Positions 1-64,000 of a stretch of DNA of 64,000 bases are shown piece by piece. The notes under the pieces were generated by a model. The model worked only from the letters and a program-made list of their open reading frames with translations. It was not told the DNA's origin and made no database searches. The first letter of the stretch is position 1. The number at the start of each line of letters is the position of its first letter. Source of the stretch: Gammaproteobacteria bacterium AqS3 (lineage in GTDB: Bacteria > Pseudomonadota > Gammaproteobacteria > MEIF01 > AqS3). The position numbers and the translations under genes were made by a program. Location of the stretch: positions 9,179-73,178 of the forward strand of contig MEIF01000001.1 in NCBI GenBank assembly GCA_001750645.1, given 5' to 3'.

Positions 1-2474
1 CTGATGGGAGTATAAAGATCTACTTCGACTTCAGGGGCGTGGATCGAGACCACCAGAGAATATCGCGCCTCCCCGTTGTAACGTTCCAATTTGGGTCTGG
101 CTTTCCACCAGCCCTGTGCCGGACAAACACCAATAGCCCCTCTGTTCGCAAGTTCGATGGCGGTGCCCTTCCAGATGTCCGAATGTATTGAGCCCTTATG
201 CCGGCTTTTTGTTCCAATCATCCAGCCGGTGTCATGATCCGCAACTGTTTTCCACTCTTGTTCACGCGCCTGTCTATTGATTCGCTTGTGGAAGTCTAGT
301 TTTGATTCCTCTGCACGTTTTACGTCATATCGCAGGCCATGAGAGTTATAGCCATAGCGGCCAGAAAAACCTCTTGCCGATGGATTGGGCTCAATAAAGT
401 ACGAAAGCGTAACCCGCATCTCCACTTCCGTATCTCCCAAAGCCTCCAACTCTTGTGAAGGCCAAGGAAGACTGTGAAGATGCATATTTCCTAAAGTTGG
501 GGCCGCACTGCCTTGTCGCTTGAAAGGATGCAATCGATCTTCACGAATCATAGTGAGCGAGTTTTGAACGCTCCACATTGCGCGCTGAAAATCCGGCACC
601 CCAAAACCGCAGCAGCGAACAAGTTCGGTCATGTCTTTCTTTGAAGGACGTTGAGGATTGGAAAGAAACATTTGACGCATTGCATCGGTCCACTCGGCAG
701 AGTGAACGATTAGCGCCCGAACTGTCTCCGGCCAAAGATTCGGATACTCGGCCATCAATTGTGCCGCCATTCGCGCCGCAAGCGATGTTGCGACACTAGT
801 CCCGTGTGAAGTGACAAACGGCCTCTCTTGCAACTCATAATTTGCAGTAAGAAGGCCCAAGCTCGCCTTGGGTTCAGCGTATGGTTTGTCATAGATGTCT
901 GTAACCGCTGCATTGCCCCCCTCGAGCACCACATCAGGTTTAAGCGGCCATTGCTTGTCCCAATTCAGCGAAGTCGTGCTGAAAGGGCTTAGGCCGCCTG
1001 CTTCGGCGATTGGCTGATAACCTTCAGCATCTGAATCCTTTATATGAACAAGATCAGTCGCCGCACCGACAGCCAGCGCGTTCCAACTCTGAGCCGGATC
1101 GTGAACCCCATCTGTTTTGTTGCTATCGGGATAGTTGAGCATGAACTCACTATCAGCATTTCCTGCGGAAACTATAAATAGTCGCGGAACCCCCTCATTC
1201 TCTTCCGCACCCGAAGCCAATCGATCAATGACTGCCGACCACGCAGATGGCCGTCCACGATCACGATCATCATCGGTGGTGATTGCCATGCTGAATACTC
1301 GACGTCGATAGGGAGCCGTAATACTCGGACGAGCCACAGCTTGAATAGTCAGGTTGCCATGAAAATTTGCGTCGCCCACATTGCCCTCGCGTTGGGGAAG
1401 AAGTTTTACGGATTCAAGACGGTGAATAATTTGGATTGTTCGGTCTGATGCCAGAGCTTCGGTCAAATCGCCCATCATGGCAAGCCCCGCCATTTCAGTG
1501 CCATGCCCATCACCATCTTCAGCAGATCCATTCGGGCCAATTGCATGAGCATCTATTGGCGAAAGCACAGTGGCAAGCAGAGGATGCCCATAGTTCACTC
1601 CCGTATCAAGAATACAGACATGCGGCACTTCTTCCCCTTCCGCAGGCACCGTTATCCGGTCAAACAGTTCGTTAAGGCGGTCTATTTGCTCCTTGCGCGG
1701 CAATACATTAAAAAACTCCGCAGTCCTCTTCGCCCGCCTCAACTCGGCGATGCTGTTCAAAATCTGGATCGACTGTTTCATTGCACCAACCGAACCGCAG
1801 ACAAGAAGCACAGTGCGCTCTGGGAATTGAAGTTCGCCGGGTGCAATCCGAAAACCCTGCTTTTTTGCGAGCCGCCTGAAGCTTTCTGTGACCGGAGCCC
1901 TGCCATCTCTCACAGGAAGCCAGACCTCCCACCAGAGCTCCTCCTCATCTGATGTGGGGAATTCCTCCAAATCATCTGTCCATAGAGCCTTGAGCGCGGC
2001 TGTGCGAATTTTGGAGATCGCATTGAGCAATTTTCCATTCCTTGGCCTTTTCTTGCCGTCCTTTGACTTATCCAAATACGCATGGATCAGATTCTCAAAC
2101 ATATCCAGTTTGCCATCTGGAATAAACACTGTCGCTATCGTGCGTTTTTTCTCATGACGAACATTTAATAGCTCAATGCCGGCACGCTCTCGGGTCAGGG
2201 AATTGAATGCAAGCTCAACATTTTTATAGCTCTCAAACTGCACCCGAAGCCCAAGACCCTCGACAAGCCCCTTGGACTGCTGTTCTTTGCGGGCAGCTTC
2301 GGCATGAGAGCGCAAACCTTTAATCTGACTCAGCAGCTTTGCTCCATGCTTATTCCGTTGGCGATCCGGCACGTCAGACCCGCCGCCGCCTCTCTGCGGA
2401 GATTGGAAGGGCTCTGTTTGAGGAATTCTTTTAAGAATGAAATGCCGATTACGCTTTTCGTCTGATTCAGCCAT
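1..2474 (-). CDS. Subtilisin-like serine peptidase (S8) with an N-terminal domain of unknown function (~255 aa) and a C-terminal extension. The 3' end lies beyond the window start. IetS-like.
   Basis: I translated the minus strand myself and found all S8 motifs in one frame: D in HVCILDTGV, H in DGDGHGTEMAG, N in VSAGNADSEF, S in SHGTSVATS. Start is ATG at 2472-2474, 15 nt downstream of and in frame with the ATPase stop. In the supplied bases the frame breaks at ~775-797 and again at ~719-721, and the two 1-nt changes compensate. The ORF track implies an uninterrupted frame here. This ORF is not in the supplied track. Confidence 0.8.
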   Translation of the reverse strand, partial: MAESDEKRNRHFILKRIPQTEPFQSPQRGGGGSDVPDRQRNKHGAKLLSQIKGLRSHAEAARKEQQSKGLVEGLGLRVQFESYKNVELAFNSLTRERAGIELLNVRHEKKRTIATVFIPDGKLDMFENLIHAYLDKSKDGKKRPRNGKLLNAISKIRTAALKALWTDDLEEFPTSDEEELWWEVWLPVRDGRAPVTESFRRLAKKQGFRIAPGELQFPERTVLLVCGSVGAMKQSIQILNSIAELRRAKRTAEFFNVLPRKEQIDRLNELFDRITVPAEGEEVPHVCILDTGVNYGHPLLATVLSPIDAHAIGPNGSAEDGDGHGTEMAGLAMMGDLTEALASDRTIQIIHRLESVKLLPQREGNVGDANFHGNLTIQAVARPSITAPYRRRVFSMAITTDDDRDRGRPSAWSAVIDRLASGAEENEGVPRLFIVSAGNADSEFMLNYPDSNKTDGVHDPAQSWNALAVGAATDLVHIKDSDAEGYQPIAEAGGLSPFSTTSLNWDKQWPLKPDVVLEGGNAAVTDIYDKPYAEPKASLGLLTANYELQERPFVTSHGTSVATSLAARMAAQLMAEYPNLWPETVRALIVHSAEWTDAMRQMFLSNPQRPSKKDMTELVRCCGFGVPDFQRAMWSVQNSLTMIREDRLHPFKRQGSAAPTLGNMHLHSLPWPSQELEALGDTEVEMRVTLSYFIEPNPSARGFSGRYGYNSHGLRYDVKRAEESKLDFHKRINRQAREQEWKTVADHDTGWMIGTKSRHKGSIHSDIWKGTAIELANRGAIGVCPAQGWWKARPKLERYNGEARYSLVVSIHAPEVEVDLYTPI

Positions 2475-2489
2475 CTGATGCGTGAAACT

Positions 2490-3497
2490 CTAGCGTCTCA
2501 GTTTTTGTGCATCAAGATGTTGCGAGGTCTGCAGTCGCTCTTCCAAGGCCCGCCGAACATCACACTCCCTGACCCTCTGGATATTATCAATCAGCGCCTC
2601 TTTTAAAACTTCCTCCGAAACACGGGACACTTCGTCATAACTCAGACCTGCGGCCTTGTTTGCAAGCCGCTTCCAGGACATGCCTTTAATCGCTATTTGC
2701 TCAAGCCTGGATTTGAGCAATGAGGCAATGCGAGTTTCATCGGGCAACTCGTAATGCAAAACGTTGTCAAAACGGCGGAAAAGCGCGTGATCCAAAATTT
2801 CGGGATGATTGGTCGCTGCAACGATCAAGCTGTGTGACACATCCTGCTCGATCATCTGCAGAAAGCTGTTCAAAATACGCCTCGCCTCGCCGATGTCGTT
2901 TTTATTACTGCGCTGCGAGCCTATGGTGTCGAATTCATCAAAGAAATATACGCCCCGTGTTTGGCTCGTCGCCTCAAACACCTGACGAAGTTTGGCGGCA
3001 GTCTCGCCCATGTACTTGGTTATCAAACCGTCCAAACGAACCTGGAACAGCGGCAAATTAAGCTCTCCGGCCAACACTGATGCCGTCATGGTTTTCCCCG
3101 TGCCGGGCGCACCCACCAATAAGAGCTTGCGCCTTGGGCTGAGTCCGTGAGCGCGGATTTTTGATGCCTGGCGCTGCTCTCGGATCACTCGTTTAAGTTG
3201 CCCCGCCAAGTGATCATCAAGCACCATTTCCACCAGCCGGCTCTTTGGGTGGCTGGCCGTAAGAATTCCGTCCAAAGCACCACGAGGGCGACTGATTGGA
3301 AGTGTCTCTGCCCTGTGCAGAGGCCAGCTCCGACGTTCCCTGGCTTGATCGATGAGATCCCGCAACTCCTTCGCGAGTTTGCCGTGACCGCGCTTCGCCT
3401 CGTGCGCTGCGACCTGCAGAGCCACAGAGAAAAAGTGCTCGTCATCTCCTTCAAGATGCGACTTCAAGATCGCCTTTAGCTGACTTGCGTTTGCCAT
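2490..3497 (-). CDS. AAA+ ATPase, IetA-like
   Basis: Walker A GAPGTGKT and Walker B VYFFDEFD. The second region of homology is SLIVAATNHPEILDHALFRRFD. The gene sits immediately upstream of the S8 gene on the same strand and in the same frame. Confidence 0.85.
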   Translation of the reverse strand: MANASQLKAILKSHLEGDDEHFFSVALQVAAHEAKRGHGKLAKELRDLIDQARERRSWPLHRAETLPISRPRGALDGILTASHPKSRLVEMVLDDHLAGQLKRVIREQRQASKIRAHGLSPRRKLLLVGAPGTGKTMTASVLAGELNLPLFQVRLDGLITKYMGETAAKLRQVFEATSQTRGVYFFDEFDTIGSQRSNKNDIGEARRILNSFLQMIEQDVSHSLIVAATNHPEILDHALFRRFDNVLHYELPDETRIASLLKSRLEQIAIKGMSWKRLANKAAGLSYDEVSRVSEEVLKEALIDNIQRVRECDVRRALEERLQTSQHLDAQKLRR

Positions 3498-3509
3498 GTT
3501 CTGATTTCT

Positions 3510-3701
3510 CTATCCCCTGAGTGCCTTGAACTGAGCACCTGCCTTGCATTGTCTACCAATTGGTAGAGTCTTGGCAATCCGTGCAAGTTTCTCAATATTC
3601 GGCTGAATGGATTCAGCGCCTGCCAAAGCCGGGCAGAAATCAAAGCCGTGCTGCGGGTTTTTTATCTGTATAAAAACACTGGTGTCCAAGAGATAGGCCA
3701 T
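3510..3701 (-). pseudogene. PIN-domain (VapC-like) N-terminal remnant. A further decayed fragment lies upstream at ~3708-4127.
   Basis: The N-terminus MAYLLDTSVFIQIK is PIN-like but the ORF stops after 63 aa. Adjacent frames show broken continuation, e.g. ...GTLHRDALYLLGYKKLDTFDS at 3708-3800. Confidence 0.35.
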
Positions 3702-4192
3702 CAGATCGGGCAGCCCAGACTGCGTTCCAGGCTGTCAAAGGTGTCGAGCTTTTTATAGCCGAGCAGATACAGCGCATCCCGATGCAGCGTCCCGCCTTCC
3801 AGGACGTTCTCAACCAGGGCGCATGCAAATCGCCTGCTCAACCGAGAGAACGATGCCGCTGCACATCACCAGAATGCCCGCATCTTCAGCGGCGGTGATG
3901 AACTGTTTCAGTGCGGCCTCCCAAGTTCTGCATTTGCTCCGGGTCTCCAGGTCGCAGCTTTCAGAGACGCCGTCGTCCCGATACCGGCCTTGGCGCTCCC
4001 TGCAGATATAGATCATCTCCAACAGATCCGGGCCGGGGTGCCGCAGCTGCCGGTTGTGCAGCGCCCGAAAGTCGGGGGCCGTCAGACGTTCTTCGGGAGG
4101 GGTGTCCACGCTCCAACCATCCAACAAGCATTTGCGACCGCATCAACTGCCAGGCGGTTTCACCGTCAGACTGTACGTTGAAGTCTAGAAGT

Positions 4193-4579
4193 CTATTTGG
4201 ACTTGGCCAGCAACCCGACGGCGGCGATCAGCGGAATGACCGTCCAAAGAATCGGAGCCGGTCCTTGCCACATCACGGGATCGTAAAAAAGAGCCATCCA
4301 GTAGGTGTTGATGCCGATGCCGACCACCATGGCGGCTGCGATCCATCCCAGCAATTTGTTGCCGGGGATGAAGGCTGAACAGGCGAACAGGGCGCTGACG
4401 CCCAGCATGTGAACCACGTCGTTGTGCCAGGAAAACGTCAGCATGGCGGTGACGTTGTTGGGCAGATCTGACGCAGCCAGCGGGTTGAGCAGCCTGGGAA
4501 TGCCGACGATTTCGTGAAACAACGCCGCCGCAAAACAAAACACAGCGCAGAGGCAATAACAGATTTTTTGGATGTTCAT
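4193..4579 (-). CDS. hypothetical 4-TM membrane protein
   Basis: 128-aa ORF with four hydrophobic helices. No family was recognised. Confidence 0.35.
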   Translation of the reverse strand: MNIQKICYCLCAVFCFAAALFHEIVGIPRLLNPLAASDLPNNVTAMLTFSWHNDVVHMLGVSALFACSAFIPGNKLLGWIAAAMVVGIGINTYWMALFYDPVMWQGPAPILWTVIPLIAAVGLLAKSK

Positions 4580-5295
4580 TTTTTTCTCCCGGCAAAAACA
4601 GAAAACATTATGCCAATCAAGCTCAACTCATCTGGCAGCCCGATCAAAGGGGCTTGCATGCCATTCGGCAGTCAATTCTCAGCCTCGTCGCTGGGATAGG
4701 GATAGCGCTCATCATCAGGGTTCGGCAGACTCGCCGGGCCGCGATAAGACAGCCATCGGTTTTCGCCGGGGTCGTAGCAGGCCTTCTGCCCCGCCAGATC
4801 CAGGCGGAAAAGTATCAGCGCCCCCTCAAAATGTAGCCGCTTCAAAACCTCTGCCACAGCACTCGCCGATATTCCAGCAGGAAGCGGCAGCCGAATGCGG
4901 TCGAGAATGCGAAGGCTGTCCTGCTCCGGGTCGGAAATGCAGAACTCAAGGCAGTCGCCCTGTCCGGGAGTGGGCGACATCCTGAAAAATGCTGCATCGA
5001 GATCGCTGAATTCAGGTGTGCCAACTTCAGGGTTGCTCGGTTCCGTCAATTTCAAACTCCCCGCGCTGTGCAGAATCAGTATATAAGCCGCCAAACGATT
5101 TGATTTTCCGGGTGTTGATTTAGAAACAAAAAACCGACAAACGCCTCCCGTCCCCGCCCAGAGCAACCCCCTCACGCGCGCTTGTTGCTGCGCACCAGCA
5201 GGCTGATTTCGGGCAGGTGAATCCGCGTCCTGTCCCAGGGCATCGGCGCCGACTGTTATGGCTCGCCCCTCATAGCCCTGCTTTGGCTGGCGCGA

Positions 5296-5720
5296 GTGAA
5301 GGTTGATGCCGGGCTGGTGCGGGTGCAGCAATACCCCGATATCCGCATCGCCTTTGACGCCACCTCCACCGGGGCGCGCCGGCGCCACAGCGAAGCGCTG
5401 CTCGCCGACGGCAAGCAGATCATCGATCTAACCCCAGCCGTCCACCGCACCGCCCGAGTGCGCTATGGCGAAATCGTCGCGTCTATTAGTTCGCGATCCG
5501 CTGGGACGGGGATGCGGGCGAACATCGACGAATTCACCCGGACCACCGCTGATAATGCGCGACACCGTGTTCTGCCTGTGCGAGGAGACCGACACCACCT
5601 CAAGTAGGACGTGCAGTTTGAGTGCTTCCGCTCCAACAGCCCGCTGCACATCACCGAAATGGACGGCGACTTCACCGGCATCAAAGTGACCGTATTTCAG
5701 GAGGTCGAGGGGGCGGCGAG
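5296..5720 (+). pseudogene. mhpF: acetaldehyde dehydrogenase (acylating) MhpF/DmpF-like remnant, truncated at the 5' end and frameshifted
   Basis: [48 protein letters not shown] and, in a second frame, [10 protein letters not shown] all match the MhpF core in order but are spread across frames. Confidence 0.6.
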
Positions 5721-6472
5721 ATGACCCGCCTCTACATCCAGGACGTCACCCTGCGCGACGGCATGCACGCCATCCGCCACCAATATGACCTAGTGTGCGT
5801 GCGCGACATCGCCCGGGCGCCAGACGAGGCCTGAGTCGACGCCATTGAAGTCGCCCACGGCGACCGACTGTCGGGCTCGACCTTCAACTATGGCTTTGGA
5901 CGGTATGCCGACGAGGTGTGGATCGTCGAGGCTGCGAAGGTGTGCCGGCGGGCGCGGCTGATGAAGAGCTACGGCGCTGCTTGTGTTTATGTCACCGACT
6001 CCGGCGGCAGGCTGACCATCGCGGCGTACGCGAGCGGTATGAGGCGCACCGGCGGATTTTGCGGGGTGACATCGAACTCGAAATTCATGCGCATGAGAAT
6101 TTGTCGGTGTCTGTTGTGAATTCTGTCGTCGCCGTCGAATGCGGGGGGACTCGTGTTGACGCCTCGCTCGCTGGCATGGGCGCCGAAGCCGGCAACTGCC
6201 ACATAGAGGCGTTTATTGCGATGGCCGATCTGCACGGCTGGACGCACAGCTGCGACCTGTTCAAGCAGCAAGACGCCGCCGAGAAACTCGTGCGTCCGCT
6301 GCAGGACCGACCCGTCCAAGTTGATCGTGAGACCCTGATGCTACGCTATGCCGGGGTGTATTCATCCTTCCCGCGCCACGCCGAGGAAGCCACAGAACTG
6401 CACGGACTCGACCCCCGCGACATCCTGGTCGAACTCGACCGCCGCAAAATGGTCGACACCAGGAGGACATGA
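5721..6472 (+). pseudogene. mhpE: 4-hydroxy-2-oxovalerate aldolase MhpE/DmpG-like remnant with internal stop and frame breaks
   Basis: [24 protein letters not shown], then a stop. Further matches follow in other frames: [73 protein letters not shown]. Confidence 0.65.
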
Positions 6473-6574
6473 TTATCGATGTGGTGTTGGATAGGGTTAG
6501 GAGAAGGGATGAAGGAGAGGAGCGGGAGGGGGAGAAGGCTGGCGGGGAGTAGACAGGGCGTTTCTCGTTCTTAA

Positions 6575-8641
6575 TCAGTTGATAAGATGAATCTCAGTCC
6601 CCGACCGCATTATTCTCTGTGGCATCGGGGGAATTTCACGCTCCGATTTAATGGTCGCGGCTCCGTCCTTACCAATCTCTAAATCGTACCGCCTGCCCGT
6701 ACCATCCGAGGCACCTGACAAGCGTCGGCATAACACATCCGCAAGAGCGGAATCTTCGACCACACAAATTATCTGCCTATCATCAAGACAAATTGCTGCC
6801 AACAACTCGATTAAGTGGATCGCCCGAAAATCATCGATATGTTGAACAGGATCATCCAAAATAAGTGTGCGTAAAGGCGTCCAAGGACGAGCCAGATATA
6901 CAGACAATAAAACCGCCAAACCAAGCACACGACGCTGTCCACTACTAAAGAAAAATTGAGGATTAAGTCCTTCACCCACTTCCAGACTTAGAGACCGTCG
7001 CAAGTTTCCACGCATACTGTATTTAATGAAACGCCAGTCATGATGCGGGCGCAAACGCTGGTATAACTCCTCCAGAAGAGGACTAATTTGAGCCAATCGC
7101 TCCTTGGTTATTTCATCCAAAATACTGCGCACACCACGCTCCATAGCTTTTGCCTTATCTAGAGCACTTTCGGATTTTTCCACCTGAAATGCTGCTGCAT
7201 CCACTTCCTTCCTTAAGATTTCCACACGATCCTCAAGCAAAGAAATATTCACGACAGTTTGTGATGCCTCAAGCGTGAGCAATGCCCTTTCCAAATCAAT
7301 GAGACGCTCCCTCTCTGCTGCAACATACTTGTCCGCTGCTTGGGGATCTTGAATGAGCTGAAAATCCAAACCATAAAGTTCAAATACTTCCTTATGCTCC
7401 TGTTGCAAAGAAACAAGACGAGATTCTTCTTCTTGGATCTCAGACCACTTTTCTTGTAGCCGCATTAGTTCATCCGTCTTTTCATTAACTATGTCACGTG
7501 CTTCATCCATTTGCTGCTGGGCAACCGCAAATCCAGCGGAAAGAGATTCCATTCGTTCACGTGCGGATACAAGACCAGCTAAGAACTCTTCATCGGTTCT
7601 TGCAGCCGAACAAAGTGGACAGTTTTCACCATGCAAACCAATCTTTTCACCGTGTTCGACAATCAAAGCAAGCGACGCAGCAAAAGAGTTAGCTTCCTTT
7701 TCAATGCTAAAGATGCGTTGCTTGTCTTCAAAAATATCATCTGCTTCAGCTTTTAATTTCTTGGCGAGTTCAAGCCGATCTTTTACGACTTCTCGAGCAG
7801 CTACAGTTTCTTTTTTATCAAATTCTCTTTGATCCTCCAAAATCTTATAGCCTCGTCTGATCATCTCATTTATGCGTGCAAGATGTCTTTGACCTTCTAT
7901 CAAAGCAGAACGTCCAGAAATAATATACGATGTAATATCTTTGAAATCATCAGATGTTGCAGCATCCAAGGTTTGTTTCGCGACCGCAATATCTTCTGTT
8001 TCAACAATATCCTCTTTTGCTTCAGACAACTGGGCCAATGCATCTGTAAGCTGGTTATGCGCATCGCTATATGCTTTTTGGTTGAGTTTATGTTTAGCTT
8101 TTATATTCTCAAGTATATTTTGGGCTTTAGCTACAAAATCAGTTTTCTGGACAGCACCAAGTGCTGAATGCACGCGTTTAAAATGTTCCGTTTCACTGAG
8201 ATCGAGACCAAGTGCAGAAATCCATTCGTCGCGTATGATCAAAGATTGACAGAGTTGATGAAGAGCATCGTCTGGTTTAACTCTGTAACAGAGAGCATTC
8301 TCGATTTCCTTTAACTCTTTGTCAGCTTTGTTTCCAGATTTTTTTGTTCTGGTAATGGAAAAATTTTTATTGTCGCCATTCTTAAATGATACTGTTACAT
8401 AATGATTATTTGGGCTTCCTTCGCCTCGCCACCATAAATAATCACTAATACTTTCTTTTGCCGATTTTCCGAAAGCATATTTATTGATGGATCCAGTTAG
8501 GGCAAATTCCACAGCATCAAGAAGCGTACTCTTTCCCACACCATTACGCCCAGTGATAACAGTAAATCCCGAACCAAAAGTGACGCGAATTTTTTCGCGA
8601 TATCCACGAAAACCACAGATCTCAACATAATCTAGTTTCAC
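6575..8641 (-). CDS. SMC/Rad50-like ABC ATPase with a long coiled-coil, LmuB/DdmC-like
   Basis: N-terminal Walker A ITGRNGVGKSTLLDAVEFAL. Several hundred residues of coiled-coil heptads. C-terminal signature FFSSGQRRV and Walker B/D-loop LILDDPVQHIDD. It is the last gene of a three-gene operon that begins with a SIR2 protein. Confidence 0.75.
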   Translation of the reverse strand: MKLDYVEICGFRGYREKIRVTFGSGFTVITGRNGVGKSTLLDAVEFALTGSINKYAFGKSAKESISDYLWWRGEGSPNNHYVTVSFKNGDNKNFSITRTKKSGNKADKELKEIENALCYRVKPDDALHQLCQSLIIRDEWISALGLDLSETEHFKRVHSALGAVQKTDFVAKAQNILENIKAKHKLNQKAYSDAHNQLTDALAQLSEAKEDIVETEDIAVAKQTLDAATSDDFKDITSYIISGRSALIEGQRHLARINEMIRRGYKILEDQREFDKKETVAAREVVKDRLELAKKLKAEADDIFEDKQRIFSIEKEANSFAASLALIVEHGEKIGLHGENCPLCSAARTDEEFLAGLVSARERMESLSAGFAVAQQQMDEARDIVNEKTDELMRLQEKWSEIQEEESRLVSLQQEHKEVFELYGLDFQLIQDPQAADKYVAAERERLIDLERALLTLEASQTVVNISLLEDRVEILRKEVDAAAFQVEKSESALDKAKAMERGVRSILDEITKERLAQISPLLEELYQRLRPHHDWRFIKYSMRGNLRRSLSLEVGEGLNPQFFFSSGQRRVLGLAVLLSVYLARPWTPLRTLILDDPVQHIDDFRAIHLIELLAAICLDDRQIICVVEDSALADVLCRRLSGASDGTGRRYDLEIGKDGAATIKSEREIPPMPQRIMRSGTEIHLIN

Positions 8642-9213
8642 TTTTGTTCCAACAGCATCTTCGCAATTTCTTCAGAATTTTGATCACCAAGAAATGCATT
8701 CAGAACATCATCGGAGACACTACTCAATCTTGAACGAAACTTATCCTCAAAACCTGCATCTGAGAAAATTGGCTTGGCTTTAATTTCAGTAATAGGTAGC
8801 AAGGCATACTCAATATCTTTTGATGTATTTATATTGACACGAGCAATTTTCCGAGTCAGAGAAAAATCCTCCTCAATCTGTTCAACTTCACGCTGCCTAG
8901 ATTGATCTTTGTCTCCAGTCAAAAAGACAGAATAAACATTCCAAGCTTTATCTCCAGACATACGAAGTGCTGCACTATGCGAACTAAGTGCTTTTTGTTG
9001 TTCAAATTTCCATTTAGAAATAAGCTCTTCCGCAGATGAGAACACATAAATAAAGCCCATAATAGTTGCGCTTTCAAAACAAGTTATTGAATGTGAATTA
9101 TCAGAATACCATGACCAAGTGTCGTAACCAGAACCCCGGAGATATATTTCGGATTGTCTTGCGATATCCATTACAACTCCAACCGTTCTTGAGCTTGTTT
9201 GAAAGTTAACCAC
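8638..9213 (-). CDS. small protein of unknown function, LmuC/DdmB-like by position
   Basis: 191-aa ORF. Its stop overlaps the downstream SMC start by 4 nt (ATGA). It lies between the SIR2 and SMC genes. Confidence 0.5.
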   Translation of the reverse strand: MVNFQTSSRTVGVVMDIARQSEIYLRGSGYDTWSWYSDNSHSITCFESATIMGFIYVFSSAEELISKWKFEQQKALSSHSAALRMSGDKAWNVYSVFLTGDKDQSRQREVEQIEEDFSLTRKIARVNINTSKDIEYALLPITEIKAKPIFSDAGFEDKFRSRLSSVSDDVLNAFLGDQNSEEIAKMLLEQK

Positions 9214-10550
9214 CGCTCCTCAGCGGTCGTTCTCAATATGTTATCCGAACTTCCTCGGCCAATTATATTTCCAGGCATACCAGTCTCCTCAGCTCCCACT
9301 GCAACAAAAATATTAGCCAGGGAAGATGCCGGCGGTTCAACAGGGAAACGCTCTGCCACACTACTTATTGACTCCCCCGCACCATTAATCACTCTGATTG
9401 AATGTTCTTTCAACGTATAGCCCTCTCGCTGCTGTTGCGCACCTGCTTTCCGCAAAAGCAGGTGAAAGCATCCCAACATTTTACTTCTAATCTTGTCTGG
9501 ACATTTTTTAGTTGCAGGCTTCCTATTAGGCACTCCTTCTGCATCTCTACGCCAAGAATACAGGTCTTCGCTACTCAGCGATGAATCAACAGACAGCCAA
9601 TTTTGATTGAAGTCCAATGTAGTTCTCTGCTCAAATTCATCTCGACCTGCTGCCATTAGTTGCCGTAGATAACTCTCAGAAAATGCCCTCCGTAATTCGT
9701 CAAGCACTTCAGCCCCCGAACCCCTCACATGGGCAAAATCAATATTCGGCTGGTGCAGAAGTGCCCAGAGTTCAGGAGCCTTTTCCTCAAGAGCTTTTTT
9801 CTCTAAAAGATCAATCACTGTAACCGATTTCGGATCGGTTCCTTGAAGAGCATCAGCAATAATCTGATTAAGATAGCACCAATCAGACCAGAAACCAACT
9901 ACAAGCAGGTCCTTCTGACTCAGATTAGTTCGCATCCAATTTTTATTTTTTTCAATGCGATCAGAAATGTTTGAATTATCAAGTTGTGATTGTGTCCATA
10001 CAGTGGAAATGCGATCAAGTCTTAAGCAGCCGTGCAACTTCAAGAGCGGGGCTTGAGAGCGAGAATAATTTACCGCTTGTTCTCCATCTAGAGAACCTCG
10101 AAAATCTGCCCCATATTTCTGTGCACCTCGCTCAATTAATTCATCAAAGTTGCAAGAAAGGCAGGCAACAGCCGCTCTTGTGATCAAAAGATCTGCTATC
10201 GCAGAATGACCAAAATTAGGGTGGCTCGCAAATTCGTCCCATGGAACTAAGTTTTCAATGAAGTACACGAGTCCATTCTGTTCTTCATTAGAAAAATGTT
10301 CTGCCAGCGCCTCCAGATTCAGACGAAGTTCAGGTGACATATCTGAATCCGTGCTATCCCGATATTTATCAAAGCATATCTCGGCAATACGACTCGCGCA
10401 AGGCAGATTGCTTGGTTCAGCCATAGACAGACCGGCACCACAAAGCACTACCAATCGGTCAGCATCTATAGATCTCAGCAACCGTTTTCGAATTTTAGGA
10501 CATAACAGAGGCTCATTCATACTTGAAAACTCTTGTCTGAAGCTTCCCAA
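9171..10550 (-). CDS. SIR2-like (SIR2_2 type) domain protein, putative Lamassu LmuA-type effector
   Basis: LVVLCGAGLSMAEPSNLP resembles the GAGxS...P NAD-binding motif, and LLKLHGCL resembles the sirtuin HG motif. First gene of the SIR2 / small / SMC operon. Confidence 0.6.
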   Translation of the reverse strand: MGSFRQEFSSMNEPLLCPKIRKRLLRSIDADRLVVLCGAGLSMAEPSNLPCASRIAEICFDKYRDSTDSDMSPELRLNLEALAEHFSNEEQNGLVYFIENLVPWDEFASHPNFGHSAIADLLITRAAVACLSCNFDELIERGAQKYGADFRGSLDGEQAVNYSRSQAPLLKLHGCLRLDRISTVWTQSQLDNSNISDRIEKNKNWMRTNLSQKDLLVVGFWSDWCYLNQIIADALQGTDPKSVTVIDLLEKKALEEKAPELWALLHQPNIDFAHVRGSGAEVLDELRRAFSESYLRQLMAAGRDEFEQRTTLDFNQNWLSVDSSLSSEDLYSWRRDAEGVPNRKPATKKCPDKIRSKMLGCFHLLLRKAGAQQQREGYTLKEHSIRVINGAGESISSVAERFPVEPPASSLANIFVAVGAEETGMPGNIIGRGSSDNILRTTAEERWLTFKQAQERLEL

Positions 10551-10652
10551 AGTGGCCTATCTTAATCTATCTAGACATTGGAAGGGAAGATATCCAAGCA
10601 ATGAGAGAAAACGATTCTTATATTTGAATGCTATAACTTCTCAGTTTCTGTT

Positions 10653-11174
10653 CTATATATCCAATTTCAGACGAACCTTCTGAACCTTTTTAGATGCCGT
10701 ATGTTCTACTGCAATATAGATATATAGCTTGGAAATATCATGTGGTTCTAGTAATCTCCAAAAGTTTTGCTGGAACATCATCAACCGCATGAAAGTTCCC
10801 GAGGCGAGATTACATGAAAGTTCGCCTTGCACTGTATTAGATGAGAAATCTCCATCCATCAGCCAAAGTCCTAAAGCTTTTTTATGCAATGGCTTATCGA
10901 AAATCTTCATGAAATAATTTGTATATGTATAACATGACACTTTAAGAATTGTCGTGGGCAATCCACTCTTGTTAACTATGGTGATACCAAGAGCTGCAAA
11001 TATAGTTCCATCGGGTAAAGGTTCATCATTATTCCAACTTCCCATGTTTGGTCTAATTTCAATTCGCAGCCGATCTCTTTTTCTATATTCAGCATATATG
11101 TTCCAAGCAAGCGAAATAGTAGCGATAAACACCCCCACCCATGCGGCAATATCTGTATAACTAAATTCTTCCAA
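10653..11174 (-). CDS. small protein with a single N-terminal TM helix. Paralog of 18877..19395.
   Basis: MEEFSYTDIAAWVGVFIATISLAWNIY... Hydrophobic helix at residues ~8-27, then a soluble domain. Unknown family. Confidence 0.55.
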   Translation of the reverse strand: MEEFSYTDIAAWVGVFIATISLAWNIYAEYRKRDRLRIEIRPNMGSWNNDEPLPDGTIFAALGITIVNKSGLPTTILKVSCYTYTNYFMKIFDKPLHKKALGLWLMDGDFSSNTVQGELSCNLASGTFMRLMMFQQNFWRLLEPHDISKLYIYIAVEHTASKKVQKVRLKLDI

Positions 11175-11315
11175 TTTATACTCCTGGTATTTAACTCAAA
11201 CCAATCGGGATGATCAGTTTACCAGTCATCTCGGGATTCAAATAAATCGCTGTAATATCAAAAAGCCTCAGCACAAAATTAATCCAACAGCGAGCATGTT
11301 GCGAATGTAATTACC

Positions 11316-12794
11316 CTAAGAAGTCAACTTTATTAGTCTCTTATATCGCGAGTCATCTTCGAACTGAGGCTGGACTCTTACTATCATTTCAAGACAATCT
11401 TTGAGATGCCCTTTTGATATTTGAGGAACCTTTGCATCAATAATGAGAGCTAAGAAGTCTAAAGTTTCTGCAGGCTTGATTCCACATAACTCTGACTTAT
11501 GCAACTCGTAAATCTGGTCGGAAGGCACATCCGCTGTAATAGGGACCAACCAATCGCGAAGGAGATTTAGTGCTTCGGGAAAGTTCTCATGCGCCGCAAC
11601 ACACAAACGGCCCAGACCTTCAGAAATATCAGCATGTTCATCAGGAGTCAAATTCCCCGGATTTTCTGGCCAAATTGCTTTCAAGTAGGGAGCAATCCGA
11701 TTCAACCAATAATCAGCACGCTGATCACCCGCATCTCTCAGTGTTCTCACTAACGTCTGAGTCACCTTTTGCAGACCATCCGGCGGCAGAAGGCGAGTAG
11801 CCTCGGCCAACTCGGAATTGAGGAAATTACCATCAGGGTTTAGGGCAGTGACAGTGATGAAATCAGCATATTGCCTACCGTGTGTTCCCAGAGCTTGATA
11901 ATGATTTACAGTGTCAAGAACGTTGTGCTTGATAGCCTCCATCAAAGGAGGATAAACGTAGGGGTTCAACAAGAATCCTCTCCAAATCGAGGCTGCTTCA
12001 TCTGGAAATCGATCCCAATCAAACAAAGGAAGCAGATATAAATCTGTCCATTCCTTATCCACAGTAAATAGCGCATCAGCATAGTTGGCAAGTATCACAC
12101 GACCATGGCGGTATTGTTGGATCTGTAAATCACACAACTTGGTGAATACAGGCTCAAGCTCGCTCGGTAACTTTTGACCTTCTTTGGGCGGCCACCGATA
12201 CCACCAACGAAACAGTGCTTCTGTCACATCTCCCACTGGATGATTGATAGCGCAAAAGACAGGATCTTCGCTATGTATCAAGATTTTATGTTCTATGGCA
12301 AGTATTCGCTTTACTAGTGAGAAAAAATGTGTTTCATCTTTTTCAAAGCTTTTGGCCATCAGCCATAACCACCGACTGATTTCCTCGGCAATGTCAGGCA
12401 ATTTATCGTCTGGAATACCAGCCAATAGAACAGCCATTTTGCCCCAAGATTTGTGAATGACCTCCTCCTCAGGCCAAGACTGAAAAGCTTCGTGCCAGAA
12501 CATAAGCCGCCAGTTATCTTTATCAGCCAGCTCACATAAGGCATCAGCTGTCGCATCAAAATCGTCGCGACATTTTTTCCGCCAATCTTCTCGCGCATGC
12601 GTATTGGTGACAGAATGTTTATTGAGCCAAACAATCAGTTTTTGAACTTTAACAGAATGAGATTCATCATTCTTACTTCCCTTAGAGTAACGGCGAGAGA
12701 GCTCCTCAAGCTTTCTCCTAGATTCTTCACTCAAATCTATACCTGAAGCCTTCATCTCTGACAACCTCAACCAGATTTCTCGATCCTTACTCAT
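11316..12794 (-). CDS. C-terminal half of DSR2-like protein, unit 3, helical partner domain
   Basis: Homologous to the C-terminal third of the 1242-aa fused protein and to 14979..16772. Shared blocks are INHPVGxxTEAL..WWYR, KYRHGRV.LA, LLPLF.W and YADFITV.AL. It is in the same frame as the upstream SIR2 ORF, separated by TAG + AAC. Confidence 0.7.
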   Translation of the reverse strand: MSKDREIWLRLSEMKASGIDLSEESRRKLEELSRRYSKGSKNDESHSVKVQKLIVWLNKHSVTNTHAREDWRKKCRDDFDATADALCELADKDNWRLMFWHEAFQSWPEEEVIHKSWGKMAVLLAGIPDDKLPDIAEEISRWLWLMAKSFEKDETHFFSLVKRILAIEHKILIHSEDPVFCAINHPVGDVTEALFRWWYRWPPKEGQKLPSELEPVFTKLCDLQIQQYRHGRVILANYADALFTVDKEWTDLYLLPLFDWDRFPDEAASIWRGFLLNPYVYPPLMEAIKHNVLDTVNHYQALGTHGRQYADFITVTALNPDGNFLNSELAEATRLLPPDGLQKVTQTLVRTLRDAGDQRADYWLNRIAPYLKAIWPENPGNLTPDEHADISEGLGRLCVAAHENFPEALNLLRDWLVPITADVPSDQIYELHKSELCGIKPAETLDFLALIIDAKVPQISKGHLKDCLEMIVRVQPQFEDDSRYKRLIKLTS

Positions 12795-12797
12795 GTT

Positions 12798-14915
12798 CTA
12801 CTCCTCAAACTCTGAATCGTGATTAGCCGGCCCTGCGATAATCGCCTCCTCAAGCCTCTTGAACTCATCTGGATTTAGCCTCTTCGGGAGTACCCTGAGT
12901 AACTCCAGAACTTCAGGTTCACTTTCCGAAGCCCAGAGCCATTTACCCTCCTCTTCCAAAAGCCAATCTAAAGCGATACTAGCAGGGATTGCGTCACCTT
13001 GAGCGGCAGCGAACAACGCGAGCCTTTGAAAAAGCGGGCAAGGTTCAGTCCACCAAGATATTGCCTCAGCAGTCGCCTTATATGTCGACTGCCTTTCCAA
13101 GGCTAGCCAAGCATTACGGATAGGGTCTATCAACGTCATCCAATCGTGAATATTATCATCTCGAGAATGCTCATTGATCGAAGTCTGTCGAATATATACC
13201 AATCCACTTTCTTGATTTGCGGACTCAGTTTTCTGGATAAGATTAAAAGCATTTCGTAATGAATCAGTAAATTCAGGCAGAAGTGTCGGCAACGCCGATA
13301 TCCATTGTTCTTCATTATTAAGCTCCATCAAAGAATCAGTATTTCCGCCTGCCAAAGCAACCTCCCAATAAATCAAAACTCCCTCATCCTCGGGCACTTG
13401 TCCCCTAGCCAATTTATCAAAATCGCGCAACAATATGCGCGGGTTCAGAAGTTTCCGAAGCTCTTGAAGTGAGAATTTAGTCAGCCCATCAAGCCTAAAT
13501 TCGTTACACCAGATCTGAAAAGACCGACTCCGCCCTTCACGTCTAATACTCCTTTCAATCAACCGCTCCCAAAGTTCTCGCATGAACGGATTGAAGCCGC
13601 CTTCATCCCTACTATCATTAGTCTCTCCATCAATCAGCTTATATAGATGCCTGCGAAAAAACCAAGAAAATTTCTCGCGTAATTCACTGCCATCATTGGC
13701 GAGCCATTCCAGCAGTCTTGGATCATTAAAGTGACTAGTTAACCAAGAAATCAGGGGCTTCTGCATTTCATTCGCTGTTCTTTCTTGAACTCGTGTATCG
13801 GTAACGTTCGTTAAAGACTCCTTGAATCTTCGATTTTCAGCCATGGGCTTCAACCAAGCTAAAGAGTGAGCCGGATTCGACTGTGCGAAGCATTCAGATG
13901 GTTTGCCACTAGGATCTCTTAGTACCCATAACATTAAACCGACAAAGTAGCTCTCCGGGGTGTTATTAATAGGGTCGTAATGGACATACTTTTTAACGAT
14001 ATTCACTTTACCTTGCTCTTTTTCATCATAAATTTTTGCCCACTCTTTTAGCGTCTCATGTAGGAGAGTATGTTTAGGATCGGCATAGTACAAAATAGGT
14101 GTGACATTTTTAGCATTCCATTTATCGGCTGTCTGTTCCCTTTCATCAATTTTATGATCTGCAAAAGCAAACATTTCTCTAGTCGGTTCTCCAAGCAGAC
14201 TGTCCGCAGCGAGCGCATCAGTCATGTAACGTATCACTGGATCATTAAGACTATAACCGACAAAGCAAATGATGTATCTACGAAACAACTCGCTCACAAA
14301 ACGAGCCGCCCAACGTTCTGTAAGATATGCCCGACCAAAATCTCCGCTGGAAAGCACCAAGGAATCCAGATCGTCCTCTGTAGGCTCTTGCATCAAAAGG
14401 CCATGCAAATAAACCAGTCCATCCCATCCCTCTTTAGGCACAGGTAATAATGGTGCTTGAAAAGTCTTGGACAGCATCGAACTATCATCATTCATTACCG
14501 TTTCAAATAGACGGTCAAAGTTGGTAGTAACCAAGCGCATGCGGGATTTCTTTTTTGGCTGCTCCCGCGTCTTACTGAGTTTTAACAGTGAATTGTGAGT
14601 TGCAGTCGCATCTGGACAATTAAGTTTGGGCTTCAAAATATCAGGCAGTATGTCTCGCACTTTCTTGCGCCCAAAACGCTGGTTTTTCTCCAACAAATGA
14701 ATGGCACTATCAAATCGCTCCTTATCTATTTCCGATTGTGGCAAAGGGTCATTTGCATCTGAAAACTGATTTACAAGCTGCTGTGCCAAGCAAGCAAAAT
14801 CAGGTAACTTAGCTGAGCGGGATATTCCAGCACCGCAGAAGAACACCACATTGCCCTTCTCATGCTCATCCAATAGATGCTCAGGAATGTCAGGGCCGTT
14901 TTCAGTAAATTGCAT
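12798..14915 (-). CDS. DSR2-like SIR2 (NADase-type) domain protein, N-terminal half of unit 3
   Basis: N-terminal motifs VVFFCGAGIS..LP.F, LVTTNFDRLFE and LVYLHGLL, the SIR2_2 pattern seen in DSR2/ThsA. The C-terminus ends ...ALDWLL..WLW..LLRVL..IIAGP, which is part of the shared linker region. Confidence 0.8.
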   Translation of the reverse strand: MQFTENGPDIPEHLLDEHEKGNVVFFCGAGISRSAKLPDFACLAQQLVNQFSDANDPLPQSEIDKERFDSAIHLLEKNQRFGRKKVRDILPDILKPKLNCPDATATHNSLLKLSKTREQPKKKSRMRLVTTNFDRLFETVMNDDSSMLSKTFQAPLLPVPKEGWDGLVYLHGLLMQEPTEDDLDSLVLSSGDFGRAYLTERWAARFVSELFRRYIICFVGYSLNDPVIRYMTDALAADSLLGEPTREMFAFADHKIDEREQTADKWNAKNVTPILYYADPKHTLLHETLKEWAKIYDEKEQGKVNIVKKYVHYDPINNTPESYFVGLMLWVLRDPSGKPSECFAQSNPAHSLAWLKPMAENRRFKESLTNVTDTRVQERTANEMQKPLISWLTSHFNDPRLLEWLANDGSELREKFSWFFRRHLYKLIDGETNDSRDEGGFNPFMRELWERLIERSIRREGRSRSFQIWCNEFRLDGLTKFSLQELRKLLNPRILLRDFDKLARGQVPEDEGVLIYWEVALAGGNTDSLMELNNEEQWISALPTLLPEFTDSLRNAFNLIQKTESANQESGLVYIRQTSINEHSRDDNIHDWMTLIDPIRNAWLALERQSTYKATAEAISWWTEPCPLFQRLALFAAAQGDAIPASIALDWLLEEEGKWLWASESEPEVLELLRVLPKRLNPDEFKRLEEAIIAGPANHDSEFEE

Positions 14916-14978
14916 TTGAACTTATGGAATCAGGATGTGACTACAAAATAACCGGACAATATTACAGCAAGCCATATC

Positions 14979-16772
14979 TTAACCACCACCATGTTGGCGA
15001 GCCAAAGTATTCAATCTCACATATTGAGGATGCTTTTTAAGATGCGGTGCTTCATCCCGTATCGCATCAAGACAGCTCCTAAGTTGATCTACCGGTAAAT
15101 ACGGTATCTCGTTCTTGACAATCAAATCCAAAAACTCCAGTGCCTTGTCCGGATGATTTTTACAGAGGCCAGAATCATTAAGGGCATCGATTTGGTAGGA
15201 ATGGTCGGTTCTAATTGCACCCAACCAAGACCGAAGAAGATCGAATGCTTCTGGAAAGTTCTCTTCTGCCGCGATACATAAACGGCCTAGGTTTTCAGAG
15301 ATTTCAGGATCAACTCCCTGATTATCCTGTGGCCATATATCCTGTATGTAGGGAACAATTCGATTCTGCCAACAATCCCTCCGCTGCTCTCGCGAACCTT
15401 CAAGCACTTCCCATAATGTTTGAGCCGACCTACTTAAACCTTCTTTTGGAAGTTTTTTAATAGCCTTTGCCAGCTCTTTCTTTGTGAATGTTTCGCCCGC
15501 ATCAAGAGCAAGGAAAGTAAGGAAATCAGCATACTGACTACTGTGATCGCCCAAATCACCATAATGGTCTGGTTCTGCTGTATCAAGAAAATCGGCTTTG
15601 AGAGCATCCATCAGAGGAAGATATAAGCGGGGTGTCCAAAGAAAACTCCTCCAAGCCAAGTAAGCTTCTTGCGAAGATTTCCAGCTGAATAAGGGCAACA
15701 AATTTTCATGCGTCCACTTAGGATCAACCCTGAATATCGTGATGACATTGTCAGCTAGGAACACACGGCTATGACGATATTTTTTAATTTCGATGTTACA
15801 TAACTCAGTAAATATTGATCTAACTTTTTCATCTAATCCAAGATTATCTCTAAGTGATTGGCGATACCACCAGAATATTAATGCTTCGGTTGCATGCCCA
15901 ATTGGGTGGTTAATAGCTTCTCCGACAGGATCTTTTCTATGCTCATCATCTTCATTGTCAAAGTTAACAATCTCAACATTAGCTGCTTTTACGTTCTCAT
16001 GATCCGAACTGAGAATTCGTTCCACAAGCTCGAAAAAATATTCTTCTTGCCCATCAAGCACTTTGGCAATGTCCCGCAACCATAAACTAACATAACGAAC
16101 AAGATCTGGGAATACATCCTCTGGAACTTTAACTAAAGTCCAAGCCAACTTCTCCCAAGATTCTTGGAAACGCTTTTCTTCCGACCAAGCCCGCAGGGCG
16201 TCTCGCCAGCGCACAGAGCACCAATGATTCTCTTTAGCTAGTGCACACAAAGCATCAGAGGTCAAAGCGAAATTGTCCCGGCAACGCTGCCGCCAGTCAT
16301 CTCGCTGTAGGCCATCCGTGCCAGGGTTCTGTTTGAGCCACTTAATGAGTTCAGGGAGCGTGCTCGGTGTGGTGGTAAATTCAGTTGCCTCGTCACCTTC
16401 ACTCACCCGGAAAGAAAATTCGTCTCTTTGATCCTCTGACAGCTCCCACTCTGGATGCTGACTAGAAATATCTTTCAGCTGATCTTTAGCAATTTCACTC
16501 AAATCTGCTCCTGCTTCCTCCATTTTTGCCAGACGAAACCAAATGTTCATGTCTCTATATCTGCGCCAGTACTCAGGGTCAATACCCTCTCCATAAAGGG
16601 CGCGGGGCGGGCCTGCAAGAATGGCTTGTTCTAGCTCAGCCAGCAAGTCTTGTTCAAGTTTCGGTGCGAGTGACACCAGCAAACGCATAACTTCTCGCTT
16701 GGTTTCAGGGACCCAAAGCCATCGGTGCTCACTATCCAAGAGCCAGCCCAATGCACGACGATTAGAAATCAT
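14979..16772 (-). CDS. C-terminal half of DSR2-like protein, unit 2
   Basis: Start chosen at MISNRR, where the ATG overlaps the upstream TGA as ATGA at 16769-16772. The track's longer ORF is an N-terminal extension. The protein begins with the linker block RALGWLL..HRWLW..VMRLLVSL..ILAGP and continues through the same conserved blocks as unit 3 and the fused protein. Confidence 0.7.
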   Translation of the reverse strand: MISNRRALGWLLDSEHRWLWVPETKREVMRLLVSLAPKLEQDLLAELEQAILAGPPRALYGEGIDPEYWRRYRDMNIWFRLAKMEEAGADLSEIAKDQLKDISSQHPEWELSEDQRDEFSFRVSEGDEATEFTTTPSTLPELIKWLKQNPGTDGLQRDDWRQRCRDNFALTSDALCALAKENHWCSVRWRDALRAWSEEKRFQESWEKLAWTLVKVPEDVFPDLVRYVSLWLRDIAKVLDGQEEYFFELVERILSSDHENVKAANVEIVNFDNEDDEHRKDPVGEAINHPIGHATEALIFWWYRQSLRDNLGLDEKVRSIFTELCNIEIKKYRHSRVFLADNVITIFRVDPKWTHENLLPLFSWKSSQEAYLAWRSFLWTPRLYLPLMDALKADFLDTAEPDHYGDLGDHSSQYADFLTFLALDAGETFTKKELAKAIKKLPKEGLSRSAQTLWEVLEGSREQRRDCWQNRIVPYIQDIWPQDNQGVDPEISENLGRLCIAAEENFPEAFDLLRSWLGAIRTDHSYQIDALNDSGLCKNHPDKALEFLDLIVKNEIPYLPVDQLRSCLDAIRDEAPHLKKHPQYVRLNTLARQHGGG

Positions 16773-18706
16773 GAGCTTTCTGCCAAAGCTAAAAATACAA
16801 GCCTGCGAAATATTGGGTAACGAATACCCCACCAACGCTCCACCTCCATGGCTGCTTGCTCAGGGGATTCTTCTTTCAGAGCAATCCACGCATCCCAGGT
16901 CAGATCAATTAATGCAGTCCAATCATGAAAAGCTCTGTTTTGGGAATGCCTGCTAATGGATGGTTGATAGATATAGGACATGTCATTCATATCATCAGCC
17001 GCTTCAAGCCCCCTCATAAGATCAAGCACCGAACGCAACAAACTAGTAAATTCGGGCAGAAGTTCCGGCAGTGCTTTCTGCCACTGAGGATCATTAGAAA
17101 GTCTTTTGACAGCATCATGGACATTACCCGCTGATAATTTAATCTCCCAATTAACTAGGTCGTTGATGTGTTGAGGTTTTTCACCATCAGCATTCTCGAT
17201 CGAACCGCGGAATGGCTCGCTTAACGATATATATGGGGTCAGATTTTTTCTAAGTTCTCGACGCGAGGTCGGAGTGAACCCATATCGCTTGAATCGATCA
17301 TGCCAAAGATACATATCAAAGTTGCGTGCTCCGGGCTTAACACATCCTGTCATCAAGAGGCACCAAAGTTTCCACATTAATCGACTGGGAATACCATTGG
17401 GAGAATTTTGACGAATACGCCTCAATTCATCAATTTTACGCTTGTTTTTCAGCTCAGACAACTCGTTCAATCTATCTTCGATTAATCTCACAAATCTATC
17501 ATCCAATCTGTCACCGTACTGAGAAAGCCAAAGTAATAATCGCGGATCATTAAGATGACGTGTCAACCAGGGCATCAATTGTCGTGTCACATCGTCCCAA
17601 TTACCTCTTTGAACACCTGTTTCAAAGATATTGGTCAGGGGGCTTAGGTACAGCCAATCTAAAAATGGTGCCGAGTTATGCTCAGAAAAGCGTTTGGCAG
17701 GCAGGCCGGTAGGATCCTTCAAAGCCCATAACATCCGAGCAATAAAGTTATCCTCTTGAGTGCTCTCTCTGGGTTTTGTGCGAGCAAGTTCAATGACGAT
17801 CTGTTCCTTGCCTCTCACTCCATCACGATAAGTTTCAGCCCACCGCAATAAGGTCTTATGCAAGTAAGTGTGGCCACTATTTTCAAGGTACAAAATAGGT
17901 CTAACACTCTTTGCCTCCCATTCATGTCGAGACTGCTCTTCTTCATTTTCTGCATGGCTGCCAAAGGCAAAGACCTCTCTTGACATATTTTCAGGCGAAC
18001 GATCAGCGGCAAGTGCATCCATCATATAACGCAGCATTGGATCGCCAATGCTATACCCAACAAAACATACGGTGTAATTGCGAAACAATTCACTTAGAAA
18101 ACGTGCCGCCCAGCCATCTCTAAGATATGCCCTTCCAAAATCACCACTTGAAACAATTAAATCTCCCTGATTATCCCTGGGCCATTGTCCCGTCAAAAGA
18201 CCATGCAGATAGACCAATCCATCCCACTGATCATCTTTTGGAATGGGTAGCAGCGGTGCCTGAAAACGGTCGACTTTCAGTAATCTCTCGGCAATTGCTT
18301 TTTCAAATAGACGATCAAAGTTAGTCGTGACTAAATGCATAGAATTGCTGCGCGTCTTACCCAGTGTCAATAGAGCTTCGTGTGTGTCAGTGGGAGCATC
18401 AAGGCGTACCTTCAAAATATTGGCAAGTCCTTTTCTAATGGTTTTGGAACCGCCAGCTATATATTTTTCCATCAGATTAATAGCAATATCTAATTGACTA
18501 TCACAAATCGCCCTATTAATGGTGTCCCTGATTTGAGGATCAACCCTATCTGAAAAATTGTCATATAGCTTCCTTACCAACCCATCAAAACCCGGCAATC
18601 CAGCTGGATAGGAAATTCCAGCACCGCAGAAGAACACCACTCGACCATCCTCGTGTGCTTGTAACAAGGATTCTGGAATATCGGGGCCGTTGGGGATAAA
18701 TTGCAT
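16769..18706 (-). CDS. DSR2-like SIR2 domain protein, N-terminal half of unit 2
   Basis: MQFIPNGPDIPESLL, VVFFCGAGISYPAGLPGF, LVTTNFDRLFE, LVYLHGLL. Ends FRRLVFLALAESS, just before the linker block. Confidence 0.8.
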   Translation of the reverse strand: MQFIPNGPDIPESLLQAHEDGRVVFFCGAGISYPAGLPGFDGLVRKLYDNFSDRVDPQIRDTINRAICDSQLDIAINLMEKYIAGGSKTIRKGLANILKVRLDAPTDTHEALLTLGKTRSNSMHLVTTNFDRLFEKAIAERLLKVDRFQAPLLPIPKDDQWDGLVYLHGLLTGQWPRDNQGDLIVSSGDFGRAYLRDGWAARFLSELFRNYTVCFVGYSIGDPMLRYMMDALAADRSPENMSREVFAFGSHAENEEEQSRHEWEAKSVRPILYLENSGHTYLHKTLLRWAETYRDGVRGKEQIVIELARTKPRESTQEDNFIARMLWALKDPTGLPAKRFSEHNSAPFLDWLYLSPLTNIFETGVQRGNWDDVTRQLMPWLTRHLNDPRLLLWLSQYGDRLDDRFVRLIEDRLNELSELKNKRKIDELRRIRQNSPNGIPSRLMWKLWCLLMTGCVKPGARNFDMYLWHDRFKRYGFTPTSRRELRKNLTPYISLSEPFRGSIENADGEKPQHINDLVNWEIKLSAGNVHDAVKRLSNDPQWQKALPELLPEFTSLLRSVLDLMRGLEAADDMNDMSYIYQPSISRHSQNRAFHDWTALIDLTWDAWIALKEESPEQAAMEVERWWGIRYPIFRRLVFLALAESS

Positions 18707-18876
18707 CTGAATCTAAGAAAATGAAATAGAACCCTACATTTGACAACAAATCTCTTGCAGGCTGTCTATATGTGCTACAGACGAACAGGCAATTCTACAC
18801 CCACTATTTGGCAATTCTCCATAGCACTTAAAACCTTTATTGACCTAAGTAATAGGATCACGCAAAAAACAGAAGG

Positions 18877-19395
18877 TCAATTTCCCTTCTTATTAGCCTG
18901 AAATTCCTTATCCAACTCAAGAATGGCCTTCAAATTTAAGCGACAAATTTTTGGTGTTTTAGATAGCTCATGCCAAGCATAAACATACAACAAGTTTTCA
19001 CCATATTGCTCTACAGATTTAAGTATAGGTTCAATCTCCACTACATTTTCCCATATATCACTGGATTCCAAAGCATGCGGCAACTTGAAATATTCACGCG
19101 GAACAAGATTTCCCTGTACTGGGCTATTAATAATCTTTGCCCATCTATTCTTATACATCAGAAAATCCAAACGAGTTAGGTTAGTGCGCGAATATCCTCT
19201 ATTGCTTATAGACATGATAAGAAAAGGCGGTCGACGGGGCAGAATTCCTTCGTCGAAATAGCCTTTTTCTAGCTTCACATTAATATTTAGCTTAGGTTTA
19301 TTTGAGTGCTCTCAATAAACATTCCAGAAAAAAGTAAATAATCCGACAATTGCACCAACCCATGCTGCATATTCTGTATAGCTAAATTCTTTCAT
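18877..19395 (-). pseudogene. paralog of the N-terminal-TM small protein (10653..11174), carrying an in-frame TGA at 19312-19314
   Basis: MKEFSYTEYAAWVGAIVGLFTFFWNVY, then TGA, then the same frame continues to 18877. The N-terminus aligns with MEEFSYTDIAAWVGVFIATISLAWNIY. Total length is 173 codons, against 174 for the intact paralog. Confidence 0.55.
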
Positions 19396-20002
19396 CTTGC
19401 CCTCCATTATCAACTTGGTTAACCAAGCTCCCCTCCTCTCCTTCAGAGCATAAAGCTAGACACTCTTCGCGATTTTTGATCATATATTTCCAGATATCAT
19501 CTTCAAATGTATATGGCATCGTTGACAAACTGCCTGACCGCGTTGACACTATCTTTTTATCCACTAAGCCCATTACAGTTGCATTTCTAGAATTTCTATA
19601 GAATGTTTGATCCTTATTATTTAGACATTCCCATAAAATTTCTTTCTCTGGCACATTTAAATACTGGAGTTTCTTGATCTTATCGCCTAATAATTTTTGT
19701 TTCTCCTTAGATTCCTTTCGTCTTTGAAGAATATATTTCAAAATTCCTTTGGGCCCTAAAATACACATCCACACCAATGCAACTAAACTAAATAAACAAG
19801 ATAAAAAAATTATAGATTTTGTAAGAACAAGCCAAGTTTCAATATCAATAGATGTAGAAAGTCCATGCACGTCAATAAGTGCAACAACCTTATCCCAACA
19901 AACAAGAATAACTAAAGTACCCAGAGAAATAGTGCAAGCGGTAGGCTTCCCCCCATCACGCAGCAATGTTGAGAAAGCTGAAATTTCTGATATCACTGAC
20001 AT
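19382..20002 (-). CDS. hypothetical 2-TM membrane protein
   Basis: 206-aa ORF with two hydrophobic helices at ~25-45 and ~60-85 and a Lys-rich charged segment. It lies directly downstream of the fused DSR2-like gene. Confidence 0.45.
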   Translation of the reverse strand: MSVISEISAFSTLLRDGGKPTACTISLGTLVILVCWDKVVALIDVHGLSTSIDIETWLVLTKSIIFLSCLFSLVALVWMCILGPKGILKYILQRRKESKEKQKLLGDKIKKLQYLNVPEKEILWECLNNKDQTFYRNSRNATVMGLVDKKIVSTRSGSLSTMPYTFEDDIWKYMIKNREECLALCSEGEEGSLVNQVDNGGQDERI

Positions 20003-20050
20003 TCCCTAGCCCGCCCTTAACCATTGGGAGAAAATTTTCTGAATCATTTT

Positions 20051-23000
20051 TTAGCTGCCCTTTCGCTCTCGAACAAAATTCATCAGCTTTTCATATTGAT
20101 CGTTCTCTTTAACAAGTCTAGGTGCCTCTGTTCGTATGACCTTAAGACAAGTTTCAAGTTCATCCTCTGAGATCCAAAGGGTTTCATTTCCGATGACACG
20201 GTTCAAAAAATCTAGTGTTTTATCTGGATAGGTTTTACACCAATCTGATTGACTAAGAATATGAACCAAGAAAAAAGGATCTGATAATGTCTGAAGGAAT
20301 GGACTAATAAAATCAAAAATCTCCGGAAACAACTCTTTATCTACCATGCACAAGCGACCAAGACTTTCGGAAACTCCATCTAAAATATTCCCATTCTGTT
20401 TGGGAAAAATATTTTGCAAATAAGGTTTGATTTGATTTTCCCAACAGTCTTTTATTTCAACTTCCGGAGATTGCAGTGTTCTCTCTAATGCTTGAACCGC
20501 TCTTTGCAAACCTTCTGACGACAGTTTGCTAGTCACCTCTTTCAACTCTTCGTTATTGAATGTGCCATCCGGGTGGAGTGCAATAACAGTGATGAAATCA
20601 GCGTATTGGCCACTATGTTCGCCGAGCTTGTGGTAATGATTCACAGTGTCAAGAACATCGTGTTTGATTGAGCTCATTAAAGGAGGATATACGTAAGGAG
20701 ACCCCAAGAATCCTCTCCAAACGCAAGCCGCCTCGTCAGGAGATTTATCCCAGCTAAATAACGGTGACAGATGCTGGGCCGCCCAATCTGGATCCACGCC
20801 AAATAAAGTGCCCGCATAGTCGGCCAGCACCACACGGCCATGACGATATTTTTCTACATCTGTATTGCTGCATAACTCAGTGAAAATTGGCTTGATTTTC
20901 TCAGGTAATCCTTGATTGGGTTTGAGCGCCTGTCGATACCACCAACGTATCAGTGCCTCAGTAACACAGCCTACGGGATGATTTATGGCATCCAGGACAG
21001 GATCTCTGTCTATTTCCTCATCAAACCCAAGTTCTTCAGCGGTAAAATGCTTAACTCTTGGATCATCTTTGTCCTTTAGATTAAGGATTCGGTTTACAAG
21101 AGTGAAAAAATACTCCTCGTGCTCTTTAAAAGTTTTTGCAGTGGCCTCTAACCATCGAGCAACTTCAGTAGAGGTATCTTGAAGCACTTCTTCTGGGACA
21201 TTAATCAAAATCGGTGCCAGTTTGTTCCAAGATTTGTAAAGAAGTTCTCCCTCCGACCAAACCTGCAAGGCTTTATTCCAGCGTCTAGACGACCAATTAT
21301 TTTCTCCAGCCAACATGGATAGCAAATCAGATGCCGTATCAAACTCGTCACGACAATATTGCTCCCAATTGTCTTGTTTCCAAGGATTGGTGTCAGGGTT
21401 CTGCCTGAGGTATTCGATCAACTTCAAGCTGTTGCGAGGCATCTCAACTTGTTCAGGCTTCTGCGCTCCTTCACTGGTCCAGATAGGAAACTCATCACTC
21501 TCATCTTCCTGTAACTCCCATTCTGGATGATCAGCTTCAAGATTATCCAGCCGCTCTCTAGCTTGTTCACCTAAAACAACACCTGCATCAGCAATCTTTG
21601 CCAGTCTGAGCCAAATAGCCCCATCTTTGATCAGCTCGCGATGCTCAGGCTCAATATCATTCTGAAGCATGGCATCAGGCAAGCCGGCAAGAATCACGCT
21701 CTCCAGCTTCTCCAATCCTTCCGGCATCTCTTCTTGAAGCTTGGGAGTAAGTACCCTCAATAAACGCATGACTTCTCGTTTGGCATCAGACCCCCAAAGC
21801 CATCTGTATTCATCTGCCAAGAGCCAGTCCAATGCCAGATGGTTAGGTATTACCTCGTCTTGCGCTGCAGCGAAAAAGGCGAGCCTGCGAAACAATGGAT
21901 AAGGTATGTCCCACCAAGATTTCGCTTCCCTAGCGGCATGCTCAAGTGATTCCTCTGATGTCTCCTTCAAAGCGAGCCAGGCATCACGGACCAGATCAAT
22001 CAACACCGTCCAATCGTAGTAATTTTTGTTCTGGGGATGTCTACTGATCGAGGGCTGATATATGTAGGACAGATCTCGTTCACTATTTGCCCCCTCAAGT
22101 TCTTCCATAAGTTCGAGAGTATCTCTCAGTAGATTAGTAAATTCTGGCAAGAGTTCAGTGAGCTCAGATTTCCACAACTCATACTCACTAAGTTCTTTGA
22201 TGTATGAATGAACTTTGCCAACAGACAAGGTAATTTCCCAATTAACCAAATCTTTGATGCACTCAGGTTCACGCCCTTTATCATCAACCGTCCGATATGA
22301 CGGTTCACGCAGCAGTATACACGGCGACAGATTCTCACGAAGTTCCCGACGTAAAGTTAACGTAAGTCCATCCTGCTTGAATCGTTCACACCAGTGATGC
22401 ATGCGATACATATCACGATGGCCGGTCTTGGATTTGACATTTCCAGCAAGTAGCAGACGCCAAAGTTTCTGCATTGGCAAGTCCAGAATCCCATTGGGTA
22501 AATTTTCACGAATGTTTTTTAGCTTCGCTGCGTCACCATTACCTTCAAATCCGACCAGTACATCCAGACGGTTTTCAATTAGCCTGGTAATCTCATCATA
22601 TAGCGGCCCGTCGCGCTGAGAGAACCAAATCAGCAGTTTGGGATCATTAAGATAACGCATTAACCGGAGCCCCAGTTGCGGCATTACTTTTTTCCAATTA
22701 TTTCCCTGAGAACCTGCGTCTGCAATCTTTATCAAAAGTGGCAGCTGATCAAAAGAATCAATGGAATCAAGCTCATCAAAGCTCTCGGCGGGCAGATCTC
22801 TAGAATCACTTAATGCCCATAGCATTCGATCAACAACGGTATCTTCTTTGACACTTTCCAAGGGAGGAATTCTTACAGATGCGACGACAACCTGCTCCTT
22901 ACCCTGCACACCATCACTATACGCTTGTGCCCAGATTTTTAACGTTTCATGCAAACATTCATGCTCAGCATCTTCGCAATACAAAATAGGTTGAACGCCT

Positions 23001-23779
23001 TTAATGCCCCACTCATTTTCGACCTTTTCTTTCCCATCGCTTTTATAGCCTCCAAATGCATATATCGACGGCGATGTGCCTTTAATATCTAAAGAATCTA
23101 TAACATAACCTAGCACCCTATCACCAACGCTATGTCCTACAAAACAGATTACATATTTCTTGAATAATTCACGCAAAAAACTTGTTGCCCAATTATCATC
23201 ACCCATATATGCAAAACTAAAATCACGACTTGACAAAATCAGACGATCCAGTTCTGTAGCTATGGGTATATTACTTAAAAGGCCATGAATATAAATCAGT
23301 CCATTCCATCGATTTTTTAGAGAAGGCAGCAAAGGAGGCTGAAAACGTTCAACAGATAACGCCCCCTTATCAATTGCTCTTTCAAACAGACGGTCATAAT
23401 TGGTGGTGATCAAGCGCGTGCAATTATCTCGATTCCTACCAAGCGTAAGCAGTGCCTCGTGAGTTGCTATCTCATTCTGCATATCAGGTTTGGGGGTCAG
23501 AATATTTGGAAGCTCTCGTCTCACCATCTCTCGACCATTGAATGTATTTTTCTCCAGCAAGTGAATGGCCTTATCAAAATCACCAGCTTCTATTGCCAAT
23601 CTGGGCGCTGGATCATTAGGATCTTCAAATTTGGCCAAGAGCTGTTTCGCTAGACATTCATAGCCCGGCAAGCCTGCTTGGAAAGAAATCCCAGCACCGC
23701 AAATAAACACCACACGCCCATCCTCATGAGCTTGCAACAGATGCTCAGGAATATCAGGGCCGTTCGGGACAAATTTCAT
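20051..23779 (-). CDS. DSR2-like defense sirtuin, full-length fused form (SIR2 N-domain + long helical C-domain), unit 1
   Basis: 1242 aa. N-terminal MKFVPNGPDIPEHLL, VVFICGAGISFQAGLPGY, LITTNYDRLFE, LIYIHGLL. The middle carries the linker block LALDWLLADEYRWLW..VMRLLRVL..ILAGLP. The C-terminal blocks are INHPVGCVTEALIRWWYR, KYRHGRVVLADYA and YADFITVIALHPDG. It is collinear with the sum of the two split units. Confidence 0.8.
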   Translation of the reverse strand: MKFVPNGPDIPEHLLQAHEDGRVVFICGAGISFQAGLPGYECLAKQLLAKFEDPNDPAPRLAIEAGDFDKAIHLLEKNTFNGREMVRRELPNILTPKPDMQNEIATHEALLTLGRNRDNCTRLITTNYDRLFERAIDKGALSVERFQPPLLPSLKNRWNGLIYIHGLLSNIPIATELDRLILSSRDFSFAYMGDDNWATSFLRELFKKYVICFVGHSVGDRVLGYVIDSLDIKGTSPSIYAFGGYKSDGKEKVENEWGIKGVQPILYCEDAEHECLHETLKIWAQAYSDGVQGKEQVVVASVRIPPLESVKEDTVVDRMLWALSDSRDLPAESFDELDSIDSFDQLPLLIKIADAGSQGNNWKKVMPQLGLRLMRYLNDPKLLIWFSQRDGPLYDEITRLIENRLDVLVGFEGNGDAAKLKNIRENLPNGILDLPMQKLWRLLLAGNVKSKTGHRDMYRMHHWCERFKQDGLTLTLRRELRENLSPCILLREPSYRTVDDKGREPECIKDLVNWEITLSVGKVHSYIKELSEYELWKSELTELLPEFTNLLRDTLELMEELEGANSERDLSYIYQPSISRHPQNKNYYDWTVLIDLVRDAWLALKETSEESLEHAAREAKSWWDIPYPLFRRLAFFAAAQDEVIPNHLALDWLLADEYRWLWGSDAKREVMRLLRVLTPKLQEEMPEGLEKLESVILAGLPDAMLQNDIEPEHRELIKDGAIWLRLAKIADAGVVLGEQARERLDNLEADHPEWELQEDESDEFPIWTSEGAQKPEQVEMPRNSLKLIEYLRQNPDTNPWKQDNWEQYCRDEFDTASDLLSMLAGENNWSSRRWNKALQVWSEGELLYKSWNKLAPILINVPEEVLQDTSTEVARWLEATAKTFKEHEEYFFTLVNRILNLKDKDDPRVKHFTAEELGFDEEIDRDPVLDAINHPVGCVTEALIRWWYRQALKPNQGLPEKIKPIFTELCSNTDVEKYRHGRVVLADYAGTLFGVDPDWAAQHLSPLFSWDKSPDEAACVWRGFLGSPYVYPPLMSSIKHDVLDTVNHYHKLGEHSGQYADFITVIALHPDGTFNNEELKEVTSKLSSEGLQRAVQALERTLQSPEVEIKDCWENQIKPYLQNIFPKQNGNILDGVSESLGRLCMVDKELFPEIFDFISPFLQTLSDPFFLVHILSQSDWCKTYPDKTLDFLNRVIGNETLWISEDELETCLKVIRTEAPRLVKENDQYEKLMNFVRERKGS

Positions 23780-23848
23780 TGGTACTCACCAAAAACAGAA
23801 ACCGAAGGCATATTGAGCAGCAGGCTTTATACATATTTAATCCTCAAT

Positions 23849-26800
23849 CTATGTCCCGGTCTTTACCGAAATTAAATCCATCAGTTCCGCATAAGTGCTG
23901 ACAACGTCATAGCGAACGTTTTTCGGTGGATCATCTTTACTAATCTCCTCGAAGAACCTTTGTGCGCACTTAATCTTGGCTTGCTCTTCCGGCCTCAGCT
24001 TCATCGACGAAAGGCTGCCCTTCGTTTCGGCAACAAAGTAGATATGACGCACATGGCCTTCTTCAAAGGAGATGGCCCAGTCAGGGTTATAGTCTCCGAC
24101 AGGTGTGGGGATTCGAAAGCCTCTGGGAAGCTTTGCATAGACGATCACTTCCTTTCTTGTATCCAGCTCATCCACAAACTTACGCTCGACAATGCTATCA
24201 ACAATGGCATAGTCAAACACATGTTTTTGAAGCTTTTTGGTGGCTTTGGAGAAGTCCTTCCCCGCCTGCGCCTCTGTGAAAATTCCCACATCATGCCGCT
24301 TGTCAACGGTGTCATAAGTCAGTTTTTCGATGACCATCGCCGCCTTTTGCTCTTTGATTAGCCTACCGGCTTCAAAAATGAACTGCTCAGGGTTTACTTT
24401 GAATTTATCAAACACTTCTTTCTGTATTCCGACAAGAATGTTTGCAACAGTTCGACGGGTCAAATGTGCCGCTTCAGCAATTTCATGTAAGAGATCGTAT
24501 TTGACACTGGAAGGCACAGGCTCCTCATACTCCATTGGAGTGCGTCTTTCTCTTACTTCAAAAATTCCATCATTTTGAACCTGCTCATGTGTTATAGGGT
24601 TGCCAGTCTGCTCACCCTCCTCAACCAGATATTTGAGCGGGGTGACTCTTAACTCCTGATCCAAAGCCTCGACACATTTTTCAACCAACTCATCGCTGTC
24701 AAAGTCCACTCGATAGATAGCCTGGTAATTAATACGTTCCCAAAGTTCTTGAAATTCCTTTTTGTTGAAGTTTTCGTTGAGAAGGTTCGTCTTGGGCCTG
24801 CGTCCATCCCCTATAAAATCAGCCAAAGCAGCGTCACTGTATACGCTGTCAATAAGCTGGAATATCTGCGGTGCATATTCCGCCAAGCCATTGGGCAATG
24901 GAGCCAAGGTTTCTTCTTTTTTGTCTTGATGATATTTGTCTGCCACCTGATCATCTAAATCCAAATAATCATTTTTGATTAAATAACGTTCGATCTGTCT
25001 AGCCATCTCCGGCGTTACTGGAACTTCTTTCTGTTCCAAGCGCAGCACCTTACCCTCAAAATATTCTTTGTTTGCTTTGCGCGGGCGCGAGCCGAGCGCC
25101 GCGGCAATTTCATCCTGCAAGTTTGACACAAAGTCTTTGTAACTCTCGCTGGCAACCACCGTCAGAACATTGATGTCATGCACATCGGCAGGATTGTCCA
25201 TGCGCTCACCAGCCTGATTGACACAGAGGCGCAATCCTCGCCCAACTTCCTGGCGGCGGGAAATCGTATTGTCACTGTGCTTCAGCATGCACATCGTGAA
25301 GACATTGGGATTGTCCCAGCCCTCTCGCAAGGCAGAGTGCGAAAAGATAAACCGCACCGGCTCTTCTTGGGATAAAAGCCTTTCTTTATTGCGGAGAATC
25401 AAGTCATAGGCACCTTCGTCCTCTGAATGCCCCTTTCCTTCTCCAGTTTTTCTCACGCTAGGATCAACCAAATGGCCGCTTTTCTTGTCAATCGAGAAGT
25501 AACCCTCATGCACTTTTGCGACCGGATCACGTTCAAGGAAGGTCCGATATGCTTGATGTTCTGCTGAAAGGCTCTCTGAATACTCCTTTTGAAGTTCCAA
25601 ATATTCCTCCTCAAATATCCGAGCGTATTCGCCTTTCGTATCTTCCTCTTCGTAATCACGGTATTTGGAAACAGAATCAATGAAGAATAGGGAGAGTACC
25701 TTAATCCCCTTGTCATAAAGCGTTTTTTCTTTTTCAAAATGTGCGCGGATGGTTTCACGAATTTGAATTCTCCGTTTGTGCTTTTCAGTGGGATCTTGAG
25801 TTGCCACACCTGCCGCCAGCTCCAGCCCATTTGAAAACTCCACAATATCCTTGTTCGCATCAATCTGTGAGATTTTGAACCCGCTATAGACCTGAAGGCC
25901 ATTTGAAGCCAACACCAGATCGTCTCTATACCTCAATCGCTTCACCTGCCTTTTGATCTTGCCGCCGGCCGTTTTGACCTCTATATCAATTCGGGCAACT
26001 GGTGCATTCTTGGAGACTTCAATCCCTTCAAGATACATGTATGCTTCGGTGCCGGACAGACCCTGCACTTGAATTCCGCGCACGGCAATTTTCTTAACCA
26101 GCTTTTGATTGAAGGCATCCAGCGCATCAAGACAATGCACCTTGTTGTAGGAAGTCTTATGAGTGGCTGAATAGCGCAGAATCATGAGAGGATTGAATTC
26201 TTCCAGCGCTTTTGTTGTTGCCTTGCCCCCCATCTTTTGCGGCTCATCCAAGACCAGGATCGGACGGTTGCTTGCAATCACATCTATAGGCTTGCGCGAC
26301 TGAAAATCATCAAGCTCCATGTAAATGCGGCGCTGATCTTTGCCCCGTGCTGCAAAAGCCTGAGTGTTGATCACCATAATGTTAATTCCCGCATCACTGG
26401 AGAAGCTCTCCAATTCGTGCAGACGCTTGGAGTTGTATATGAAAAACCGCGCCTTTTTATGATAGGTTTCTGCGAAGTGCTCAGCAGTGATTTGCAGAGA
26501 TTTATATACCCCCTCACGAATTGCGATGCTCGGCACCATGATGATGAACTTGGACCAACCATATCTTTTGTTCATCTCAAACATGGTTTTTATGTAGCAA
26601 TAAGTCTTGCCCGTCCCTGTCTCCATCTCAATATCAAGGTTATAGTCGCAATTCGAAGTGGAACTGAGTTCATTCGAAACAGTCAAATTCTGGCGAGTCT
26701 GCACAGCCTGAATATTCTTCAGCACCTCATCTTTTGTCAGCCTAATATTTGCATTTTTAAAACCATCTTCATTACGCCAGAGATACCTGGACTGGCCCGG

Positions 26801-26908
26801 ATCAATGCGATACGAGATGCCATCATTGCGCGGCTGGCCGATAAAACAATCGACAACTGCCCCAACAGCAGCCGTCTGATAAGCCTGTTCTTTGAACTTC
26901 AGTTTCAT
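23849..26908 (-). CDS. res: Type III restriction endonuclease Res subunit (helicase-nuclease)
   Basis: Helicase motif [16 protein letters not shown] and motif [12 protein letters not shown]. Start taken at MKLKFKEQ (ATG 26906-26908) with AAGGA 7 nt upstream. The track's earlier start is an extension. The gene lies 10 nt downstream of mod1. Confidence 0.85.
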
Positions 26909-26918
26909 ATCAACATCC

Positions 26919-28833
26919 TTAAATCGCCTTGACCACAGTCTCAGGTGAGAGCTGCTTGAAAATCTGCTCCGCATTGATCTTCAAATCATCACTCACAAAG
27001 CCGTTGTCTCGGAAAACAACACGCTCTGGCGTAAGCTCTGCAATCTTTCTAACCAGCTCTTCTGTTACGCCCTTTTCAAAGCAGGCGATGAGTGCATTGC
27101 CATCCACAAAAAAGACTCTCTTATCCGCAATAACTTCACTACTGATTGGCAGGGTCAAATCCACTCCCCAATCAACAAGAACTTGGAATAGAAGATCTTC
27201 ATGGGTTCGATCAGGTTTGATGTTATCCACCAAGTTTTTAAGGCTTTCTTGACCAGTCTGATCTGGCGTGTAATACACATCCTTCATATTAGATGTATCG
27301 ACCTTCAGGACGCGAAAGCCCACGTCACGGTTCCAGTCAGGATGACACTCTCCCTCAAGTATTTTGTCACCGGCTTGACGGATACGCTCCTTAGAAATTT
27401 CAGCTATTGTTGTGTATCCCCGCTTGAACGCAGGCAGACTGCCATCTATACCTGCCGGTATTTGAACCTGTATAAAACGCCTGTTTCCGCCATCGTTAGC
27501 ATTCAATTCCATAACAGCGTGTGCGGTAGTGGCCGAGCCTGCAAAAAAGTCCAATATGATTGCATCTTTGTTATTTCCGGTGACTGCCTCAATCGCATCA
27601 TAGACTGCCCAAAGACTTTTGGGAAAAGTAAACCCCGCCCCTTCCACAAGGGCATTCACGAGCTTGGTTCCATATTCATTGGCATCGTAACGCTTATCTG
27701 TCCAAACGCTTCTATACTTTCCGAAAGTTTTACCGATTTCGATCTGATATCCATCATCCGATTTTCGAGCACGCAGCATGGCTTCTATTTGCTCAACACT
27801 TTGACGTGAATATCGCCATTTACGCTCAATACCAGAGTTATCAATCGGGTATACATAGGCGACACCATCACACCACTCAGTTTGTTTCGGATGAAAATCA
27901 TCTGCACAAACATCGCCAAAACCGAGAATATTTCCACTCCTAACCTTAACTGGATAAAAACAATTTTTTGCATCGAACCTTTCAGAACCCCCCCCCCCAA
28001 TTTCTAAATTGCGACCAATTCACATTTTCTTCTTTAATTATTCGATTTCCTATTGATTTTGTTCCGCTGGGAAAAACAAAAATAAGATATTCATTAATGT
28101 AAGAAAAATTATTGCCTTGCTGTCCTCTTGGATTATGTATTACGCTTATATATGCATGTTCCCACGCAGTTCCACTAAATATCTCCTTCATTAAAACAGA
28201 GAGTGTTCCAAATTCATTTTCGTCAATGGCACAGACAAGAACCCCATCTTTTGTCAAAAGTGTTTTAGCGACTCTGAGTCTCTGGTGCATCATCGTTAGC
28301 CAATCAGAATGAAACCGGCCGCCAGTTTCAGGATTTGCAACTAATCTTCCGCCTTCTGTATCTCTCTGACCCGACCGTTCAAGAAAATCAGAAGTGTCTT
28401 CGCTAAAATTATTCTTATATATGAGATTTCTTCCAGTGTTATAAGGCGGGTCTATATATATCATTTTGACAGCACCAAGATAGGCCTCTTGCATAATCTT
28501 AAGAGCCTCAAAATTATCGCCTTCGATAAATACGTTCTGCGTCTCATCAAAATTTTTACTTTCGCAAATGCGGGGGCGAAGAGTTTTGATTATCTGCGCG
28601 TTGGCGAGTGCCATCGATTTCCGCTTGCCTGGCCAGTCCAATCGATATCTCTCTTGAGGCCCCTCAACAACTTGATTATTTAACTCTTGCCGGAGCTGAT
28701 CAAAATCCACAACCAAGCGAATCTGACCGGTCGTTTCATCATACGCTTCCGTCACGCAGTTTGGAAAAATCTCTCGGATTCTAGCAACCTTCTCCTGGCC
28801 CATATCAGAACTATGCATCTTTAGCTTGTCCAC
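26919..28833 (-). CDS. mod: Type III N6-adenine DNA methyltransferase Mod, paralog 1, interrupted at a G11 tract (phase-variable, OFF as sequenced)
   Basis: The N-terminal ORF 27982..28833 carries [10 protein letters not shown] (motif IV) and ends ...NWGGGF then TGA, right after the tract. The C-terminal ORF 26919..27779 carries [15 protein letters not shown] (motif I). The central region is homologous to Mod2/Mod3 (YPV..., WRYS...EQIEAM), and its frame relation to the flanks differs between the supplied bases and the ORF track. Confidence 0.85.
27988..27998. repeat. homopolymeric tract, C11 on the plus strand (G11 in mod1 coding sense)
   Basis: Read directly: ...cagaa ccccccccccc aatttc... 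Confidence 0.9.
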
Positions 28834-28875
28834 GGTAACACTCCCAATCGTCCCTCCCGTCTGATACCAAAGTAC

Positions 28876-30824
28876 TCAGATTACTTTGATATCAGTCCTT
28901 GGAGAGAGCTGCTTGAAGATTTGTTCGGCGTTGATTTTAACAGAGTCGCTAACAAATCCTCCGTTTCGAAAAACAACACGCTCAGGTTTGCGATCAGCAA
29001 GCTCTTTAACTAGTTCTTCAGTCACACTAGTTTCAAAGCAGGCGATGAGCACATTTCCATCTACAAAAAATATCTTCTTGTTTTGGATCACTTCATTGCT
29101 GATTGGCAATGCCAGATCCACTCCCCAATCAATGAGAACTTGAAACAAAAGGTCTTCATGCGTTCGGTCAGATTTGATGTTATCTACTAAATTTGCAAGG
29201 TTTTCTTGGTCAGTCTGATCTGGTGTGTAATACACATCCTTCATATTAGATGTATCGACCTTCAAAACACGAAAGCCTACATCACAATTCCGACTTGAGT
29301 CATGCTCTTCATTAACTATTTCCTCACCAGTTCTACGAATGCGTTCTTTTGCAATGTCAGAAATAGTCTTATAGCCCGCTTTAGAAGCTTCAGATTCCTC
29401 ATTGCAAATTTCGGGCAACTGCACCATAACAAAGCGCCGATTACCTCCGTCTTCGGCATTGAGTTGCATCACCGCATGTGCTGTCGTAGCTGAACCAGCG
29501 AAGAAATCAAGTGCTATATCACAGTCTCCTAAGGCAAATTTTGCAAAATGTTTCACAAGATCATATGGCTTAGGCTTATCAAAGATATCCTTCCCGAGCA
29601 GACCTTTCAAATATTCACTGCCTCGACGGGTTGGTATGGTTACGATACTTTTAAGATTATCTTCACTTTCTTGGATATAAAGCTTTCGATATGCCCTATC
29701 ATTTCGATATACGATTCGTCCTTCTTCAAAAAGCTGGTCAATATAGTCCTGCCCCATCCAATGTCGTCCCTCGGGTGCAGGAATGAGCTTGCCCCCAAAT
29801 TTTCTCGGAGGACCTGCCCCTTCTCCAGTTAGATCTACAGGGTAATAGACCTGCCAGTCTTCATCAATATTTACATAATTGCTCAACCATGAATAAAGCT
29901 TTGTTTTGTTTTCTTTATCTTTCTTTCTATAGTATTCAATTTTTTGCTTGATAAATTTAATTCCATCTTCTACTGAACCTCTGCCCTTTCTTATTTTTTT
30001 AATGCCGCTAAGGATATCCTCAGATTCTTTACGTTTTATTCTCCAGCTTTCAAGAAAAGATATATTCTTTGCATAAACCAAAACGTACTCATGCTCTATA
30101 GCAATATAATCACTTACTCTCGAAGAGTTATGCCAAATTATCTGACTTATAAAATTATTTTCTCCAAAAGTCTCATCACAGAGCTTCCTCAAATTTGCAA
30201 CTTCACCATCATCAATAGAAATAAAAATCACTCCATTATTAGCAAGCAAATTACGCGCAAGTTTGAGACGTGGCAACATCATTGACAACCAATCAGAATG
30301 AAAACGCCCAGAAGTTTCCGGATTAGAGACTAGGCGAGCACCATCTTTGTTACGTTGACCACCATCTTTTTCATACTCAAAAAGATTTTTTTTGAAGCTA
30401 TCCTTATAGATAAAGTCCTTACCCGTGTTATAAGGAGGATCAATATAAATCATTTTAATCTTTCCCAAATAAGTTTCTTGGATAAGTTTTAGTGCTTCAG
30501 CATTATCGCCTTCAATAAAGAGATTGCTTGTTTGGAAAAAATTTTTACTTTCTTCTAAATCAGGGCGTAGGGTTTTGAAAGTCGATATATTTCCCAGTGC
30601 AATCGCCTTACGCTTTCCCGGCCAATCTAAGCGGTAGTGCTCCGACCCCCCCCTTGAATTATTCCGTCGCCCAACTCCTGTCGAAGTTGATCAAAATCCA
30701 CAGCCAGGCGCACCTGACCAGTCTCTTCATCCCTAGACTCAGTGACACATCCCGGAAATAACTCGCGGATTTTGGCGATGTTATCTTGAGTCATATCTGA
30801 ACTGTGCATTTTGAGCTTGTCCAT
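28876..30824 (-). CDS. mod: Type III Mod methyltransferase, paralog 2, interrupted at a G8 tract near the 5' end (phase-variable, OFF as sequenced)
   Basis: N-terminal ORF 30627..30824 is [11 protein letters not shown]...LRQELGDGIIQGGG, then out of frame. Another frame continues [19 protein letters not shown]...[10 protein letters not shown] into the 530-aa ORF, which carries [13 protein letters not shown]. One extra G (G9) would fuse the two frames. Confidence 0.85.
30646..30653. repeat. homopolymeric tract C8 (G8 in mod2 coding sense)
   Basis: Read directly: ...tccga cccccccc ttgaatt... Confidence 0.9.
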
Positions 30825-30866
30825 AGCGGCAATACCAGCACCCCAGTCAACTTCACCTTCATAGCC

Positions 30867-32752
30867 TCAGATCGCTCTTACGTCTGTCTCGGGTGAGAGC
30901 TGCTTGAAGATTTGTTCGGCGTTGATTTTAGCAGTATCACTAGCAAAGCCGCTATTCCGGAAAACAGCACACTCGGGCTTATGGCTGGCAAGCTTCTTGA
31001 CTAGCCCCTCATTAATGCTCGACTCAAAACAGGCGATAAGTAAGCCGTCGTCAACGAAAAAGACGTTCTTGCCTTGAACCGTCTCCTTTCTGATAGATAG
31101 CGACAAGTCCAAGCCCCAATCAATAAGAACCTGGAATAACAAGTCTTCACCAGTTCGACCGTGCTTGATGTTATCGGATAAGTTGGAAAGGTTTTGCTGG
31201 TTAGTTTCCTCGGGCGTGTAGTACACGTCTTTCATGTTAGATGAATCCACTTTAAAGGCCCTAAATCCCACATCACGGTTCCAGTCGATATCACACTCTC
31301 CTTCAAGGACTTTATTTCCAGCCAGGTGGATTCGCTCTCTTGTAATTTCTGAGATAGTTGTAAAGCCCGAAGAAGCAGCTTCAGACTTTTCATCTACATT
31401 TTCAGCTGCCTGGACAAGAATAAACTGCCTGTTTTCTCCTGTTTCAGCACAAAGCTGAAACAGGGCATCAGCAGTCGTACCCGACCCAGCAAAAAAATCC
31501 ATCACGATATCGCCAGATGAACTTCCAATTCTAATGATCTCTTTTAATAGACGTGTGGGCTTGGGAAAGGTAAAAATTTTCTTTTTCCCAAAAAGCTCAT
31601 TAACTTCTGTTGATCCTTCATTATTATGACCAAAATCTGTGAAAGACCACCAAGTTGAGGGGACGACCCCATCCGGCACTTCACTTAAGTATCGTTTCAT
31701 TCTTGGACGTTCATAGCTCATGTCCGGACCCCAATAAAGTCTATCTTCAGCAACCATTTTTTCATGTTTTTCTTTGGAATATCTCCACGCATTTTCACCA
31801 GGCCACACATTCTCGCCAGTTTTTGGATGGACAATAGGGTAATAAAGCGTAGGACGATCTGCTTTTGAATTATTGCTGATGTAGTTATCAGATGACCAAG
31901 GTCCTCTAGGGTCATTGTCTGGATTTGCATATCTATCATCTTGCTTTTTTGATCGGGGTAGGAGATTGCGAGCAAAATGAGGAGATTTGCGAAAGACCAA
32001 TATGTGATCATGCATATCAGCAATTCCAGGATCATCATTAGATACTGAATATTTTTTCTGCCATATTATGTTGGCCACAAAATTAGTTTCACCAAAGATC
32101 TCGTCCCCAATCTTTCTGAGATTGGCGCACTCGCCATCATCAATACTAATGAAAATAACTCCATCATCGCTGAGTAGATTTTTAGCCAATCTTAAACGAG
32201 AGTACATCATAGCAATCCAATCAGAATGAAATCTTCCGTTTGACGAGGTATTAGCTATTAGCTTATCTCCAGATGCGTCCTGCTGAGCGGAAGAAATTAA
32301 AAAGTCATTCTTTTTGATTTTGAAATCATCTTCGTATATAAAATCATTTCCGGTGTTATAAGGAGGATCAATATAGATCATTTTGATGCGCCCTAAATAG
32401 GTTTCTTGGATGAGCTTCAGAACCTCAAGATTGTCACCTTCAATAAATAGGTTGCCGGTTTCGAAAAAGTTTTTGCTGGCCTCTACATCAGGACGCAATG
32501 TTTTTGAAATTGGCGTATTGGCCAGTGCAATCGCCTCTCGCTTTCCTGGCCAATCCAAGCGATATCGCTCTACCCCCCCCCATCAATTTGCTGATCACCC
32601 AACTCCTGTCGAAGGCGGTCAAAGTCCACAGCCAAGCGCAACTCGCCAGTGTCCTCATCAATAACCTCGGTAACGCATCCTGGAAACAGGTCACGGATTT
32701 TCGCAATGTTGGCTTGCGTTGGATCAGGGCTGTGCATTTTGAGTTTGTTCAT
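30867..32752 (-). CDS. mod: Type III Mod methyltransferase, paralog 3, interrupted at a G9 tract near the 5' end (phase-variable, OFF as sequenced)
   Basis: N-terminal piece is MNKLKMHSPDP...LRQELGDQQIDGGG then TAG. Another frame continues [18 protein letters not shown]...[10 protein letters not shown] into the 563-aa ORF, which carries DFFAGSGTTADAL. G10 would fuse the frames. Confidence 0.85.
32573..32581. repeat. homopolymeric tract C9 (G9 in mod3 coding sense)
   Basis: Read directly: ...tctac ccccccccc atcaattt... Confidence 0.9.
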
Positions 32753-33029
32753 GATCGCATCCCCCTGCACCCGCGCTACTGTCACGGACGGCCTATTCTA
32801 AATATCGCAGCCCCTTCTATCAATGCCTAGAACTTGCCGAGGTATGTGCCCCTTTTCATCCAGCAATTCAGAGAGCCAATGCTCCCAACCAAGACTGATG
32901 AAGGCGACAATCAGCAAGATGGCTGATGCACTACATAGCAAGCCCACATCACCAGAGCGAATGGTTTGCCATATAGATGCCGGTCGTGTATAAAGCCCGC
33001 CAGCTGAGGCGGGACATAGGGAGACAACC

Positions 33030-33467
33030 ATGACCGTCACCATCAGATATGCCCAACCAGAGGATCAGCAGCGGTGCTCTGAGCTGCTGGGCGTCTTGGC
33101 CGAGCACACAGGCGGGCCTTTTGAGTCGTTTGATTCAGAGGCTTTTGAATATCTGCTTACCAATGAGCGCGGCTGCCTGATCGTCGCAGAGGAGGATGGC
33201 AACATCCTCGGCTTGGCTTCGATTTCCTTCAACTTCGCACTGAGATACAACGGGGAATACTGCACTCTTGAGGAGCTGGTGCTTGATCAGGATGCCAGGG
33301 GTAAGAACGTCGGCGGGCGGTTGGTTGAGGAAACCATCCGCCTGGCAAAGGAGAGAGGCTGCAAGGAATATGGGCTTTACATCCTCGAATCGACCCTGCA
33401 GAACCAAACCTTTTATGAGAAGTTTGGCTTTGCCAAAGTGGGCATTGACATGCGGCAGAAGCTGTAG
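33030..33467 (+). CDS. GNAT family N-acetyltransferase
   Basis: 145 aa. Acetyl-CoA binding motif ARGKNVGGRLVEETIRLAKERGC, then YEKFGF. Confidence 0.8.
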   Translation: MTVTIRYAQPEDQQRCSELLGVLAEHTGGPFESFDSEAFEYLLTNERGCLIVAEEDGNILGLASISFNFALRYNGEYCTLEELVLDQDARGKNVGGRLVEETIRLAKERGCKEYGLYILESTLQNQTFYEKFGFAKVGIDMRQKL

Positions 33468-33587
33468 CGATCTGGGAAACCATTATTTCTCACCGGTTGC
33501 CAGTTATTTGATTCAACTTTATCTATCGGCTTATTGGCAACAGCCGATTAAAAATAGGAACTACCTCTCCAACTAAGAATTACCATA

Positions 33588-34061
33588 ATGAGTGCAGGCT
33601 ATCCGAATGTAACCGACAATCAATTCCAGTGGATGATGGTCTATCGCTACTATGGGGGAGGAATTTGGTCAGTCGAAGAGATAGCTAATTTCTTCGACTT
33701 CTCCGAGACCACTGTCCGCAATAGAACCTGTGAGAGGCATAGGAAAGGACAAGCCCTAAAAGATAGAAAGTGGCGCGAGACAACCGGCAATACGGCCAAG
33801 TTCTATCTCCCCAACGGAAAGTATCTTCGGTATGATCAGGCCGCAAAATTACTTCTGCAGCGGGATAAGAAGTGCTGCCGCCCAGGATGCGATAAGGTGA
33901 TGAGTTTCCGCAAACGAAATTTCACGATTGATCACATCTACCCTGTATCTCTCTGCCACAGGGACGGCTGGACAGTCGAGAGGACTCAGAGCATCGATAA
34001 CATTCAACTGATGTGCAGGGGCTGCAATTCCAAAAAGAGCAATGATTTAAGGCGGGCGTAA
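33588..34061 (+). CDS. HNH endonuclease domain protein
   Basis: CCRPGCDKV...FTIDHIYPVSLCHRDGW...NIQLMCRGCNSKKSN: Cys-rich HNH motif with the catalytic His and a conserved Asn. Confidence 0.8.
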   Translation: MSAGYPNVTDNQFQWMMVYRYYGGGIWSVEEIANFFDFSETTVRNRTCERHRKGQALKDRKWRETTGNTAKFYLPNGKYLRYDQAAKLLLQRDKKCCRPGCDKVMSFRKRNFTIDHIYPVSLCHRDGWTVERTQSIDNIQLMCRGCNSKKSNDLRRA

Positions 34062-34116
34062 GAATAGACTTAAATCTTGGGACTGATATATAAATCAACA
34101 CAGAGGAGGATTCGAA

Positions 34117-34458
34117 GTGAAACATCTGGTTAATTCAATAAAATCCATCTCCGGCTTTATGTATGGCCTGGGAGGGGCAGTAACTGTAGGGTGCTTTTGG
34201 CTGCTCTGCATACTCGCACCGCTGTGGAGATTAGGCCTGTTGGACGAATGGACAGACCGACCTGAACAGGAAGCTGAGGTTCAGCGGCAGTATTCACAAG
34301 TGCAGATAACAGCGTGCAAGGCATTGCAAACGCAGCTGGAAGGAGAGTTCAGACTGATTGCATTTGGCGATGAGAACATAAACAATGCACTGGAAGAAGC
34401 GGGCTTGGACTTGATTATTTCAGTGGATTGCCGGCATCGCTACGGGAGCGCCAAATAA
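34117..34458 (+). CDS. hypothetical small membrane protein
   Basis: 113-aa ORF with one clear TM helix. Unknown family. Confidence 0.35.
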   Translation: MKHLVNSIKSISGFMYGLGGAVTVGCFWLLCILAPLWRLGLLDEWTDRPEQEAEVQRQYSQVQITACKALQTQLEGEFRLIAFGDENINNALEEAGLDLIISVDCRHRYGSAK

Positions 34459-34540
34459 TAGGCTATGCCAAGTTGTATACAATTCCCCAAGCCTTTGACT
34501 AGGCCGCGCTTTTTATTCTCAAATTGGAGGACATCGGAAA

Positions 34541-34786
34541 ATGAGTAAATTAAACTGGATATATGCCTTGGTGGCGGTTTTGCTTGCAGTCATTCTTTTC
34601 ATGAACTTTGTCAATTACGAAAGATTGGACGAGCTGGAAGAAGGAGCTGTCAAGACCATAGATGCACAGAAGGCGCAGATAGACAAACAGAAGGCGCAGA
34701 TAGACAAACAGAAGGCGCAGATAGAGGAGCAGAAAAAGCTCCTGGCCATTCTGGAGCAAAAGTGTGAAAAGGCTCCGCCAAAATGA
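34541..34786 (+). CDS. small membrane-anchored coiled-coil protein with QKAQIDK heptad repeats
   Basis: N-terminal TM helix IYALVAVLLAVILFM, then three copies of QKAQIDK encoded by a 21-nt tandem repeat. Confidence 0.5.
   Translation: MSKLNWIYALVAVLLAVILFMNFVNYERLDELEEGAVKTIDAQKAQIDKQKAQIDKQKAQIEEQKKLLAILEQKCEKAPPK
34667..34729 (+). repeat. 21-nt tandem repeat, about three copies of cagaaggcgcagatagacaaa, in frame
   Basis: Copies at 34667-34687, 34688-34708 and a diverged copy at 34709-34729. Confidence 0.85.
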
Positions 34787-34890
34787 ACAATAAATGATTC
34801 AGCCATTCCCCAGGCGATGAATTCCCGGCATTCTGCCCGCCGGCGAGCTGCGGCCACTCTCCCAGCCAGATCGGTTTTCGCACCTTCTTA

Positions 34891-34900
34891 CCCCCCCCCC
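34891..34900. repeat. homopolymeric tract C10, intergenic between convergent 3' ends
   Basis: Read directly: ...cttctta cccccccccc tcaccc... Confidence 0.85.
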
Positions 34901-34905
34901 TCACC

Positions 34906-35262
34906 CTACTGCCTCTCCAGTATCTCCGCAACCAAATCCTCGGCTGTTCCGATGTATTTCTCGCGGCCGCTGAACAGGGTGATGACCTCCTGAGTAAAGA
35001 ATCCCTTGACTCGCACAAAGCTGACAAAGCCGTTCGGGCATCGGTACAAAACCAGGGTGGATGTCGCCGCCAGCAATGGCTCGGCCCCGTCCAGGCAGTC
35101 AATGCGATGATCCTGCCCGCAGCCGCATTCATAAAACAGGTTTTCAAATCTGGATAAATTGAGGAACTCCGTCGTCCTGAAATAAATCCCCTTTATCTCC
35201 TCGTCGAACATCTCTTTTGTTTCCAATAGTTTCATTTTCTCCTCCCGAATTCGGCGCTTCAT
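34906..35262 (-). CDS. hypothetical Cys-containing protein
   Basis: 118-aa ORF (CGCGQDHRIDC...CPNGF). Its start overlaps the stop of the downstream hydrolase by 4 nt. Confidence 0.4.
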   Translation of the reverse strand: MKRRIREEKMKLLETKEMFDEEIKGIYFRTTEFLNLSRFENLFYECGCGQDHRIDCLDGAEPLLAATSTLVLYRCPNGFVSFVRVKGFFTQEVITLFSGREKYIGTAEDLVAEILERQ

Positions 35263-36299
35263 TTAATCGAGTTGTCTTCAATTTTGTCAATGATTCTGAT
35301 CAAGGCATTGGCAATGTCACCGGGCACTTCCTCCTGAAGAAAGTGACCCGCAGCGGTTTCGGTAACCGGTGCATCGGGAAAGTTTGCCTTCATATTGGGC
35401 AGAAGCCTCCCCAAAACCGGATCGTTCATCCCCCATACAATCTCTGCCGGAATATCGAGACTTTCAACGTAGTCTTCAATCAGCCGCAATTGCGGTGTGC
35501 TGGGATGATCAGGTCCGTCTGTAACCATTCGCATGAGCGTGAGCGGAGCCTTGCCATTGCCGCTTTCGGTCACCGGGCGACCGTATAGTTCCAAAACCTC
35601 GGATGGCATCGAGAGTGGGTCGCCCTGCACATCGGGAAGTCTATCAAAGATGGATACAAGAACCTCGAACATCAGCTCCCCCAGAACGGGCGTTTTGGCC
35701 AAAGCATGTGCCGCCGAGATATCCCGCACCTCCGTGGGGGCATTAAGTGCCGTATTAAGAATCACTGCGCCCCTGAGCATCTCAGGGTTCAATGCGAGCG
35801 CACCCATGCCAATAGGTCCGCCCCAGTCCTGCCCAACGAATATCAGTTCAGACAATTGCAGCTGCTTCAGCACTTCAGCCATCCAGCGCACATGATTATC
35901 CAGGGTATGCCGGCTTGCGGGTATCTTGCTGGAGAAACCAAGCCCCACCATAGTGGGCATGATCAGCCTGACCTGCCGCCCCTTGAGTTCCGCTGCAACC
36001 TTTCTGTACAGAAAACCTGATGTGGGATTGCCATGCTGCAGATAAACGGGAAATCCCTCGCCCACTTCAAGAATATGAACCTTAATATCCGGCTCCACTT
36101 CTATGAAATAACTTTTGTAGTCGGAATCAATCATTTTTGCGGCGTAATCGGGTAAGGGATACGCCTCGTAAGCTCCCGAATCCAAAACAATCTCACCTTC
36201 TCCCGAAGGAGTGATAACCCCGCCATCCCTGGTTATATAAATAACGAAGGCCGTTATGACAATGAGCGCGGGGATTAATATTTTCAAAAAGGTTTTCAT
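35259..36299 (-). CDS. alpha/beta-fold hydrolase (haloalkane-dehalogenase-like) with an N-terminal signal/TM anchor
   Basis: HGNPTSGFLYR (oxyanion region) and FVGQDWGGPIGMGAL (nucleophile elbow, with D as the nucleophile as in dehalogenases). N-terminus MKTFLKILIPALIVITAFVIY. Confidence 0.75.
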   Translation of the reverse strand: MKTFLKILIPALIVITAFVIYITRDGGVITPSGEGEIVLDSGAYEAYPLPDYAAKMIDSDYKSYFIEVEPDIKVHILEVGEGFPVYLQHGNPTSGFLYRKVAAELKGRQVRLIMPTMVGLGFSSKIPASRHTLDNHVRWMAEVLKQLQLSELIFVGQDWGGPIGMGALALNPEMLRGAVILNTALNAPTEVRDISAAHALAKTPVLGELMFEVLVSIFDRLPDVQGDPLSMPSEVLELYGRPVTESGNGKAPLTLMRMVTDGPDHPSTPQLRLIEDYVESLDIPAEIVWGMNDPVLGRLLPNMKANFPDAPVTETAAGHFLQEEVPGDIANALIRIIDKIEDNSIK

Positions 36300-36350
36300 C
36301 GTTCTCTCCTGCTTAAAATTTTGGCTGATGCTGATCCGGGTGCAACGAAA

Positions 36351-37961
36351 TCACTCCCACTCAATCGTCGCCGGGGGTTTGTTCGAGATGTCGTAGACCA
36401 CCCTGGCGATGTCTTCGATTTCGTTGAGTATGCGCGTGCCGATCTGGTCGAGCAGGTCGTGCGGCAGATGCGACCAGTGCGCAGTCATAAAGTCCTGGGT
36501 TTCGACGGCGCGCAGCACGATCGTCCAGGCGTAGCGCCGGGCATCGCCGACGACGCCGACGGCCTTGACCGGCAGAAACACGGCGAAGGCCTGGGACAAC
36601 CTCTCATACCAGCCGCTCGCCCTCAACTCCTCGATGTAAATCGCATCAGCGCGCCGCAGAACTTCCAGATATTCCTCCCGCACCTCGCCCAAAACCCGCA
36701 CGGCCAGGCTGGGGCCGGGGAAGGGGTGCTGGCCGATCAGGTGTTCGGGCACGCCCAAACTCCGACCGATCATCCGCACTTCGTCCTTGAACAATGTCCG
36801 CAGCGGTTCGACCAGCTCAAAGCGCATGTCCTCGGGCAGGCCGCCGACGTTGTGGTGCGATTTGATGACTTTCGACGCACCGGCGCCCGCACCGGTCGAG
36901 GCAGCGCCGGATTCAATCACATCGGAGTAAATCGTCCCCTGGCCGAGAAACTTGAACTCGCCCAGCGCATCCGCTGCCTCGTCAAAGACGCGCACGAACA
37001 CCTCGCCGATGGCCTTGCGCTTGGCCTCGGGTTCGTCCAGCCCGGCGAGCGCCGCCAAAAACCGCGCACCGGCATCGACGCACCTGACCCGCACGCCGCC
37101 CTGCTCGGCGAACACCTGCATGACGCGCTCGCCCTCGCCGAGCCGCAGCAGTCCGTTGTCGACGAATACGCACTGCAGCTGATCGCCGATGGCCCGGTGC
37201 AGCAGCACGGCGGCGACGCTGGAGTCGACCCCGCCCGAGACGCCCATCAGCACGCGCCCTGCCCCGACCCTCCGGCGAATGTCTTCGATGATGCCGTCGA
37301 TGATGTCCTCGGCGGTCCAGTTGCGCTCGCTCGCACAGATGTCCTCGACAAAGGCCCGCAGCACTTCCCTGCCGCAGGGGGTGTGGTCGACTTCGGGGTG
37401 GAACTGCAGGCCGTAGATGCGCCGCCGGGCGTCGGCGATGGCGGCGTTGGGCGAGCCGGCCGAGCGCGCAATGCTGGCAAAGCCGTCGGGCAAACTCTCG
37501 ACGTGGTCGCCGTGGCTCATCCACACGGAGTGCTCGCCCCCCTCAACCCCCTCGCCCCCCTCAACCCCGGCAAACAGCGCCGAGCCGGCATCGGTGATCT
37601 CCAGCATCGCCGGGCCGAATTCGCCCGCGTCCCCGCCCCGAACACCGCCGCCGAAGGTGGAGCAGATCAGCTGCAGGCCGTAGCAGATGCCCAGCACGGG
37701 CACGCCGGCATCGAGCACGGCCTCATCCAGCCCGGGTGCGCCCTCGCGGGTGACCGATTCCGGCCCGCCGCTCAAAATCACGCCGCTGCATTGCAGGCCG
37801 TCCAGCGCCGCGCGGGCGCCGTTCCACGGGTGGACTTCGCAGTAGACGCCGAGCTCGCGCACGCGCCGGACGATGAGCTGGGTGTACTGCGAGCCGAAGT
37901 CGAGCACCAGCATTCCGCGCCTTCCTGTGCCCGCAACCGCACCCGCACCGTCTCCCATCAC
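36351..37961 (-). CDS. guaA: GMP synthase (glutamine-hydrolysing)
   Basis: LVLDFGSQYTQLIVRRVRELGVYCEV, SGGVDSSV (PP-loop), C-terminal KPPATIEWE. The true start may be the internal MLVLDFG (~37912). Confidence 0.95.
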   Translation of the reverse strand: MMGDGAGAVAGTGRRGMLVLDFGSQYTQLIVRRVRELGVYCEVHPWNGARAALDGLQCSGVILSGGPESVTREGAPGLDEAVLDAGVPVLGICYGLQLICSTFGGGVRGGDAGEFGPAMLEITDAGSALFAGVEGGEGVEGGEHSVWMSHGDHVESLPDGFASIARSAGSPNAAIADARRRIYGLQFHPEVDHTPCGREVLRAFVEDICASERNWTAEDIIDGIIEDIRRRVGAGRVLMGVSGGVDSSVAAVLLHRAIGDQLQCVFVDNGLLRLGEGERVMQVFAEQGGVRVRCVDAGARFLAALAGLDEPEAKRKAIGEVFVRVFDEAADALGEFKFLGQGTIYSDVIESGAASTGAGAGASKVIKSHHNVGGLPEDMRFELVEPLRTLFKDEVRMIGRSLGVPEHLIGQHPFPGPSLAVRVLGEVREEYLEVLRRADAIYIEELRASGWYERLSQAFAVFLPVKAVGVVGDARRYAWTIVLRAVETQDFMTAHWSHLPHDLLDQIGTRILNEIEDIARVVYDISNKPPATIEWE

Positions 37962-37982
37962 TGCCCCCTCAAGCCCCGGCGC

Positions 37983-39464
37983 TCAACCGGGCAGGCCATA
38001 GTTGGGGGCTTCCTTGGTGATGTCGACGTCGTGGACGTGGCTCTCGACGATGCCGGCGGAGGTGATCTGCACAAACTCGGTGTCCCGGCGCAGGGCTTCG
38101 AGGTCGGCACAGCCGGTGTAGCCCATGGCCGAGCGCAGCCCGCCGAGCAGCTGGTAGACGACGGATTCGAGCTTGCCCTTGATGGCGACGCGCCCCTCGA
38201 CGCCCTCGGGGACGAGCTTGTCGGGCTTGCTGTTGTCCTGGAAGTAGCGGTCGGCGGACTGTCCGGACATCGCCCCGAGCGAGCCCATGCCGCGGTAGGT
38301 TTTGTAGGCGCGGCCCTGGTAGAGCTCGACTTCGCCGGGGGCCTCGTCGGTTCCGGCGAGCAGGCTGCCGAGCATCACCGAGTGTGCTCCGAACGCCAGC
38401 GCCTTGGCGATGTCGCCGGCAAACCTGATCCCGCCGTCGGCGATGATGGGGACTTCGACGTGGCCGGCGACGTCCTCGATGGCGCCGAGCTGCGGGACGC
38501 CGACGCCGGTGACGATGCGCGTGGTGCAGATCGATCCGGGGCCGATGCCGATCTTGATGCCGTCGGCGCCGGCGGCCTCGACCGCCTGGGCGCCCTCCCG
38601 GGTGGCGACGTTGCCGGCGATGATGTCGGCGTCGGGGCACTTCGCCCGCGTCAGCTTGATGGCCTCGATGACGCCCTGGGAGTGGCCGTGGGCGCTGTCA
38701 ATCAGCAGGACGTCGACCTCGGCCGCCCTGAGCCGCTCGATGCGCTCGGTGAGGTCGGCCCCGACCCCGAGTGCGGCGGCGACGCGCAGCCGGCCGTCGG
38801 CGTCCTTGCTGGCGATGGGGAAGTTGCGGGCGTTCTCGATGTCGCGCAGGGTGATGAGCCCCTCGAGGCGGCCATCGGGCGAGACCACGAGCAGTTTCTC
38901 AAGGCGGTGGCGGTAGAGTTTTTCGAGGATCTCCCGCTCGTCGGCGTTGCGCCCGACGGTGATGAGCTTGTCGAACGGGGTCATGATTTCGGCGACCTCG
39001 GCGCTCATGTTGGGTTCGTAGCGGAAGTCGCGGGAGGTGACGATGCCCTTGAGTTCGCCGTCGTCGACCACGGGCATGCCGGAGACGTTGTGCCGCTCGG
39101 TGAGCTGGATCAATTCCCCGACGCTGCGGTCGGAGCGGATGGTGACGGGGTCCCTGACGATGCCGCTCTCGAATTTCTTGACCTTGGCGACCTCCTCGGC
39201 CTGCTGCTGCGGGGTGTTGTTTTTGTGGATGACGCCGATGCCGCCGAGCTGCGCCATGACGATGGCGAGGCGCGCCTCGGTGACGGTGTCCATGGCGGCG
39301 GAGATCAGCGGGATGTTGAGCTGGATGTTGCGCGTCAGGGGGGTGTTGAGGACGGCCTCGGAGGGAAGCACCTCGGAGTAGCGCGGCTTGAGCAGGACAT
39401 CGTCAAAGGTCAGCCCCACCCCAACGACTTTGCCCATCTCTCTGCCCGTCGCCACGTGGCGCAC
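37983..39464 (-). CDS. guaB: IMP dehydrogenase
   Basis: [13 protein letters not shown] pair, [34 protein letters not shown]. Confidence 0.95.
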
Positions 39465-39513
39465 TTTACCGACTTAGCACACCGCTGGCAAGACGGCGGG
39501 GCTGTTTCGGAGT

Positions 39514-39546
39514 TTTTTTCAGGGATTTTTCAGGGATTTTTCAGGT
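39514..39546. repeat. tandem 11-nt repeat (cagggattttt, ~2.5 copies) upstream of guaB
   Basis: Read directly: tttttttcagggatttttcagggatttttcaggt. Confidence 0.7.
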
Positions 39547-41006
39547 CATTCGGGGTGGGCGGACGGCGGCTTGGCGAGGCTCATCCACTCGAGGACGGCG
39601 TCGCGCCAGGCGGTGAGCTCGCCGCGCAGCCGCTCGTCGATGTCGTCGCCGGCTTCGGCGAGCTCGCGCTCGAAGTCGGCCAGCGTGCGCCCGGGGCCGC
39701 CCTTGATGCGCGCGCAGATGCGCCGGTGCCAGACCTGCCACTGCGGCTCGGACAGCAGGTCGGGGCGGTTGCGCCCGAGGACGTTGAGCAGCTGGTCGAA
39801 GTAGTCCGCATCGTCAAAGGTGGTGCGCTCGGCGAGCCAGTCGTCGAGCGGCAGCTGCCGCAGCCGGCCGAGCCGCTTCTGGTCGGCGCGCGAGGGGAAG
39901 CCGCGCTGATACAGGCGCCCGTCGGGGTCGGCATGGCCGCTGTCGTCGGTGTCGTCCCGGGCGTTGCGCGCAGCCTCGTCGTCGTCGAGCAGCATGGCGA
40001 AGTGCGAGAGCAGGTGGTTGCGCAGCGAGGCGCCCCGGATGAGCTCCTCGCCGAGGTGCCGCTGGGCGGCGATGTCGATGCCGAGCCGCTCGCTGCGCGC
40101 ATCGGTCAGGGCGCTGAGGGGGAAGAGCATCGGGCTCTGGTTGGCGCGCACCTGAGAGAGCGGCAGGGCACCGTCGTGGCGCAGCTGCTTCATCTCCTCC
40201 AGGCTGGGGCGCTGCAGCAGCACGTCGGCGCCCTCGTCGAGGTGCGCCAGCACCCAGCCGCGCGGCCCCCGCAGGGATTCCTGCAGCGGCAGCACCAGCG
40301 AGCAGCACAGATGCTGCTTCGGCAGCCTGGCCGAGACCCAGACCATGGGCTCGAGCAGCTGGACGCTGAGCGACCCGGGCAGGCGGTGCCGGCTGCACCA
40401 GTCCCAGAACTTCGGGGAGTTGCGGTGCAGCAGCCGGGCCAGCTCGAGCGTGGTGCGGGCATCGTCAAGGGCATCGTGGGCATCGGCGGCGATGCCGTTG
40501 GCGGCGGCGATGTCGGCGAGCCGGTAGCAGGGCCGCCCGTCCTCGTAGTCGGGCCACTGCATGCCCTGGGGCGACAGGGCGCGCGCCGCCCGGGCGACCT
40601 CCTGAAAGTCCCAGCGGCTGCACTCGTTGCGGGTGTGAAAGTCATACGGCGGCAGCAGGTTGCGGTAGAACAGGTGGCGCATGAAGTGGTCGTCGAAGCG
40701 GTAGTTGTTGTAGCCGATGTTGCAGGTGCCGCTCTGGCTGGTGTGGTCGTGGATGGCGCAGGCAAAGTCGTACTCGGCCTGGCCGCTGCGGTTCTGATCC
40801 AGCGGGCCGATGCCGTGCACCTGGGTCGAGTGGACGCTGGGGAGGTGGTCGGGGTTCAGCCGGCAGCGCAGCCGAATGGGTGCGCCGATGGGGTTGAGCG
40901 CCGCATCGGTGCGCTGGGCGCCGTATTCGACGATGCGGTCGTGGGCAATGTCGATGCCGGTGGTTTCGTAGTCAAACCAGAGGTAACTCGCCTGGGTACC
41001 AGACAC
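39546..41006 (-). CDS. sbcB: exodeoxyribonuclease I
   Basis: SYLWFDYETTGID (Exo I motif, cf. E. coli FLFHDYETFG), NIGYNNYRFDDHFMRHLFYRN, RWDFQEVARAARAL, NGIAADAHDALDDARTTLELARLL. Confidence 0.85.
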   Translation of the reverse strand: MSGTQASYLWFDYETTGIDIAHDRIVEYGAQRTDAALNPIGAPIRLRCRLNPDHLPSVHSTQVHGIGPLDQNRSGQAEYDFACAIHDHTSQSGTCNIGYNNYRFDDHFMRHLFYRNLLPPYDFHTRNECSRWDFQEVARAARALSPQGMQWPDYEDGRPCYRLADIAAANGIAADAHDALDDARTTLELARLLHRNSPKFWDWCSRHRLPGSLSVQLLEPMVWVSARLPKQHLCCSLVLPLQESLRGPRGWVLAHLDEGADVLLQRPSLEEMKQLRHDGALPLSQVRANQSPMLFPLSALTDARSERLGIDIAAQRHLGEELIRGASLRNHLLSHFAMLLDDDEAARNARDDTDDSGHADPDGRLYQRGFPSRADQKRLGRLRQLPLDDWLAERTTFDDADYFDQLLNVLGRNRPDLLSEPQWQVWHRRICARIKGGPGRTLADFERELAEAGDDIDERLRGELTAWRDAVLEWMSLAKPPSAHPE

Positions 41007-41015
41007 TCGCTCCCT

Positions 41016-41355
41016 TCAACCGGCCTGTGCCAGCAAGTCAGTCCGGGCGGCGGCGATGAAATCGTTTTTATGCAGGCCGCCGATTTTGTGTGTCCACCAC
41101 TGCACCGTCACCTTGCCCCATTCCAGCAGGATGGCAGGGTGGTGGTCGAGCTCCTCGGCGAGCTCGGCGATGCGGTCGGTCAGCTGCACCGCGGCGCCGT
41201 AGCCGTCGAGCAGAAAGATGCGCTCAAGGCGCGCGATGCCGTCGACCTCGATGCGCTGCCAGTCGGGGATCTGCTCGCCCCACTCGATGCACTGTGCGTC
41301 GCTGGCGCGCTCGGCGTCGGGGCGGCAGGCCACGCATTTCTGGTCGACGAGCGGT

Positions 41356-41363
<8 letters not shown>
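41016..41363 (-). CDS. phhB: pterin-4a-carbinolamine dehydratase
   Basis: 115 aa. ELDHHPAILLEWGKVTVQWWTH is the PCD active-site motif. Confidence 0.85.
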
Positions 41364-42768
<1,405 letters not shown>

Positions 42769-42806
42769 TGCGACCCTCTCCCTGCCCGCGCAGCGGCGGC
42801 ATTCTA

Positions 42807-43658
42807 TCAGTGCGGCAGACCTGCCTCCACAACGATGTTGTCGATCAGCCGAGTCTGCCCCAGAACAGCACAGGCCAGCAGCGCCACCGGAGCGTCGCCG
42901 GGGGACGGCTCCCGCAGGTCGTCCCAGCGCGCCGCCCCCAGATAGCGCACCGAAAACCCCTGCACGCCCAGGTCGGCCGAGGCCGTGTCCAGCACCTGCC
43001 GAAGCGGGCGGCCGGACTGGATCTGCTCGGTGCACTCCTTCAGGGTGCGGTAGAGCATCGGCGCCCGCTCGCGCTCGAAATCGCTCAGGTAGGCGTTGCG
43101 CGAGCTCATGGCCAGCCCGTCGGCCTCGCGCACGGTCGGGGCGGCGATGATCTCAATCGGAAAGGCCAGGTCGGTGCAGAGCTGCTCGATGATCCTCAGC
43201 TGCTGCAGGTCCTTGCACCCGAACACCGCCGCATCGGGGCGGATCAGGTTGAACAGCCGCACCACCACCTGGCAGATCCCCGGGAAGAACAGCGGCCGGT
43301 CGGCGCCGCAGAAGCGCTCGGCCAGCAGCGGGACCTCGATTCGGGTGCGGCCTTCGCTGGGATACATGGTGGCGTCGTCGGGGGTGAATACCGCATCGCA
43401 GGGGGTTTCGCCCAGCGCCTCGAGGTCGGCGTCGAGGCTGCGCGGGTACTCGGCCAGGTCCTCGCCCGCGGCGAACTGCATCGGGTTGACGTAGATGCTG
43501 GTCAGGACGAAGTCGGCGCACTCGGCGGCACGGTGCACCAGCGAGAGATGCCCCCGGTGCAGCGATCCCATGGTCGCAACGAGGGCGATGCGGCGCCCCG
43601 AGCTGCGCACCTCGGCGAGCAGCCGGTGCAGCGCGTTGCGGTCGGCGACCACCTGCAC
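42807..43658 (-). CDS. panC: pantoate--beta-alanine ligase
   Basis: IALVATMGSLHRGHLSL, YVNPMQF. Confidence 0.9.
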   Translation of the reverse strand: MQVVADRNALHRLLAEVRSSGRRIALVATMGSLHRGHLSLVHRAAECADFVLTSIYVNPMQFAAGEDLAEYPRSLDADLEALGETPCDAVFTPDDATMYPSEGRTRIEVPLLAERFCGADRPLFFPGICQVVVRLFNLIRPDAAVFGCKDLQQLRIIEQLCTDLAFPIEIIAAPTVREADGLAMSSRNAYLSDFERERAPMLYRTLKECTEQIQSGRPLRQVLDTASADLGVQGFSVRYLGAARWDDLREPSPGDAPVALLACAVLGQTRLIDNIVVEAGLPH

Positions 43659-43679
43659 TGTGCGCCCCCGCCGGCGAGC

Positions 43680-44474
43680 CTATGAGAAGGAGTGCTCGGC
43701 GGCGGGAAACTCCCGCTCGCGGACGGCCTGGACGTAGCGCCGCACGGCGTCGCCGATGCCGTCGGCCCCGGCGAGGAAGTCGCGCGCAAAGCGGGGCGGC
43801 TTTTCGGTGATCCCGATCAGGTCGTGCAGGACCAGGATCTGGCCGTCGACCCGGCTGCCGGCGCCGATGCCGACCACCGGGATGTCCAGCTCGGAGGCGA
43901 TGCCGCCGGCCAGATCGGCGGGGACGCACTCGAGGATCAGCATCTGCGCCCCGGCCTGCCGCAGCTCGAGCGCCTGGGCGGTGATGCCCTCGGCGGCGGT
44001 GCGGTCCCGCCCCTGGACGTAGTAGCCGCCGAGGACGTTGACCGACTGCGGGTTCAGCCCGAGGTGGCCGCAGACCGGAATGCCCTGCACGCGGCAGGCG
44101 CGCACCAGCTCGCACATCTGAGCGCCGCCGCCCTCGAACTTGACGCACTCGGCGCCGGCGCGCATCGCCCTGGCGGCGCTGCGCAGGCCGGTTGCGGTGT
44201 CGGGGGCGCTCATGAAGGGCATGTCGGCGATCAGCAGGGCATCGCCCTTGCTGCGGGCCACGGCGCGCAGGTGGTAGACGATGTCGGAGACGCGCACCGG
44301 CAGCGTGCTGGCGTGACCCTGAACCACCATGCCGAGGGTGTCGCCGACCAGCAGCGCCTCGACTCCGGACTCGACGATGACCCGGGCAAATGTGGCGTCG
44401 TAGGCGGTCAGGCAGGCAAACGGCGGCTCGCCCTGCTGCTTGCGCTGACGAAGGTGCTCCAGTGTGGCCATCAC
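43680..44474 (-). CDS. panB: 3-methyl-2-oxobutanoate hydroxymethyltransferase
   Basis: LTAYDATFA, LLVGDTLGMVVQGH, ADMPFMS. Confidence 0.9.
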   Translation of the reverse strand: MMATLEHLRQRKQQGEPPFACLTAYDATFARVIVESGVEALLVGDTLGMVVQGHASTLPVRVSDIVYHLRAVARSKGDALLIADMPFMSAPDTATGLRSAARAMRAGAECVKFEGGGAQMCELVRACRVQGIPVCGHLGLNPQSVNVLGGYYVQGRDRTAAEGITAQALELRQAGAQMLILECVPADLAGGIASELDIPVVGIGAGSRVDGQILVLHDLIGITEKPPRFARDFLAGADGIGDAVRRYVQAVREREFPAAEHSFS

Positions 44475-44493
44475 CGCACTCCTGGCCGGGCTG

Positions 44494-46584
44494 CTAGCCG
44501 TCGATGCCCAGCATGGTCAGCTTGATGCGGCCGCGCGCGTCCACATCGAGAACCTTGACCCTGACCACCTGACCCTTGGAGAGGTAGTCGTTGACGTCGT
44601 TGACGCGCTCCTCGGCGATCTGCGAGATGTGCACCAGGCCGTCGCGCCCCGGCATGATGTTGACGAAGGCGCCGAAGTCGGTGATGTTCTCGACCGTGCC
44701 CTGGTAGATGGTGCCGACCTCGGGCTCGGAGGTGAGCTCGCGGATGCGGCGGATGACGATGTCGCGGCTCTCGCTGGAGGCGGCGAAGATGTTGATGGTG
44801 CCGTCGTCCTCGATGTCGACGTTGGCGCCGCTCTCCTCGACGATGGAGCGGATGGTCGAGCCGCCCTTGCCGATGACGTCGCGGACTTTGTCGCGGTCGA
44901 TGACGATGGAGTGGTGCTTGGGTGCGTATTCCGAAAGCTCCTCGTTGGGCCTGTCGATGACGGCGTTCATGGCGCCGAGGATGTGCAGGATTGCGGCGCG
45001 CGCCTGGCCGATGGCGCGCTCCATGATGTCCTCGTCAATGCCCTCGATCTTGATGTCCATCTGCAGGGCGGTGATGCCCTCGGCGGTGCCGGCGACTTTG
45101 AAGTCCATGTCGCCGAGGTGGTCCTCGTCGCCGAGGATGTCGGTCAGCACGGCGGTGCGATCGCCCTCCTTGACCAGGCCCATGGCGACCCCGGCGACCG
45201 GCGCCGCCGTCGGGACGCCGGCGTGCATCAGCGCCAGGCTGGTGCCGCAGACGCTGGCCATGGAGCTCGAGCCGTTCGACTCGGTGATCTCGGAGACCAC
45301 GCGCACCACATAGGGGAACTGGTCGCCCCTCGGCAGCACGGCGGCAATGCCGCGCCGTGCCAGCCGGCCGTGGCCGGTCTCGCGCCGGGAGGTGCCGCCC
45401 ATGCGACCGGTCTCGCCGACGCTGTAGGGCGGGAAGTTGTAGTGCAGCATGAAGGAGTCGCGCATCGGCCCGCCCAGGGTCTCGACGTTCTGGGCGTCGC
45501 GATCACCGCCCAGCGTGACCGCCACCACAGCCTGGGTCTCGCCGCGCGTGAACAGCGCCGAGCCGTGCGCCTGGTCGAGCACGCCGATCTGGATGTCGAG
45601 GTCGCGCACTTCGTCGTGCCCGCGCCCGTCAATGCGCGCGGCGCCGTCGAGGATGCGCTCGCGCACGACCGATTTCTCGAGGCTCTTGAAGCCGCCCGAG
45701 ATGTCGTCGGCGCTGAATCCCTCGCCGCCGTCGGACGACCCCAGCTGTGCCACGGCCGCATCGCGCAGGGAGCCCAGGCGCTCGTAGCGCTCGGCCTTGG
45801 CCTGAATGTTGTAGGCCGAGGCGATCTGCTCGCCAAAGCCGGACTTCAGCGCCTCGACGAGGGCGGCGTCGGTCTCGGGGGCGTTCCAGTCCCAGCGCGG
45901 CTTGCCGGCGGCCTCGGCCAGGGACTTGATGGCCTGTATCGCCGTCTGCATTTCGGCGTGGCCGAAGAGCAGCGCACCCAGCATCTGATCGTCGGTGAGG
46001 CGCTGGGCCTGCGACTCGACCATCAGCAGCGCCTGATCGGTTCCGGCGACCACCATGTCGAGCGCCGAGTTCTGCAGCTGCAGCGGGCTCGGGTTGAGCA
46101 CGTAGTGGTTGTCGATGAAGCCGACGCGGGCACAGCCGATCGGCCCGCTGAAGGGAATGCCGGAGAGCGCCAGGGCGGCCGAGGCGCCCAGCATGGCGAT
46201 GACATCGGGTTCGTTTTCGCCGTCGTAGGACATCACCGTGGCAATGACCTGAATCTCGTTCATGAAGCCCTTCGGGAACAGCGGGCGAATCGGGCGGTCG
46301 ATCAGGCGGGAGATCAGGGTCTCGGCCTCGGTCGGGCGCCCCTCCCTGCGGAAGTAGCCGCCCGGGATGCGTCCGGCGGCGTAGGTCTTCTCCTGGTAGT
46401 TGACGGTGAGCGGGAAGAAGCTCTGGCCGGGGCGCGCCTCGCGGTTGCCGACTGCGGTGACCAGAACCTGGGTTCCTCCCATGGTGACAAATACCGCTCC
46501 GTCCGCCTGCCGGGCGATGCGCCCCGTCTCCAGCGTCACCTCGGTATTGCCGTAGTTAAAGGTCTGTGTGTGAGTTTCAAACAT
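44494..46584 (-). CDS. pnp: polynucleotide phosphorylase
   Basis: Two RNase PH domains, a KH domain and an S1 domain. C-terminal [18 protein letters not shown]. Confidence 0.95.
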
Positions 46585-46665
46585 GGTTGATTCCTTCCTT
46601 GCGTATTCGGTTGATTTTCTCTGTGCGAGATGGTTTCAGGGTTGCGTCCTTACCAGCCAGGTTGA

Positions 46666-46935
46666 CTAGCGGCGCAGCCCGAGCGACTTGATGATCGCCC
46701 GGTAGCGCTCCGGATCGCGCTTGTTGAGATAGTTCAGGAGCCGGCGACGGCGGTTGACCTTGTGCAGCAGACCGCGACGCGAAAAGCGGTCCTTGCTGTA
46801 GGCCTTGAAATGCCCCTGCAGGGTGTTGATGTCTTCGGTTAGCAGGGCGATCTGGACCTCGGTGCGCCCGGTGTCTTTTTCCGATTGGCCGTATTGCCTA
46901 ACAATCGCCGCTTTGGTCTGCCGGTCCAGCGCCAT
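46666..46935 (-). CDS. rpsO: 30S ribosomal protein S15
   Basis: 89 aa, [43 protein letters not shown]... Confidence 0.95.
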
Positions 46936-46947
46936 ATTCTCAAAATC

Positions 46948-47931
46948 CTATCGTGGTGCGTCCTCAGCACGACCGCCCTTCGCTGCCGCTTTTAACTGGG
47001 GAACCGCGGATGCGCACATCCGGCGGGGCGCAATTATACATGCACCCTCATCGATTTCGACGCAGCCGATGCCGATAAATCCCTCCGGTCCAATGAGCTG
47101 GTGCGCTCCGGAGCATTCGAGGGGTTCGCCCTCCACCGCAAGACGGACGCCCCGCAGCAGCAGGCCGGCCTGCTCGGCGTCGAATTGCAGTGCGGGCAGG
47201 TGTCCCAGCGCGGTCTCGATCGGGATGACGGCATCCTCCAGGGCATCGATGTCGGCGGCATCGCGCAGCGACTGCAGGTGTTCCAAGGTGTGCGCGGCAT
47301 CGACCCGCATGGCGCCGACCGCCGCACGGCGCAGCTCGGCAATGCACCCGCCGCAGCCGAGCGCCGCGCCGATGTCGCGCGCCAGCGAGCGGATGTAGGT
47401 GCCCTTGCCGCAGCGCACCTCGATGCGCAGCGTGGAGCCTTCAAGCCCGAGCGCGCGGATCGACTCGATCTCAACCTGGCGCGCGGGCACCTCGGGCGCC
47501 TCGCCGCGGCGGGCGCGCCGGTAGAGACGCTCGCCGCCCTGGTGCAGCGCCGAGTAGAGCGGCGGGGTCTGCCGGATCGAGCCGCAGAACTCGGGCAGCA
47601 GCGCCTCGACGGTTTCGATGTCGAGGTCGGCCGGCAGCTCGCATGAGGCGATGACTTCGCCGTCGACATCGTCGGTGTCGGTCTGCCTGCCCAGCAGGAT
47701 CGAGGCGCGGTAGGTCTTCTGCGTCGCCACCAGCCAGGGGGAGAATTTGGTCATCTCGCCCAGGCACAGCGGCAGCAGCCCGCTGGCGAGGGGGTCGAGA
47801 GTGCCGGTGTGCCCCGCCTTGGGCCGCCCGTAGATGCCCCGGACGCGCTGCAGGGCGCGGTTGGAGGTGAGCTGCACGGGTTTGTCGAGCAGCAGCACGC
47901 CGGCGGTGTCAATCAGTTCGTGCCGCACCAT
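46948..47931 (-). CDS. truB: tRNA pseudouridine(55) synthase
   Basis: GVLLLDKP..TSN, GHTGTLDPLASGLLPLCLGE. Confidence 0.9.
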   Translation of the reverse strand: MVRHELIDTAGVLLLDKPVQLTSNRALQRVRGIYGRPKAGHTGTLDPLASGLLPLCLGEMTKFSPWLVATQKTYRASILLGRQTDTDDVDGEVIASCELPADLDIETVEALLPEFCGSIRQTPPLYSALHQGGERLYRRARRGEAPEVPARQVEIESIRALGLEGSTLRIEVRCGKGTYIRSLARDIGAALGCGGCIAELRRAAVGAMRVDAAHTLEHLQSLRDAADIDALEDAVIPIETALGHLPALQFDAEQAGLLLRGVRLAVEGEPLECSGAHQLIGPEGFIGIGCVEIDEGACIIAPRRMCASAVPQLKAAAKGGRAEDAPR

Positions 47932-47934
47932 CAG

Positions 47935-48318
47935 TTATTCCGAACGCCCGGCGTCCGCATCCGATGAATCCGACCCCCCGCCCTGCCGCAGCAGCTCGTC
48001 AATGCGCCGCGCCTCGTCCCAGCTCTCGTCGAGGTGAAAGCGCAGGTCGGGAACCCGCATCCCGCCCCAGGTCTTGGCCAGCTCGCTGCGCAGAAAACCG
48101 CGGCTGCGCTCCAGGCTGCGCAGCGCTTCGGCGGGTGCGACCCCGCCGGGGTCGGCGGCGAAGTGGATGTCGACCCAGTAGAGGTCTGTGCTGATGCGGG
48201 CGCTGGTCAGCGTGATGCCGCGCAGCCTGGGGTCGCGCACCCTGCTGCGCAGGATCTGCGCCAGCGATCTCAGGATGTTTTCGGCGGCGCGATGCTCGCG
48301 CACTCCGGAGCCGGCCAC
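47935..48318 (-). CDS. rbfA: ribosome-binding factor A
   Basis: 127 aa with the RbfA KH-like core (VRDPRL.GITLTSARISTDL). Confidence 0.9.
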   Translation of the reverse strand: MAGSGVREHRAAENILRSLAQILRSRVRDPRLRGITLTSARISTDLYWVDIHFAADPGGVAPAEALRSLERSRGFLRSELAKTWGGMRVPDLRFHLDESWDEARRIDELLRQGGGSDSSDADAGRSE

Positions 48319-50991
48319 TTAGAGTGTGCGCGCCAGCTGCTTGCGCTCGAAGACTTCGATCCGGTCGCCGACGCCGACGTCTTCGTAGTCCTTGACCGCA
48401 ATGCCGCACTCGGTGCCGAAGCGGATCTCGTTGACGTCCTCCTGGAAGTGGCGCAGCGACTCCAGGACCCCCTCGTAGATCACCACGTTGTCGCGCAGCA
48501 CGCGGATCGGCTGGTTGCGCAGCACCGTCCCGTCGATGACCATGCAGCCGGCGACCTTGCCGTAGCGCGGCGAATTGAAGATGTCGCGCACCTCGGCCGT
48601 GCCGAGAATGTTCTCCTCGTATCTCGGCGCCAGCATGCCGCTCATCAGCCCCTTGATGTCCTCGGTCAGGGCGTAGATGACGCTGTAGTAGCGCAGCGAA
48701 ATCCCGGACTGCTCGGCCAGCGCTGCGGCATCCGGCTCGGCGCGGACGTGGAAGCCGACCATCAGCGCCGATGCGTTCTGCGCCAGGTGGACATCGGCCT
48801 TGGTGAGGCCGCCGACACCCGAGGCGACCACCTTGACCTTGATCTCGTCATTGCCCAGCTTTTCGAGCTCGCGCTCCACCGCCTCGGCGGTGCCCTTGGT
48901 GTCCGACTTGAACACGATGTTGAGCTCGCCGGCGCTGCTTATCTGGGTGAAGAATTCCTCGTCGGTGGCGCCGGTGTCGGCCTCAAGGGCGGCGGCCTGG
49001 ACTTCCTGCTCCAGCTCGGCCCTGTGCTCGGCGATGCGGCGCGCCTGCTTTTCGCTGTCCAGTGCGTTGAAGATCAGCCCGGCGTCGACAAAGTCGCCCA
49101 GCCCCTGAACCTCGACCGCGGTCCCGGGCAGCGCCGACCTGATGCGCGCACCGTTCTCGTTCTCCAGCGAGCGCACCTTGCCGTAGGTGCTGCCGCAGAC
49201 CAGCACGTTGCCCGTTTTCAGGCAGCCGCTCTGCACCAGCAGGGTCGAGACCACCCCCTTGCCCCGGTCGATGCGCGATTCCACCACCACCCCCTGGGCG
49301 ACGCCCTTAACCGGGGCCTTCAGCTCGAGCAGCTCGGCCTGCACCATGATCGCATCGAGCAGGGTATCGATGCCCTGCCCCGTGGCCGCCGACACCTCGA
49401 CGAACTGCACCTCGCCGCCCCACTGCTCGGAGAGCACGCCGTAGTTGGACAGCTCGCGCCGCACCCGGTCGGGGTTGGCATTCTCAAGGTCCATCTTGTT
49501 GAGCACCACCACCATCGGCGTCTCCGCCGTCTTGATGTGGCGCAGCGCCTCCTCGGTCTGCGGGCGCACCCCGTCATCGGCGGCGACCACGAGAATGACG
49601 ACGTCGGTGCTCGAGGCGCCGCGCGCGCGCATCGCGCTGAAGGCCTCGTGGCCGGGCGTGTCGAGGAAGGTGATCGGCCCCTTTGCGGTCTCGGCCCGGT
49701 AGGCGCCGATGTGCTGGGTGATGCCGCCGGCCTCGCCCGCCGCCACGCGGGAGTTGCGAATGTAGTCCAGCAGCGAGGTCTTGCCGTGATCGACGTGGCC
49801 CATGACGGCGACCACCGGATGCCTGGGCTGAATGTCGAACTGGTTTGCGGCGACGAATGCCTCAAGCTCGTCCTCGATCTGGCGGTCGACCACCAGCTGG
49901 ATTTTGTGGCCCAGCTCCTCGACGAGGATCTGTGCGGTATCGATGTCGAGCACCGTGTCCATGTCGGCCTCGACCCCGATGCCCCTGAGCACCTTGATCA
50001 CCTCATCGGTCTTGATCGACATGCTGTGCGCCATCTGCGCCACGGTCGAGCGGCCGGTGATGCGCACCTTGCGGACCACGGGCTGGGGCGGCGGCTTCTG
50101 GGCATCGCCGCGACGCCGCCCATCGTGCCGGCGGCGCCGTCCCGAGCGCGAGTCCTCGTCGACATCGAGCCAGTAGCGCTTGCGGTTGCCGCCGCCGCGG
50201 GCCGGCTTGGTGGCCATCGCCTGACGCTGGGTGCGCCGGCGCTTGGCGTCGCCCTCATGACCCTCGCCCCGCCTGCGCGTCGCACCGGCTCTCGGGCGTC
50301 CGCGCACCGTGCGGGAATCGGATGGCGGGGGCGCCGCAGTCATGGTGCTGCTCTCGCGCTTGGAGCGCTCGATGCGCTCCCTGCGCTCGCGTTCGCGCTC
50401 CTCCTCCTTGGCCCTGCGCTCGGCCTCGTCCTGGGCGCGCTGCTCCCTGATGCGCCTGGCTTCCCGGTACTGGGCGAAGCGACGCTGCACCTCGGGATCG
50501 CTCATGTCGGCGTCGGCGAAGGGGTCTTCCTCCTCCTCGGGTTCCGGCTCGGGCTCCGGGTCGGACTCGATCGGCGAGGGCATGAAGAACTCCCGGTCCT
50601 CCTCGCGGCTGTCCTCGCCTTGGTAGTCGTCCAGCGGATCCAGCTCTTCCCCGTCGCGCTCGCCGGCTGCGGCGGGCTTTTCGGCTGCGCGCCGGCGCTT
50701 GGGCATGACCTGAACCGATATGCCGCGGTCGTCCTGCATGTAGGGGTCGTAATCGGGGATCGGCGCCGGGTCAACCGCCGCCCTGTCGGCGCTCAGGGTC
50801 GTCTCCTCCTCGGGAGTCTCGGCGGCATCAACGCCGATGATCTCCAGGAAAAACTCAAGGTCGTCTGCGGGTATGACGGAATCGGCGCTGTTGCCGTACC
50901 CGGCCGCCTCAGCGTCTATGCACAGCTGCTCAAGCGAGAGCTTGTGGTGCTTGGCCAGCTCCCTGAGTGTCATGTCCGATTCTTGGGTCAC
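48319..50991 (-). CDS. infB: translation initiation factor IF-2
   Basis: G domain [32 protein letters not shown]. Acidic/charged N-terminal region. Confidence 0.95.
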
Positions 50992-50992
50992 C

Positions 50993-52552
50993 CTAGTTCA
51001 CGCCCTCCCCGACAGGCTCGGCCGCAGCCGCCGCCTCGCTCAGTTTTCTGCGCGCCGCGATGATCCAGCTGTCGGCGATGGACTCCTTGAAGCCCTCGAG
51101 CTCCAGGTCCTGCAGGTCGTAGGTCGACTGCTCGGCCAGATCCTCCAGCGTGGAGATGCCGTGCTTGGCCAGTGCGTATGCGGTTGCGGTCTCCATGTTG
51201 TCGAGATCGAGCAGCTCCTGGGCCGGGGCGGAGCCGATCAGATCGCGGACGCTTTCATCGCCCCGGGCGATCAGAACCAGGGTGCGGCGCACGCGCTTGG
51301 CCAGCTCCTTGGCCAGGTCGGCGCCGATGCCCTCGATGCCGGCCAGACTCTCGATCGGGGTGTCGCGGATGTCCTCCAGGGTGTAGAAGCCCTCGTTGAA
51401 CAGGATGTCCGCCATGTTGTCGTCGATGTTGAGCCCCTTCATGAACAGCTCGCGCGGCCCCTGGCGGTTGCGCTCCATCTTGCTGCGCAGCTCGTCCGCA
51501 GTCATCACGTTGAGCTTCCAGCCGCACAGCTCGCTCGAGAGCCGCACATTCTGGCCGTATTTGCCGATGGCGTGGCCGAGGTCCTGCTCCTCGATGGTGA
51601 TGTCCATGCTGCGGCTGTTTTCGTCGACAAAGATCCGCGCGGTCTGCGGCAGGGACATGGAGTTGATCACGTACTGGGTGACGTTCTCGTCCCACGGGAC
51701 GATGTCGATGCGCTCCTGGGCCAGCTCGTCGGTGACGGTCTGGACGCGCACGCCGCGGGCGCCGATGCAGGCCCCGACCGCATCCACGCGCCCGTCGCCC
51801 GAGCGCACGGCAACCTTGGAGCGCACCCCCGGCTCCCTGGCCACGCCGCAGATCTCGACGGTGCCGTCGGCGATCTCGGGCACCTCGAGGTGGAACAGGT
51901 GCTTGATGATGTCCGTGCCCTGGCGCGTCAGCAGCAGCTGCTGGCCGGAGGATTTTTCGTCGATGATCTCGAGCACTGCGCGGACCTGGTCGCCGATCTT
52001 GTACTTGTCGCCGGAGAGGGCGTTGGAGCGCGGCAGGCGCGCCTCGACCCCGGTGCTGAGCTCGACCAGGATGACCTCGTCGGTGACGCGCTTGACCTCG
52101 CCGGAGAGCAGCTCGCCGACCTGGTTGCGGTAGCGCTGCGCGATCTGCTCGGAGACCGCCTCGCGGATCTTGCGCATCCACATCTGCTTGGTGCGCCGGG
52201 CGCTGATGCGCGTGTCGCCGATGTTCTTGAGATCCTCGCGCAGCTGCTCGCCGATCTGAATCTCGGGGTTGTCGCTGCGGGCCTGCTCGACGGTGACCTG
52301 GCGCTCGGCGTCCTCGACCTCCTCCTCGCTCGCCACGACGGTCCAGACGCGGAAGGTTTCATACTCGGTCAGCCGCGCGTTGGTGAAGCGAACCCGCACT
52401 TCAATGCCGGTCTCGCGCTCGCGCGCATCGCCGCCGTAGTGCTGGCGCGCCGCCTCGGAAAGCCCGTCCTCAATGGCGCGCACAACCGAATCGCGCGGCA
52501 GGTCCCGCTCGGCGGCGACCATGTCGGCAAGTATTTCCAGTTCGTTGTCCAT
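50993..52552 (-). CDS. nusA: transcription termination/antitermination factor NusA
   Basis: S1 + KH domains. N-terminal MDNELEILADMVAAERDLPRD. Confidence 0.95.
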   Translation of the reverse strand: MDNELEILADMVAAERDLPRDSVVRAIEDGLSEAARQHYGGDARERETGIEVRVRFTNARLTEYETFRVWTVVASEEEVEDAERQVTVEQARSDNPEIQIGEQLREDLKNIGDTRISARRTKQMWMRKIREAVSEQIAQRYRNQVGELLSGEVKRVTDEVILVELSTGVEARLPRSNALSGDKYKIGDQVRAVLEIIDEKSSGQQLLLTRQGTDIIKHLFHLEVPEIADGTVEICGVAREPGVRSKVAVRSGDGRVDAVGACIGARGVRVQTVTDELAQERIDIVPWDENVTQYVINSMSLPQTARIFVDENSRSMDITIEEQDLGHAIGKYGQNVRLSSELCGWKLNVMTADELRSKMERNRQGPRELFMKGLNIDDNMADILFNEGFYTLEDIRDTPIESLAGIEGIGADLAKELAKRVRRTLVLIARGDESVRDLIGSAPAQELLDLDNMETATAYALAKHGISTLEDLAEQSTYDLQDLELEGFKESIADSWIIAARRKLSEAAAAAEPVGEGVN

Positions 52553-53017
52553 TTAACCCTCCTCCTGCTCCAGGTCGTAGATCAGCTGAGCCCGGTAGAC
52601 CTGATTGAGATCAAAAGCAATGCGCTCGTCTCCGGGGAGCTCGAGCGTGACCACGTCGCCCTCAAACGATGCGATGGTCCCCTCGTAGCGCCGCCGCCCG
52701 GAGCTGTGCGCGTGCAGCCGCACCGCAACCTGCGAGCCGACGTAGCGCCGCCAGTGCTCGGCGCGAAACAGCCGCCGGTCCAGGCCGGGGGAGGACACCT
52801 CCAGCGAATAGCTGTCCGGCAGCGGATCCTCGACATCCAGCAGCGCACTGATCTGATCGCTGACCCGCTCGCAGTCGCTGATCTGCAGCGGGCCGGGCCG
52901 CTTGTCAATGTAGATGCGCAGCAGGCTCTGCCCGGAAAAGTGCTCGATGCCCCAGAGCTCATAGCCCATGGCCTCGACCGTCGGGGTCATGAGCTGCTGA
53001 AGGCGTTGTTCAAGCAT
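52553..53017 (-). CDS. rimP: ribosome maturation factor RimP
   Basis: 154 aa, LEQRLQQLMTPTVEAMGYELWGIE. Confidence 0.9.
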   Translation of the reverse strand: MLEQRLQQLMTPTVEAMGYELWGIEHFSGQSLLRIYIDKRPGPLQISDCERVSDQISALLDVEDPLPDSYSLEVSSPGLDRRLFRAEHWRRYVGSQVAVRLHAHSSGRRRYEGTIASFEGDVVTLELPGDERIAFDLNQVYRAQLIYDLEQEEG

Positions 53018-53071
53018 GGCTTGGTCTCAGTCTGTCTGCTGTGGGCTGGAGAGGCCGGCAAAATTCGGGGC

Positions 53072-53104
53072 AAAAAAAAGGCTCTTGAACAAGAGCCCTT
53101 TTCT
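53072..53104 (-). terminator. intrinsic terminator (hairpin ggctcttg-aa-caagagcc) with T8 on the minus strand and a weaker T-run on the plus strand
   Basis: Read directly: caaaaaaaaggctcttgaacaagagcccttttct. Confidence 0.6.
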
Positions 53105-53273
53105 ACACACCAAAGATGTATGGCAACAGCTTTGTAGGCGCGCATTCTATGGATTCTGAGCCATGCCCGCAACAGTTCGGCGGGCGGCGGCTGAACTTTT
53201 TGGTCTGTGGGCGATACTCATAATGGTGTAAAGTTGCCCCCGGCTCCGCTCCGGTCACTTTGGAGAATTCATC

Positions 53274-53948
53274 ATGAATCAGCACCAGCCGAATCCTTCC
53301 ACCCACACCTACGAAGAAGTCAATCAGGCGACGGTCAATCGAACGCTGTCGCAGACCTGGAAGCTGCTTTCCATGACGCTGTTCTTCGCCGCCGCCATGG
53401 CGATGCTGGCGCTGGAGACGGGCGTGTTCTTCGGCCCGCTGATCACCCTGGGCGTCTACTTTGTCCTGCTGTTCGTGGTCGCGCGCACCGAGGACCGTGC
53501 CATCGGGCTGTTCTGGGTGTTCATGCTGACCGGCTGGCTCGGCTTCAGCCTCGGACCGCTGCTGAGCTACGTGCTGGCACTGAACGGCGGCAGCGATACG
53601 GTTCTGACCGCACTGGCCGGCACCGGCGGCATCTTCCTGCTGACCTCGGCGTTCGGGCGCAACCCGGAGCGGGATCTCAGCTCGATGGGGCCGTTTCTGA
53701 TGGTGGGCGTGCTGGTGGCCTTCGTCACCGGACTGGTCAACGTGTTCTTCCTCGAGATCCCCGCCCTGCAGAGTGCGATAGCGGCGGCCTTCATGCTGCT
53801 CTCATCGGGGATCATCGCCTGGTACACCAACGTCATCGTGCGGGGCGGCGAGACCAACTACATCAGGGCCACCGTGATGCTGTTCGTTGCGGTCTACAAC
53901 CTGTTCACCTCGCTGCTGATGCTGCTGGGCTTCAACAGCGACGACTAG
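53274..53948 (+). CDS. Bax-inhibitor-1/YccA family membrane protein
   Basis: 224 aa with seven predicted TM helices. The architecture is typical of the BI-1 family. Confidence 0.75.
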   Translation: MNQHQPNPSTHTYEEVNQATVNRTLSQTWKLLSMTLFFAAAMAMLALETGVFFGPLITLGVYFVLLFVVARTEDRAIGLFWVFMLTGWLGFSLGPLLSYVLALNGGSDTVLTALAGTGGIFLLTSAFGRNPERDLSSMGPFLMVGVLVAFVTGLVNVFFLEIPALQSAIAAAFMLLSSGIIAWYTNVIVRGGETNYIRATVMLFVAVYNLFTSLLMLLGFNSDD

Positions 53949-53952
53949 TTAG

Positions 53953-55233
53953 CTAGTCGCCCGGCCCCTCGGGCTCCAGCAGCTCCCGACCGTCCATCCA
54001 GGGGCGCAGTGCCTCCGGGATGCTGACGCTGCCGTCGGTGCGCTGGCCGTTCTCGATCAGCGCCACCAGCGTGCGCCCGACCGCAAGCCCCGAGCCGTTC
54101 AGGCTGTGCAGCAGCTCGGTTCCTGAATCGCCCCGGCGGCGCGCCCGAAGCCGGCGCGCCTGGAAGTCGGTGCAGTTGCTGCAGGATGAGATCTCGCGAT
54201 AGGCGCTCTGCCCGGGCATCCAGACCTCCAGATCGAAAGTGCGCGCCGCCGAGGTGCCCAGATCGCCGCAGCACAGCTCGACGACGCGGTAGGGCAGCTC
54301 CAGCGAGCGCAGCACCGCCTCGGCATGGCCGCGCAGCTCGTCCAGAGCCTGGGCGCTCTCATCGGCGCGAACCCACTGCACCAGCTCGACCTTTTCAAAC
54401 TGGTGCTGGCGAATCACGCCGCGCGTGTCGCGTCCGTAGCTGCCGGCCTCGCTGCGGTAGCAGGGGGTGTGCGAGACCATCTTCAGCGGCAGCTCCCCCT
54501 CGGCAAAGATGCGATCGGCCCCGATGTGCGCCAGCGCCACCTCCGCCGTCGGTATCAGGTACAGGTCGCGCTCGTGCAGGCGAAACAGGTCCTCGGCAAA
54601 TTTGGGGAGCTTGCCACTGCCGTAGAGCGCGGCGCTCGAGACGATGCTGGGGACGTAGACCTCGGTGTAGCCGTGCCTGCCGGTGTGCAGGGCGATCATG
54701 TGCTGGATCAGGGCCCTGTGCAGCTGCGCCAGCGCCCCCCACATCACGCTGAAGCGCGCACCGGACATGGCCGAGGCCGAGGCCAGGTCCAGCCCCAGCG
54801 GGGTGCCCAGGTCGATGTGATCCCTGGGCTCGAAATCAAATTCGGGAATCTCGCCCCAGCGCTCGACCTCGACGTTGGCCGACTCGTCCGCACCCTCGGG
54901 GGCTTCGTCGGCGGGCAGGTTGGGAATGTCGTCCAGGAGCGCCCGGCGCTCCCCGGTGAGCGCCCCGAGCCGCTCGGCGGCGCTCGTGTTGACCCGGTCC
55001 AGCCGCTCGACCTCGGCGAGGAGTTCGGCGGCGTCGCCGCCCTGGCGCTTCTGCTCGCCGATTTTCCTGGAGAGGCTGTTGCGCTCGGCGGCGCGCTCCT
55101 GCTTGTCGGTCTCCAGGGCGCGCAGCTCCCGGTCGCAGGCCAGCAGGCACTCGATGTCCAGGATGTAGCCGCGCCGTTTCAGGTGCGCCGCCACGCCCTC
55201 GGGGTCCTCGCGCAGCAGCCTGAGATCGATCAT
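53953..55233 (-). CDS. serS: seryl-tRNA synthetase
   Basis: MIDLRLLREDPEGV..., N-terminal coiled-coil arm, class II motifs. Start at ATG 55231-55233. The track ORF extends spuriously upstream. Confidence 0.9.
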   Translation of the reverse strand: MIDLRLLREDPEGVAAHLKRRGYILDIECLLACDRELRALETDKQERAAERNSLSRKIGEQKRQGGDAAELLAEVERLDRVNTSAAERLGALTGERRALLDDIPNLPADEAPEGADESANVEVERWGEIPEFDFEPRDHIDLGTPLGLDLASASAMSGARFSVMWGALAQLHRALIQHMIALHTGRHGYTEVYVPSIVSSAALYGSGKLPKFAEDLFRLHERDLYLIPTAEVALAHIGADRIFAEGELPLKMVSHTPCYRSEAGSYGRDTRGVIRQHQFEKVELVQWVRADESAQALDELRGHAEAVLRSLELPYRVVELCCGDLGTSAARTFDLEVWMPGQSAYREISSCSNCTDFQARRLRARRRGDSGTELLHSLNGSGLAVGRTLVALIENGQRTDGSVSIPEALRPWMDGRELLEPEGPGD

Positions 55234-55589
55234 GCGCGCATCCAGACATAGCCCAGCCCGGCCAGGGCGGTGCAGAGCATGAGCGTGGCGACAATGTAGA
55301 GCCCCGCCTGCAGCCAGGCGCCGGCCTGCAGCCAGCGAAACGCATCCCAGGCAAAGGCCGACATCGTCGTGAAGGAGCCGAGCACTCCGACAGCCACGCC
55401 GTCGCGCAGGACGGCGTCCAGGGACATCCGGTCGGCCAGACCCCAGAGCGCGCCGATGGCCAGGGAGCCGGCGGCATTGATCAGCAGAATGACCCACTGC
55501 GGTGCGCCCAGCGGCGCCGTCAGCACAACCAGGCCGTAGCGCAGCAGCGACCCGATGGCCCCGCCGCCGGCCACTGCCAGCCAGATCAT
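55230..55589 (-). CDS. crcB: fluoride ion channel CrcB/FluC
   Basis: 119 aa, four TM helices, GSLLRY and GSFTTMSAF motifs. Confidence 0.85.
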   Translation of the reverse strand: MIWLAVAGGGAIGSLLRYGLVVLTAPLGAPQWVILLINAAGSLAIGALWGLADRMSLDAVLRDGVAVGVLGSFTTMSAFAWDAFRWLQAGAWLQAGLYIVATLMLCTALAGLGYVWMRA

Positions 55590-56209
55590 CGGGGCTGATC
55601 CAGGCGCAGAATCTGCGTGCCGGGGGGCGGGCTCTGGCGGAACAGCTTGTTGGAGTAGGAATCGACGGTGATGGAGGCGATCTCAAGGCGCGTCTGGTTG
55701 CCCATCAGATCGATCCACTCGAGGGCGCTCGGGATGTCGTTCTCAAAAAACAGCTTCAGGAAGGGTTCGGCCTCCCCCATTTTGGCGAAGCCATAGCCCT
55801 GCACCTCGCCCGGCAGGCGCGAAATGGCGATGTCCCGCGCCTCTCTGGCGCGCTTGCCGAACACCATCAGCGGCAGCTGCTCGAGGTCGTTGTCAGGGGA
55901 GTCGTAGACCGCCTGGGCGATGTCGGGCTCGTAGATGACGCGCCGCTTGGCGTCGCCGGTGATGATGGTGCCGTCGTCCAGCTCCAGGCGATATTTCTCC
56001 GGCCCCTTGAACCACAGCTTGGAGACCACCAGATCGCCGGAGGGCAGCCGGCGGTGCAATTCCGCATTGAAGGACTTGTAGGGCTTCAGGATCTCGCGCA
56101 GCGCCTCATCGGCCGGCTCCTCCTCGACTTCCTCGACCGGCTGTGCCCCGACATGCGGTGCGCACAGCAGCACGGCGGCAAGGCATAAAGGCAGTAATTT
56201 CGAACTCAT
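55586..56209 (-). CDS. lolA: outer-membrane lipoprotein carrier LolA-like
   Basis: Signal peptide MSSKLLPLCLAAVLLCAPHVGA. Positioned immediately after ftsK as in many gammaproteobacteria. Sequence similarity to LolA is modest. Confidence 0.65.
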   Translation of the reverse strand: MSSKLLPLCLAAVLLCAPHVGAQPVEEVEEEPADEALREILKPYKSFNAELHRRLPSGDLVVSKLWFKGPEKYRLELDDGTIITGDAKRRVIYEPDIAQAVYDSPDNDLEQLPLMVFGKRAREARDIAISRLPGEVQGYGFAKMGEAEPFLKLFFENDIPSALEWIDLMGNQTRLEIASITVDSYSNKLFRQSPPPGTQILRLDQPR

Positions 56210-58575
56210 GATTCACCCCCTGTCTCTTGATCACTTCCAGCGCCACCGCCCAGCGGCGGGGCGATGACCTGACGCACACCCATGTCTCCCTGGGCCGACA
56301 CGATGCCGTGCCGTTCCATGCTTTCGACCAGGCGCGCGGCGCGGTTATAGCCAATCTTAAACTGTCGCTGCACCGAGGAGATCGAGGCCTTGCGCGTGCG
56401 CCTGACATATTCGACCGCATCCGGGTAGAGCCGGTCCTCGTCCGCCGCCTCATCGCCCTCCTCGAGCGTCAGTCCGGGAATGTGGCCCTGCGTCGGGTCG
56501 CCCTCGACAATGTCGCCGATGTACTCGGGCTTGCCCTGGCTACGCCAGAACCGGGCGACCTTGTTGACCTCGTCATTGCTGACAAAGGCGCCGTGCACCC
56601 GCAGCGATGTCGAGGTCCCCGGCGGAATGAACAGCCCGTCGCCATAGCCCAGCAGCTGCTCGGCGCCGTTGCGGTCCAGGATGACGCGCGAGTCGACGCT
56701 GGATGAAACCTGGTAGGCCAGGCGGGCGGGGATGTTGCTCTTGATCAGTCCGGTGATGACGTCGGCCGAGGGGCGCTGGGTCGCCAGGATCAGGTGAATG
56801 CCGGCGGCGCGCGATTTCTGCGCCAGCCGGGCGATCAGCTCCTCGGCCTTTTTGCTGCTGCTCTGCAGCGCCATCATCATGTCGGCGAACTCATCGATGA
56901 TCACCACGATGATGGGCAGCGGCGGGGTCTCAGGGTTGTTGGCCCGGAGCATCTTGGCGTTGTAGCCCTCAAGGTTGCGCTCCTGCAGTGCCGCCAGCAG
57001 GGCATAGCGCCGCTCCATCTCCTCGACGCACCAGCGCAGGGCATTGATGGCCTTGCCGACATCGGTGATCACGGGGGTCAGCAGGTGCGGGATGTCCTTG
57101 TAGAGCGACAGCTCGAGCATCTTGGGGTCGATCATGATCAGCTTGACATCCTCGGGAGAGGATTTGTAGAGCAGGCTCATCAGCATGGCGTTGAGCCCGA
57201 CGGATTTGCCCGACCCCGTGGTGCCCGCCACCAGAAGGTGCGGCATGCGCATCAGGTCGATCACCACCGCCGCCCCGGAGATGTCCTGGCCCAGCACCAG
57301 CGACAGCGGCGAGTTCTGCTTGGCAAAGGTGTCGGAGTCGAGCAGGTCCTTGAGGTAGACCGCCTGCCGCTCCTTGTTGGGGATCTCAACGCCGACGCAG
57401 GACTTGCCCGGGATGATCTCCTGAACCCGCACGCTGGGCACCATGAGCGAGCGCGCCAGATCCGTCGACAGGGTGGCGATGCGGCTCGCCTTGGTTCCGG
57501 GGGGCAGCTCCAGCTCGAAGCGGCTGACGACCGGCCCCTTAACGCAGTTGATCACTTCGCAGTCCCTGACGCCGAAGTTGGCCAGGTGCTCCTCGAGCAT
57601 GGCCGCCATCTGGTTGCGCTCGGTGATCTGCGCCGCCTCGTTCTCGCTGGTGTCGGGGCGCTCGTTGAGCAGCCCGAGCGAGGGGCGCTCCCGGCTGCGG
57701 CGGGGGACGACATCGGCGACGGGCTTCAGACCGGTCGAGCCCTCGGGCTCGGAGGCTGGGTCGGGTTCGGCCTCGATGACTTCGCCCCCGGCGACCTCCT
57801 CCTGACCCTGCGGGGTGCGCGCAACCGGGGCGGGCCCGGACAGCTGCGGGGCGGTCAAGGTCTGTTGCTCGGGCGCCTCGACCGGAGCCGGGCGCCGCAG
57901 GCGCTCCCGGAGCGCCGAGATCAGCAGCCACAGCCCCCTGACCATGTCGATTCCGGCGCCCACCGTCCAGAGGCATCCGGCGCCGATCCGGTCCAGGATG
58001 ACCAGCCAGCTGACCCCGAACGCTCCAGGCACAACGCCCAGTCCCAGTGCGCAGCACAGCAGGGTGAAGCCGATGCCGCCGATCCAGGGTTGGGCGGCAC
58101 CGCTGATTGACTTGCCCAGCCAGCCGCCGCCGTCGCCGGGAAGTTTCCACCAGTTGGCCTTCCAGTAGACCGCGGCCAGTGCGCAGGTCACCAGCATGAG
58201 CACCACCAGCGAGCCGAAGCGCAGGGAAACCACCGCCGGCCTGAAGCCGCCGACGCCCCGCTCCCGGTAGGCGTTCAGCCCGGTCAGCACCAGCCAGAGC
58301 GGCAGGATGAACACCGGATAGCCGAAGATCGTCAGCAGAAAGTCGGCCAGCATGGCGCCCAGCGCACCGCCCCAGTTGCTCACCTGGTCCTGGTCATTGA
58401 CGATTTTGAATACGCCGGAATCTTGGGAGTCGTAGCTGCCCAGCGAAATCATGGCGTAGAGGCACAGGCCCAGGGTCAGAAACAGCAGCGCAACCCAGAG
58501 CGGATGCCGGATGAAATCCTGCTGCTCCAGCTCGGGCTCGGGCCGAGACTGCGGCGGGCTAGGATTTTTCAGCAT
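56206..58575 (-). CDS. ftsK: DNA translocase FtsK
   Basis: N-terminal TM helices, Pro/Gln-rich linker, motor domain with Walker A GTTGSGKSV. C-terminal gamma domain. Confidence 0.9.
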   Translation of the reverse strand: MLKNPSPPQSRPEPELEQQDFIRHPLWVALLFLTLGLCLYAMISLGSYDSQDSGVFKIVNDQDQVSNWGGALGAMLADFLLTIFGYPVFILPLWLVLTGLNAYRERGVGGFRPAVVSLRFGSLVVLMLVTCALAAVYWKANWWKLPGDGGGWLGKSISGAAQPWIGGIGFTLLCCALGLGVVPGAFGVSWLVILDRIGAGCLWTVGAGIDMVRGLWLLISALRERLRRPAPVEAPEQQTLTAPQLSGPAPVARTPQGQEEVAGGEVIEAEPDPASEPEGSTGLKPVADVVPRRSRERPSLGLLNERPDTSENEAAQITERNQMAAMLEEHLANFGVRDCEVINCVKGPVVSRFELELPPGTKASRIATLSTDLARSLMVPSVRVQEIIPGKSCVGVEIPNKERQAVYLKDLLDSDTFAKQNSPLSLVLGQDISGAAVVIDLMRMPHLLVAGTTGSGKSVGLNAMLMSLLYKSSPEDVKLIMIDPKMLELSLYKDIPHLLTPVITDVGKAINALRWCVEEMERRYALLAALQERNLEGYNAKMLRANNPETPPLPIIVVIIDEFADMMMALQSSSKKAEELIARLAQKSRAAGIHLILATQRPSADVITGLIKSNIPARLAYQVSSSVDSRVILDRNGAEQLLGYGDGLFIPPGTSTSLRVHGAFVSNDEVNKVARFWRSQGKPEYIGDIVEGDPTQGHIPGLTLEEGDEAADEDRLYPDAVEYVRRTRKASISSVQRQFKIGYNRAARLVESMERHGIVSAQGDMGVRQVIAPPLGGGAGSDQETGGES

Positions 58576-60610
58576 GAAACTGCCTGATGCGGGCGCGCAG
58601 ATCGTGCTCGACCCACTCCAGCACTTCCTTCCAGCTGTGCGACACGCTCTGGCGCATGATCCGAAGGCTCGGATACCACTGGTTGGTCTCCAGGCCGCTG
58701 AGCCAGCGCCAGTCGGCCGAGTAGGGCATCATCACCCAGACCGGCACGCCCATGGCCCCGCACAGGTGCACCAGGCCCGTGTCCACCGAGACCACCAGGT
58801 CAATCTGCTTGAGCAGCGATGCGGTGTTGGCAAAGTTGCCCATCAGCGGCTTGAGATCAATCAGACGGCCGTCGTCAAAGAACGCCTGCCCCTCGGCGTG
58901 CGGCTCGCTCAGCTGCATGTTGTAGAAGCGCGCCCCCTCGATTTTGAACAGCGGCTCCAGATTGGTGAACGGCATGTTGCGCTTGAGCAGCTTGATGTTG
59001 GCCAGGTTGGAGCTCCAGGTGACTGCGATCTTCATCAGGTCGCTGTCTTTTTCGGGCAGCTCGACCTCGTAATCGGGGCGCGTGTGGATGTAGGGGATGT
59101 CGATGGGCACATTCCTGAGGCGCGTCCTCATCAGCTGCGGCAGCGTCAGCAGCGCCTGGTGATAGTCAATGCGGGGAATGCTCTTGCCGTGCTCCGCCGG
59201 CGGGGCGGCCAAATCCTTGGCCAGCACCAGGTTGAGACTCTTCACGGTCTCAAAGGTCTCGACCAGCTCGGGCTGGCAGTGCATGACGATCTTCACCGAT
59301 GGGTAGCGCTCCTGAACCATGTCGGCGTAGCGCACAAACTGAAGGCAGTCGCCAAAACCCTGCTCGGTGTACAGCAGCAGCACCTTGCCGGACAGGTCGG
59401 CCCTGCCGTCCCACTCCTCGCTGGGGTAGATCGGCTTGAACCCCTTGAGGGTGGAGGCCTCCCAGCGCATCGCATACCCCTCCCAGCCGTCGTCCAGGTT
59501 TCCGGCCAGGAGGTCCAGGAGGCCGATGTTGAACAGCGCCTCCTGATAGGTGGGGCTGACCTCCATCGAGCGGTAGTAGTGCTTGCGCGCGTTGTACAGG
59601 TCGTCGGCCTCGACCAGCAGCAGACCCAGATTGTTGAGCCCGTCGGGATAGTTGGGATTCATGCGCACCGCGCGCCGGCTGTAGTTGAGCGCCTCGCTCA
59701 CCTGCCCCATGCCGGACAGCGCCACCGCCATGCCGGCCCACAGCTCGGGGCGATCCGGATCCTCCAGCTGGGCGCGGTCAAACCAGTGTTTCGCCTGCTT
59801 GTGATGGCTCAGATCACTCAGCCCCAGGCCGATGCCCATCAGTGCGGCCATGTTGTAGGCGTCCACCTGCAGGACCTTCTCATACAGCGTCATGGCCTCG
59901 CCGCGATTCTGCTCCTCGCGCAGCAGATTGGCGTAGTGGAGCATCACATCGACGTCGTCGGGATGCTTTTCATACAGCTTGGCGATATGCTCGATGGCCT
60001 CCTTGCGCTCGCCCTTGCGCGCCCTGAGCAGGTGCATGAACAGGTTGGCCGGAAGGTGCTCGGAATCCAGCTGCAGCAGCCTGGAGAAGTGCTCCTCGCT
60101 CAGCTCGTTTTGGCCGATGTCCATCATGAGTTTGCCGTATCCCAGCCTCAGGCCGATGTGATCCGGATCCAATTCCAGACCGACTGTGAAGGCGGCGGTT
60201 GCCGTATGGATGTCGCCGAGGCTGAACTGAATCTGGCCGTAGAGCAGCCAGGTTTCAGCCCAGTTCGGCGCCATGTGCGCCAGCTCCCGCACTTCCCTTT
60301 CGGCGCGCCGCCAATCCTGGCAGTCGCGCAGCACCTGAACGTGGGTGTGCTTGAATTTCGGGTTGAGCGAGTCGCCTGCGACGGCCTGATTCGAATGCGT
60401 TCTGGCCATCTGCGGCAGCTCGGAGGAGAGGTAGATGCGCGCCAAAAGGTCGTGGACAAATGCATAGTGGGGGCGACCGTGAAGAATCTGTTCGGATATC
60501 AGAACAGCCTGCTGAACATTGCCCTGGCGATAGAAATCTTCGGCCAGCGACAGCGCCTCGTACTCGGAGATGCCCTGTTCCTGATTCGGCGCCTCAGCAG
60601 TCTGCAGCAT
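58559..60610 (-). CDS. TPR-repeat protein fused to a GT9 (heptosyltransferase-like) glycosyltransferase domain
   Basis: Multiple TPR units in the first ~400 aa. C-terminal GT9 motif DLVVSVDTGLVHLCGAMGVPVWVMM. Confidence 0.7.
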   Translation of the reverse strand: MLQTAEAPNQEQGISEYEALSLAEDFYRQGNVQQAVLISEQILHGRPHYAFVHDLLARIYLSSELPQMARTHSNQAVAGDSLNPKFKHTHVQVLRDCQDWRRAEREVRELAHMAPNWAETWLLYGQIQFSLGDIHTATAAFTVGLELDPDHIGLRLGYGKLMMDIGQNELSEEHFSRLLQLDSEHLPANLFMHLLRARKGERKEAIEHIAKLYEKHPDDVDVMLHYANLLREEQNRGEAMTLYEKVLQVDAYNMAALMGIGLGLSDLSHHKQAKHWFDRAQLEDPDRPELWAGMAVALSGMGQVSEALNYSRRAVRMNPNYPDGLNNLGLLLVEADDLYNARKHYYRSMEVSPTYQEALFNIGLLDLLAGNLDDGWEGYAMRWEASTLKGFKPIYPSEEWDGRADLSGKVLLLYTEQGFGDCLQFVRYADMVQERYPSVKIVMHCQPELVETFETVKSLNLVLAKDLAAPPAEHGKSIPRIDYHQALLTLPQLMRTRLRNVPIDIPYIHTRPDYEVELPEKDSDLMKIAVTWSSNLANIKLLKRNMPFTNLEPLFKIEGARFYNMQLSEPHAEGQAFFDDGRLIDLKPLMGNFANTASLLKQIDLVVSVDTGLVHLCGAMGVPVWVMMPYSADWRWLSGLETNQWYPSLRIMRQSVSHSWKEVLEWVEHDLRARIRQFHAEKS

Positions 60611-60724
60611 TGCTTTTCAGGGCACTTATCGGCGGTCCCGGCATTGTAGCAAAGCGCCCCGGCCAAAAGCCCGGAAAACAGCGGTTTTTAGCGGTTTTTC
60701 AGGGCTTTTGGGCACCCGAAAACA

Positions 60725-64000
<3,276 letters not shown>

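Follow-up and report, generated by a model that had tools for sequence, protein, structure and literature searches.

An IetAS-family pair of AAA+ ATPase and S8 protease genes in a defence island of the sponge symbiont AqS3

IetAS is reportedly both a toxin-antitoxin and an anti-phage system, as set out by Gao et al. 2020. According to papers citing the work, the ietA/ietS genes were first described by Yamamoto et al. 2009 as a plasmid stability and incompatibility toxin-antitoxin pair on pTiC58 (PMC13069673, PMC8562856), with the protease as the toxin and the ATPase as the antitoxin. Members of the family protect their hosts against phage by abortive infection (bioRxiv 10.1101/2022.08.27.505566; PMC13069673), which is triggered by SPbeta YosG (bioRxiv 10.1101/2022.08.27.505566). 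Defence needs protease activity, and an ietA mutant cannot be constructed; the way in which IetAS works, including the restraint of IetS by IetA, is still unknown in the field (PMC13069673). In the Mycoplasma system TA132/133 a single operon carries an ATPase antitoxin gene and, downstream of it, the gene for an S8 protease toxin; the ATPase neutralises the toxic protease, and deletion of the antitoxin alone is lethal (PMC8562856). Furthermore, a helicase-dependent variant, ietHAS, has been published (PMC13069673).

Our analysis revealed a pair of this kind in the first 3.5 kb of the window, the 64-kb stretch of AqS3 DNA analysed as a whole. The pair is very probably an intact module of the IetAS family, a two-gene, toxin-antitoxin-like abortive-infection system. 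An annotation gap is thereby closed, and these 3.5 kb can now be labelled a complete and apparently functional IetAS module in the AqS3 defence island, as judged from its sequence.

Both genes lie on the minus strand. The original prediction placed them at the edge of the island; what the sequence shows is a position at the edge of the window, the left flank being outside it. The ATPase ('antitoxin') gene ietA (2490..3497, 335 aa, ATG start) is given in the ORF list and ends in TAG (2490-2492). The first start codon after this stop is the ATG at 2474, so the spacer AGTTTCACGCATCAG (2475..2489, minus strand) is exactly 15 nt long and both genes share one frame. The S8 subtilase ('toxin') gene ietS (1..2474) has codons 1-824 of its 840 inside the window, from this ATG to the window start. 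Read on the minus strand from 2489, its frame is free of stops for 829 codons down to base 1, and the remaining two minus-strand frames over the ietS region are full of stops. The translation is identical (100%) to residues 1-824 of the 840-aa database protein P0001 ("Gammaproteobacteria bacterium AqS3"), so that only 16 codons (RQEIAAQSAIEFEPES) and the stop lie beyond the window. Together, ietA and ietS hold 1,159 uninterrupted codons in the window. The original prediction, a 335-aa ATPase followed 15 nt downstream by a protease of more than 820 aa that the ORF track omits, agrees with these coordinates; the list does leave out ORFs running off an end, and the 2.5-kb ietS gene was missing from it because its stop codon is off-window. 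The genes had also been described as in frame with each other, which is correct as to the frame itself but carries no evident meaning, since a TAG stop separates them. The spacer lacks a Shine-Dalgarno-like motif for ietS, and the corresponding gap in relatives measures 3-32 nt. A 15-nt spacer without such a motif suggests that ietA and ietS may be read from a single transcript with coupled translation.

IetA is a classical-clade AAA+ ATPase with a single AAA domain (Pfam AAA, E 8.9e-31). Its closest solved relatives are p97/Cdc48 D2, NSF and PAN, and it matches the p97/Cdc48 D2 and NSF rings at the 1e-47 level. All of its motifs are intact on the minus strand, namely Walker A GAPGTGKT (3090-3113), the pore loop KYMG (3006-3017), Walker B FFDEFD (2928-2945), sensor-1 ATN (2808-2816) and the Arg fingers FRRFD (2766-2780). 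The protein conserves 155 of 168 highly conserved positions; with 13 substitutions at sites that are otherwise conserved, it ranks low in this respect beside its close relatives.

IetS, which is cytoplasmic and measures about 92 kDa, is built of three domains: Y4kK_N, the S8 catalytic domain and a beta-rich C-domain. The N-terminal region (residues 1-275; 1650..2474, minus strand) comprises a conserved beta-hairpin (12-22), a Gly-rich linker (27-34), a long helix (40-67) and alpha/beta units, most of it confidently modelled by AlphaFold. This region found no match in our local Pfam copy; the precomputed assignment PF27160 Y4kK_N is carried by 120/120 homologues among the matches listed. The original prediction gave the N-terminal domain about 255 aa and no known function. 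Its size is rather about 275-284 aa, the Pfam S8 match beginning at residue 285; it is indeed uncharacterised, but belongs to the recognised family PF27160. The catalytic domain (residues 285-611; 642..1622, minus strand) matches Peptidase_S8 (PF00082) with an E-value of 1.3e-56 and, as had been noted, contains all four catalytic motifs. The complete D/H/N/S active site is formed by D290 in ILDTG (1605-1607), H324 in GHGTE (1503-1505), N439 in SAGNA (1158-1160) and S560 in HGTSV (795-797), all on the minus strand; among 143 diverse homologues D290, H324 and S560 never vary, and the conservation of N439 is at least 90%. The C-terminal beta-rich domain (3..557, minus strand; residues about 640-824 in the window, continuing to 840) has seven to eight strands with pLDDT mostly >90 in the AlphaFold model and is present at full length in 150 family representatives. 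Of the 116 positions with a conservation of 90% or more in the family, IetS keeps 115. By these counts, 155/168 for IetA and 115/116 for IetS, the sequences of the two proteins show no sign of decay.

The AlphaFold model of IetS (pLDDT 91) finds its best Foldseek matches in the Tk-SP pro-form (3afg), EpiP (3qfh), furin, Kex2 and PCSK9, with E-values of 1e-12 to 1e-19. Subtilases with C-terminal jelly-roll or P domains align over a much greater length than S8-only targets. The predicted fold is thus closest to that of pro-subtilases or kexin-type enzymes carrying a propeptide and/or a P-domain; like IetS, these proteins flank an S8 core with an N-terminal (propeptide) domain and/or a C-terminal beta-sandwich, although sequence identity to them is only 12-16%. 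Pro-subtilases and kexins become active through autoprocessing and are secreted or lumenal enzymes, whereas IetS is cytoplasmic and has an AAA+ partner. No hydrophobic stretch occurs in its first 70 aa, where the Kyte-Doolittle maximum over 15 residues is 0.05, which bears out the original view that the protease has no signal peptide, and a 19-residue maximum of 1.33 over the whole protein indicates no TM segment.

Profile searches support the assignment of the pair to the IetA/IetS module. With direct searches judged by E-value rather than by PADLOC's own run and thresholds, IetA matched PADLOC IetA PDLC02196 at 2.2e-76 (residues 1-325 on profile positions 1-325 of 374) and IetS matched PADLOC IetS PDLC02198 at 1.2e-43 (residues 55-815 on positions 44-765 of 795), both near full length; three more IetA models and seven more IetS models of PADLOC also match. 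The Peptidase_S8, AAA and IetA/IetS profiles were thus all hit, and no housekeeping family was assigned. The two genes are adjacent and co-oriented, ATPase first with a short gap, and the AAA+ motifs, the S8 triad and the oxyanion Asn are intact, as in IetAS. In NCBIfam the best matches are IteA for the ATPase (IteA_antiphage NF042959, 216 bits, below the cut-off of 510) and IteS for the protease (IteS_antiphage NF042956, 73.8 bits, below the cut-off of 900). On these sequence scores the pair belongs to a subfamily other than the NCBIfam IteA/IteS equivalogs, within the same superfamily. Any statement on its function is therefore an extrapolation from relatives that share 40-52% identity with it, and no experiment on its clade was found in the literature searched. 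At the level of the superfamily, the pair belongs to a known anti-phage and plasmid-stability system.

A close counterpart among described systems is the pair on the Ti-type plasmid pATPC2 of Agrobacterium fabrum, which we infer to be the published ietAS locus. It shows the same gene order and tight spacing, the same catalytic residues and the same AAA+ motifs; its ATPase measures about 330 aa and its protease about 836 aa. IetA is 52% identical to its ATPase over 322 aa, and IetS is 40% identical to its protease over 831 aa (query residues 35-840), an alignment that takes in the N- and C-terminal domains. The Ti-type pair is on a plasmid, whereas that of AqS3 is chromosomal, within a genomic island of a sponge-symbiont gammaproteobacterium. 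The proteins of Mycoplasma TA132/133 measure 353 and 757 aa, compared with 335 and 840 aa here.

The arrangement is widely conserved. The family comprises at least 1,153 clusters at 50% identity, and 68 of 80 related loci, spread over Proteobacteria, Acidobacteriota, Gemmatimonadota, Chloroflexota and other phyla, keep the order of ATPase then protease with a short gap. IetA occurs without IetS at 6 loci, and IetS is split or disrupted by insertions in several more; such loss or breakage of IetS with IetA kept is the asymmetry expected from these sequences if they encode a toxin and its antitoxin. A chance neighbourhood of a housekeeping AAA+ protein (an FtsH, CbbX or PAN-like fragment) and a secreted nutritional subtilase might be imagined from the generic AAA and S8 Pfam domains and from plasmid annotations, some of which name the ATPase 'FtsH', but we give it next to no probability. 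Among NCBIfam profiles FtsH, PAN, CDC48 and CbbX score only 23-102 bits against cut-offs of 459-803, with IteA best; IetA has neither a TM segment nor an M41 protease domain, and the missing signal peptide rejects a secreted subtilase. Together with the pairing kept across phyla, these results refute the coincidence.

Many relatives are embedded in larger operons. Directly upstream of ietA, 22 of the 56 loci with enough sequence carry a Mod-like methyltransferase (PADLOC MTase_III PDLC03632, E=0), and directly downstream of ietS, 20 of 55 carry a UvrD/GajB-like helicase, whose gene often overlaps the ietS stop; all five genes (Res, Mod, IetA, IetS and the UvrD helicase) are found at 19 loci, and about 40% of relatives have an R-M-linked operon. 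Of the two close IetS relatives that we examined, at about 65% identity, each is accompanied by the helicase and one by Res and Mod as well. At six to eight loci the pair lies between Type I hsdS and hsdM, in the arrangement HsdR, HsdS, IetA, IetS, HsdM. That RM III and ietAS co-localise in E. coli is already published (bioRxiv 10.1101/2022.08.21.504612), and in ietHAS (Liu-DS4; PMC13069673) an SNF2 helicase is the third component beside the IetA and IetS core. A helicase is thus common to ietHAS and the relatives of our pair, although theirs is of the UvrD/GajB-type SF1 with a RelE-like N-terminus, placed downstream of ietS, and is not SNF2. These findings would fit a pair that is only the core of a larger R-M-linked system (Res, Mod, IetA, IetS and RelE-N/UvrD helicase) and does not work alone, the window copy having lost Res and Mod or having its downstream helicase off-window. 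We regard this as a possibility of some weight, though clearly the less probable one. About 45% of relatives stand alone, with neither partner at 24 of 80 loci, and the pairs on pATPC2 and on a Cupriavidus plasmid have no Res, Mod or helicase. Searches of the window with the relatives' proteins (tblastn) found no Res, Mod or helicase remnant adjoining the pair, and no helicase is seen beside it on the upstream, in-window side, unlike in ietHAS; the slot downstream of ietS, where relatives carry the helicase, lies beyond the window start. In addition, AAA-ATPase and S8 protease pairs of just two genes work as toxin-antitoxin modules (PMC8562856), and phage assays have been made with a two-gene ietAS that had been cloned from one strain (bioRxiv 10.1101/2022.08.21.504612).

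It is also conceivable, if unlikely, that the clade is a portable protease-based backup for R-M enzymes, of which the window copy is a decoupled core or one with its helicase just off-window. PrrC of the PrrC/EcoprrI system is an anticodon nuclease and abortive-infection effector inside a Type Ic R-M operon. Relatives of our pair are likewise nested within Type I and Type III-like operons and, by analogy only, the pair might fire when a phage disables or evades its R-M partner, as PrrC guards EcoprrI; the effector chemistry differs, however, and the window copy is not embedded.

For the preferred two-gene module, published work on homologues allows a mechanism to be proposed. IetS would be the toxic effector and IetA would neutralise it; active IetA is apparently needed, as deletion or mutation of ietA would presumably not be tolerated in the presence of ietS. 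A phage protein would trigger the system, and the freed protease, whose activity would be required for defence, would arrest or kill the infected cell before phage release. The pro-subtilase-like three-domain fold of the model suggests, in parallel with the R-M backup reading, that IetA may control a zymogen-like switch in IetS. As a guess, an IetA hexamer might engage IetS, possibly through the conserved N-terminal tail and the Gly-rich linker, and keep it, by holding or by repeated remodelling, inactive in the manner of a zymogen; the protease could then be released once a phage trigger blocks IetA or diverts it. The large size of the family, the three-domain model and the R-M and UvrD-type helicase embedding in many relatives could guide experiments.

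The neighbourhood of the pair is a defence island. The surrounding 36 kb are low in GC and contain Lamassu-like genes, three Dsr1 paralogs and a Type III R-M system, in keeping with the defence-island association that the original prediction had proposed. The module would also stabilise this island through post-segregational killing. That such addiction is its main role, with no anti-phage function, appears quite improbable to us: the family's first description on pTiC58, its homologues on 502 plasmid records (344 of them conjugative) and the location of the pair in horizontally acquired low-GC DNA speak for it, but family members protect against phage, the immediate neighbours are defence genes rather than mobility genes, and stabilisation and defence are not exclusive.

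Several neighbouring genes of the island are split, namely one Mod paralog and two of the three Dsr1 paralogs, and the region may therefore have undergone gene decay or been misassembled in the MAG. The DNA directly upstream of ietA is decayed, with a DUF4411 fragment and a broken aldolase gene. A pair with both frames intact that is unexpressed or non-functional in a decaying island would accord with these remains, with the missing Shine-Dalgarno motif of ietS and with the 13 unusual substitutions of IetA. We nevertheless consider such a silent relic very improbable, given the unbroken reading frames, the almost full set of conserved positions in IetS and the intact motifs, and a broken antitoxin beside an intact toxin would be lethal. 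For transcription of the module, a consensus scan gave a tentative candidate promoter on the minus strand (3548..3577; TTGCCA, an 18-nt spacer and GACAAT). This assignment is weak, as promoter-like sites are no more numerous in the region than expected from shuffling. The spacer of the candidate promoter contains a perfect 16-bp palindrome, TCTACCAATTGGTAGA (3552-3567), 55-70 nt upstream of the ietA start; relatives do not conserve it, and the 64 kb contain just one other perfect palindrome of 16 bp or more.

Profile searches upheld the IetA/IetS identity given to the ATPase and protease genes in the original prediction. In PADLOC, four IetA models matched the ATPase (best E 2.2e-76, aligning residues 1-325 with positions 1-325 of the 374 in the profile) and eight IetS models matched the protease (best E 1.2e-43, residues 55-815 on positions 44-765 of 795), and both of the Pfam families that had been named were found, AAA in IetA (E 8.9e-31) and Peptidase_S8 in IetS (E 1.3e-56, residues 285-611). 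The top NCBIfam matches were the anti-phage proteins IteA (216 bits) and IteS (73.8 bits), beneath which the models for FtsH, PAN, CDC48 and CbbX scored, and a housekeeping AAA+ identity of the ATPase was rejected as outscored by IteA. These top scores are far under the equivalog cut-offs of 510 and 900 bits; therefore, the pair is predicted to belong to the IetAS family, but to another subfamily than the one the NCBIfam equivalog models describe. A Ti-type plasmid of A. fabrum carries what we take to be the founding ietAS locus, in which the gene of a 328-aa ATP-binding protein is located 3 nt upstream of the gene of an 836-aa S8 peptidase; IetA and IetS of the window share 52% and 40% identity with these proteins, essentially over full length. 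Homologues were detected by tblastn on 502 plasmid records, including 214 of Klebsiella and 55 of Agrobacterium. Megablast with window positions 1-3600 gave no match in E. coli genomes or in plasmids. Metagenome contigs searched for an exact 42-mer yielded nothing, and look-ups of the exact IetA and P0001 proteins returned no contig record.

The ORF list contains ietA as an ATG-initiated ORF of 335 aa (2490-3497, minus strand), in line with the predicted length, and no long minus-strand ORF below 2490. Translation of the minus strand from 2489 revealed 829 codons without a stop to base 1, the remaining two minus-strand frames being stop-rich throughout. Between the ietA stop codon (TAG, 2490-2492) and the ATG of ietS at 2474 lies AGTTTCACGCATCAG, which makes the gap 15 nt, with one shared frame and without alternative starts. 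From this ATG, ietS runs on the minus strand through 824 codons to base 1 and beyond, just as had been claimed for a protease of more than 820 aa lying 15 nt downstream and in frame. An 840-aa database protein (P0001, S8 family peptidase of AqS3, encoded on a contig of 109,075 bp) is 100% identical to it, residues 1-824 being the in-window translation; only 16 codons and the stop of ietS lie outside the window, and P0001 ends in ...RQEIAAQSAIEFEPES. The absence of the protease from the ORF track had been ascribed to its off-window 3' end, correctly so, because the ORF tool omits ORFs running off an end.

The in-frame spacing of the two genes has no evident meaning. In ~31 of 51 relatives (L001-L080, loci with IetA homologues), the number of spacer nucleotides is divisible by three, against an expected one third, a count derived from phylogenetically non-independent loci with start codons taken from tblastn alignments, and several of these in-frame spacers hold additional stop codons; the excess is probably not meaningful.

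IetA carries a Walker A motif GAPGTGKT (K135), a Walker B motif FFDEFD, a pore loop KYMG, a sensor-1 ATN and arginine fingers FRRFD. Among solved structures it is closest to the D2 rings of p97/Cdc48, NSF and PAN (E ~1e-47), and it agrees with the consensus at 155 of 168 conserved positions, at the low end among close relatives and higher than the Ti-plasmid IetA. All four catalytic motifs originally read in the protease are present, with D290, H324, N439 and S560 of IetS in contexts canonical for subtilases. D290, H324 and S560 never vary across 143 homologues (36-65% identity), among which the conservation of N439 is 90% or more, and IetS has the consensus residue at 115 of 116 positions of at least 90% conservation. 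The protease has neither a signal peptide, as had been noted before, nor a TM segment. Judged from its sequence, the ietA-ietS module looks functional.

The N-terminal region of IetS had been described as a domain of ~255 aa; the region stands, whereas its boundary moves to ~275 residues, which correspond to Pfam PF27160 'Y4kK_N', named for an uncharacterised protein. Scans of IetS and 51 family members with a local Pfam copy revealed S8 alone and no other domain, and a profile search of PDB sequences with IetS returned subtilisin cores only and nothing past S8. The AlphaFold prediction from a shallow alignment of 51 sequences (~60% identity) reached pLDDT 48, and that from the diverse alignment of 143 sequences pLDDT 91 and pTM 0.86. 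In the AlphaFold model, a conserved short N-terminal hairpin (residues 12-22) is followed by a disordered Gly-rich linker (residues 27-34), a long helix (residues 40-67), alpha/beta units until ~residue 275, the S8 domain and a C-domain (residues 640-812) built from seven to eight strands. When 1.8 billion cluster representatives were searched with IetS, at least 1,153 clusters passed E <=1e-30. Among the top 150, almost every one is ~790-900 aa long and matches over near-full length, apart from a handful of shorter fragments, and thus the three-part layout of IetS is a family trait.

The surroundings of the pair were compared across 80 loci with IetA homologues of 63-76% identity, which come from many phyla and include several sponge-associated MAGs. 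IetS is encoded directly downstream of IetA in 68 of the 80, mostly with gaps of 3-32 nt. Six loci (L028, L030, L035, L047, L071 and L078) retain IetA with IetS absent or remnant, and several others have a split or truncated IetS, or one broken by insertions of 2-2.6 kb (L042:11012-15600, L067:11021-16101). Loss of IetS with retention of IetA is the asymmetry expected if IetS is a toxin, in a sample gathered with IetA as query, where the converse case of IetS kept and IetA lost could not show up.

Furthermore, the relatives revealed recurrent partner genes. A Type III-like Mod (~930 aa; PADLOC MTase_III, E=0) ends ~30 nt ahead of ietA in 22 of the 56 loci with enough sequence, and upstream of it there is usually a ResIII helicase, a ~1,020-aa ResIII-domain protein for which PADLOC gave no match. 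Downstream, in 20 of 55 loci, the gene of a RelE-N/UvrD (GajB-like) helicase of ~690 aa begins at the ietS stop or overlaps it; this helicase is also present in both of two close IetS relatives (~65% identity), and the top 120 matches to a relative's helicase were all of at least 73% identity. The five-gene operon (ResIII helicase, Mod, IetA, IetS and RelE-like-N/UvrD helicase) is complete in 19 of the 80 loci, and examples of it are L017:4111-15000, L024, L016 and L084:2-10858. In six to eight loci the pair is inserted within a Type I R-M operon, with hsdR-hsdS on one side and hsdM on the other (L013, L015, L018, L026, L006), and bare pairs make up ~45% of loci; the plasmid examples are bare pairs too. 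Co-localisation of ietAS with RM III (bioRxiv 10.1101/2022.08.21.504612) and the helicase-dependent variant ietHAS (PMC13069673) have already been published. The vicinity of the window pair shows no remnant of the Res, Mod or helicase of the relatives.

In previously studied homologues, the protease is toxic and the ATPase serves as antitoxin, its loss being lethal or the mutants unclonable (PMC8562856, PMC13069673). These systems act by abortive infection that a single phage protein can trigger (bioRxiv 10.1101/2022.08.27.505566), and defence needs the protease activity, with the molecular mechanism reported as unknown (PMC13069673). By analogy, we infer that this toxin-antitoxin and abortive-infection logic may extend to the window pair. 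Because the pore loop of IetA is intact and its homology is of the unfoldase type, we propose that an IetA hexamer might engage IetS and keep it inactive in a zymogen-like state, from which a phage trigger would free the protease.

A sigma-70-like candidate promoter (TTGCCA, 18-nt spacer, GACAAT) is located at 3577-3548, 51-80 nt upstream of ietA, in a region where such sites are no more numerous than in shuffled sequence. Positions 3552-3567, within the spacer between its -35-like and -10-like elements, read TCTACCAATTGGTAGA, a perfect palindrome of 16 bp; across the 64 kb, perfect palindromes of this length or longer occur just once more, at 47159-47174. The palindrome in the spacer is not conserved in relatives, and as a single case it is suggestive of a putative operator. 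A conserved operator at constant spacing upstream of ietA was considered and rejected, since the palindromes of the relatives are the 3' coding end of the methyltransferase (...GRIAVKVINHLGDEVMKVFRV*). On a Cupriavidus plasmid (L082:6682-8023), the gene of a 105-aa helix-turn-helix regulator and the AAA ATPase gene overlap at the start of the latter; from this one homologue, a transcriptional regulator of their own may be suspected for some IetAS loci. No Shine-Dalgarno motif precedes ietS, and its translation is therefore likely coupled to that of ietA.

The first ~36 kb of the window is foreign DNA in several parts. The GC fraction is 0.667 in host DNA (37-64 kb) and 0.43 at 6.6-33 kb, with 0.51 in ietS and 0.54 in ietA. 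The stretch 3498-6574 holds short broken ORFs on both strands at a GC of 0.59, intermediate between island and host; a 63-aa DUF4411 (PIN-like) remnant (3510-3701), matching the first 24 of 159 profile positions only, adjoins ietA upstream, and a DmpG/MhpE-type aldolase fragment (5918-6472) lies farther upstream. This stretch looks like decayed DNA at the junction of separately acquired cassettes. At the right-hand island border, GC rises from ~0.45 to ~0.68 across ~33000-37000, a zone with an HNH endonuclease ORF (33588-34061, plus strand) and an alpha/beta-hydrolase ORF (35259-36299, minus strand). The window contains no tRNA genes and no Rfam matches, and no integrase match was found among the window ORFs scanned. 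The pair had been placed at the island edge and linked with a defence island; the association is real, since the island carries defence genes, whereas the edge at which the pair sits is that of the window. The original observation is thus confirmed and its interpretation supported, with corrections on three points: where the N-terminal region ends and which Pfam family it belongs to, the placement at the island edge, and the further partner genes that the pair may have.

The other defence genes of the island, on the minus strand apart from the HNH gene named above, begin with a Lamassu/ABC-3C-like trio (6575-10550), comprising a 688-aa SMC-like ATPase (PADLOC LmuB, E 4.6e-40), a 191-aa ORF that weakly matches MComp1 and a protein of 459 aa with a SIR2_2 domain. 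Three tandem paralogs of the defence-associated sirtuin Dsr1 (11316-23779) share just 40-50% identity; one is intact (1242 aa, 20051-23779) and the other two each consist of separate N and C halves (12798-14915 with 11316-12794, and 16769-18706 with 14979-16835), a split that may reflect pseudogenes, natural forms with two genes or frameshifts in the MAG. A SieB-like ORF of 206 aa (19382-20002; Pfam SieB, superinfection exclusion protein B, E 5e-7) is situated between the Dsr1 copies. A Type III locus (23849-32558) encodes a 1041-aa Res (PADLOC REase_III, E=0) preceded by three Mod paralogs that are 45-71% identical (30867-32558, 28876-30468 and, in split form, 27982-28833 with 26919-27779), a multi-Mod arrangement of an unusual kind, with one Res for three diverged paralogs.

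What the first reader, a model, noticed from the sequence alone, without database searches (positions are those of the whole stretch)
6575..10550. Lamassu/DdmABC-like operon with a SIR2 effector
Gene order is SIR2-like protein (459 aa), small protein (191 aa), then an SMC/Rad50-like ATPase with a long coiled-coil (688 aa). Stop/start overlaps link the genes. This matches the effector / LmuC / LmuB architecture of type II Lamassu (Vibrio DdmA-B-C order), with the nuclease effector swapped for SIR2. The SIR2 motifs here (LCGAGLS, LHGCL) are more diverged than in the DSR2-like array, so two distinct SIR2 lineages coexist in one island.
Basis: partly seen in the sequence, partly recalled or inferred. 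Interest (0 to 1): 0.6.

Follow-up and report, generated by a model that had tools for sequence, protein, structure and literature searches.

The report
SIR2-armed Lamassu defence operon
This is an intact three-gene Lamassu anti-phage cassette in which a Rad50-like DNA sensor and a small adaptor control a SIR2 enzyme expected to destroy NAD+; it is a catalogued but experimentally unstudied variant of a known defence family, so a solid but ordinary find.

Summary
Three co-directional minus-strand genes sit at 6575..10550, linked by TAATG and GTGA stop/start overlaps. The likely true sizes are 449, 177 and 688 aa.

- **688-aa protein:** LmuB (PADLOC E 4.6e-40). It is a Rad50-like ABC ATPase with one CPLC zinc hook at the midpoint of its coiled coil.
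- **177-aa protein:** LmuC/ABC-3C middle component. The window copy scores weakly, but 30 of 31 family members hit the LmuC model.
- **449-aa protein:** an N-terminal SIR2 domain with GAGLS, N124, D126 and H163 invariant in 82 of 82 relatives. Its fold matches the defence NADases DSR2, ThsA and KomC. It also has a ~185-aa C-terminal domain found only behind SIR2.

The trio keeps the same order in all 82 usable loci from several phyla.

Four features match the published "long" Lamassu class: Walker B DD, a single CxxC, the LmuC linker-plus-tail, and the helices/loop/β-sheet CTD. LmuB length (688 aa) is intermediate.

SIR2-type Lamassu has been catalogued since 2022, so this is a new member of a known kind.

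- DUF4297 is the Cap4 nuclease domain, not the LmuA C-terminal domain.
- The neighbouring array is Dsr1, not DSR2.

The NADase, abortive-infection mechanism is inferred, not shown.

The parts
9171..10520 (-). lmuA: SIR2 effector gene, 449 aa from the ATG at 10520. The maximal ORF from the TTG at 10550 gives 459 aa. The GenBank model (417 aa) starts at M33 and cuts off the GAGLS loop.
   Evidence: Pfam SIR2_2 30.3 bits against a cut-off of 24.5
9726..10520 (-). SIR2 catalytic domain of LmuA (residues 1-265).
   Evidence: AF2 model with pLDDT 83.5 and pTM 0.84; Foldseek hits to DSR2, ThsA, KomC and SPARSA SIR2 at E about 1e-8
10425..10439 (-). GAGLS NAD-binding loop (residues 28-32).
   Evidence: G28, A29 and G30 conserved in 81 of 82 relatives; the remaining row is a gap
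10143..10151 (-). N124-F-D126 catalytic Asn/Asp motif of SIR2.
   Evidence: N and D conserved in 82 of 82
10032..10034 (-). H163, the catalytic His in KLHGC.
   Evidence: Conserved in 82 of 82
9174..9725 (-). LmuA C-terminal domain (residues 266-449): helices 269-358, then a small beta module 362-449. The invariant WRRDAEGVP segment (9528..9554) begins at the end of helix 317-328 and runs into the loop that follows. Presumed docking and oligomerisation module.
   Evidence: matches the published description of the long-type LmuA CTD
8638..9171 (-). lmuC: middle component, 177 aa. Globular alpha/beta domain 1-128, low-confidence linker about 129-140, and a short three-helix tail 141-177.
6575..8641 (-). 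lmuB: Rad50/SbcC-like ABC ATPase with a coiled coil, 688 aa.
   Evidence: PADLOC LmuB E 4.6e-40; Pfam AAA_23 and SMC_N; Rad50 head matches in the PDB
8525..8551 (-). LmuB Walker A motif, GRNGVGKST (residues 31-39).
7610..7621 (-). The single CPLC zinc-hook motif (residues 341-344), at the midpoint of the Pro/Gly-poor region 165-520.
6929..6949 (-). ABC signature motif, FSSGQRR (residues 565-571).
6851..6865 (-). Walker B motif LILDD (hhhhDD; residues 593-597).
   Evidence: hhhhDD is the long-Lamassu consensus
6755..6757 (-). E629, which occupies the position of the Rad50 H-loop histidine.
   Evidence: Alignment to P. furiosus Rad50 3qkt; E in 78 of 78 aligned relatives

Best explanation
This is an intact Lamassu-family (ABC-3C) anti-phage/anti-plasmid cassette, lmuA(SIR2)-lmuC-lmuB. 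It has the hallmarks of the 'long' Lamassu class.

Proposed mechanism, by analogy with solved nuclease-type Lamassu:
1. A LmuB dimer, a Rad50/SbcC-like ATPase joined through its zinc hook, works with LmuC to hold a monomeric LmuA inactive by binding its C-terminal domain.
2. When LmuB meets abnormal DNA made during phage or plasmid replication (free ends, palindromic or hairpin intermediates), LmuA is released.
3. Free LmuA oligomerises through its C-terminal domain.
4. Its SIR2 domain then hydrolyses NAD+, collapsing metabolism and aborting the infection.

Shown here: the identity of the three proteins, their translational coupling, strict co-inheritance, conservation of the catalytic residues, and the NADase-like fold.

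Inferred only: the trigger, sequestration and release, oligomerisation, and NAD+ depletion.
For: - **LmuB identity:** PADLOC LmuB at 4.6e-40, 5e-32 and 9.4e-29, far above all other SMC/ABC defence ATPases.
- **LmuB motifs:** Walker A, signature, Walker B and a single CPLC are conserved in 78 of 81 relatives. The CPLC sits at the midpoint of a helix-breaker-poor stretch of about 355 aa.
- **LmuC identity:** 30 of 31 family members hit PADLOC LmuC (best 1.9e-7), and 24 of 31 hit Pfam MComp1 (best 8.2e-6).
- **Effector:** SIR2_2 scores above the Pfam cut-off. GAG, N124, D126 and H163 are invariant across 82 loci. The AF2 model (pLDDT 83.5) matches DSR2, ThsA, KomC and SPARSA SIR2 at E about 1e-8.
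- **Operon structure:** TAATG and GTGA overlaps. The A-C-B order is kept in all 82 informative loci across phyla and in unrelated contexts.
- **Long-type features** described by Haudiquet et al.:
  - Walker B hhhhDD
  - a single CxxC
  - LmuC with a linker plus a short extra domain
  - LmuA CTD made of helices, a conserved charged segment and a beta-sheet
- **Mechanistic template:** sequestration of the LmuA CTD by LmuB2-LmuC, then release and tetramerisation. SIR2-type LmuA is explicitly listed in the family.
- **Setting:** a low-GC defence island with Dsr1 and type III R-M genes.
Against: - No PADLOC LmuA model and no Pfam ABC-3C effector-CTD family matches this effector: 0 of 30 members.
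- The LmuC model has no significant match to any solved structure, including the solved short-type LmuC.
- The window's own LmuC scores are sub-threshold: E 0.0028, and 17 bits against a cut-off of 27.3.
- LmuB is 688 aa, between the published short (~600) and long (~800) means. I did not test class assignment phylogenetically.
- All solved Lamassu complexes are short-type with Cap4 nucleases. For long types the published prediction puts LmuA and LmuC near the LmuB heads, so the geometry of sequestration may differ.
- LmuB has DD in Walker B and Glu in place of the H-loop His, so it may hydrolyse ATP poorly.
- I found no experimental test of any SIR2-type Lamassu.
- Neighbouring defence genes in this island are decaying, so activity in this host is not guaranteed.
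Confidence: 0.82

Rival explanations
1. The ATPase belongs to a different SMC/ABC-type defence or repair system (Wadjet JetC, Gabija GajA/OLD, Septu PtuA, PARIS AriA, MADS mad3, RecF/RecN, housekeeping SbcCD). On this view the SIR2 gene is just a neighbour.
For: Weak N-terminal head or P-loop hits to mad3 (82.5 bits), PtuA (42), AriA (40), GajA (33) and JetC (31) in PADLOC. Sub-threshold hits to SMC, RecF and Rad50 in NCBIfam.
Against: - All those hits cover only the N-terminal head or P-loop region and score far below the LmuB models. One LmuB model aligns end to end.
- No partner genes of those systems are present: no JetA/B/D, TOPRIM, PtuB, AriB or SbcD nuclease.
- The three genes are translationally coupled and co-inherited in all 82 informative loci.
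Confidence: 0.03
2. It is a genuine Lamassu cassette, but the SIR2 domain does not act as a bulk NADase. It could instead ADP-ribosylate or deacylate a specific target (a phage or host protein, or DNA), or make a signalling nucleotide.
For: SIR2-fold enzymes include deacylases and ADP-ribosyltransferases. Weak NCBIfam hits to NAD-dependent deacylases (E about 1e-3, far below cut-off). This SIR2 lineage is distinct from Dsr1 and from the PADLOC SIR2-type LmuA model. No biochemical data exist.
Against: The closest structural matches are all defence NADases: DSR2, ThsA, KomC and SPARSA. The best profile hit in the PDB is the KomC NADase. The literature assumes NAD+ depletion for SIR2 defence effectors.
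Confidence: 0.1
3. The cassette is a non-functional remnant in this genome. It arrived with a foreign low-GC island that is now decaying in a symbiont MAG.
For: - Two of the three adjacent Dsr1 genes are broken, one by an in-frame TAG and one by a frameshift. The type III mod gene is in several pieces.
- dmpF and dmpG fragments lie at the island edge.
- No promoter or terminator stands out above chance.
Against: All three ORFs are full length relative to their families. Every invariant catalytic and structural residue is retained, and the coupling junctions are intact.
Confidence: 0.08

Closest known systems
Lamassu family, SIR2-effector subtype (Millman et al. 2022; Haudiquet et al. 2025, 'long' and 'short' Sir2 Lamassu)
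   Same: Three genes, lmuA-lmuC-lmuB. A SIR2 N-terminal effector on LmuA. A LmuB Rad50-like ATPase. Long-class traits: Walker B hhhhDD, a single CxxC, LmuC with a linker plus an extra domain, and a CTD of helices, a conserved charged segment and a beta-sheet.
   Different: LmuB is 688 aa (the family is about 686), between the reported class means. PADLOC v2 LmuA models do not detect the effector. I could not show whether this exact clade is among those already catalogued, because no supplementary tables are held.
Vibrio cholerae DdmABC / Salmonella LmuACB (short type II Lamassu with Cap4 nuclease; solved structures)
   Same: Gene order effector / middle component / SMC-like ATPase. Presumably the same logic of an effector held by its CTD and released on DNA sensing.
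   Different: The effector is SIR2, not the Cap4/DUF4297 nuclease. The V. cholerae LmuB has no zinc hook, whereas this one has a single CPLC. Short-type CTDs are helical bundles and short LmuC lacks the linker and tail. No detectable sequence or Foldseek similarity of LmuC to the solved chains.
SbcCD / Rad50-Mre11 DNA-end and hairpin processing complexes
   Same: LmuB heads align to Rad50 (E 1e-11), with a coiled coil and a CxxC zinc hook at the apex. Lamassu is proposed to descend from SbcCD.
   Different: No Mre11/SbcD nuclease is present. Walker B DE is DD and the H-loop His is Glu. The coiled coil is much shorter. The partner is a SIR2 effector, and the cassette lies in a defence island.
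Stand-alone SIR2 defence NADases (DSR2, Dsr1, Thoeris ThsA, KomC, SPARSA SIR2)
   Same: The SIR2 fold, the GAGxS / N / H catalytic set, and an expected NAD+-depleting abortive outcome.
   Different: The sensor modules differ: here a separate Rad50-like ATPase and an adaptor, instead of a fused sensor or a TIR- or Ago-derived signal. Only 23% identity to the neighbouring Dsr1 SIR2. No Dsr1 or ThsA profile reaches significance beyond the shared SIR2 core.

Membership tests
Lamassu (ABC-3C) | An SMC/Rad50-like ABC ATPase matching LmuB profiles better than those of other families | tested here: met
   PADLOC LmuB models at 4.6e-40, 5e-32 and 9.4e-29. The next family is mad3 at 1.1e-23, covering the N-terminal ~215 residues.
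Lamassu (ABC-3C) | LmuB Walker A, ABC signature and Walker B motifs are intact | tested here: met
   GRNGVGKST, FSSGQRR and LILDD are present and conserved in about 78 of 81 relatives.
Lamassu (ABC-3C) | A small middle gene (LmuC / middle component) between the effector and the ATPase | tested here: met
   30 of 31 family members hit PADLOC LmuC (best 1.9e-7). 24 of 31 hit Pfam MComp1 (best 8.2e-6). The window copy alone is weak: E 0.0028, and 17 bits against a cut-off of 27.3.
Lamassu (ABC-3C) | LmuA with a variable N-terminal effector domain | tested here: met
   SIR2_2 at 30.3 bits against a cut-off of 24.5. Foldseek matches to defence SIR2 NADases at E about 1e-8. SIR2 is a listed Lamassu effector.
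Lamassu (ABC-3C) | LmuA C-terminal docking domain homologous to known LmuA CTDs | tested here: inconclusive
   A conserved ~185-aa CTD exists and is found only behind SIR2. However, 0 of 30 members hit any PADLOC LmuA model or Pfam CTD family. Structural comparison with solved LmuA was not possible. The architecture agrees with the published description of long-type CTDs.
Lamassu (ABC-3C) | Operon order lmuA-lmuC-lmuB, co-inherited | tested here: met
   TAATG and GTGA overlaps. The same order in all 82 informative loci.
Lamassu (ABC-3C) | Anti-phage or anti-plasmid activity that depends on all three genes | not testable with these tools
   Needs cloning and plaque or plasmid-loss assays. I found no published test of a SIR2-type system.
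'Long' Lamassu class (Haudiquet et al. 2025) | Walker B hhhhDD and exactly one CxxC zinc hook | tested here: met
   LILDD and a single CPLC at 341-344, conserved in 78 of 81 relatives.
'Long' Lamassu class (Haudiquet et al. 2025) | LmuB of about 800 aa | tested here: not met
   688 aa here and about 686 aa across the family. This lies between the reported short (~600) and long (~800) averages.
'Long' Lamassu class (Haudiquet et al. 2025) | LmuC with an extra short domain after an unstructured linker; LmuA CTD of helices, a conserved charged loop and a beta-sheet | tested here: met
   AF2 model of LmuC: globular 1-128, pLDDT 54 for residues 131-140, helices 141-175. AF2 model of LmuA: helices 269-358, invariant WRRDAEGVP at 323-331 (end of helix 317-328 into the following loop), strands 362-438. 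Description. These are predicted structures only.
'Long' Lamassu class (Haudiquet et al. 2025) | Phylogenetic placement of LmuB in the long clade | not tested
Cap4/DUF4297-type LmuA (classical type I/II Lamassu, DdmA) | An N-terminal Cap4 (DUF4297) nuclease domain | tested here: not met
   The only Pfam hit is SIR2_2. This is expected for a SIR2 subtype. DUF4297 is the effector domain, not the CTD.
Dsr1 / DSR2 / Thoeris ThsA | A full-length match to Dsr1, DSR2 or ThsA profiles (a SIR2 domain plus their own sensor domains) | tested here: not met
   Only weak hits to the SIR2 core (ThsA 7e-4; Dsr1 in 2 of 30 members at 0.01). NCBIfam Dsr1 hits only the neighbouring genes.
Wadjet (JetC) / Gabija (GajA) | JetC or GajA profile over the full length, plus partner genes | tested here: not met
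   JetC 31 bits and GajA 33 bits, P-loop only. No JetA/B/D or TOPRIM/GajB genes are adjacent.

The most novel reading that the evidence does not exclude
This roughly 686-aa-LmuB clade could be a mechanistically distinct, intermediate Lamassu lineage.

- Its ATPase core is non-canonical throughout: Walker B is DD and Glu replaces the H-loop His. That would suit an ATP-binding switch more than a hydrolysing motor.
- Its C-terminal docking domain has co-evolved exclusively with a private SIR2 lineage and is invisible to current LmuA models.
- Sequestration might occur at the LmuB heads, SbcD-like, and not at the coiled-coil tip.
- The SIR2 output might differ from simple NAD+ depletion.

If so, it would be a good model for how a DNA-repair complex was rewired to gate a metabolic toxin.
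Probability: 0.15. Interest if true: 0.5.

Novelty: new member of a known kind. Interest (0 to 1): 0.25.

Why it matters
- **Annotation.** The three genes are deposited only as 'SIR2 family protein', 'hypothetical protein' and 'AAA family ATPase'. The deposited effector model starts at M33 and so lacks its NAD-binding loop.
- **Detection gap.** PADLOC v2 LmuA models miss this effector lineage entirely. Yet it occurs in at least 108 species-level genomes across several phyla. Recognising it as Lamassu improves defence-island annotation and shows a gap in one widely used HMM set.
- **Mechanism.** No SIR2-type Lamassu and no long-type Lamassu has been solved or tested biochemically in the literature I could search. 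A compact, highly conserved clade like this one is a reasonable candidate for such work.
- **Limits.** It is an expected member of a catalogued family and does not change how the family is understood.

Tried and rejected
- **Near-identical DNA.** megablast of 6400..11300 found no match in E. coli genomes or plasmids.
- **Single-sequence and profile searches of the PDB.** LmuB hits only Rad50/SMC heads. LmuA hits nothing as a single sequence and KomC/DSR2 as a profile. LmuC hits nothing credible.
- **Foldseek of the LmuC model against the PDB.** No significant hit. The weak hits (E 0.01 or worse) are to restriction-endonuclease-like folds (Mus81-Eme1, Cap4, Nt.BspD6I, Can2). I do not rely on them.
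- **Foldseek of the LmuA model.** The list was saturated by SIR2 hits, so it says nothing about the CTD.
- **Search for other effectors fused to the same CTD.** The exhaustive profile search found only SIR2 fusions. I could therefore not show directly that this CTD is a module shared with other effectors.
- **Krishnan et al. 2020 (the ABC-3C paper)** is not held. The supplementary tables of the Lamassu census are not held or are truncated.
- **Upstream 173-aa ORF as a fourth component.** It is absent from all 83 loci.
- **Nearby IetA-like AAA ATPase as a fourth component.** It is present in only 2-3 species.
- **Promoter and terminator scan.** Nothing above shuffled expectation that marks the operon ends.
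- **tRNA integration site.** No tRNA in 1..40000.

Full report
**Observation.** The window carries three co-directional minus-strand ORFs at the stated coordinates: 9171..10550 (459 aa, TTG), 8638..9213 (191 aa, GTG) and 6575..8641 (688 aa, GTG). These are maximal ORFs. At the first junction the sequence reads GGAGttgTAATGg. An ATG at 9171 overlaps the upstream TAA by one base and has a GGAG five bases upstream. All 30 aligned homologues of the small protein are about 176 aa, and 28 of them begin at this same Met, 'MDI...' in nearly all. The real product is therefore 177 aa. The second junction is GTGA, where the lmuB start overlaps the lmuC stop. The SIR2 gene most plausibly starts at the ATG at 10520, giving 449 aa. 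The deposited GenBank protein (P0001, 417 aa) starts at M33 and so lacks the first strand and the GAGLS loop, which makes it too short.

**Source and setting.** All three proteins are on record with 100% identity from a 109-kb contig of the MAG 'Gammaproteobacteria bacterium AqS3'. They are annotated only as SIR2 family protein, hypothetical protein and AAA family ATPase. The cassette (GC 0.43) lies at the edge of a 40-46% GC island spanning about 6.5-33 kb. The sequence beyond 36 kb is 65-70% GC. The island also holds three tandem Dsr1 genes and a type III R-M system.

**What the proteins are: the ATPase.** The 688-aa protein scores best against PADLOC LmuB models (4.6e-40, 5e-32, 9.4e-29), and one of those models aligns end to end. 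Hits to mad3, PtuA, AriA, GajA and JetC are much weaker and confined to the N-terminal head or P-loop region. Pfam gives AAA_23 and a split SMC_N domain. In the PDB, only Rad50 and SMC heads match. The motifs are:
- Walker A: GRNGVGKST (31-39)
- signature: FSSGQRR (565-571)
- Walker B: LILDD (593-597)
- a single CPLC (341-344)

All four are conserved in about 78 of 81 relatives. Residues ~165-520 are poor in Pro and Gly and rich in charged residues. The CPLC sits in a Gly-rich break exactly at their midpoint, as expected for a Rad50-type zinc hook at a coiled-coil apex. Alignment to P. furiosus Rad50 shows that the catalytic Glu of Walker B is Asp here. It also shows that the H-loop His is replaced by Glu (E629). 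Both changes hold throughout the clade.

**What the proteins are: the small protein.** The 177-aa protein alone gives only weak hits: PADLOC LmuC E 0.0028, and Pfam MComp1 17 bits against a cut-off of 27.3. At family level, 30 of 31 members hit LmuC (best 1.9e-7) and 24 of 31 hit MComp1 (best 8.2e-6). Its AF2 model (pLDDT 85.5) is a globular alpha/beta domain (1-128), a low-confidence linker (~129-140) and a short three-helix tail.

**What the proteins are: the effector.** The 449-aa protein passes the Pfam SIR2_2 threshold. G28, A29, G30, N124, D126 and H163 are invariant in the family alignment. They are kept in every one of 82 loci that has a residue at those columns, down to 37% identity. 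Its AF2 model (pLDDT 83.5, pTM 0.84) matches DSR2, ThsA, KomC and SPARSA SIR2 at E about 1e-8. Beyond residue ~265 comes a conserved ~185-aa C-terminal domain. It consists of helices (269-358) followed by a small beta module (362-449). An invariant WRRDAEGVP segment (323-331) begins at the end of helix 317-328 and runs into the loop that follows.

**Is the trio a unit?** Yes. In L001 and L002/L003 the same SIR2 / 176 aa / ~680 aa trio, with the same overlaps, sits in unrelated contexts. A scan of one genome per species found relatives in 108 genomes. These come from Alpha-, Beta- and Gammaproteobacteria, Acidobacteriota, Planctomycetota, Eremiobacterota and Zixibacteria. Of the 83 loci held, 73 pass a strict adjacency test, and 9 more show the same A-C-B order with partial alignments. 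One of those nine (L042) has an IS-like 450-aa ORF inserted between lmuC and lmuB. The last locus (L079) is cut by its contig end.

Neither candidate fourth component holds up. The 173-aa ORF upstream in the window is absent from all the other loci. The IetA-like AAA ATPase about 3 kb away recurs in only 2-3 species.

**Comparison with the literature.** Lamassu (also called ABC-3C, and DdmABC in V. cholerae) is defined by LmuB, usually LmuC, and a LmuA that has a variable N-terminal effector and a C-terminal docking domain. SIR2 has been a listed effector since 2022. Haudiquet et al. divide the family into short and long classes and report Sir2 effectors in both, acquired independently. They characterise the long class by:
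- Walker B hhhhDD
- exactly one CxxC
- LmuC with an additional short domain after an unstructured linker
- a LmuA CTD with helices, a conserved charged loop and a beta-sheet

All four are met here, from sequence and from the AF2 models. LmuB length is the exception: 688 aa falls between the reported means of ~600 and ~800. I therefore call it long-like, not proven long. No phylogeny was run.

**Membership gaps.** The one defining feature I could not confirm is homology of the CTD to known LmuA CTDs. None of 30 members hits a PADLOC LmuA model or a Pfam CTD family. This includes PDLC03856, a model that the neighbouring Dsr1 SIR2 domains do hit. An exhaustive profile search with the CTD alone retrieved 276 cluster representatives, and the full-length ones listed all share a single ~440-aa architecture. 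I scanned ten distant or odd-length hits. Eight carry SIR2_2 above the Pfam cut-off, a ninth hits it below the cut-off, and the tenth (P0299, 655 aa) has no Pfam match. Within HMM reach, this CTD therefore co-occurs only with SIR2. That fits the published observation that Lamassu components co-evolve, but it does not link this CTD to others. Structural comparison with solved LmuA or LmuC was not informative or not possible.

**Mechanism.** Structures of short, Cap4-type Lamassu show one LmuA held as an inactive monomer through its CTD by two LmuB protomers and LmuC. DNA ends or palindromic replication intermediates trigger release. Free LmuA then tetramerises, and that activates the effector. 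Transposed to this cassette, LmuB2-LmuC would gate a SIR2 NADase whose activation depletes NAD+ and aborts infection. This is what the field proposes for SIR2-type Lamassu. Every step after 'the three proteins are what they are and travel together' is inference. For long types the published predictions place LmuA and LmuC near the LmuB heads. The DD/Glu ATPase core may bind ATP more than it hydrolyses it. I found no experimental report on any SIR2-type Lamassu.

Three corrections apply:
1. DUF4297 is the Cap4 nuclease effector domain, not the LmuA C-terminal domain, so its absence is expected and is not a refutation.
2. The neighbouring array is Dsr1, not DSR2.
3. The effector swap is a catalogued subtype, not a new architecture.

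**Novelty and score.** This is a new, unannotated member of a known kind. Its practical value is better annotation, an exposed gap in one widely used HMM set, and a well-conserved candidate for the first biochemical study of a SIR2 or long-like Lamassu. Interest is 0.25.

Noticed in passing
window 11316..23779 (-): Three tandem Dsr1 paralogues. One is intact (20051..23779, 1242 aa). One is split into overlapping ORFs 16769..18706 and 14979..16835, which implies a frameshift. One is interrupted by a single in-frame TAG at 12798..12800 (ORFs 12798..14915 and 11316..12794, same frame).
   Followed up: partly
window 23849..32558 (-): A type III restriction-modification system. Res is intact (23849..26974, 1041 aa). 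Mod-like ORFs come in four pieces (26919..27779, 27982..28833, 28876..30468, 30867..32558), each covering a different part of the same Mod profile. This suggests duplicated and truncated mod genes.
   Followed up: partly
window 2490..3497 (-); L001 6773..7789: An IetA-like AAA ATPase (PADLOC IetA E 2e-76) with no IetS protease ORF visible next to it. It is 74% identical to an AAA gene lying immediately upstream of lmuA in an unrelated gammaproteobacterial chromosome (L001). That is higher than the 56-61% identity of the Lamassu genes themselves. Among the 83 loci it recurs only in L001/L005, L014 (47%) and weakly in L053.
   Followed up: partly
window 6755..6757 and 6851..6865 (-): The LmuB clade has Glu in place of the Rad50 H-loop histidine and DD in place of DE in Walker B, in 78 of 78 aligned relatives. 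The whole clade therefore has a non-canonical ATPase core.
   Followed up: partly
window 10425..10520 (-): The deposited GenBank protein for the SIR2 gene (417 aa) starts at M33, just after the GAGLS NAD-binding loop that is invariant in all relatives. The public gene model is probably truncated at its 5' end.
   Followed up: yes
window 5296..6472 (+): Fragments of acetaldehyde dehydrogenase (AcetDehyd-dimer) and 4-hydroxy-2-oxovalerate aldolase (HMGL-like plus DmpG_comm) lie in different ORFs, directly against the GC break at the island edge. These look like decayed dmpF and dmpG genes.
   Followed up: partly
window 10653..11174 (-): A 173-aa ORF with a hydrophobic N-terminus lies between Dsr1 and lmuA. 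It has no match in Pfam, PADLOC or NCBIfam, and is absent from all 83 related loci.
   Followed up: partly
window 19382..20002 (-): A 206-aa SieB-like (superinfection exclusion protein B, Pfam E 5e-7) ORF lies between two Dsr1 copies.
   Followed up: no
L042 7969..9321: In a Candidatus Scalinduaceae MAG, a 450-aa transposase-like ORF is inserted between lmuC and lmuB. It is the only locus among 82 in which the cassette is interrupted.
   Followed up: partly
window 33030..36299: At the far edge of the island lie a GNAT acetyltransferase (33030..33467), an HNH endonuclease with a weak PtuB-like hit (33588..34061) and an alpha/beta hydrolase (35259..36299). GC then rises to about 0.68. No tRNA gene occurs in 1..40000 to mark an integration site.
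   Followed up: no

What the first reader, a model, noticed from the sequence alone, without database searches (positions are those of the whole stretch)
11316..23779. Three tandem DSR2-like SIR2 defense paralogs: one fused, two split at different positions
Three co-directional paralogous units share an N-terminal SIR2_2-type domain (FFCGAGIS, TTNFDRLFE, YLHGLL, the same pattern as DSR2/ThsA) and a long C-terminal helical domain (INHPVG..TEAL..WWYR, KYRHGRV, YADFITV). Unit 1 is a single 1242-aa protein. Unit 2 is 645 + 597 aa, which sums to exactly 1242. Unit 3 is 705 + 492 aa. The fission points differ: unit 2 breaks before the linker block ALDWLL..WLW..LLRVL..ILAGP, unit 3 breaks after it. 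Three diverged copies suggest functional diversification of a sensor. I am not aware of a naturally split DSR2 or a DSR2 triplet array having been described.
Basis: partly seen in the sequence, partly recalled or inferred. Interest (0 to 1): 0.85.

Follow-up and report, generated by a model that had tools for sequence, protein, structure and literature searches.

The report
Three tandem Dsr1 sirtuin defence genes
A sponge-symbiont genome island carries three diverged copies of the known anti-phage NAD-destroying protein Dsr1 (not DSR2). Two copies are each cut in two by a single small mutation, which looks more like recent decay of spare copies than a newly evolved two-part system.

Summary
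On the minus strand there are three co-directional paralogs, 43-49% identical. One is intact at 1242 aa, one is 645+597 aa and one is 705+492 aa. The family assignment is wrong: all three are Dsr1, not DSR2 (PADLOC Dsr1 E=0; NCBIfam NF041818). Dsr1 has an N-terminal SIR2 NADase and a roughly 950-aa alpha-solenoid sensor that, in E. coli Dsr1, is triggered by phage major capsid protein.

The two "fissions" are single lesions. Unit 2 has a 1-nt deletion at an A-run, giving an ATGA stop/start overlap. Unit 3 has an in-frame TAG, then AAC, then ATG. Both cut inside the sensor, not between effector and sensor.

The low-GC defence island holds two more broken genes, a third Type III mod paralog and a small membrane-protein paralog. 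All four lesions lie in genes that have paralogs. About 6% of 187 comparison Dsr1 loci are also interrupted, some with an adjacent start codon.

For a working two-chain form: both breaks sit at loop or helix edges, both have an ATG at the cut, and one unrelated metagenomic homolog is split in the same loop as unit 3.

A four-copy intact Dsr1 array exists in another sponge symbiont. My verdict is Dsr1 paralog array with probable recent pseudogenisation (about 0.55). A functional split remains open (about 0.3).

The parts
20051..23779 (-). Unit 1: uninterrupted Dsr1 paralog, 1242 aa (SIR2 about 1-300, alpha-solenoid sensor about 301-1242)
   Evidence: PADLOC Dsr1 PDLC02183 gives E=0 and 1138 bits. 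NCBIfam NF041818 gives 1359.5 bits against a cut-off of 1400. Pfam SIR2_2 gives 64.7 bits. It is 100% identical to P0001, 'SIR2 family protein [Gammaproteobacteria bacterium AqS3]'. The AF2 model of residues 301-1242 is all-helical with pLDDT 79.9. It deviates at 49 of 240 family sites that are >=97% conserved, 28 of them in SIR2, which is the most of the three units.
16769..18706 (-). Unit 2 N-part, 645 aa: SIR2 plus the first third of the sensor
   Evidence: SIR2_2 gives 88.7 bits. It matches Dsr1 profile positions 1-680 and scores 885 bits on NF041818.
14979..16772 (-). Unit 2 C-part, 597 aa from the ATG at 16772: the rest of the sensor
   Evidence: It matches Dsr1 profile positions 672-1259 and scores 663 bits on NF041818. 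It has no Pfam hit.
16769..16780 (-). Unit 2 lesion: a -1 frame change at gAAAgctcATGa, with TGA stop overlapping the ATG (ATGA)
   Evidence: The sequence is. Against unit 1 and the family, exactly one base is missing between ..LALAE and MISNRRALGWLL. Met is outside the five commonest residues at this column in 145 homologs, which together account for 135 (V81 I23 C14 L12 A5). In the unit 1 model the position falls in a loop between helices H328-339 and H346-353.
12798..14915 (-). Unit 3 N-part, 705 aa: SIR2 plus the first part of the sensor
   Evidence: SIR2_2 gives 82 bits. It matches Dsr1 profile positions 1-739 and scores 765 bits on NF041818.
11316..12794 (-). Unit 3 C-part, 492 aa: the distal sensor
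   Evidence: It matches Dsr1 profile positions 753-1254 and scores 480 bits on NF041818. It lacks a conserved block (E763, F764, W767, P781 in unit 1 numbering).
12792..12806 (-). Unit 3 lesion: GAGGAG TAG AAC ATG, an in-frame amber codon followed by an in-frame ATG, with a Shine-Dalgarno-like GAGGAG 6 nt upstream
   Evidence: The sequence is. Homologs read through this stretch (KDDIEPERW..). In the unit 1 model the position is at the N-terminal end of helix H411-431, just after loop 399-410.
19382..20002 (-). SieB-like membrane protein (206 aa) between units 1 and 2
   Evidence: Pfam PF14163 SieB gives E=5e-7. There is no PADLOC or NCBIfam hit.
18877..19395 (-). Small membrane-protein paralog interrupted by an in-frame TGA (19314..19312) after 28 codons
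   Evidence: Translation reads MKEFSYTEYAAWVGAIVGLFTFFWNVY*EHS... tblastn of the 173-aa protein against this stretch gives E=6e-13 across the stop.
10653..11174 (-). Intact 173-aa small membrane protein downstream of unit 3, paralog of the broken one
   Evidence: No family hit was found.

Best explanation
The region is a tandem array of three old, strongly diverged paralogs of the single-gene anti-phage system Dsr1. It lies in a foreign low-GC defence island next to guaA, in the genome of the sponge symbiont AqS3.

The mechanism of each unit is inferred from the family, not shown here. The N-terminal SIR2 domain is an NADase kept inactive by the long C-terminal alpha-solenoid sensor. Binding of a phage structural protein (the major capsid protein for E. 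coli Dsr1) would release the NADase. NAD+ then falls and phage replication stops. Three diverged sensors would widen the range of phages recognised.

Only unit 1 is a complete gene. Unit 2 carries a 1-nt deletion in a short A-run, and unit 3 carries a nonsense (amber) codon. Both lesions lie inside the sensor.

The most likely reading is that these are young inactivating or crippling mutations in redundant copies. This fits a wider pattern of decay in this island that affects only genes with paralogs. Because each cut is followed at once by an ATG, the downstream halves may still be translated, so residual or two-chain activity cannot be excluded.
For: Family assignment:
- PADLOC Dsr1 gives E=0 for unit 1, and both halves of units 2 and 3 match collinearly. 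NCBIfam Dsr1 NF041818 also matches.
- There are 1581 homologs. The best 120 are all about 1250-1270 aa single chains, many named Dsr1.
- The catalytic GAGIS, N127, D129 and H165 are invariant in all three units.

Mechanism from the literature:
- NAD+ depletion by DSR1 is reported in 10.1101/2021.12.14.472415.
- The Dsr1 sensor is the Avs7-type bilobed sensor, and the major capsid protein is the trigger (PMC13581612).

Nature of the lesions.

Evidence for decay:
- The third Type III mod paralog is frameshifted.
- A small membrane-protein paralog has an in-frame TGA.
- All four lesions are in genes with paralogs. IetA, the ORF at 3..2489, the LmuB-like ORF and its two adjacent ORFs (8638..9213, 9171..10550), the SieB-like gene and Res are uninterrupted ORFs.
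- In 187 comparison Dsr1 loci, 12 carry frameshifts or nonsense codons. Among the 10 breaks in the 159 genome and metagenome loci, 2 have a start codon directly after the stop, one of them inside the SIR2 domain.
- Unit 3 has lost a conserved block just after its cut.
- All three units deviate at 27-49 of 240 near-invariant family sites, against 9-13 in five single-copy homologs checked.
- Both cuts bisect the sensor rather than separating effector from sensor.

Evidence the lesions are young: each half is otherwise an open frame of 492-705 codons. Long-term dN/dS is about 0.15-0.26 where computable, in SIR2, C-part and whole-gene comparisons, but for the middle part only in u1-u3 because the other two pairs were saturated.
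Against: - Both cuts are followed immediately by an in-frame ATG. Unit 2 has an ATGA overlap and unit 3 has TAG-AAC-ATG with GAGGAG 6 nt upstream. Met is not among the commonest residues at either column in 145 homologs. The chance of an ATG within two codons of a random codon is about 3% in these genes.
- Both cuts lie within about 70 residues of each other, at a loop and a helix start.
- An unrelated homolog (L188, 38-42% identical to the units) has an in-frame TAG, AGGAGG and ATG within the same five alignment columns as unit 3.
- The interrupted units keep a more canonical SIR2 domain than the intact unit 1 (13 and 8 deviations against 28). There is therefore no sign of decay beyond the single lesion.
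- No expression or population data could be examined.
Confidence: 0.55

Rival explanations
1. Units 2 and 3 are working two-gene versions of Dsr1. The N-part (SIR2 plus proximal sensor) and the C-part (distal sensor) are translated from one mRNA by coupling or re-initiation. They associate non-covalently, or are brought together when the two sensor lobes clamp the phage capsid protein.
For: - An ATG sits exactly at both cuts. Unit 2 has the classic ATGA overlap and unit 3 has GAGGAG 6 nt before the ATG.
- Met is outside the commonest residues listed for both columns.
- The cuts fall at a loop and a helix N-terminus of an alpha-solenoid, and no sequence is lost in unit 2.
- L188 is independently split in the same loop as unit 3, with a perfect AGGAGG and an ATG.
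- P0200, a solitary C-part starting at HMM position 754, occurs as the identical protein in two assemblies.
- The N-parts of units 2 and 3 keep a well-conserved SIR2 domain.
- In SeAvs7 the two sensor lobes move about 30 A and clamp the capsid protein. Ligand-bridged assembly is therefore conceivable (inference).
- The Nature 2026 methods mention 'split proteins' among Avs7-sensor proteins.
Against: - L188 is the only clean analogue among nine contexts inspected. The others are low-coverage long-read error contigs, or fragments cut by IS elements or an integrase.
- Short Dsr1 proteins in the databases start anywhere from HMM position 330 to 900 and cluster at conserved Met or GTG codons, which marks them as gene-caller artefacts.
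- None of the 187 systematically sampled loci is cut at HMM positions 640-760.
- A stop followed by a start also occurs by chance in 2 of 10 control breaks, one of them inside SIR2.
- The SD-like strings derive from ancestral Glu, Lys and Asp codons.
- Two other genes in the island are plainly broken.
- Unit 3 lacks a conserved block next to the cut.
Confidence: 0.3
2. The interruptions are not in the living genome. They are consensus, assembly or strain-mixture artefacts of a metagenome-assembled genome, and all three genes are really intact.
For: - The source is a MAG of a low-abundance symbiont, with about 0.9% of uniquely mapping RNA reads.
- The unit 2 lesion is a 1-nt change in a homopolymer.
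- Low-coverage long-read contigs show many such false frameshifts in Dsr1 genes, including one at the same site.
Against: - The improved AqS3 assembly uses short-read Illumina data plus chromatin-contact data, where indel and substitution errors are rare.
- Two of the four lesions are base substitutions that create stop codons.
- The housekeeping genes in the window that were checked (guaA, guaB, exonuclease I) give full-length matches to their domain models.
Confidence: 0.08
3. One reading: the units are DSR2-like proteins (tail-tube sensing SIR2 defence) that have undergone adaptive gene fission.
For: They share the SIR2_2 domain and a long helical C-terminal region.
Against: - No Dsr2 model appears among the PADLOC hits at E<=0.01, while Dsr1 models match end to end.
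- The NCBIfam Dsr1 equivalog model matches.
- There is no sequence match to the solved DSR2 structures in the PDB at E<=0.01.
- The length is about 1240-1260 aa, as in Dsr1.
Confidence: 0.01

Closest known systems
Dsr1 (defence-associated sirtuin 1; Gao et al. 2020; Garb et al. 2022; NCBIfam NF041818; PADLOC Dsr1)
   Same: The units have the same N-terminal SIR2_2 domain, with GAGIS, TTN(F/Y)DRLF and YxHGLL. They have the same roughly 950-aa helical C-terminal region, collinear over the whole profile. Unit 1 has the same length class (1242 against about 1260 aa). They sit in a defence island.
   Different: - The units are only 43-55% identical to any homolog in the aligned locus set.
- Unit 1 scores just under the NCBIfam equivalog cut-off, 1359.5 against 1400.
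- There are three tandem copies instead of one.
- Two copies are interrupted inside the sensor.
- There is an excess of changes at near-invariant sites.
Four-copy Dsr1 array in a Ca. Porisulfidus sponge-symbiont MAG (OZ244118.1, locus L052)
   Same: It has co-directional tandem Dsr1 paralogs in a sponge-associated gammaproteobacterium, interleaved with other defence-type genes. Its copies also show raised substitution at conserved sites.
   Different: - In L052, three copies are complete and uninterrupted, and the fourth is uninterrupted as far as the locus extends (HMM 1-1066).
- They are 63-73% identical to each other and form their own clade, so this is an independent and younger expansion.
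- The interspersed genes are DUF6161 and Schlafen/AlbA_2 proteins, not SieB-like or small membrane proteins.
Avs7 (STAND NTPase with the same bilobed sensor; SeAvs7 cryo-EM, Nature 2026, PMC13581612)
   Same: According to that paper, the Dsr1 C-terminal region is homologous to the Avs7 sensor. That sensor clamps the phage major capsid protein between an N-lobe and a C-lobe, and its C-lobe autoinhibits the effector. The AF2 model here is likewise one long alpha-solenoid.
   Different: There is no STAND NTPase module here and the effector is SIR2. Foldseek against the PDB returned only generic HEAT/ARM solenoids with TM about 0.2.
DSR2 (Bacillus subtilis; tail-tube sensing SIR2 NADase)
   Same: The general logic is the same: an N-terminal SIR2 NADase plus a C-terminal helical sensor of a phage structural protein, encoded by a single gene.
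   Different: It is a different family. There is no Dsr2 profile hit and no sequence match to the solved DSR2 chains. DSR2 is shorter, at about 1000 aa (general knowledge, not measured here), and its trigger is the tail tube protein.

Membership tests
Dsr1 | N-terminal SIR2_2 domain with the NAD-binding GAGIS motif and the catalytic Asn and His | tested here: met
   Pfam PF13289 is found in all three units, with E from 1e-17 to 5e-25. G28-S32, N127, D129 and H165 are invariant across the units and 13 homologs.
Dsr1 | End-to-end collinear match to curated Dsr1 profiles | tested here: met
   PADLOC PDLC02183 matches unit 1 at E=0. Unit 2 matches at E of 4e-222 and 9e-167, and unit 3 at 2e-181 and 1e-120. 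Together the pieces cover profile positions 1-1273.
Dsr1 | Score above the NCBIfam equivalog cut-off (NF041818, 1400 bits) | tested here: inconclusive
   Unit 1 scores 1359.5 bits, just below the cut-off. The unit 2 halves score 885+663 and the unit 3 halves 765+480. These are divergent members, which explains why NCBI names unit 1 only 'SIR2 family protein'.
Dsr1 | Single polypeptide of about 1250 aa | tested here: not met
   This is met by unit 1 (1242 aa) only. Units 2 and 3 are each interrupted once. All of the best 120 homologs are single chains.
Dsr1 | Long alpha-helical (Avs7-type, bilobed) C-terminal sensor | tested here: inconclusive
   The AF2 model of unit 1 residues 301-1242 is an all-alpha solenoid with pLDDT 79.9 and pTM 0.53. 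The lobes and the homology to Avs7 could not be checked. PDB matches are generic solenoids.
Dsr1 | Phage-triggered NAD+ depletion and phage resistance | not testable with these tools
   This is known for B. subtilis-expressed DSR1 and E. coli Dsr1.
DSR2 | Match to Dsr2 profiles or to solved DSR2 sequences | tested here: not met
   No Dsr2 model appears among the PADLOC hits at E<=0.01 for any of the five ORFs. There is no PDB sequence hit at E<=0.01.
Thoeris ThsA | SIR2 domain fused to a SLOG/STALD signal-binding domain | tested here: not met
   There are only weak ThsA hits, restricted to the SIR2 part (E from 4e-10 to 9e-4). The C-terminal region is Dsr1-type.

The most novel reading that the evidence does not exclude
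Dsr1 can work as two separately translated chains cut inside its capsid sensor. Units 2 and 3, and independently the metagenomic locus L188, would be naturally split versions. The SIR2-plus-proximal-sensor chain and the distal-sensor chain would be made by translational coupling and brought together, possibly by the phage capsid protein itself. The array would then hold three functional sensors of different specificity.
Probability: 0.3. Interest if true: 0.55.

Novelty: new member of a known kind. Interest (0 to 1): 0.3.

Why it matters
As it stands, this is a correctly re-filed example of a known single-gene defence system. It adds two modest points.

First, Dsr1 can expand into tandem paralog arrays. 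Only two arrays were found among 188 loci, and both are in sponge symbionts. This fits the idea that sensors of conserved phage proteins diversify by duplication.

Second, such arrays shed copies by single lesions. If the split copies proved active, they would show that an Avs7-type bilobed sensor tolerates being cut between helices. That would offer a natural two-chain design for studying how the distal sensor part restrains the SIR2 NADase. This needs experiments.

Tried and rejected
1. Exact-sequence look-ups of unit 1 and of the unit 2 N-part found nothing on record. The source was identified instead through the homolog search.

2. dN/dS among the paralogs was computed, but synonymous sites are saturated. 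It only shows long-term constraint.

3. I searched for recurrent natural splits.
- The 187 loci from genome, metagenome and viral collections had no cut at HMM positions 640-760.
- The representative and word-index protein searches returned many C-terminal-only proteins. These start anywhere from HMM position 330 to 900, at conserved Met or GTG codons, so they are truncation artefacts.
- Three contexts that seemed to repeat the unit 2 cut (L190, L195, L196) are low-coverage long-read contigs. In L195 and L196 a G-homopolymer explains the shift. I rejected these as support.

4. Programmed -1 frameshifting at unit 2 has no X XXY YYZ slippery heptamer at the junction, judged by eye from the sequence. 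I rejected it.

5. Stop-codon reassignment was rejected. The in-frame stops in the island are of different kinds (TAG and TGA) and the host genes use the standard code.

6. Foldseek of the sensor model against the PDB gave only generic HEAT/ARM solenoids.

7. There is no tRNA gene anywhere in the 64-kb window, so none marks an island border, and no long flanking direct repeats were found. Promoter and terminator scans were at or below shuffle expectation.

8. No gene-conversion tracts were found between the units.
Full report
**What is there**

On the minus strand of the window lie five long ORFs that make up three co-directional units.
- Unit 1 is 20051..23779 (1242 aa).
- Unit 2 is 16769..18706 (645 aa) followed by 14979..16772 (597 aa from its ATG).
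- Unit 3 is 12798..14915 (705 aa) followed by 11316..12794 (492 aa).

A five-way alignment shows that the two pieces of units 2 and 3 are collinear with unit 1. The units are 43-49% identical in protein. The best 40-codon nucleotide windows reach only 72-78% identity. The units are therefore old paralogs, not assembly duplicates.

**Which family**

Pfam finds SIR2_2 (PF13289) in all three N-parts and nothing in the C-parts.

The defence-system profiles settle the family. PADLOC Dsr1 (PDLC02183, 1275 positions) matches unit 1 at E=0, and matches the pieces of units 2 and 3 end to end. No Dsr2 model appears, and ThsA, LmuA and generic SIR2 models hit only weakly on the SIR2 part.

The NCBIfam Dsr1 equivalog model NF041818 gives 1359.5 bits for unit 1, just under its 1400-bit cut-off. 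It gives 885+663 bits for unit 2 and 765+480 bits for unit 3.

A database search returns 1581 homologs. The best 120 are all single chains of about 1250-1270 aa, many named 'anti-phage defense-associated sirtuin Dsr1'. Unit 1 itself is on record as 'SIR2 family protein [Gammaproteobacteria bacterium AqS3]', a metagenome-assembled genome of a symbiont of the sponge Amphimedon queenslandica.

GAGIS, N127, D129 and H165 are invariant in all three units. There is no sequence relative in the PDB. So these are Dsr1 family members, not DSR2.

**How Dsr1 works (from the literature)**

DSR1 lowers NAD+ during infection. In the tested case the drop was transient and the culture did not collapse (bioRxiv 10.1101/2021.12.14.472415).

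The long C-terminal region of Dsr1 is homologous to the bilobed TPR sensor of Avs7. The phage major capsid protein is the trigger of E. coli Dsr1, and defence needs the N-terminal effector (PMC12803255 and PMC13581612).

In the solved SeAvs7 structures, the two sensor lobes clamp a capsid monomer and move about 30 A relative to each other. The C-lobe holds the effector in an autoinhibited state.

My AF2 model of unit 1 residues 301-1242 is one long alpha-solenoid, with pLDDT 79.9 and pTM 0.53. It matches only generic HEAT/ARM solenoids in the PDB.

By inference, each unit here is a capsid-type sensor coupled to an NADase, and three diverged sensors would widen recognition.

**The nature of the two 'fissions'**

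Unit 2 is a frame change. The junction reads gca gAA Agc tcA TGA on the coding strand. The TGA of the N-part (16771..16769) overlaps the ATG of the C-part (16772..16770). Against unit 1 and 145 homologs, exactly one base is missing between ..LALAE and MISNRRALGWLL. A fourth A in the A-run would restore AEKLMISN...

Unit 3 is an in-frame amber codon..GAG TTT GAG GAG TAG AAC ATG AGT.., with TAG at 12800..12798 and ATG at 12794..12792.

On the Dsr1 HMM the cuts lie at about position 680 and about 741-753. They are well inside the roughly 950-aa sensor, not between effector and sensor. In the unit 1 model they correspond to a loop between helices (model residues 340-345) and to the first turn of helix 411-431 after loop 399-410.

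The equality 645+597 = 1242 is a coincidence, because units 1 and 2 differ by several indels.

**Context**

The units sit in a roughly 30-kb low-GC island (about 39-47% GC from 8 to 34 kb). It lies between a 49-59% GC stretch on the left and 63-70% GC host DNA that begins with guaA, guaB and an exonuclease I gene.

The island is packed with defence genes:
- IetA, plus a long ORF running off the window end.
- A Lamassu-like trio: a LmuB-type ATPase, a small middle protein and a SIR2 protein.
- The three Dsr1 units.
- A SieB-like protein.
- A Type III restriction enzyme with three tandem mod methylase paralogs.

Two more genes in the island are broken.
- The third mod paralog (26919..28833) is split between two frames.
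- A paralog of the 173-aa small membrane protein (10653..11174) lies at 18877..19395 and has an in-frame TGA after 28 codons (tblastn E=6e-13 across the stop).

All four lesions lie in genes that have paralogs in the island. The single-copy defence genes are uninterrupted. This pattern is expected from relaxed selection on redundant copies, although the numbers are small.

**Comparison set**

I collected 187 other Dsr1 loci: 79 from species-representative genomes, 80 from metagenomes and 28 from viral contigs. I mapped all six-frame ORFs onto a Dsr1 HMM.

Twelve loci (6%) carry frameshifts or in-frame stops. In the 159 genome and metagenome loci these are at HMM positions 89, 194, 241, 351/386, 498, 590, 617, 832 and 992. 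One viral locus is frameshifted at about 456-459 and another is shattered into four pieces. None is cut between positions 640 and 760.

Two close relatives (L157, L158) each carry a different CAA-to-TAA change, which marks them as plain pseudogenes.

Two of the ten breaks in the genome and metagenome loci have a start codon directly after the stop. L022 has TAA-ATG inside the SIR2 domain, and L134 has TAG-GTG. A 'stop followed by start' is therefore not rare by chance.

Only one other locus is a tandem array. L052, from a Ca. Porisulfidus sponge-symbiont MAG, has four co-directional Dsr1 copies. Three are complete and the fourth is open as far as the locus extends (HMM 1-1066). They are 63-73% identical to each other and form their own clade. 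They are interleaved with DUF6161 and Schlafen/AlbA_2 genes. A Dsr1 array is thus rare but not unique, and both examples come from sponge symbionts.

**Divergence and selection**

In a neighbour-joining tree the three units group together on long branches.

At 240 alignment sites that are at least 97% conserved in 69 other homologs, unit 1 deviates at 49 (28 of them in SIR2), unit 2 at 27 and unit 3 at 40. Five single-copy homologs checked for comparison deviate at 9-13, and three of the L052 copies at 16-29.

Arrayed copies therefore evolve faster. The only uninterrupted copy here has the most altered SIR2 domain. Unit 3 has lost a conserved block (E763, F764, W767, P781) just after its cut. 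That block lies in a low-confidence loop of the model.

Nei-Gojobori estimates are saturated at synonymous sites (pS 0.67-0.80), with dN of 0.38-0.57. The ratio is about 0.15-0.26 wherever dS could be computed. That covers the SIR2, C-part and whole-gene comparisons. For the middle part it was computable only for u1-u3 (0.25), because the u1-u2 and u2-u3 pairs were saturated. Most of the divergence occurred under purifying selection, so the lesions are much younger than the paralogs. This test cannot tell recent decay from continued function.

**Evidence that keeps the functional-split reading alive**

- Both cuts are followed at once by an in-frame ATG. Unit 2 has the ATGA overlap typical of translational coupling, and unit 3 has GAGGAG 6 nt upstream of the ATG.
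- At the unit 2 cut, Met is outside the five commonest residues at that column in 145 homologs (V81 I23 C14 L12 A5, 135 in all). At the unit 3 cut the aligned column is mostly I and L, although the alignment there is ambiguous.
- In these genes the chance of an ATG within two codons of a random codon is about 3%, or 11-13% for any of ATG, GTG or TTG.
- A search of 1.8 billion cluster representatives with the unit 2 C-part led to one clean analogue, L188, a 2.5-kb short-read contig. It reads ..AILAGQPHNML TAG GAG GAC ATC ATG SEQLNEIADKQIWLKL.., with an in-frame TAG, a perfect AGGAGG 5 nt before the ATG, and both within the same five alignment columns (KDDIE) as the unit 3 cut.
- L188 is only 38-42% identical to the units and about 50% identical to the main clade, so its cut is independent.
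- A solitary C-part starting at HMM position 754 (P0200) occurs as the identical protein in two assemblies.

**Why I do not give these points more weight**

- The many other short Dsr1 proteins in the databases start anywhere from HMM position 330 to 900. They cluster at conserved Met or GTG codons, which marks them as truncated gene calls.
- Of nine contexts inspected, five are low-coverage (1.7-5.9x) long-read contigs with shattered or frameshifted genes. Two of these repeat the unit 2 site only because of a shared G-homopolymer.
- Two more of the nine are fragments next to IS elements or an integrase.
- I found L188 by looking specifically at proteins that begin near the unit 3 cut, so one such case among more than a hundred fragments is not a strong statistic.
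- The SD-like strings in unit 3 and L188 largely derive from ancestral Glu, Lys and Asp codons.

**Artefact check**

The improved AqS3 assembly is Illumina plus chromatin-contact data (bioRxiv 10.64898/2026.08.05.743132). The housekeeping genes in the window that I checked (guaA, guaB, exonuclease I) give full-length matches to their domain models. Two of the four lesions are substitutions that create stops. Artefact is therefore unlikely, but only the reads can exclude it.

**Verdict**

The finding is a real and correctly described gene arrangement that was filed under the wrong family. It is a triplet of diverged Dsr1 paralogs in a horizontally acquired defence island of a sponge symbiont.

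- The best-supported explanation (about 0.55) is that the two 'split' copies carry young single lesions of the kind that also hit two other redundant genes nearby. This is early pseudogenisation of spare copies, with unit 1 the only complete gene.
- A working two-chain Dsr1 (about 0.3) is not excluded. It is the interesting alternative because of the clean restart signals and the independent L188 case.
- Artefact is about 0.08.

Novelty is that of new, divergent members of a known kind, and interest is moderate to low unless experiments show that the split forms are active.

Noticed in passing
window 26919-32558 (minus strand): There are three tandem Type III mod methylase paralogs with a period of about 1.95-1.99 kb and 67-77% nucleotide identity, upstream of a single Res gene (23849..26974). 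The third copy (26919..28833) is split between two reading frames. The island thus repeats the 'triplet with a broken copy' pattern seen for Dsr1.
   Followed up: partly
window 18877-19395 and 10653-11174 (minus strand): This is a pair of small paralogous proteins with an N-terminal hydrophobic helix (MxEFSYT..AAWVG..WN.Y) and no family hit. One follows unit 3 and is intact (173 aa). The other follows unit 1 and the SieB-like gene and has an in-frame TGA at 19314..19312. They may be accessory genes duplicated along with the Dsr1 units.
   Followed up: partly
window 19382-20002 (minus strand): A 206-aa membrane protein with a Pfam SieB (superinfection exclusion protein B) match at E=5e-7 is wedged between Dsr1 units 1 and 2.
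   Followed up: no
window 6575-10550 (minus strand): A Lamassu-like three-gene set lies directly downstream of the array. It comprises a SIR2_2 protein (9171..10550, 459 aa), a small protein with a weak ABC-3C MComp1 match (8638..9213) and a LmuB-type SMC/ABC ATPase (6575..8641). It is a second, unrelated SIR2 effector in the same island.
   Followed up: partly
window 3-3497 (minus strand): IetA (2490..3497; PADLOC E=2e-76) is followed by a long open frame of at least 829 codons (3..2489) that runs off the window end. It is presumably the IetS partner, but I did not check this.
   Followed up: no
window 5918-6472 (plus strand): An ORF matches only the C-terminal end of 4-hydroxy-2-oxovalerate aldolase (HMGL-like positions 181-257 of 260, plus the DmpG communication domain). 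It is a truncated gene remnant at the left GC transition of the island.
   Followed up: no
window 1-64000 (GC profile): There is a sharp compositional break, about 39-47% GC from 8 to 34 kb against 63-70% GC from 36 kb onwards, next to guaA. There is no tRNA or integrase in the window. This indicates either recent horizontal acquisition or, since the source is a MAG, a possible chimeric join that I could not exclude.
   Followed up: partly
window 34658-34734: A 21-nt unit (ATAGACAAACAGAAGGCGCAG) is repeated three or more times in tandem inside the ORF 34650..35147. On the listed (plus) strand the unit reads as seven codons, IDKQKAQ. The ORF itself is on the minus strand, so its peptide repeat is the reverse-complement reading, which I did not work out.
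   Followed up: no
L052 2581-23134 (Ca. Porisulfidus sp. MAG, OZ244118.1): This locus has four tandem Dsr1 paralogs, 63-73% identical to each other, with the fourth running off the locus. They are interleaved with two DUF6161 proteins and a Schlafen/AlbA_2 plus HATPase_c_4 protein. It is the only other Dsr1 array among the 187 comparison loci, and it also comes from a sponge symbiont.
   Followed up: partly
L188 19-2385 (Logan SRR33616140 contig): This is an independent Dsr1 homolog with an in-frame TAG, a perfect AGGAGG and an ATG three codons later, in the same loop as the unit 3 cut. The contig starts inside the gene, so the N-part cannot be judged.
   Followed up: partly
window 20051-23779, residues 1-300 of unit 1: The only uninterrupted Dsr1 copy has the most altered SIR2 domain. 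It shows 28 changes at 111 near-invariant sites, including G185R, G188S, Y216H and R224G. It also has the lowest SIR2_2 score, 64.7 bits against 82-89. Whether its NADase is active is unclear.
   Followed up: partly

What the first reader, a model, noticed from the sequence alone, without database searches (positions are those of the whole stretch)
12795..12800. Unit 3 split is a single in-frame amber codon followed two codons later by ATG
ORFs 12798..14915 and 11316..12794 are in the same frame, separated only by TAG + AAC. The stop falls inside the conserved linker (IIAGPANHDSEFEE, stop, N, MSKDREIWLRLSEMKASG, versus fused ILAGLPDAML...GAIWLRLAKIADAG). This could be a nonsense mutation with reinitiation, a suppressible stop, or the first step of gene fission.
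Basis: seen in the sequence. Interest (0 to 1): 0.6.

Follow-up and report, generated by a model that had tools for sequence, protein, structure and literature searches.

The report
Amber stop splitting a DSR1 defence gene
One of three neighbouring copies of a known anti-phage gene (DSR1, an NAD-destroying sirtuin fused to a phage-capsid sensor) in a sponge-symbiont genome is cut in two by a single stop codon that is followed at once by a ribosome-binding site and a new start codon, so it is either a very young pseudogene or a gene caught in the act of splitting into two.

Summary
On the minus strand the sequence reads GAG GAG TAG(12800-12798) AAC ATG(12794-12792). ORFs 12798..14915 (705 aa) and 11316..12794 (492 aa) are in one frame.

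Together they form a complete DSR1 defence protein: an N-terminal SIR2 NADase plus a C-terminal alpha-solenoid sensor. It is the third of three tandem DSR1 paralogues in a low-GC defence island of the MAG 'Gammaproteobacteria bacterium AqS3'.

The TAG sits in a family column where Trp is the commonest residue, so TGG>TAG is the simplest origin. Apart from this one base, both halves are as well conserved as intact family members. The lesion is therefore recent, tolerated, or an assembly error.

TAG is an ordinary stop in neighbouring genes, so I found no support for recoding. GAGGAG lies 6 nt upstream of the ATG, which gives a canonical coupled restart.

In a census of 187 DSR1 loci elsewhere, about 16% of the 160 genome and metagenome loci are disrupted. 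The only two other genes with a single nonsense codon also have an in-frame ATG within two codons (joint chance about 7e-5). A separate clade exists naturally as two genes.

My best reading is a real, recent nonsense mutation giving a restart-competent split, that is, a nascent fission (confidence about 0.5). A plain young pseudogene is the main rival. This is an ordinary kind of event with modest interest.

The parts
12798..14915 (-). U3a: N-terminal cistron of DSR1 paralogue 3 (705 aa). It holds the SIR2 NADase domain plus the first part of the alpha-solenoid sensor. NCBI MBF2753684.1 'SIR2 family protein'.
   Evidence: Pfam SIR2_2 E=5.8e-23. PADLOC Dsr1 PDLC02183 E=1.7e-181 and PDLC04167 positions 1-710 of 1248. 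Invariant N132, D134, H171 and GAGIS are kept. Name and accession.
12798..12800 (-). The in-frame amber codon TAG.
   Evidence: It aligns with a family column that is W in 29, F in 14 and L in 11 of 89 sequences. It maps to model residue 349 (U1 aa 714), the first turn of helix 346-366 after loop 334-345.
12801..12806 (-). GAGGAG (codons Glu-Glu), a Shine-Dalgarno-like core 6 nt upstream of the ATG.
   Evidence: the only site in U1-U3 that combines an in-frame ATG within 3 codons with an SD core of at least 5 nt.
12792..12794 (-). In-frame ATG two codons after the stop; the start of U3b.
   Evidence: Local RNA structure from -30 to +30 is -7.1 kcal/mol against a gene mean of -11.0, sd 3.8 (weak evidence).
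11316..12794 (-). U3b: C-terminal cistron (492 aa). It holds two helices, a shortened hinge and the C-terminal lobe of the sensor. NCBI MBF2753683.1 (ISN29_00240).
   Evidence: PADLOC Dsr1 PDLC02183 E=1.4e-120, profile 827-1267 of 1275. 100% match to P0001. It keeps 93% of the family's >=80%-conserved columns. It lacks about 17 aa of the HPEWxLxEDExDEF hinge motif.
16769..18706 (-). U2a: N-terminal ORF of DSR1 paralogue 2 (645 aa). It ends in a TGA created by a 1-nt deletion next to the run GAAAG (16780-16776).
   Evidence: Adding one A restores a 1242-aa ORF.
14979..16772 (-). U2b: C-terminal ORF of paralogue 2 (597 aa from ATG 16772-16770). That ATG overlaps the TGA stop of U2a (ATGA, 16772-16769).
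   Evidence: the 597-aa product was called by a gene finder. The split lies in loop 274-280 of the model.
20051..23779 (-). U1: the intact DSR1 paralogue (1242 aa), used as the fused reference. NCBI MBF2753687.1.
   Evidence: AF2 model of aa 366-1242 has pLDDT 90.9.

Best explanation
The TAG is a real, evolutionarily recent single-base nonsense mutation, most simply TGG (Trp) to TAG. It lies in the third of three tandem DSR1 genes. DSR1 is a one-protein anti-phage system. Its N-terminal SIR2 domain destroys NAD+ when its C-terminal bilobed alpha-solenoid sensor is triggered; for E. coli Dsr1 the trigger is the phage major capsid protein. The mutation cuts the gene just before the last two helices that precede the hinge between the sensor lobes. 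Because the stop is preceded by GAGGAG and followed 3 nt later by an in-frame ATG on the same transcript, ribosomes that finish the 705-aa piece can restart. The cell then most likely makes two polypeptides: SIR2 plus the N-lobe, and the hinge plus the C-lobe. The locus is therefore a restart-competent split (a nascent gene fission) and not a dead gene. Shown: the stop, its context, the identity of both halves, their undiminished conservation, and the family-wide association of single nonsense codons with an adjacent ATG. Inferred: that restart actually happens, and that the two pieces still associate and work. Whether function is retained is open. The family pattern suggests such splits are at least tolerated.
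For: Sequence and frame. Both halves are DSR1. The stop column is W in 29 of 89 relatives, and paralogue U2 has W there, so one transition explains it. There is no other lesion. U3 keeps 89% (N-terminal part) and 93% (C-terminal part) of the family's >=80%-conserved columns, against family means of 91% and 90%, and it keeps the invariant SIR2 residues N132, D134 and H171. Restart context: GAGGAG, 6 nt, ATG. This is the only site in the three paralogues with an in-frame ATG within 3 codons plus an SD core of at least 5 nt. No promoter-like or terminator-like site lies at the junction. In 160 DSR1 loci from genomes and metagenomes, the only other genes whose sole lesion is a nonsense codon (L036, TAA|ATG; L132, TAA CTC ATG) also have an in-frame ATG within 0-2 codons. 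The per-gene chance is 3-7% and the joint chance about 7e-5. The two nonsense codons without an adjacent ATG (L087, L057) sit in multi-lesion genes. The neighbouring paralogue U2 is split by a 1-nt deletion whose new TGA overlaps an in-frame ATG (ATGA); the chance of such a clean split is 2-5%. A diverged clade of DSR1 exists naturally as two adjacent cistrons (L009, L090, L159, L046), so the family can work in two pieces. The split lies at a loop/helix boundary of the solenoid. The assembly used Illumina short reads plus chromatin data (bioRxiv 10.64898/2026.08.05.743132), which makes a consensus substitution error unlikely.
Against: No relative shares this split, and the closest homologue of U3b is only 50% identical. 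There is therefore no evidence that selection has maintained the split. The junction is still in frame and colinear with fused relatives, which only shows that the event is young. A young pseudogene would look identical. About 16% of DSR1 genes elsewhere carry lesions, so decay of this family is common. The island also holds a frameshifted DSR1 (U2) and a frameshifted type III mod gene, and the host is a vertically inherited symbiont, a setting in which pseudogenes accumulate (the last point is my own knowledge). The cut is inside the sensor, not at the effector/sensor boundary used by the natural two-gene clade. In the homologous Avs7 sensor the two lobes must clamp on the capsid protein and the C-lobe autoinhibits the effector (PMC13581612), so untethered lobes might not work. 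The enrichment statistic rests on three genes and a definition chosen after seeing the data. No reads, RNA or protein data were available.
Confidence: 0.5

Rival explanations
1. Plain young pseudogene. The nonsense mutation inactivated a redundant or costly DSR1 copy in a host-restricted symbiont. The nearby ATG and GAGGAG are fortuitous leftovers of the coding sequence (Glu-Glu codons and a Met), and the downstream half is non-functional even if some of it is made.
For: DSR1 genes are often broken: about 22 of about 140 assessable loci in genomes and metagenomes, plus truncated or deleted remnants L001, L007, L075 and L085. The same island has a second broken DSR1 and a broken type III mod gene. 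One intact copy (U1) remains. Nobody else shares the split. EE before this column and Met shortly after it both occur in a few per cent of fused relatives, so the context could pre-date the stop.
Against: The joint chance of the stop-SD-ATG context is 0-0.3% per random nonsense site. Both other single-nonsense DSR1 genes and the neighbour U2 show the same restart-competent layout. There is no second lesion and no loss of conserved residues in either half.
Confidence: 0.3
2. The stop is not in the organism, or not fixed. It would be a consensus error, a chimeric join or a minority allele in the metagenome-assembled genome, and the real gene is fused.
For: The sequence is known from a single MAG contig of 109,075 bp only. 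AqS3 is the least abundant of the three symbionts by share of RNA-seq reads (0.87% of uniquely mapped reads). Two of three paralogues each carry exactly one single-base lesion in otherwise perfect genes.
Against: The assembly rests on Illumina short reads, where consensus substitutions are rare (my own knowledge). The paralogues are only about 45% identical in protein, so cross-mapping is implausible. The U2 lesion is in a run of only 3-4 A, not in a long homopolymer. An error would have to land by chance on the one site with SD+ATG.
Confidence: 0.12
3. Programmed readthrough, suppression or recoding of UAG gives a full-length 1197-aa protein from the split gene.
For: The two ORFs are in frame, so any readthrough would yield a normal DSR1. 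Only basal near-cognate readthrough of UAG is possible (my own knowledge).
Against: TAG terminates U3b itself, the type III res gene, the SieB-like gene and ORF 10653..11174. No tRNA gene is in the window. No conserved stop is seen in 89 fused relatives. No notable RNA structure follows the stop.
Confidence: 0.03
4. An old, established two-gene DSR1 variant that has been maintained by selection as two subunits for a long time.
For: A natural two-gene clade exists elsewhere. U3's hinge is unusual, being about 17 aa shorter.
Against: The junction is one base away from a fused gene, in frame and without indels after the stop. The natural clade breaks at a different place (about aa 452-500...AGR[VI]R* / M..LY.W) and in different frames. 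No relative carries U3's break.
Confidence: 0.05

Closest known systems
DSR1 / Dsr1 (defence-associated sirtuin 1; Gao et al. 2020; Garb et al., bioRxiv 10.1101/2021.12.14.472415)
   Same: The domain content and order are the same: an N-terminal SIR2 NADase with invariant Asn, Asp and His, followed by about 900 aa of alpha-solenoid sensor. There are strong full-length matches to the PADLOC Dsr1 profiles, and the gene sits in a defence island.
   Different: DSR1 is described as a single protein of about 1,250 aa, and 117 of 160 loci surveyed here in genomes and metagenomes are one uninterrupted ORF. This copy is two cistrons of 705 and 492 aa, separated by TAG AAC. Three diverged copies (about 45% identity) sit in tandem.
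Avs7-type bilobed TPR sensor that clamps phage major capsid protein (Nature 2026, PMC13581612)
   Same: According to that paper the Dsr1 sensor is homologous to the Avs7 sensor and E. coli Dsr1 is triggered by the capsid protein. My AF2 model of the intact paralogue is an all-alpha solenoid with a long irregular segment (U1 aa 751-783) that could be the hinge.
   Different: Homology of these particular genes to Avs7 was not tested here. There is no STAND NTPase. In U3 the polypeptide chain is cut two helices before the presumed hinge, so the two lobes would be untethered.
Translational coupling and reinitiation after a nonsense codon (classical lacI and T4 rIIB restarts; reviewed in PMC5972666; coupling in E. 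coli, PMC7538156)
   Same: A stop codon is followed within a few nucleotides by an SD-preceded ATG on the same mRNA.
   Different: Here it is inferred from sequence only. No expression data are available.
Natural two-gene DSR1 clade found here (loci L009, L090, L159, L046)
   Same: DSR1 is encoded as two adjacent cistrons with overlapping or nearly touching stop and start codons (ATGA, or 1-4 nt apart).
   Different: The break is at about aa 452-500, after the SIR2 module (...AGR[VI]R* then M..LY.W). The frames differ, and the junction is shared by diverged members, so that split is old. U3's break is at aa 705, in frame, and unique.
Interrupted coding sequences and early pseudogenes in host-restricted symbionts
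   Same: A single disabling-looking mutation in an otherwise intact gene, with other lesions in neighbouring genes.
   Different: The lesion falls on the one site in the gene that offers an SD plus an in-frame ATG, and this layout recurs in other single-nonsense DSR1 genes.

Membership tests
DSR1 (defence-associated sirtuin 1) | N-terminal SIR2-like domain with the catalytic Asn and His | tested here: met
   Pfam SIR2_2 E=5.8e-23 on U3a. N132, D134 and H171 are identical to 87 of 87 relatives.
DSR1 (defence-associated sirtuin 1) | Long C-terminal helical sensor homologous across the family | tested here: met
   PADLOC Dsr1 PDLC02183 and PDLC04167 cover U3a plus U3b end to end. There are 1,432 relatives of U3b, and most of the best 150 are 1,190-1,295 aa with the match at about 720-1,250. 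The AF2 model is an all-alpha solenoid.
DSR1 (defence-associated sirtuin 1) | Single polypeptide of about 1,200-1,300 aa | tested here: not met
   An in-frame TAG at 12800-12798 divides it into 705 + 492 aa.
DSR1 (defence-associated sirtuin 1) | NAD+ depletion and phage resistance on infection | not testable with these tools
   Needs cloning, phage challenge and NAD+ measurement.
DSR1 (defence-associated sirtuin 1) | Location among other defence genes | tested here: met
   Type III res/mod, two further methylases, a SieB-like protein and a Lamassu-like SIR2-LmuC-LmuB set lie on the same strand. The island GC is about 0.42 against 0.65-0.69 in the flank.
Translationally coupled cistron pair (termination-reinitiation) | Stop and next start within a few nucleotides, with an SD 4-10 nt upstream of the start | tested here: met
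   GAGGAG-TAGAAC-ATG.
Translationally coupled cistron pair (termination-reinitiation) | Both cistrons on one transcript | tested here: inconclusive
   No promoter-like or terminator-like site near the junction on the minus strand, but this is only a consensus scan.
Translationally coupled cistron pair (termination-reinitiation) | Downstream product actually made | not testable with these tools
   Needs ribosome profiling or proteomics.
Programmed stop-codon readthrough or UAG recoding | UAG not used as an ordinary terminator, or a dedicated tRNA or signal present | tested here: not met
   TAG ends U3b, res, the SieB-like gene and ORF 10653..11174. No tRNA is in the window. The rest of the genome was not available.
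Decaying pseudogene | Several lesions and/or loss of family-conserved residues | tested here: not met
   There is one lesion only, and 89% / 93% of conserved columns are kept against family means of 91% / 90%. A very young pseudogene cannot be excluded.
Natural two-gene DSR1 clade | Break after ...AGR[VI]R at about aa 452-500, with gene B starting M..LY.W | tested here: not met
   U3 is continuous through that region (FMRELWERLIERSIRREGRSRSFQIWCNEF). Its break is at aa 705.

The most novel reading that the evidence does not exclude
DSR1 sensors tolerate being cut near the hinge. U3 (and perhaps U2) would be working two-piece receptors: the SIR2-N-lobe piece and the C-lobe piece are made by coupled translation and are brought or held together around the phage capsid protein. 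Nonsense or frameshift mutations next to an in-frame ATG would then be a general route by which this defence family splits, and the natural two-gene clade would be the end point of that route.
Probability: 0.22. Interest if true: 0.6.

Novelty: new member of a known kind. Interest (0 to 1): 0.33.

Why it matters
If the split allele works, a large single-chain immune receptor can be divided inside its sensor and still function. That bears on how modular these clamp-like capsid sensors are. It also bears on how two-gene defence systems arise from one-gene ones, and on annotation: pipelines call such loci either 'pseudogene' or two unrelated proteins. Here NCBI lists 'SIR2 family protein' plus 'hypothetical protein'. 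If the allele does not work, the locus is one more example of decay of costly abortive-infection genes in a vertically inherited symbiont. In either case the locus should be annotated as one DSR1 unit interrupted by an amber codon.

Tried and rejected
1. Exact-sequence look-ups of U3a, U3b and U1 in the contig index found nothing. The cluster look-up found them only on the one MAG contig. No independent check of the codon was therefore possible.

2. The word-index homology search returned only proteins of 860 aa or less. This first suggested that stand-alone C-terminal genes are the rule. The exhaustive search showed that the family norm is a fused protein of about 1,250 aa, so I dropped that idea.

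3. Short homologues have clustered start positions at U1 aa 366, 436, 558, 643, 704, 768 and 854. This looked like preferred split sites, but most of these positions are family-conserved Met residues that gene finders pick after any upstream lesion or truncation. Only the cluster at 455-457 is a real two-gene clade.

4. P0062 and P0086, which looked like free-standing C-terminal genes, are a deletion remnant and a 5'-truncated remnant.

5. The PDB sequence search found no relative. The fold search gave only generic HEAT/ARM solenoids with TM about 0.2-0.27, so it did not help to place the lobe boundary.

6. RNA structure around the restart site is weaker than average but unremarkable, at the 17th percentile.

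7. The consensus scan showed no internal promoter or terminator at the junction.

8. Frameshifts in L122, L133, L149 and L087 cluster at q 765-790, close to U3's break. They are not clean splits, because the upstream ORFs run on for 13-128 codons with no adjacent ATG. I do not count them as support.

9. Sequence divergence: U3b is no more diverged from U1 than U3a is (45% against 44% identity). This gives no sign of relaxed constraint after the stop. dN/dS was not attempted because the paralogues are too diverged.
Full report
**1. The observation**

Read on the minus strand, the window shows ...GAT TCA GAG TTT GAG GAG TAG AAC ATG AGT AAG GAT CGA GAA ATC TGG... TAG is at 12800-12798, AAC at 12797-12795 and ATG at 12794-12792. 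The ORF list gives 12798..14915 (-), 705 aa, ending IIAGPANHDSEFEE, and 11316..12794 (-), 492 aa, starting MSKDREIWLRLSEMKASG. Both are in the same frame.

**2. What the two ORFs are**

- The upstream ORF has a SIR2_2 domain (Pfam E=5.8e-23).
- Both ORFs hit the PADLOC Dsr1 profiles strongly and in order. U3a covers profile positions 1-710 of 1248. U3b covers 827-1267 of 1275, with E=1.4e-120.
- Together they are one DSR1 (defence-associated sirtuin 1) gene.
- It is the third of three tandem DSR1 paralogues on the minus strand.
  - U1 (20051..23779) is intact at 1242 aa.
  - U2 is split into 16769..18706 and 14979..16835.
  - U3 is the subject of this finding.
- The paralogues are only 43-52% identical to each other and about as far from DSR1 genes of other bacteria. 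They are therefore old copies, not a recent duplication.
- They lie in a low-GC island (about 0.42 against 0.65-0.69 in the flank). The island also carries a type III res gene, a broken type III mod gene, two further methylases, a SieB-like protein and a Lamassu-like SIR2/LmuC/LmuB set.
- The source is the MAG 'Gammaproteobacteria bacterium AqS3', a vertically inherited symbiont of the sponge Amphimedon queenslandica.
- NCBI lists U3a as MBF2753684.1 'SIR2 family protein' and U3b as MBF2753683.1 'hypothetical protein'.

**3. The family norm is a fused gene**

The word-index search returned only short relatives, which was misleading. An exhaustive phmmer search of U3b against 1.84 billion representatives found 1,432 relatives. 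Most of the best 150 are 1,190-1,295 aa, with the match at about residue 720 to the end.

I read 160 DSR1 loci from species-representative genomes and from metagenomes.
- 117 are one uninterrupted ORF, plus 2 whose apparent stops are the natural gene end.
- About 18 are cut by contig ends.
- About 22 carry lesions.

Of 27 prophage or viral loci, 24 are intact. About one DSR1 gene in six is therefore broken somewhere, and decay of this family is common.

**4. Where the stop falls**

In an alignment of U1-U3 with 87 full-length relatives, the TAG column is W in 29 sequences, F in 14, L in 11, and Q, R or I in 6 each. Paralogue U2 has W. The flanking motif is ..E.ERW..IVDR.IWLRLAK. TGG>TAG, a single transition, is the simplest origin.

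From the stop to the C-terminus the alignment with fused relatives has no gap at the junction. A 4-residue shortening lies upstream of the stop.

I built an AlphaFold2 model of the intact paralogue's residues 366-1242 (73-sequence alignment, pLDDT 90.9, pTM 0.72). The region is an all-alpha solenoid.
- The stop maps to model residue 349, the first turn of helix 346-366, just after the loop 334-345.
- A long irregular segment, model 386-418 (U1 751-783), follows two helices later.
- By inference from the published bilobed Avs7/Dsr1 sensor (PMC13581612), that segment is probably the hinge between the N and C lobes.
- U3b lacks about 17 residues of this segment, including the conserved DEF motif and a conserved Pro.

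'Conserved linker' is thus roughly right but not exact.

**5. State of the two halves**

Apart from the one codon, U3 looks healthy.
- It keeps 175 of 197 (89%) family-conserved columns upstream of the stop and 66 of 71 (93%) downstream. The family means are 91% and 90%.
- The invariant SIR2 residues N132, D134 and H171 and the GAGIS motif are present.
- U3b is no more diverged from U1 than U3a is.

The lesion is therefore recent, or tolerated, or not real.

**6. Recoding**

TAG terminates U3b itself, the res gene, the SieB-like gene and ORF 10653..11174. No tRNA gene lies in the window. None of the 89 fused sequences in the alignment (87 relatives plus U1 and repaired U2) has a stop here. I find no support for a suppressible or recoded stop.

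**7. Restart context**

GAGGAG (the two Glu codons) ends immediately before the TAG, 6 nt upstream of the ATG. Scanning all codon positions of U1-U3, the only place with an in-frame ATG within three codons plus an SD-like core of at least 5 nt at 4-10 nt spacing is this junction. It scores at 3 of 1140 positions in U3 (all from this one ATG) and at none in U1 or U2.

An ATG alone within 2-3 codons of a random nonsense site is expected at 4-7% of sites here, and at 4.7% on average in 117 intact DSR1 genes. No promoter-like or terminator-like site lies near the junction. Local RNA structure is weak but not exceptional.

**8. Comparison with other broken DSR1 genes**

This is the most informative result, although the sample is small. 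Among the 160 loci, only two other genes have a single nonsense codon as their sole lesion.
- L036 reads ..GESPP TAA ATG TTT.. (stop directly followed by ATG).
- L132 reads ..CAA TAA CTC ATG.. (ATG two codons later).

With U3, that makes three of three. The per-gene chances are 0.030, 0.036 and 0.069, and the joint chance is about 7e-5.

The two nonsense codons without an adjacent ATG (L087, L057) are in genes that also carry frameshifts.

In the window itself, U2 is split by a 1-nt deletion next to GAAAG. The resulting TGA overlaps an in-frame ATG (TCATGATT, 16772-16769). A clean split of this kind is expected for 2-5% of random deletions. L034 shows the same ATGA layout.

Other single frameshifts (L048, L122, L133, L149) are not clean.

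A diverged clade of DSR1 is naturally two cistrons. In L009, L090, L159 and L046, a SIR2 gene ending ...AGR[VI]R is followed within 0-4 nt, or with an overlap, by a gene of about 768 aa starting M..LY.W. The family can therefore exist in two pieces, although that clade is cut at a different place.

The pattern fits a persistence filter. Lesions that leave both parts translatable stay otherwise intact, and the others go on to decay. The caveats are the small numbers and a definition chosen after seeing the data.

**9. Mechanism and verdict**

Published work shows that DSR1 depletes NAD+ on infection (bioRxiv 10.1101/2021.12.14.472415). It also shows that the E. coli Dsr1 sensor, homologous to the Avs7 sensor, is triggered by the phage major capsid protein. 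In Avs7 the two lobes clamp around the capsid protein and the C-lobe autoinhibits the effector (PMC13581612).

- My best reading (confidence about 0.5) is a real, recent TGG>TAG mutation that turned U3 into two coupled cistrons. One encodes SIR2 plus the N-lobe. The other encodes the hinge plus the C-lobe. Whether the pieces still cooperate is not shown.
- The main rival (0.3) is a young pseudogene with a fortuitous ATG. The frequency of broken DSR1 genes, the other broken genes in this island and the symbiont lifestyle favour it.
- An error or minority allele in the single MAG contig (0.12) cannot be excluded. The sequence exists in only one assembly, though that assembly rests on Illumina short reads.
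- Readthrough (0.03) and an old established two-gene form (0.05) are unlikely.

**10. Novelty and interest**

DSR1, nonsense-restart and gene fission are all known. I file this as a new member of a known kind: a split allele of DSR1.

Interest is modest (0.33). The codon itself is an ordinary event. The recurrence of stop-then-ATG in the family, and the position near the sensor hinge, make a cheap and clear experiment possible (native, fused and restart-dead alleles).

Noticed in passing
window 16769-16780 (minus strand): DSR1 paralogue 2 is split by a 1-nt deletion next to GAAAG. The new TGA stop overlaps an in-frame ATG (ATGA), so its C-terminal 597-aa half could also be made by coupling. 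Adding one A restores a 1242-aa ORF that keeps 92-97% of family-conserved columns. The break lies in a loop between two helices of the model.
   Followed up: partly
window 27988-27998 (mod gene pieces 27982..28833 and 26919..27779, minus strand): The type III mod methylase next to the res gene is frameshifted exactly at a run of 11 G (minus strand): ..NWGGGF* in one frame, [11 protein letters not shown].. in the next. This is the classic layout of a phase-variable type III mod gene in the OFF state, or a homopolymer length error in the assembly.
   Followed up: partly
window 30646-30653, 32573-32581, 34891-34900: Three more poly-G tracts (8, 9 and 10 G on the minus strand) lie in the island. 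One is just upstream of the start of methylase ORF 30867..32558 and one is inside ORF 34650..35147. They may be further phase-variable switches.
   Followed up: no
window 6575-10550 (minus strand): Downstream of the DSR1 array lies a Lamassu-like set: a SIR2-domain protein (9171..10550), a weak LmuC/MComp1-like protein (8638..9213) and an LmuB/SMC-type ATPase (6575..8641). This makes a fourth SIR2 effector in 17 kb.
   Followed up: no
window 19382-20002 and 18877-19278 (minus strand): A SieB-like (superinfection exclusion) protein and a small unknown ORF sit between DSR1 paralogues 1 and 2. ORF 10653..11174 (173 aa, no family hit) sits between paralogue 3 and the Lamassu-like genes.
   Followed up: no
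window about 6000-36000 against 36000-64000: There is a sharp GC change (0.39-0.47 against 0.63-0.70). The whole defence island looks horizontally acquired. No tRNA gene is in the window, and no integrase was looked for.
   Followed up: no
L009:2647-6307, L090:1575-5310, L159:~1840-1900, L046:~5200-5260: There is a natural two-gene form of DSR1. Gene A (SIR2, about 450-475 aa) ends ...MR.LW.LL.AGR[VI]R*. Gene B (about 766-769 aa) starts M..LY.W within 0-4 nt or with an overlap, in another frame. About 17 diverse B proteins in the database start at this non-conserved Met. I did not find this form described in the papers I searched.
   Followed up: partly
L036:2364-2369 and L132:3583-3591: The only other DSR1 genes whose sole lesion is a nonsense codon have an in-frame ATG directly after it (TAA ATG) or two codons after it (TAA CTC ATG), like the window's U3.
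   Followed up: yes
L004:5993-6003 (also L003, L005, L006): A DSR1 gene carries a +1 frameshift in a run of 7 C just before the conserved Met of MRTLW. The same 780-aa downstream product is seen on 13 contigs from several samples. It is either a real, widespread frameshift allele or a slippage-prone tract.
   Followed up: partly
L122, L133, L149, L087 (query positions about 765-790); L085, L001, L075, L193, L007: Break points of disrupted or truncated DSR1 genes pile up around family positions 630-640 and 750-800. Four independent frameshifts fall within about 25 residues just after the IWLRLAK helix, and several 5'-truncated remnants start near 630 or 765-780. This could mark module boundaries or could be chance. 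It is not resolved.
   Followed up: partly
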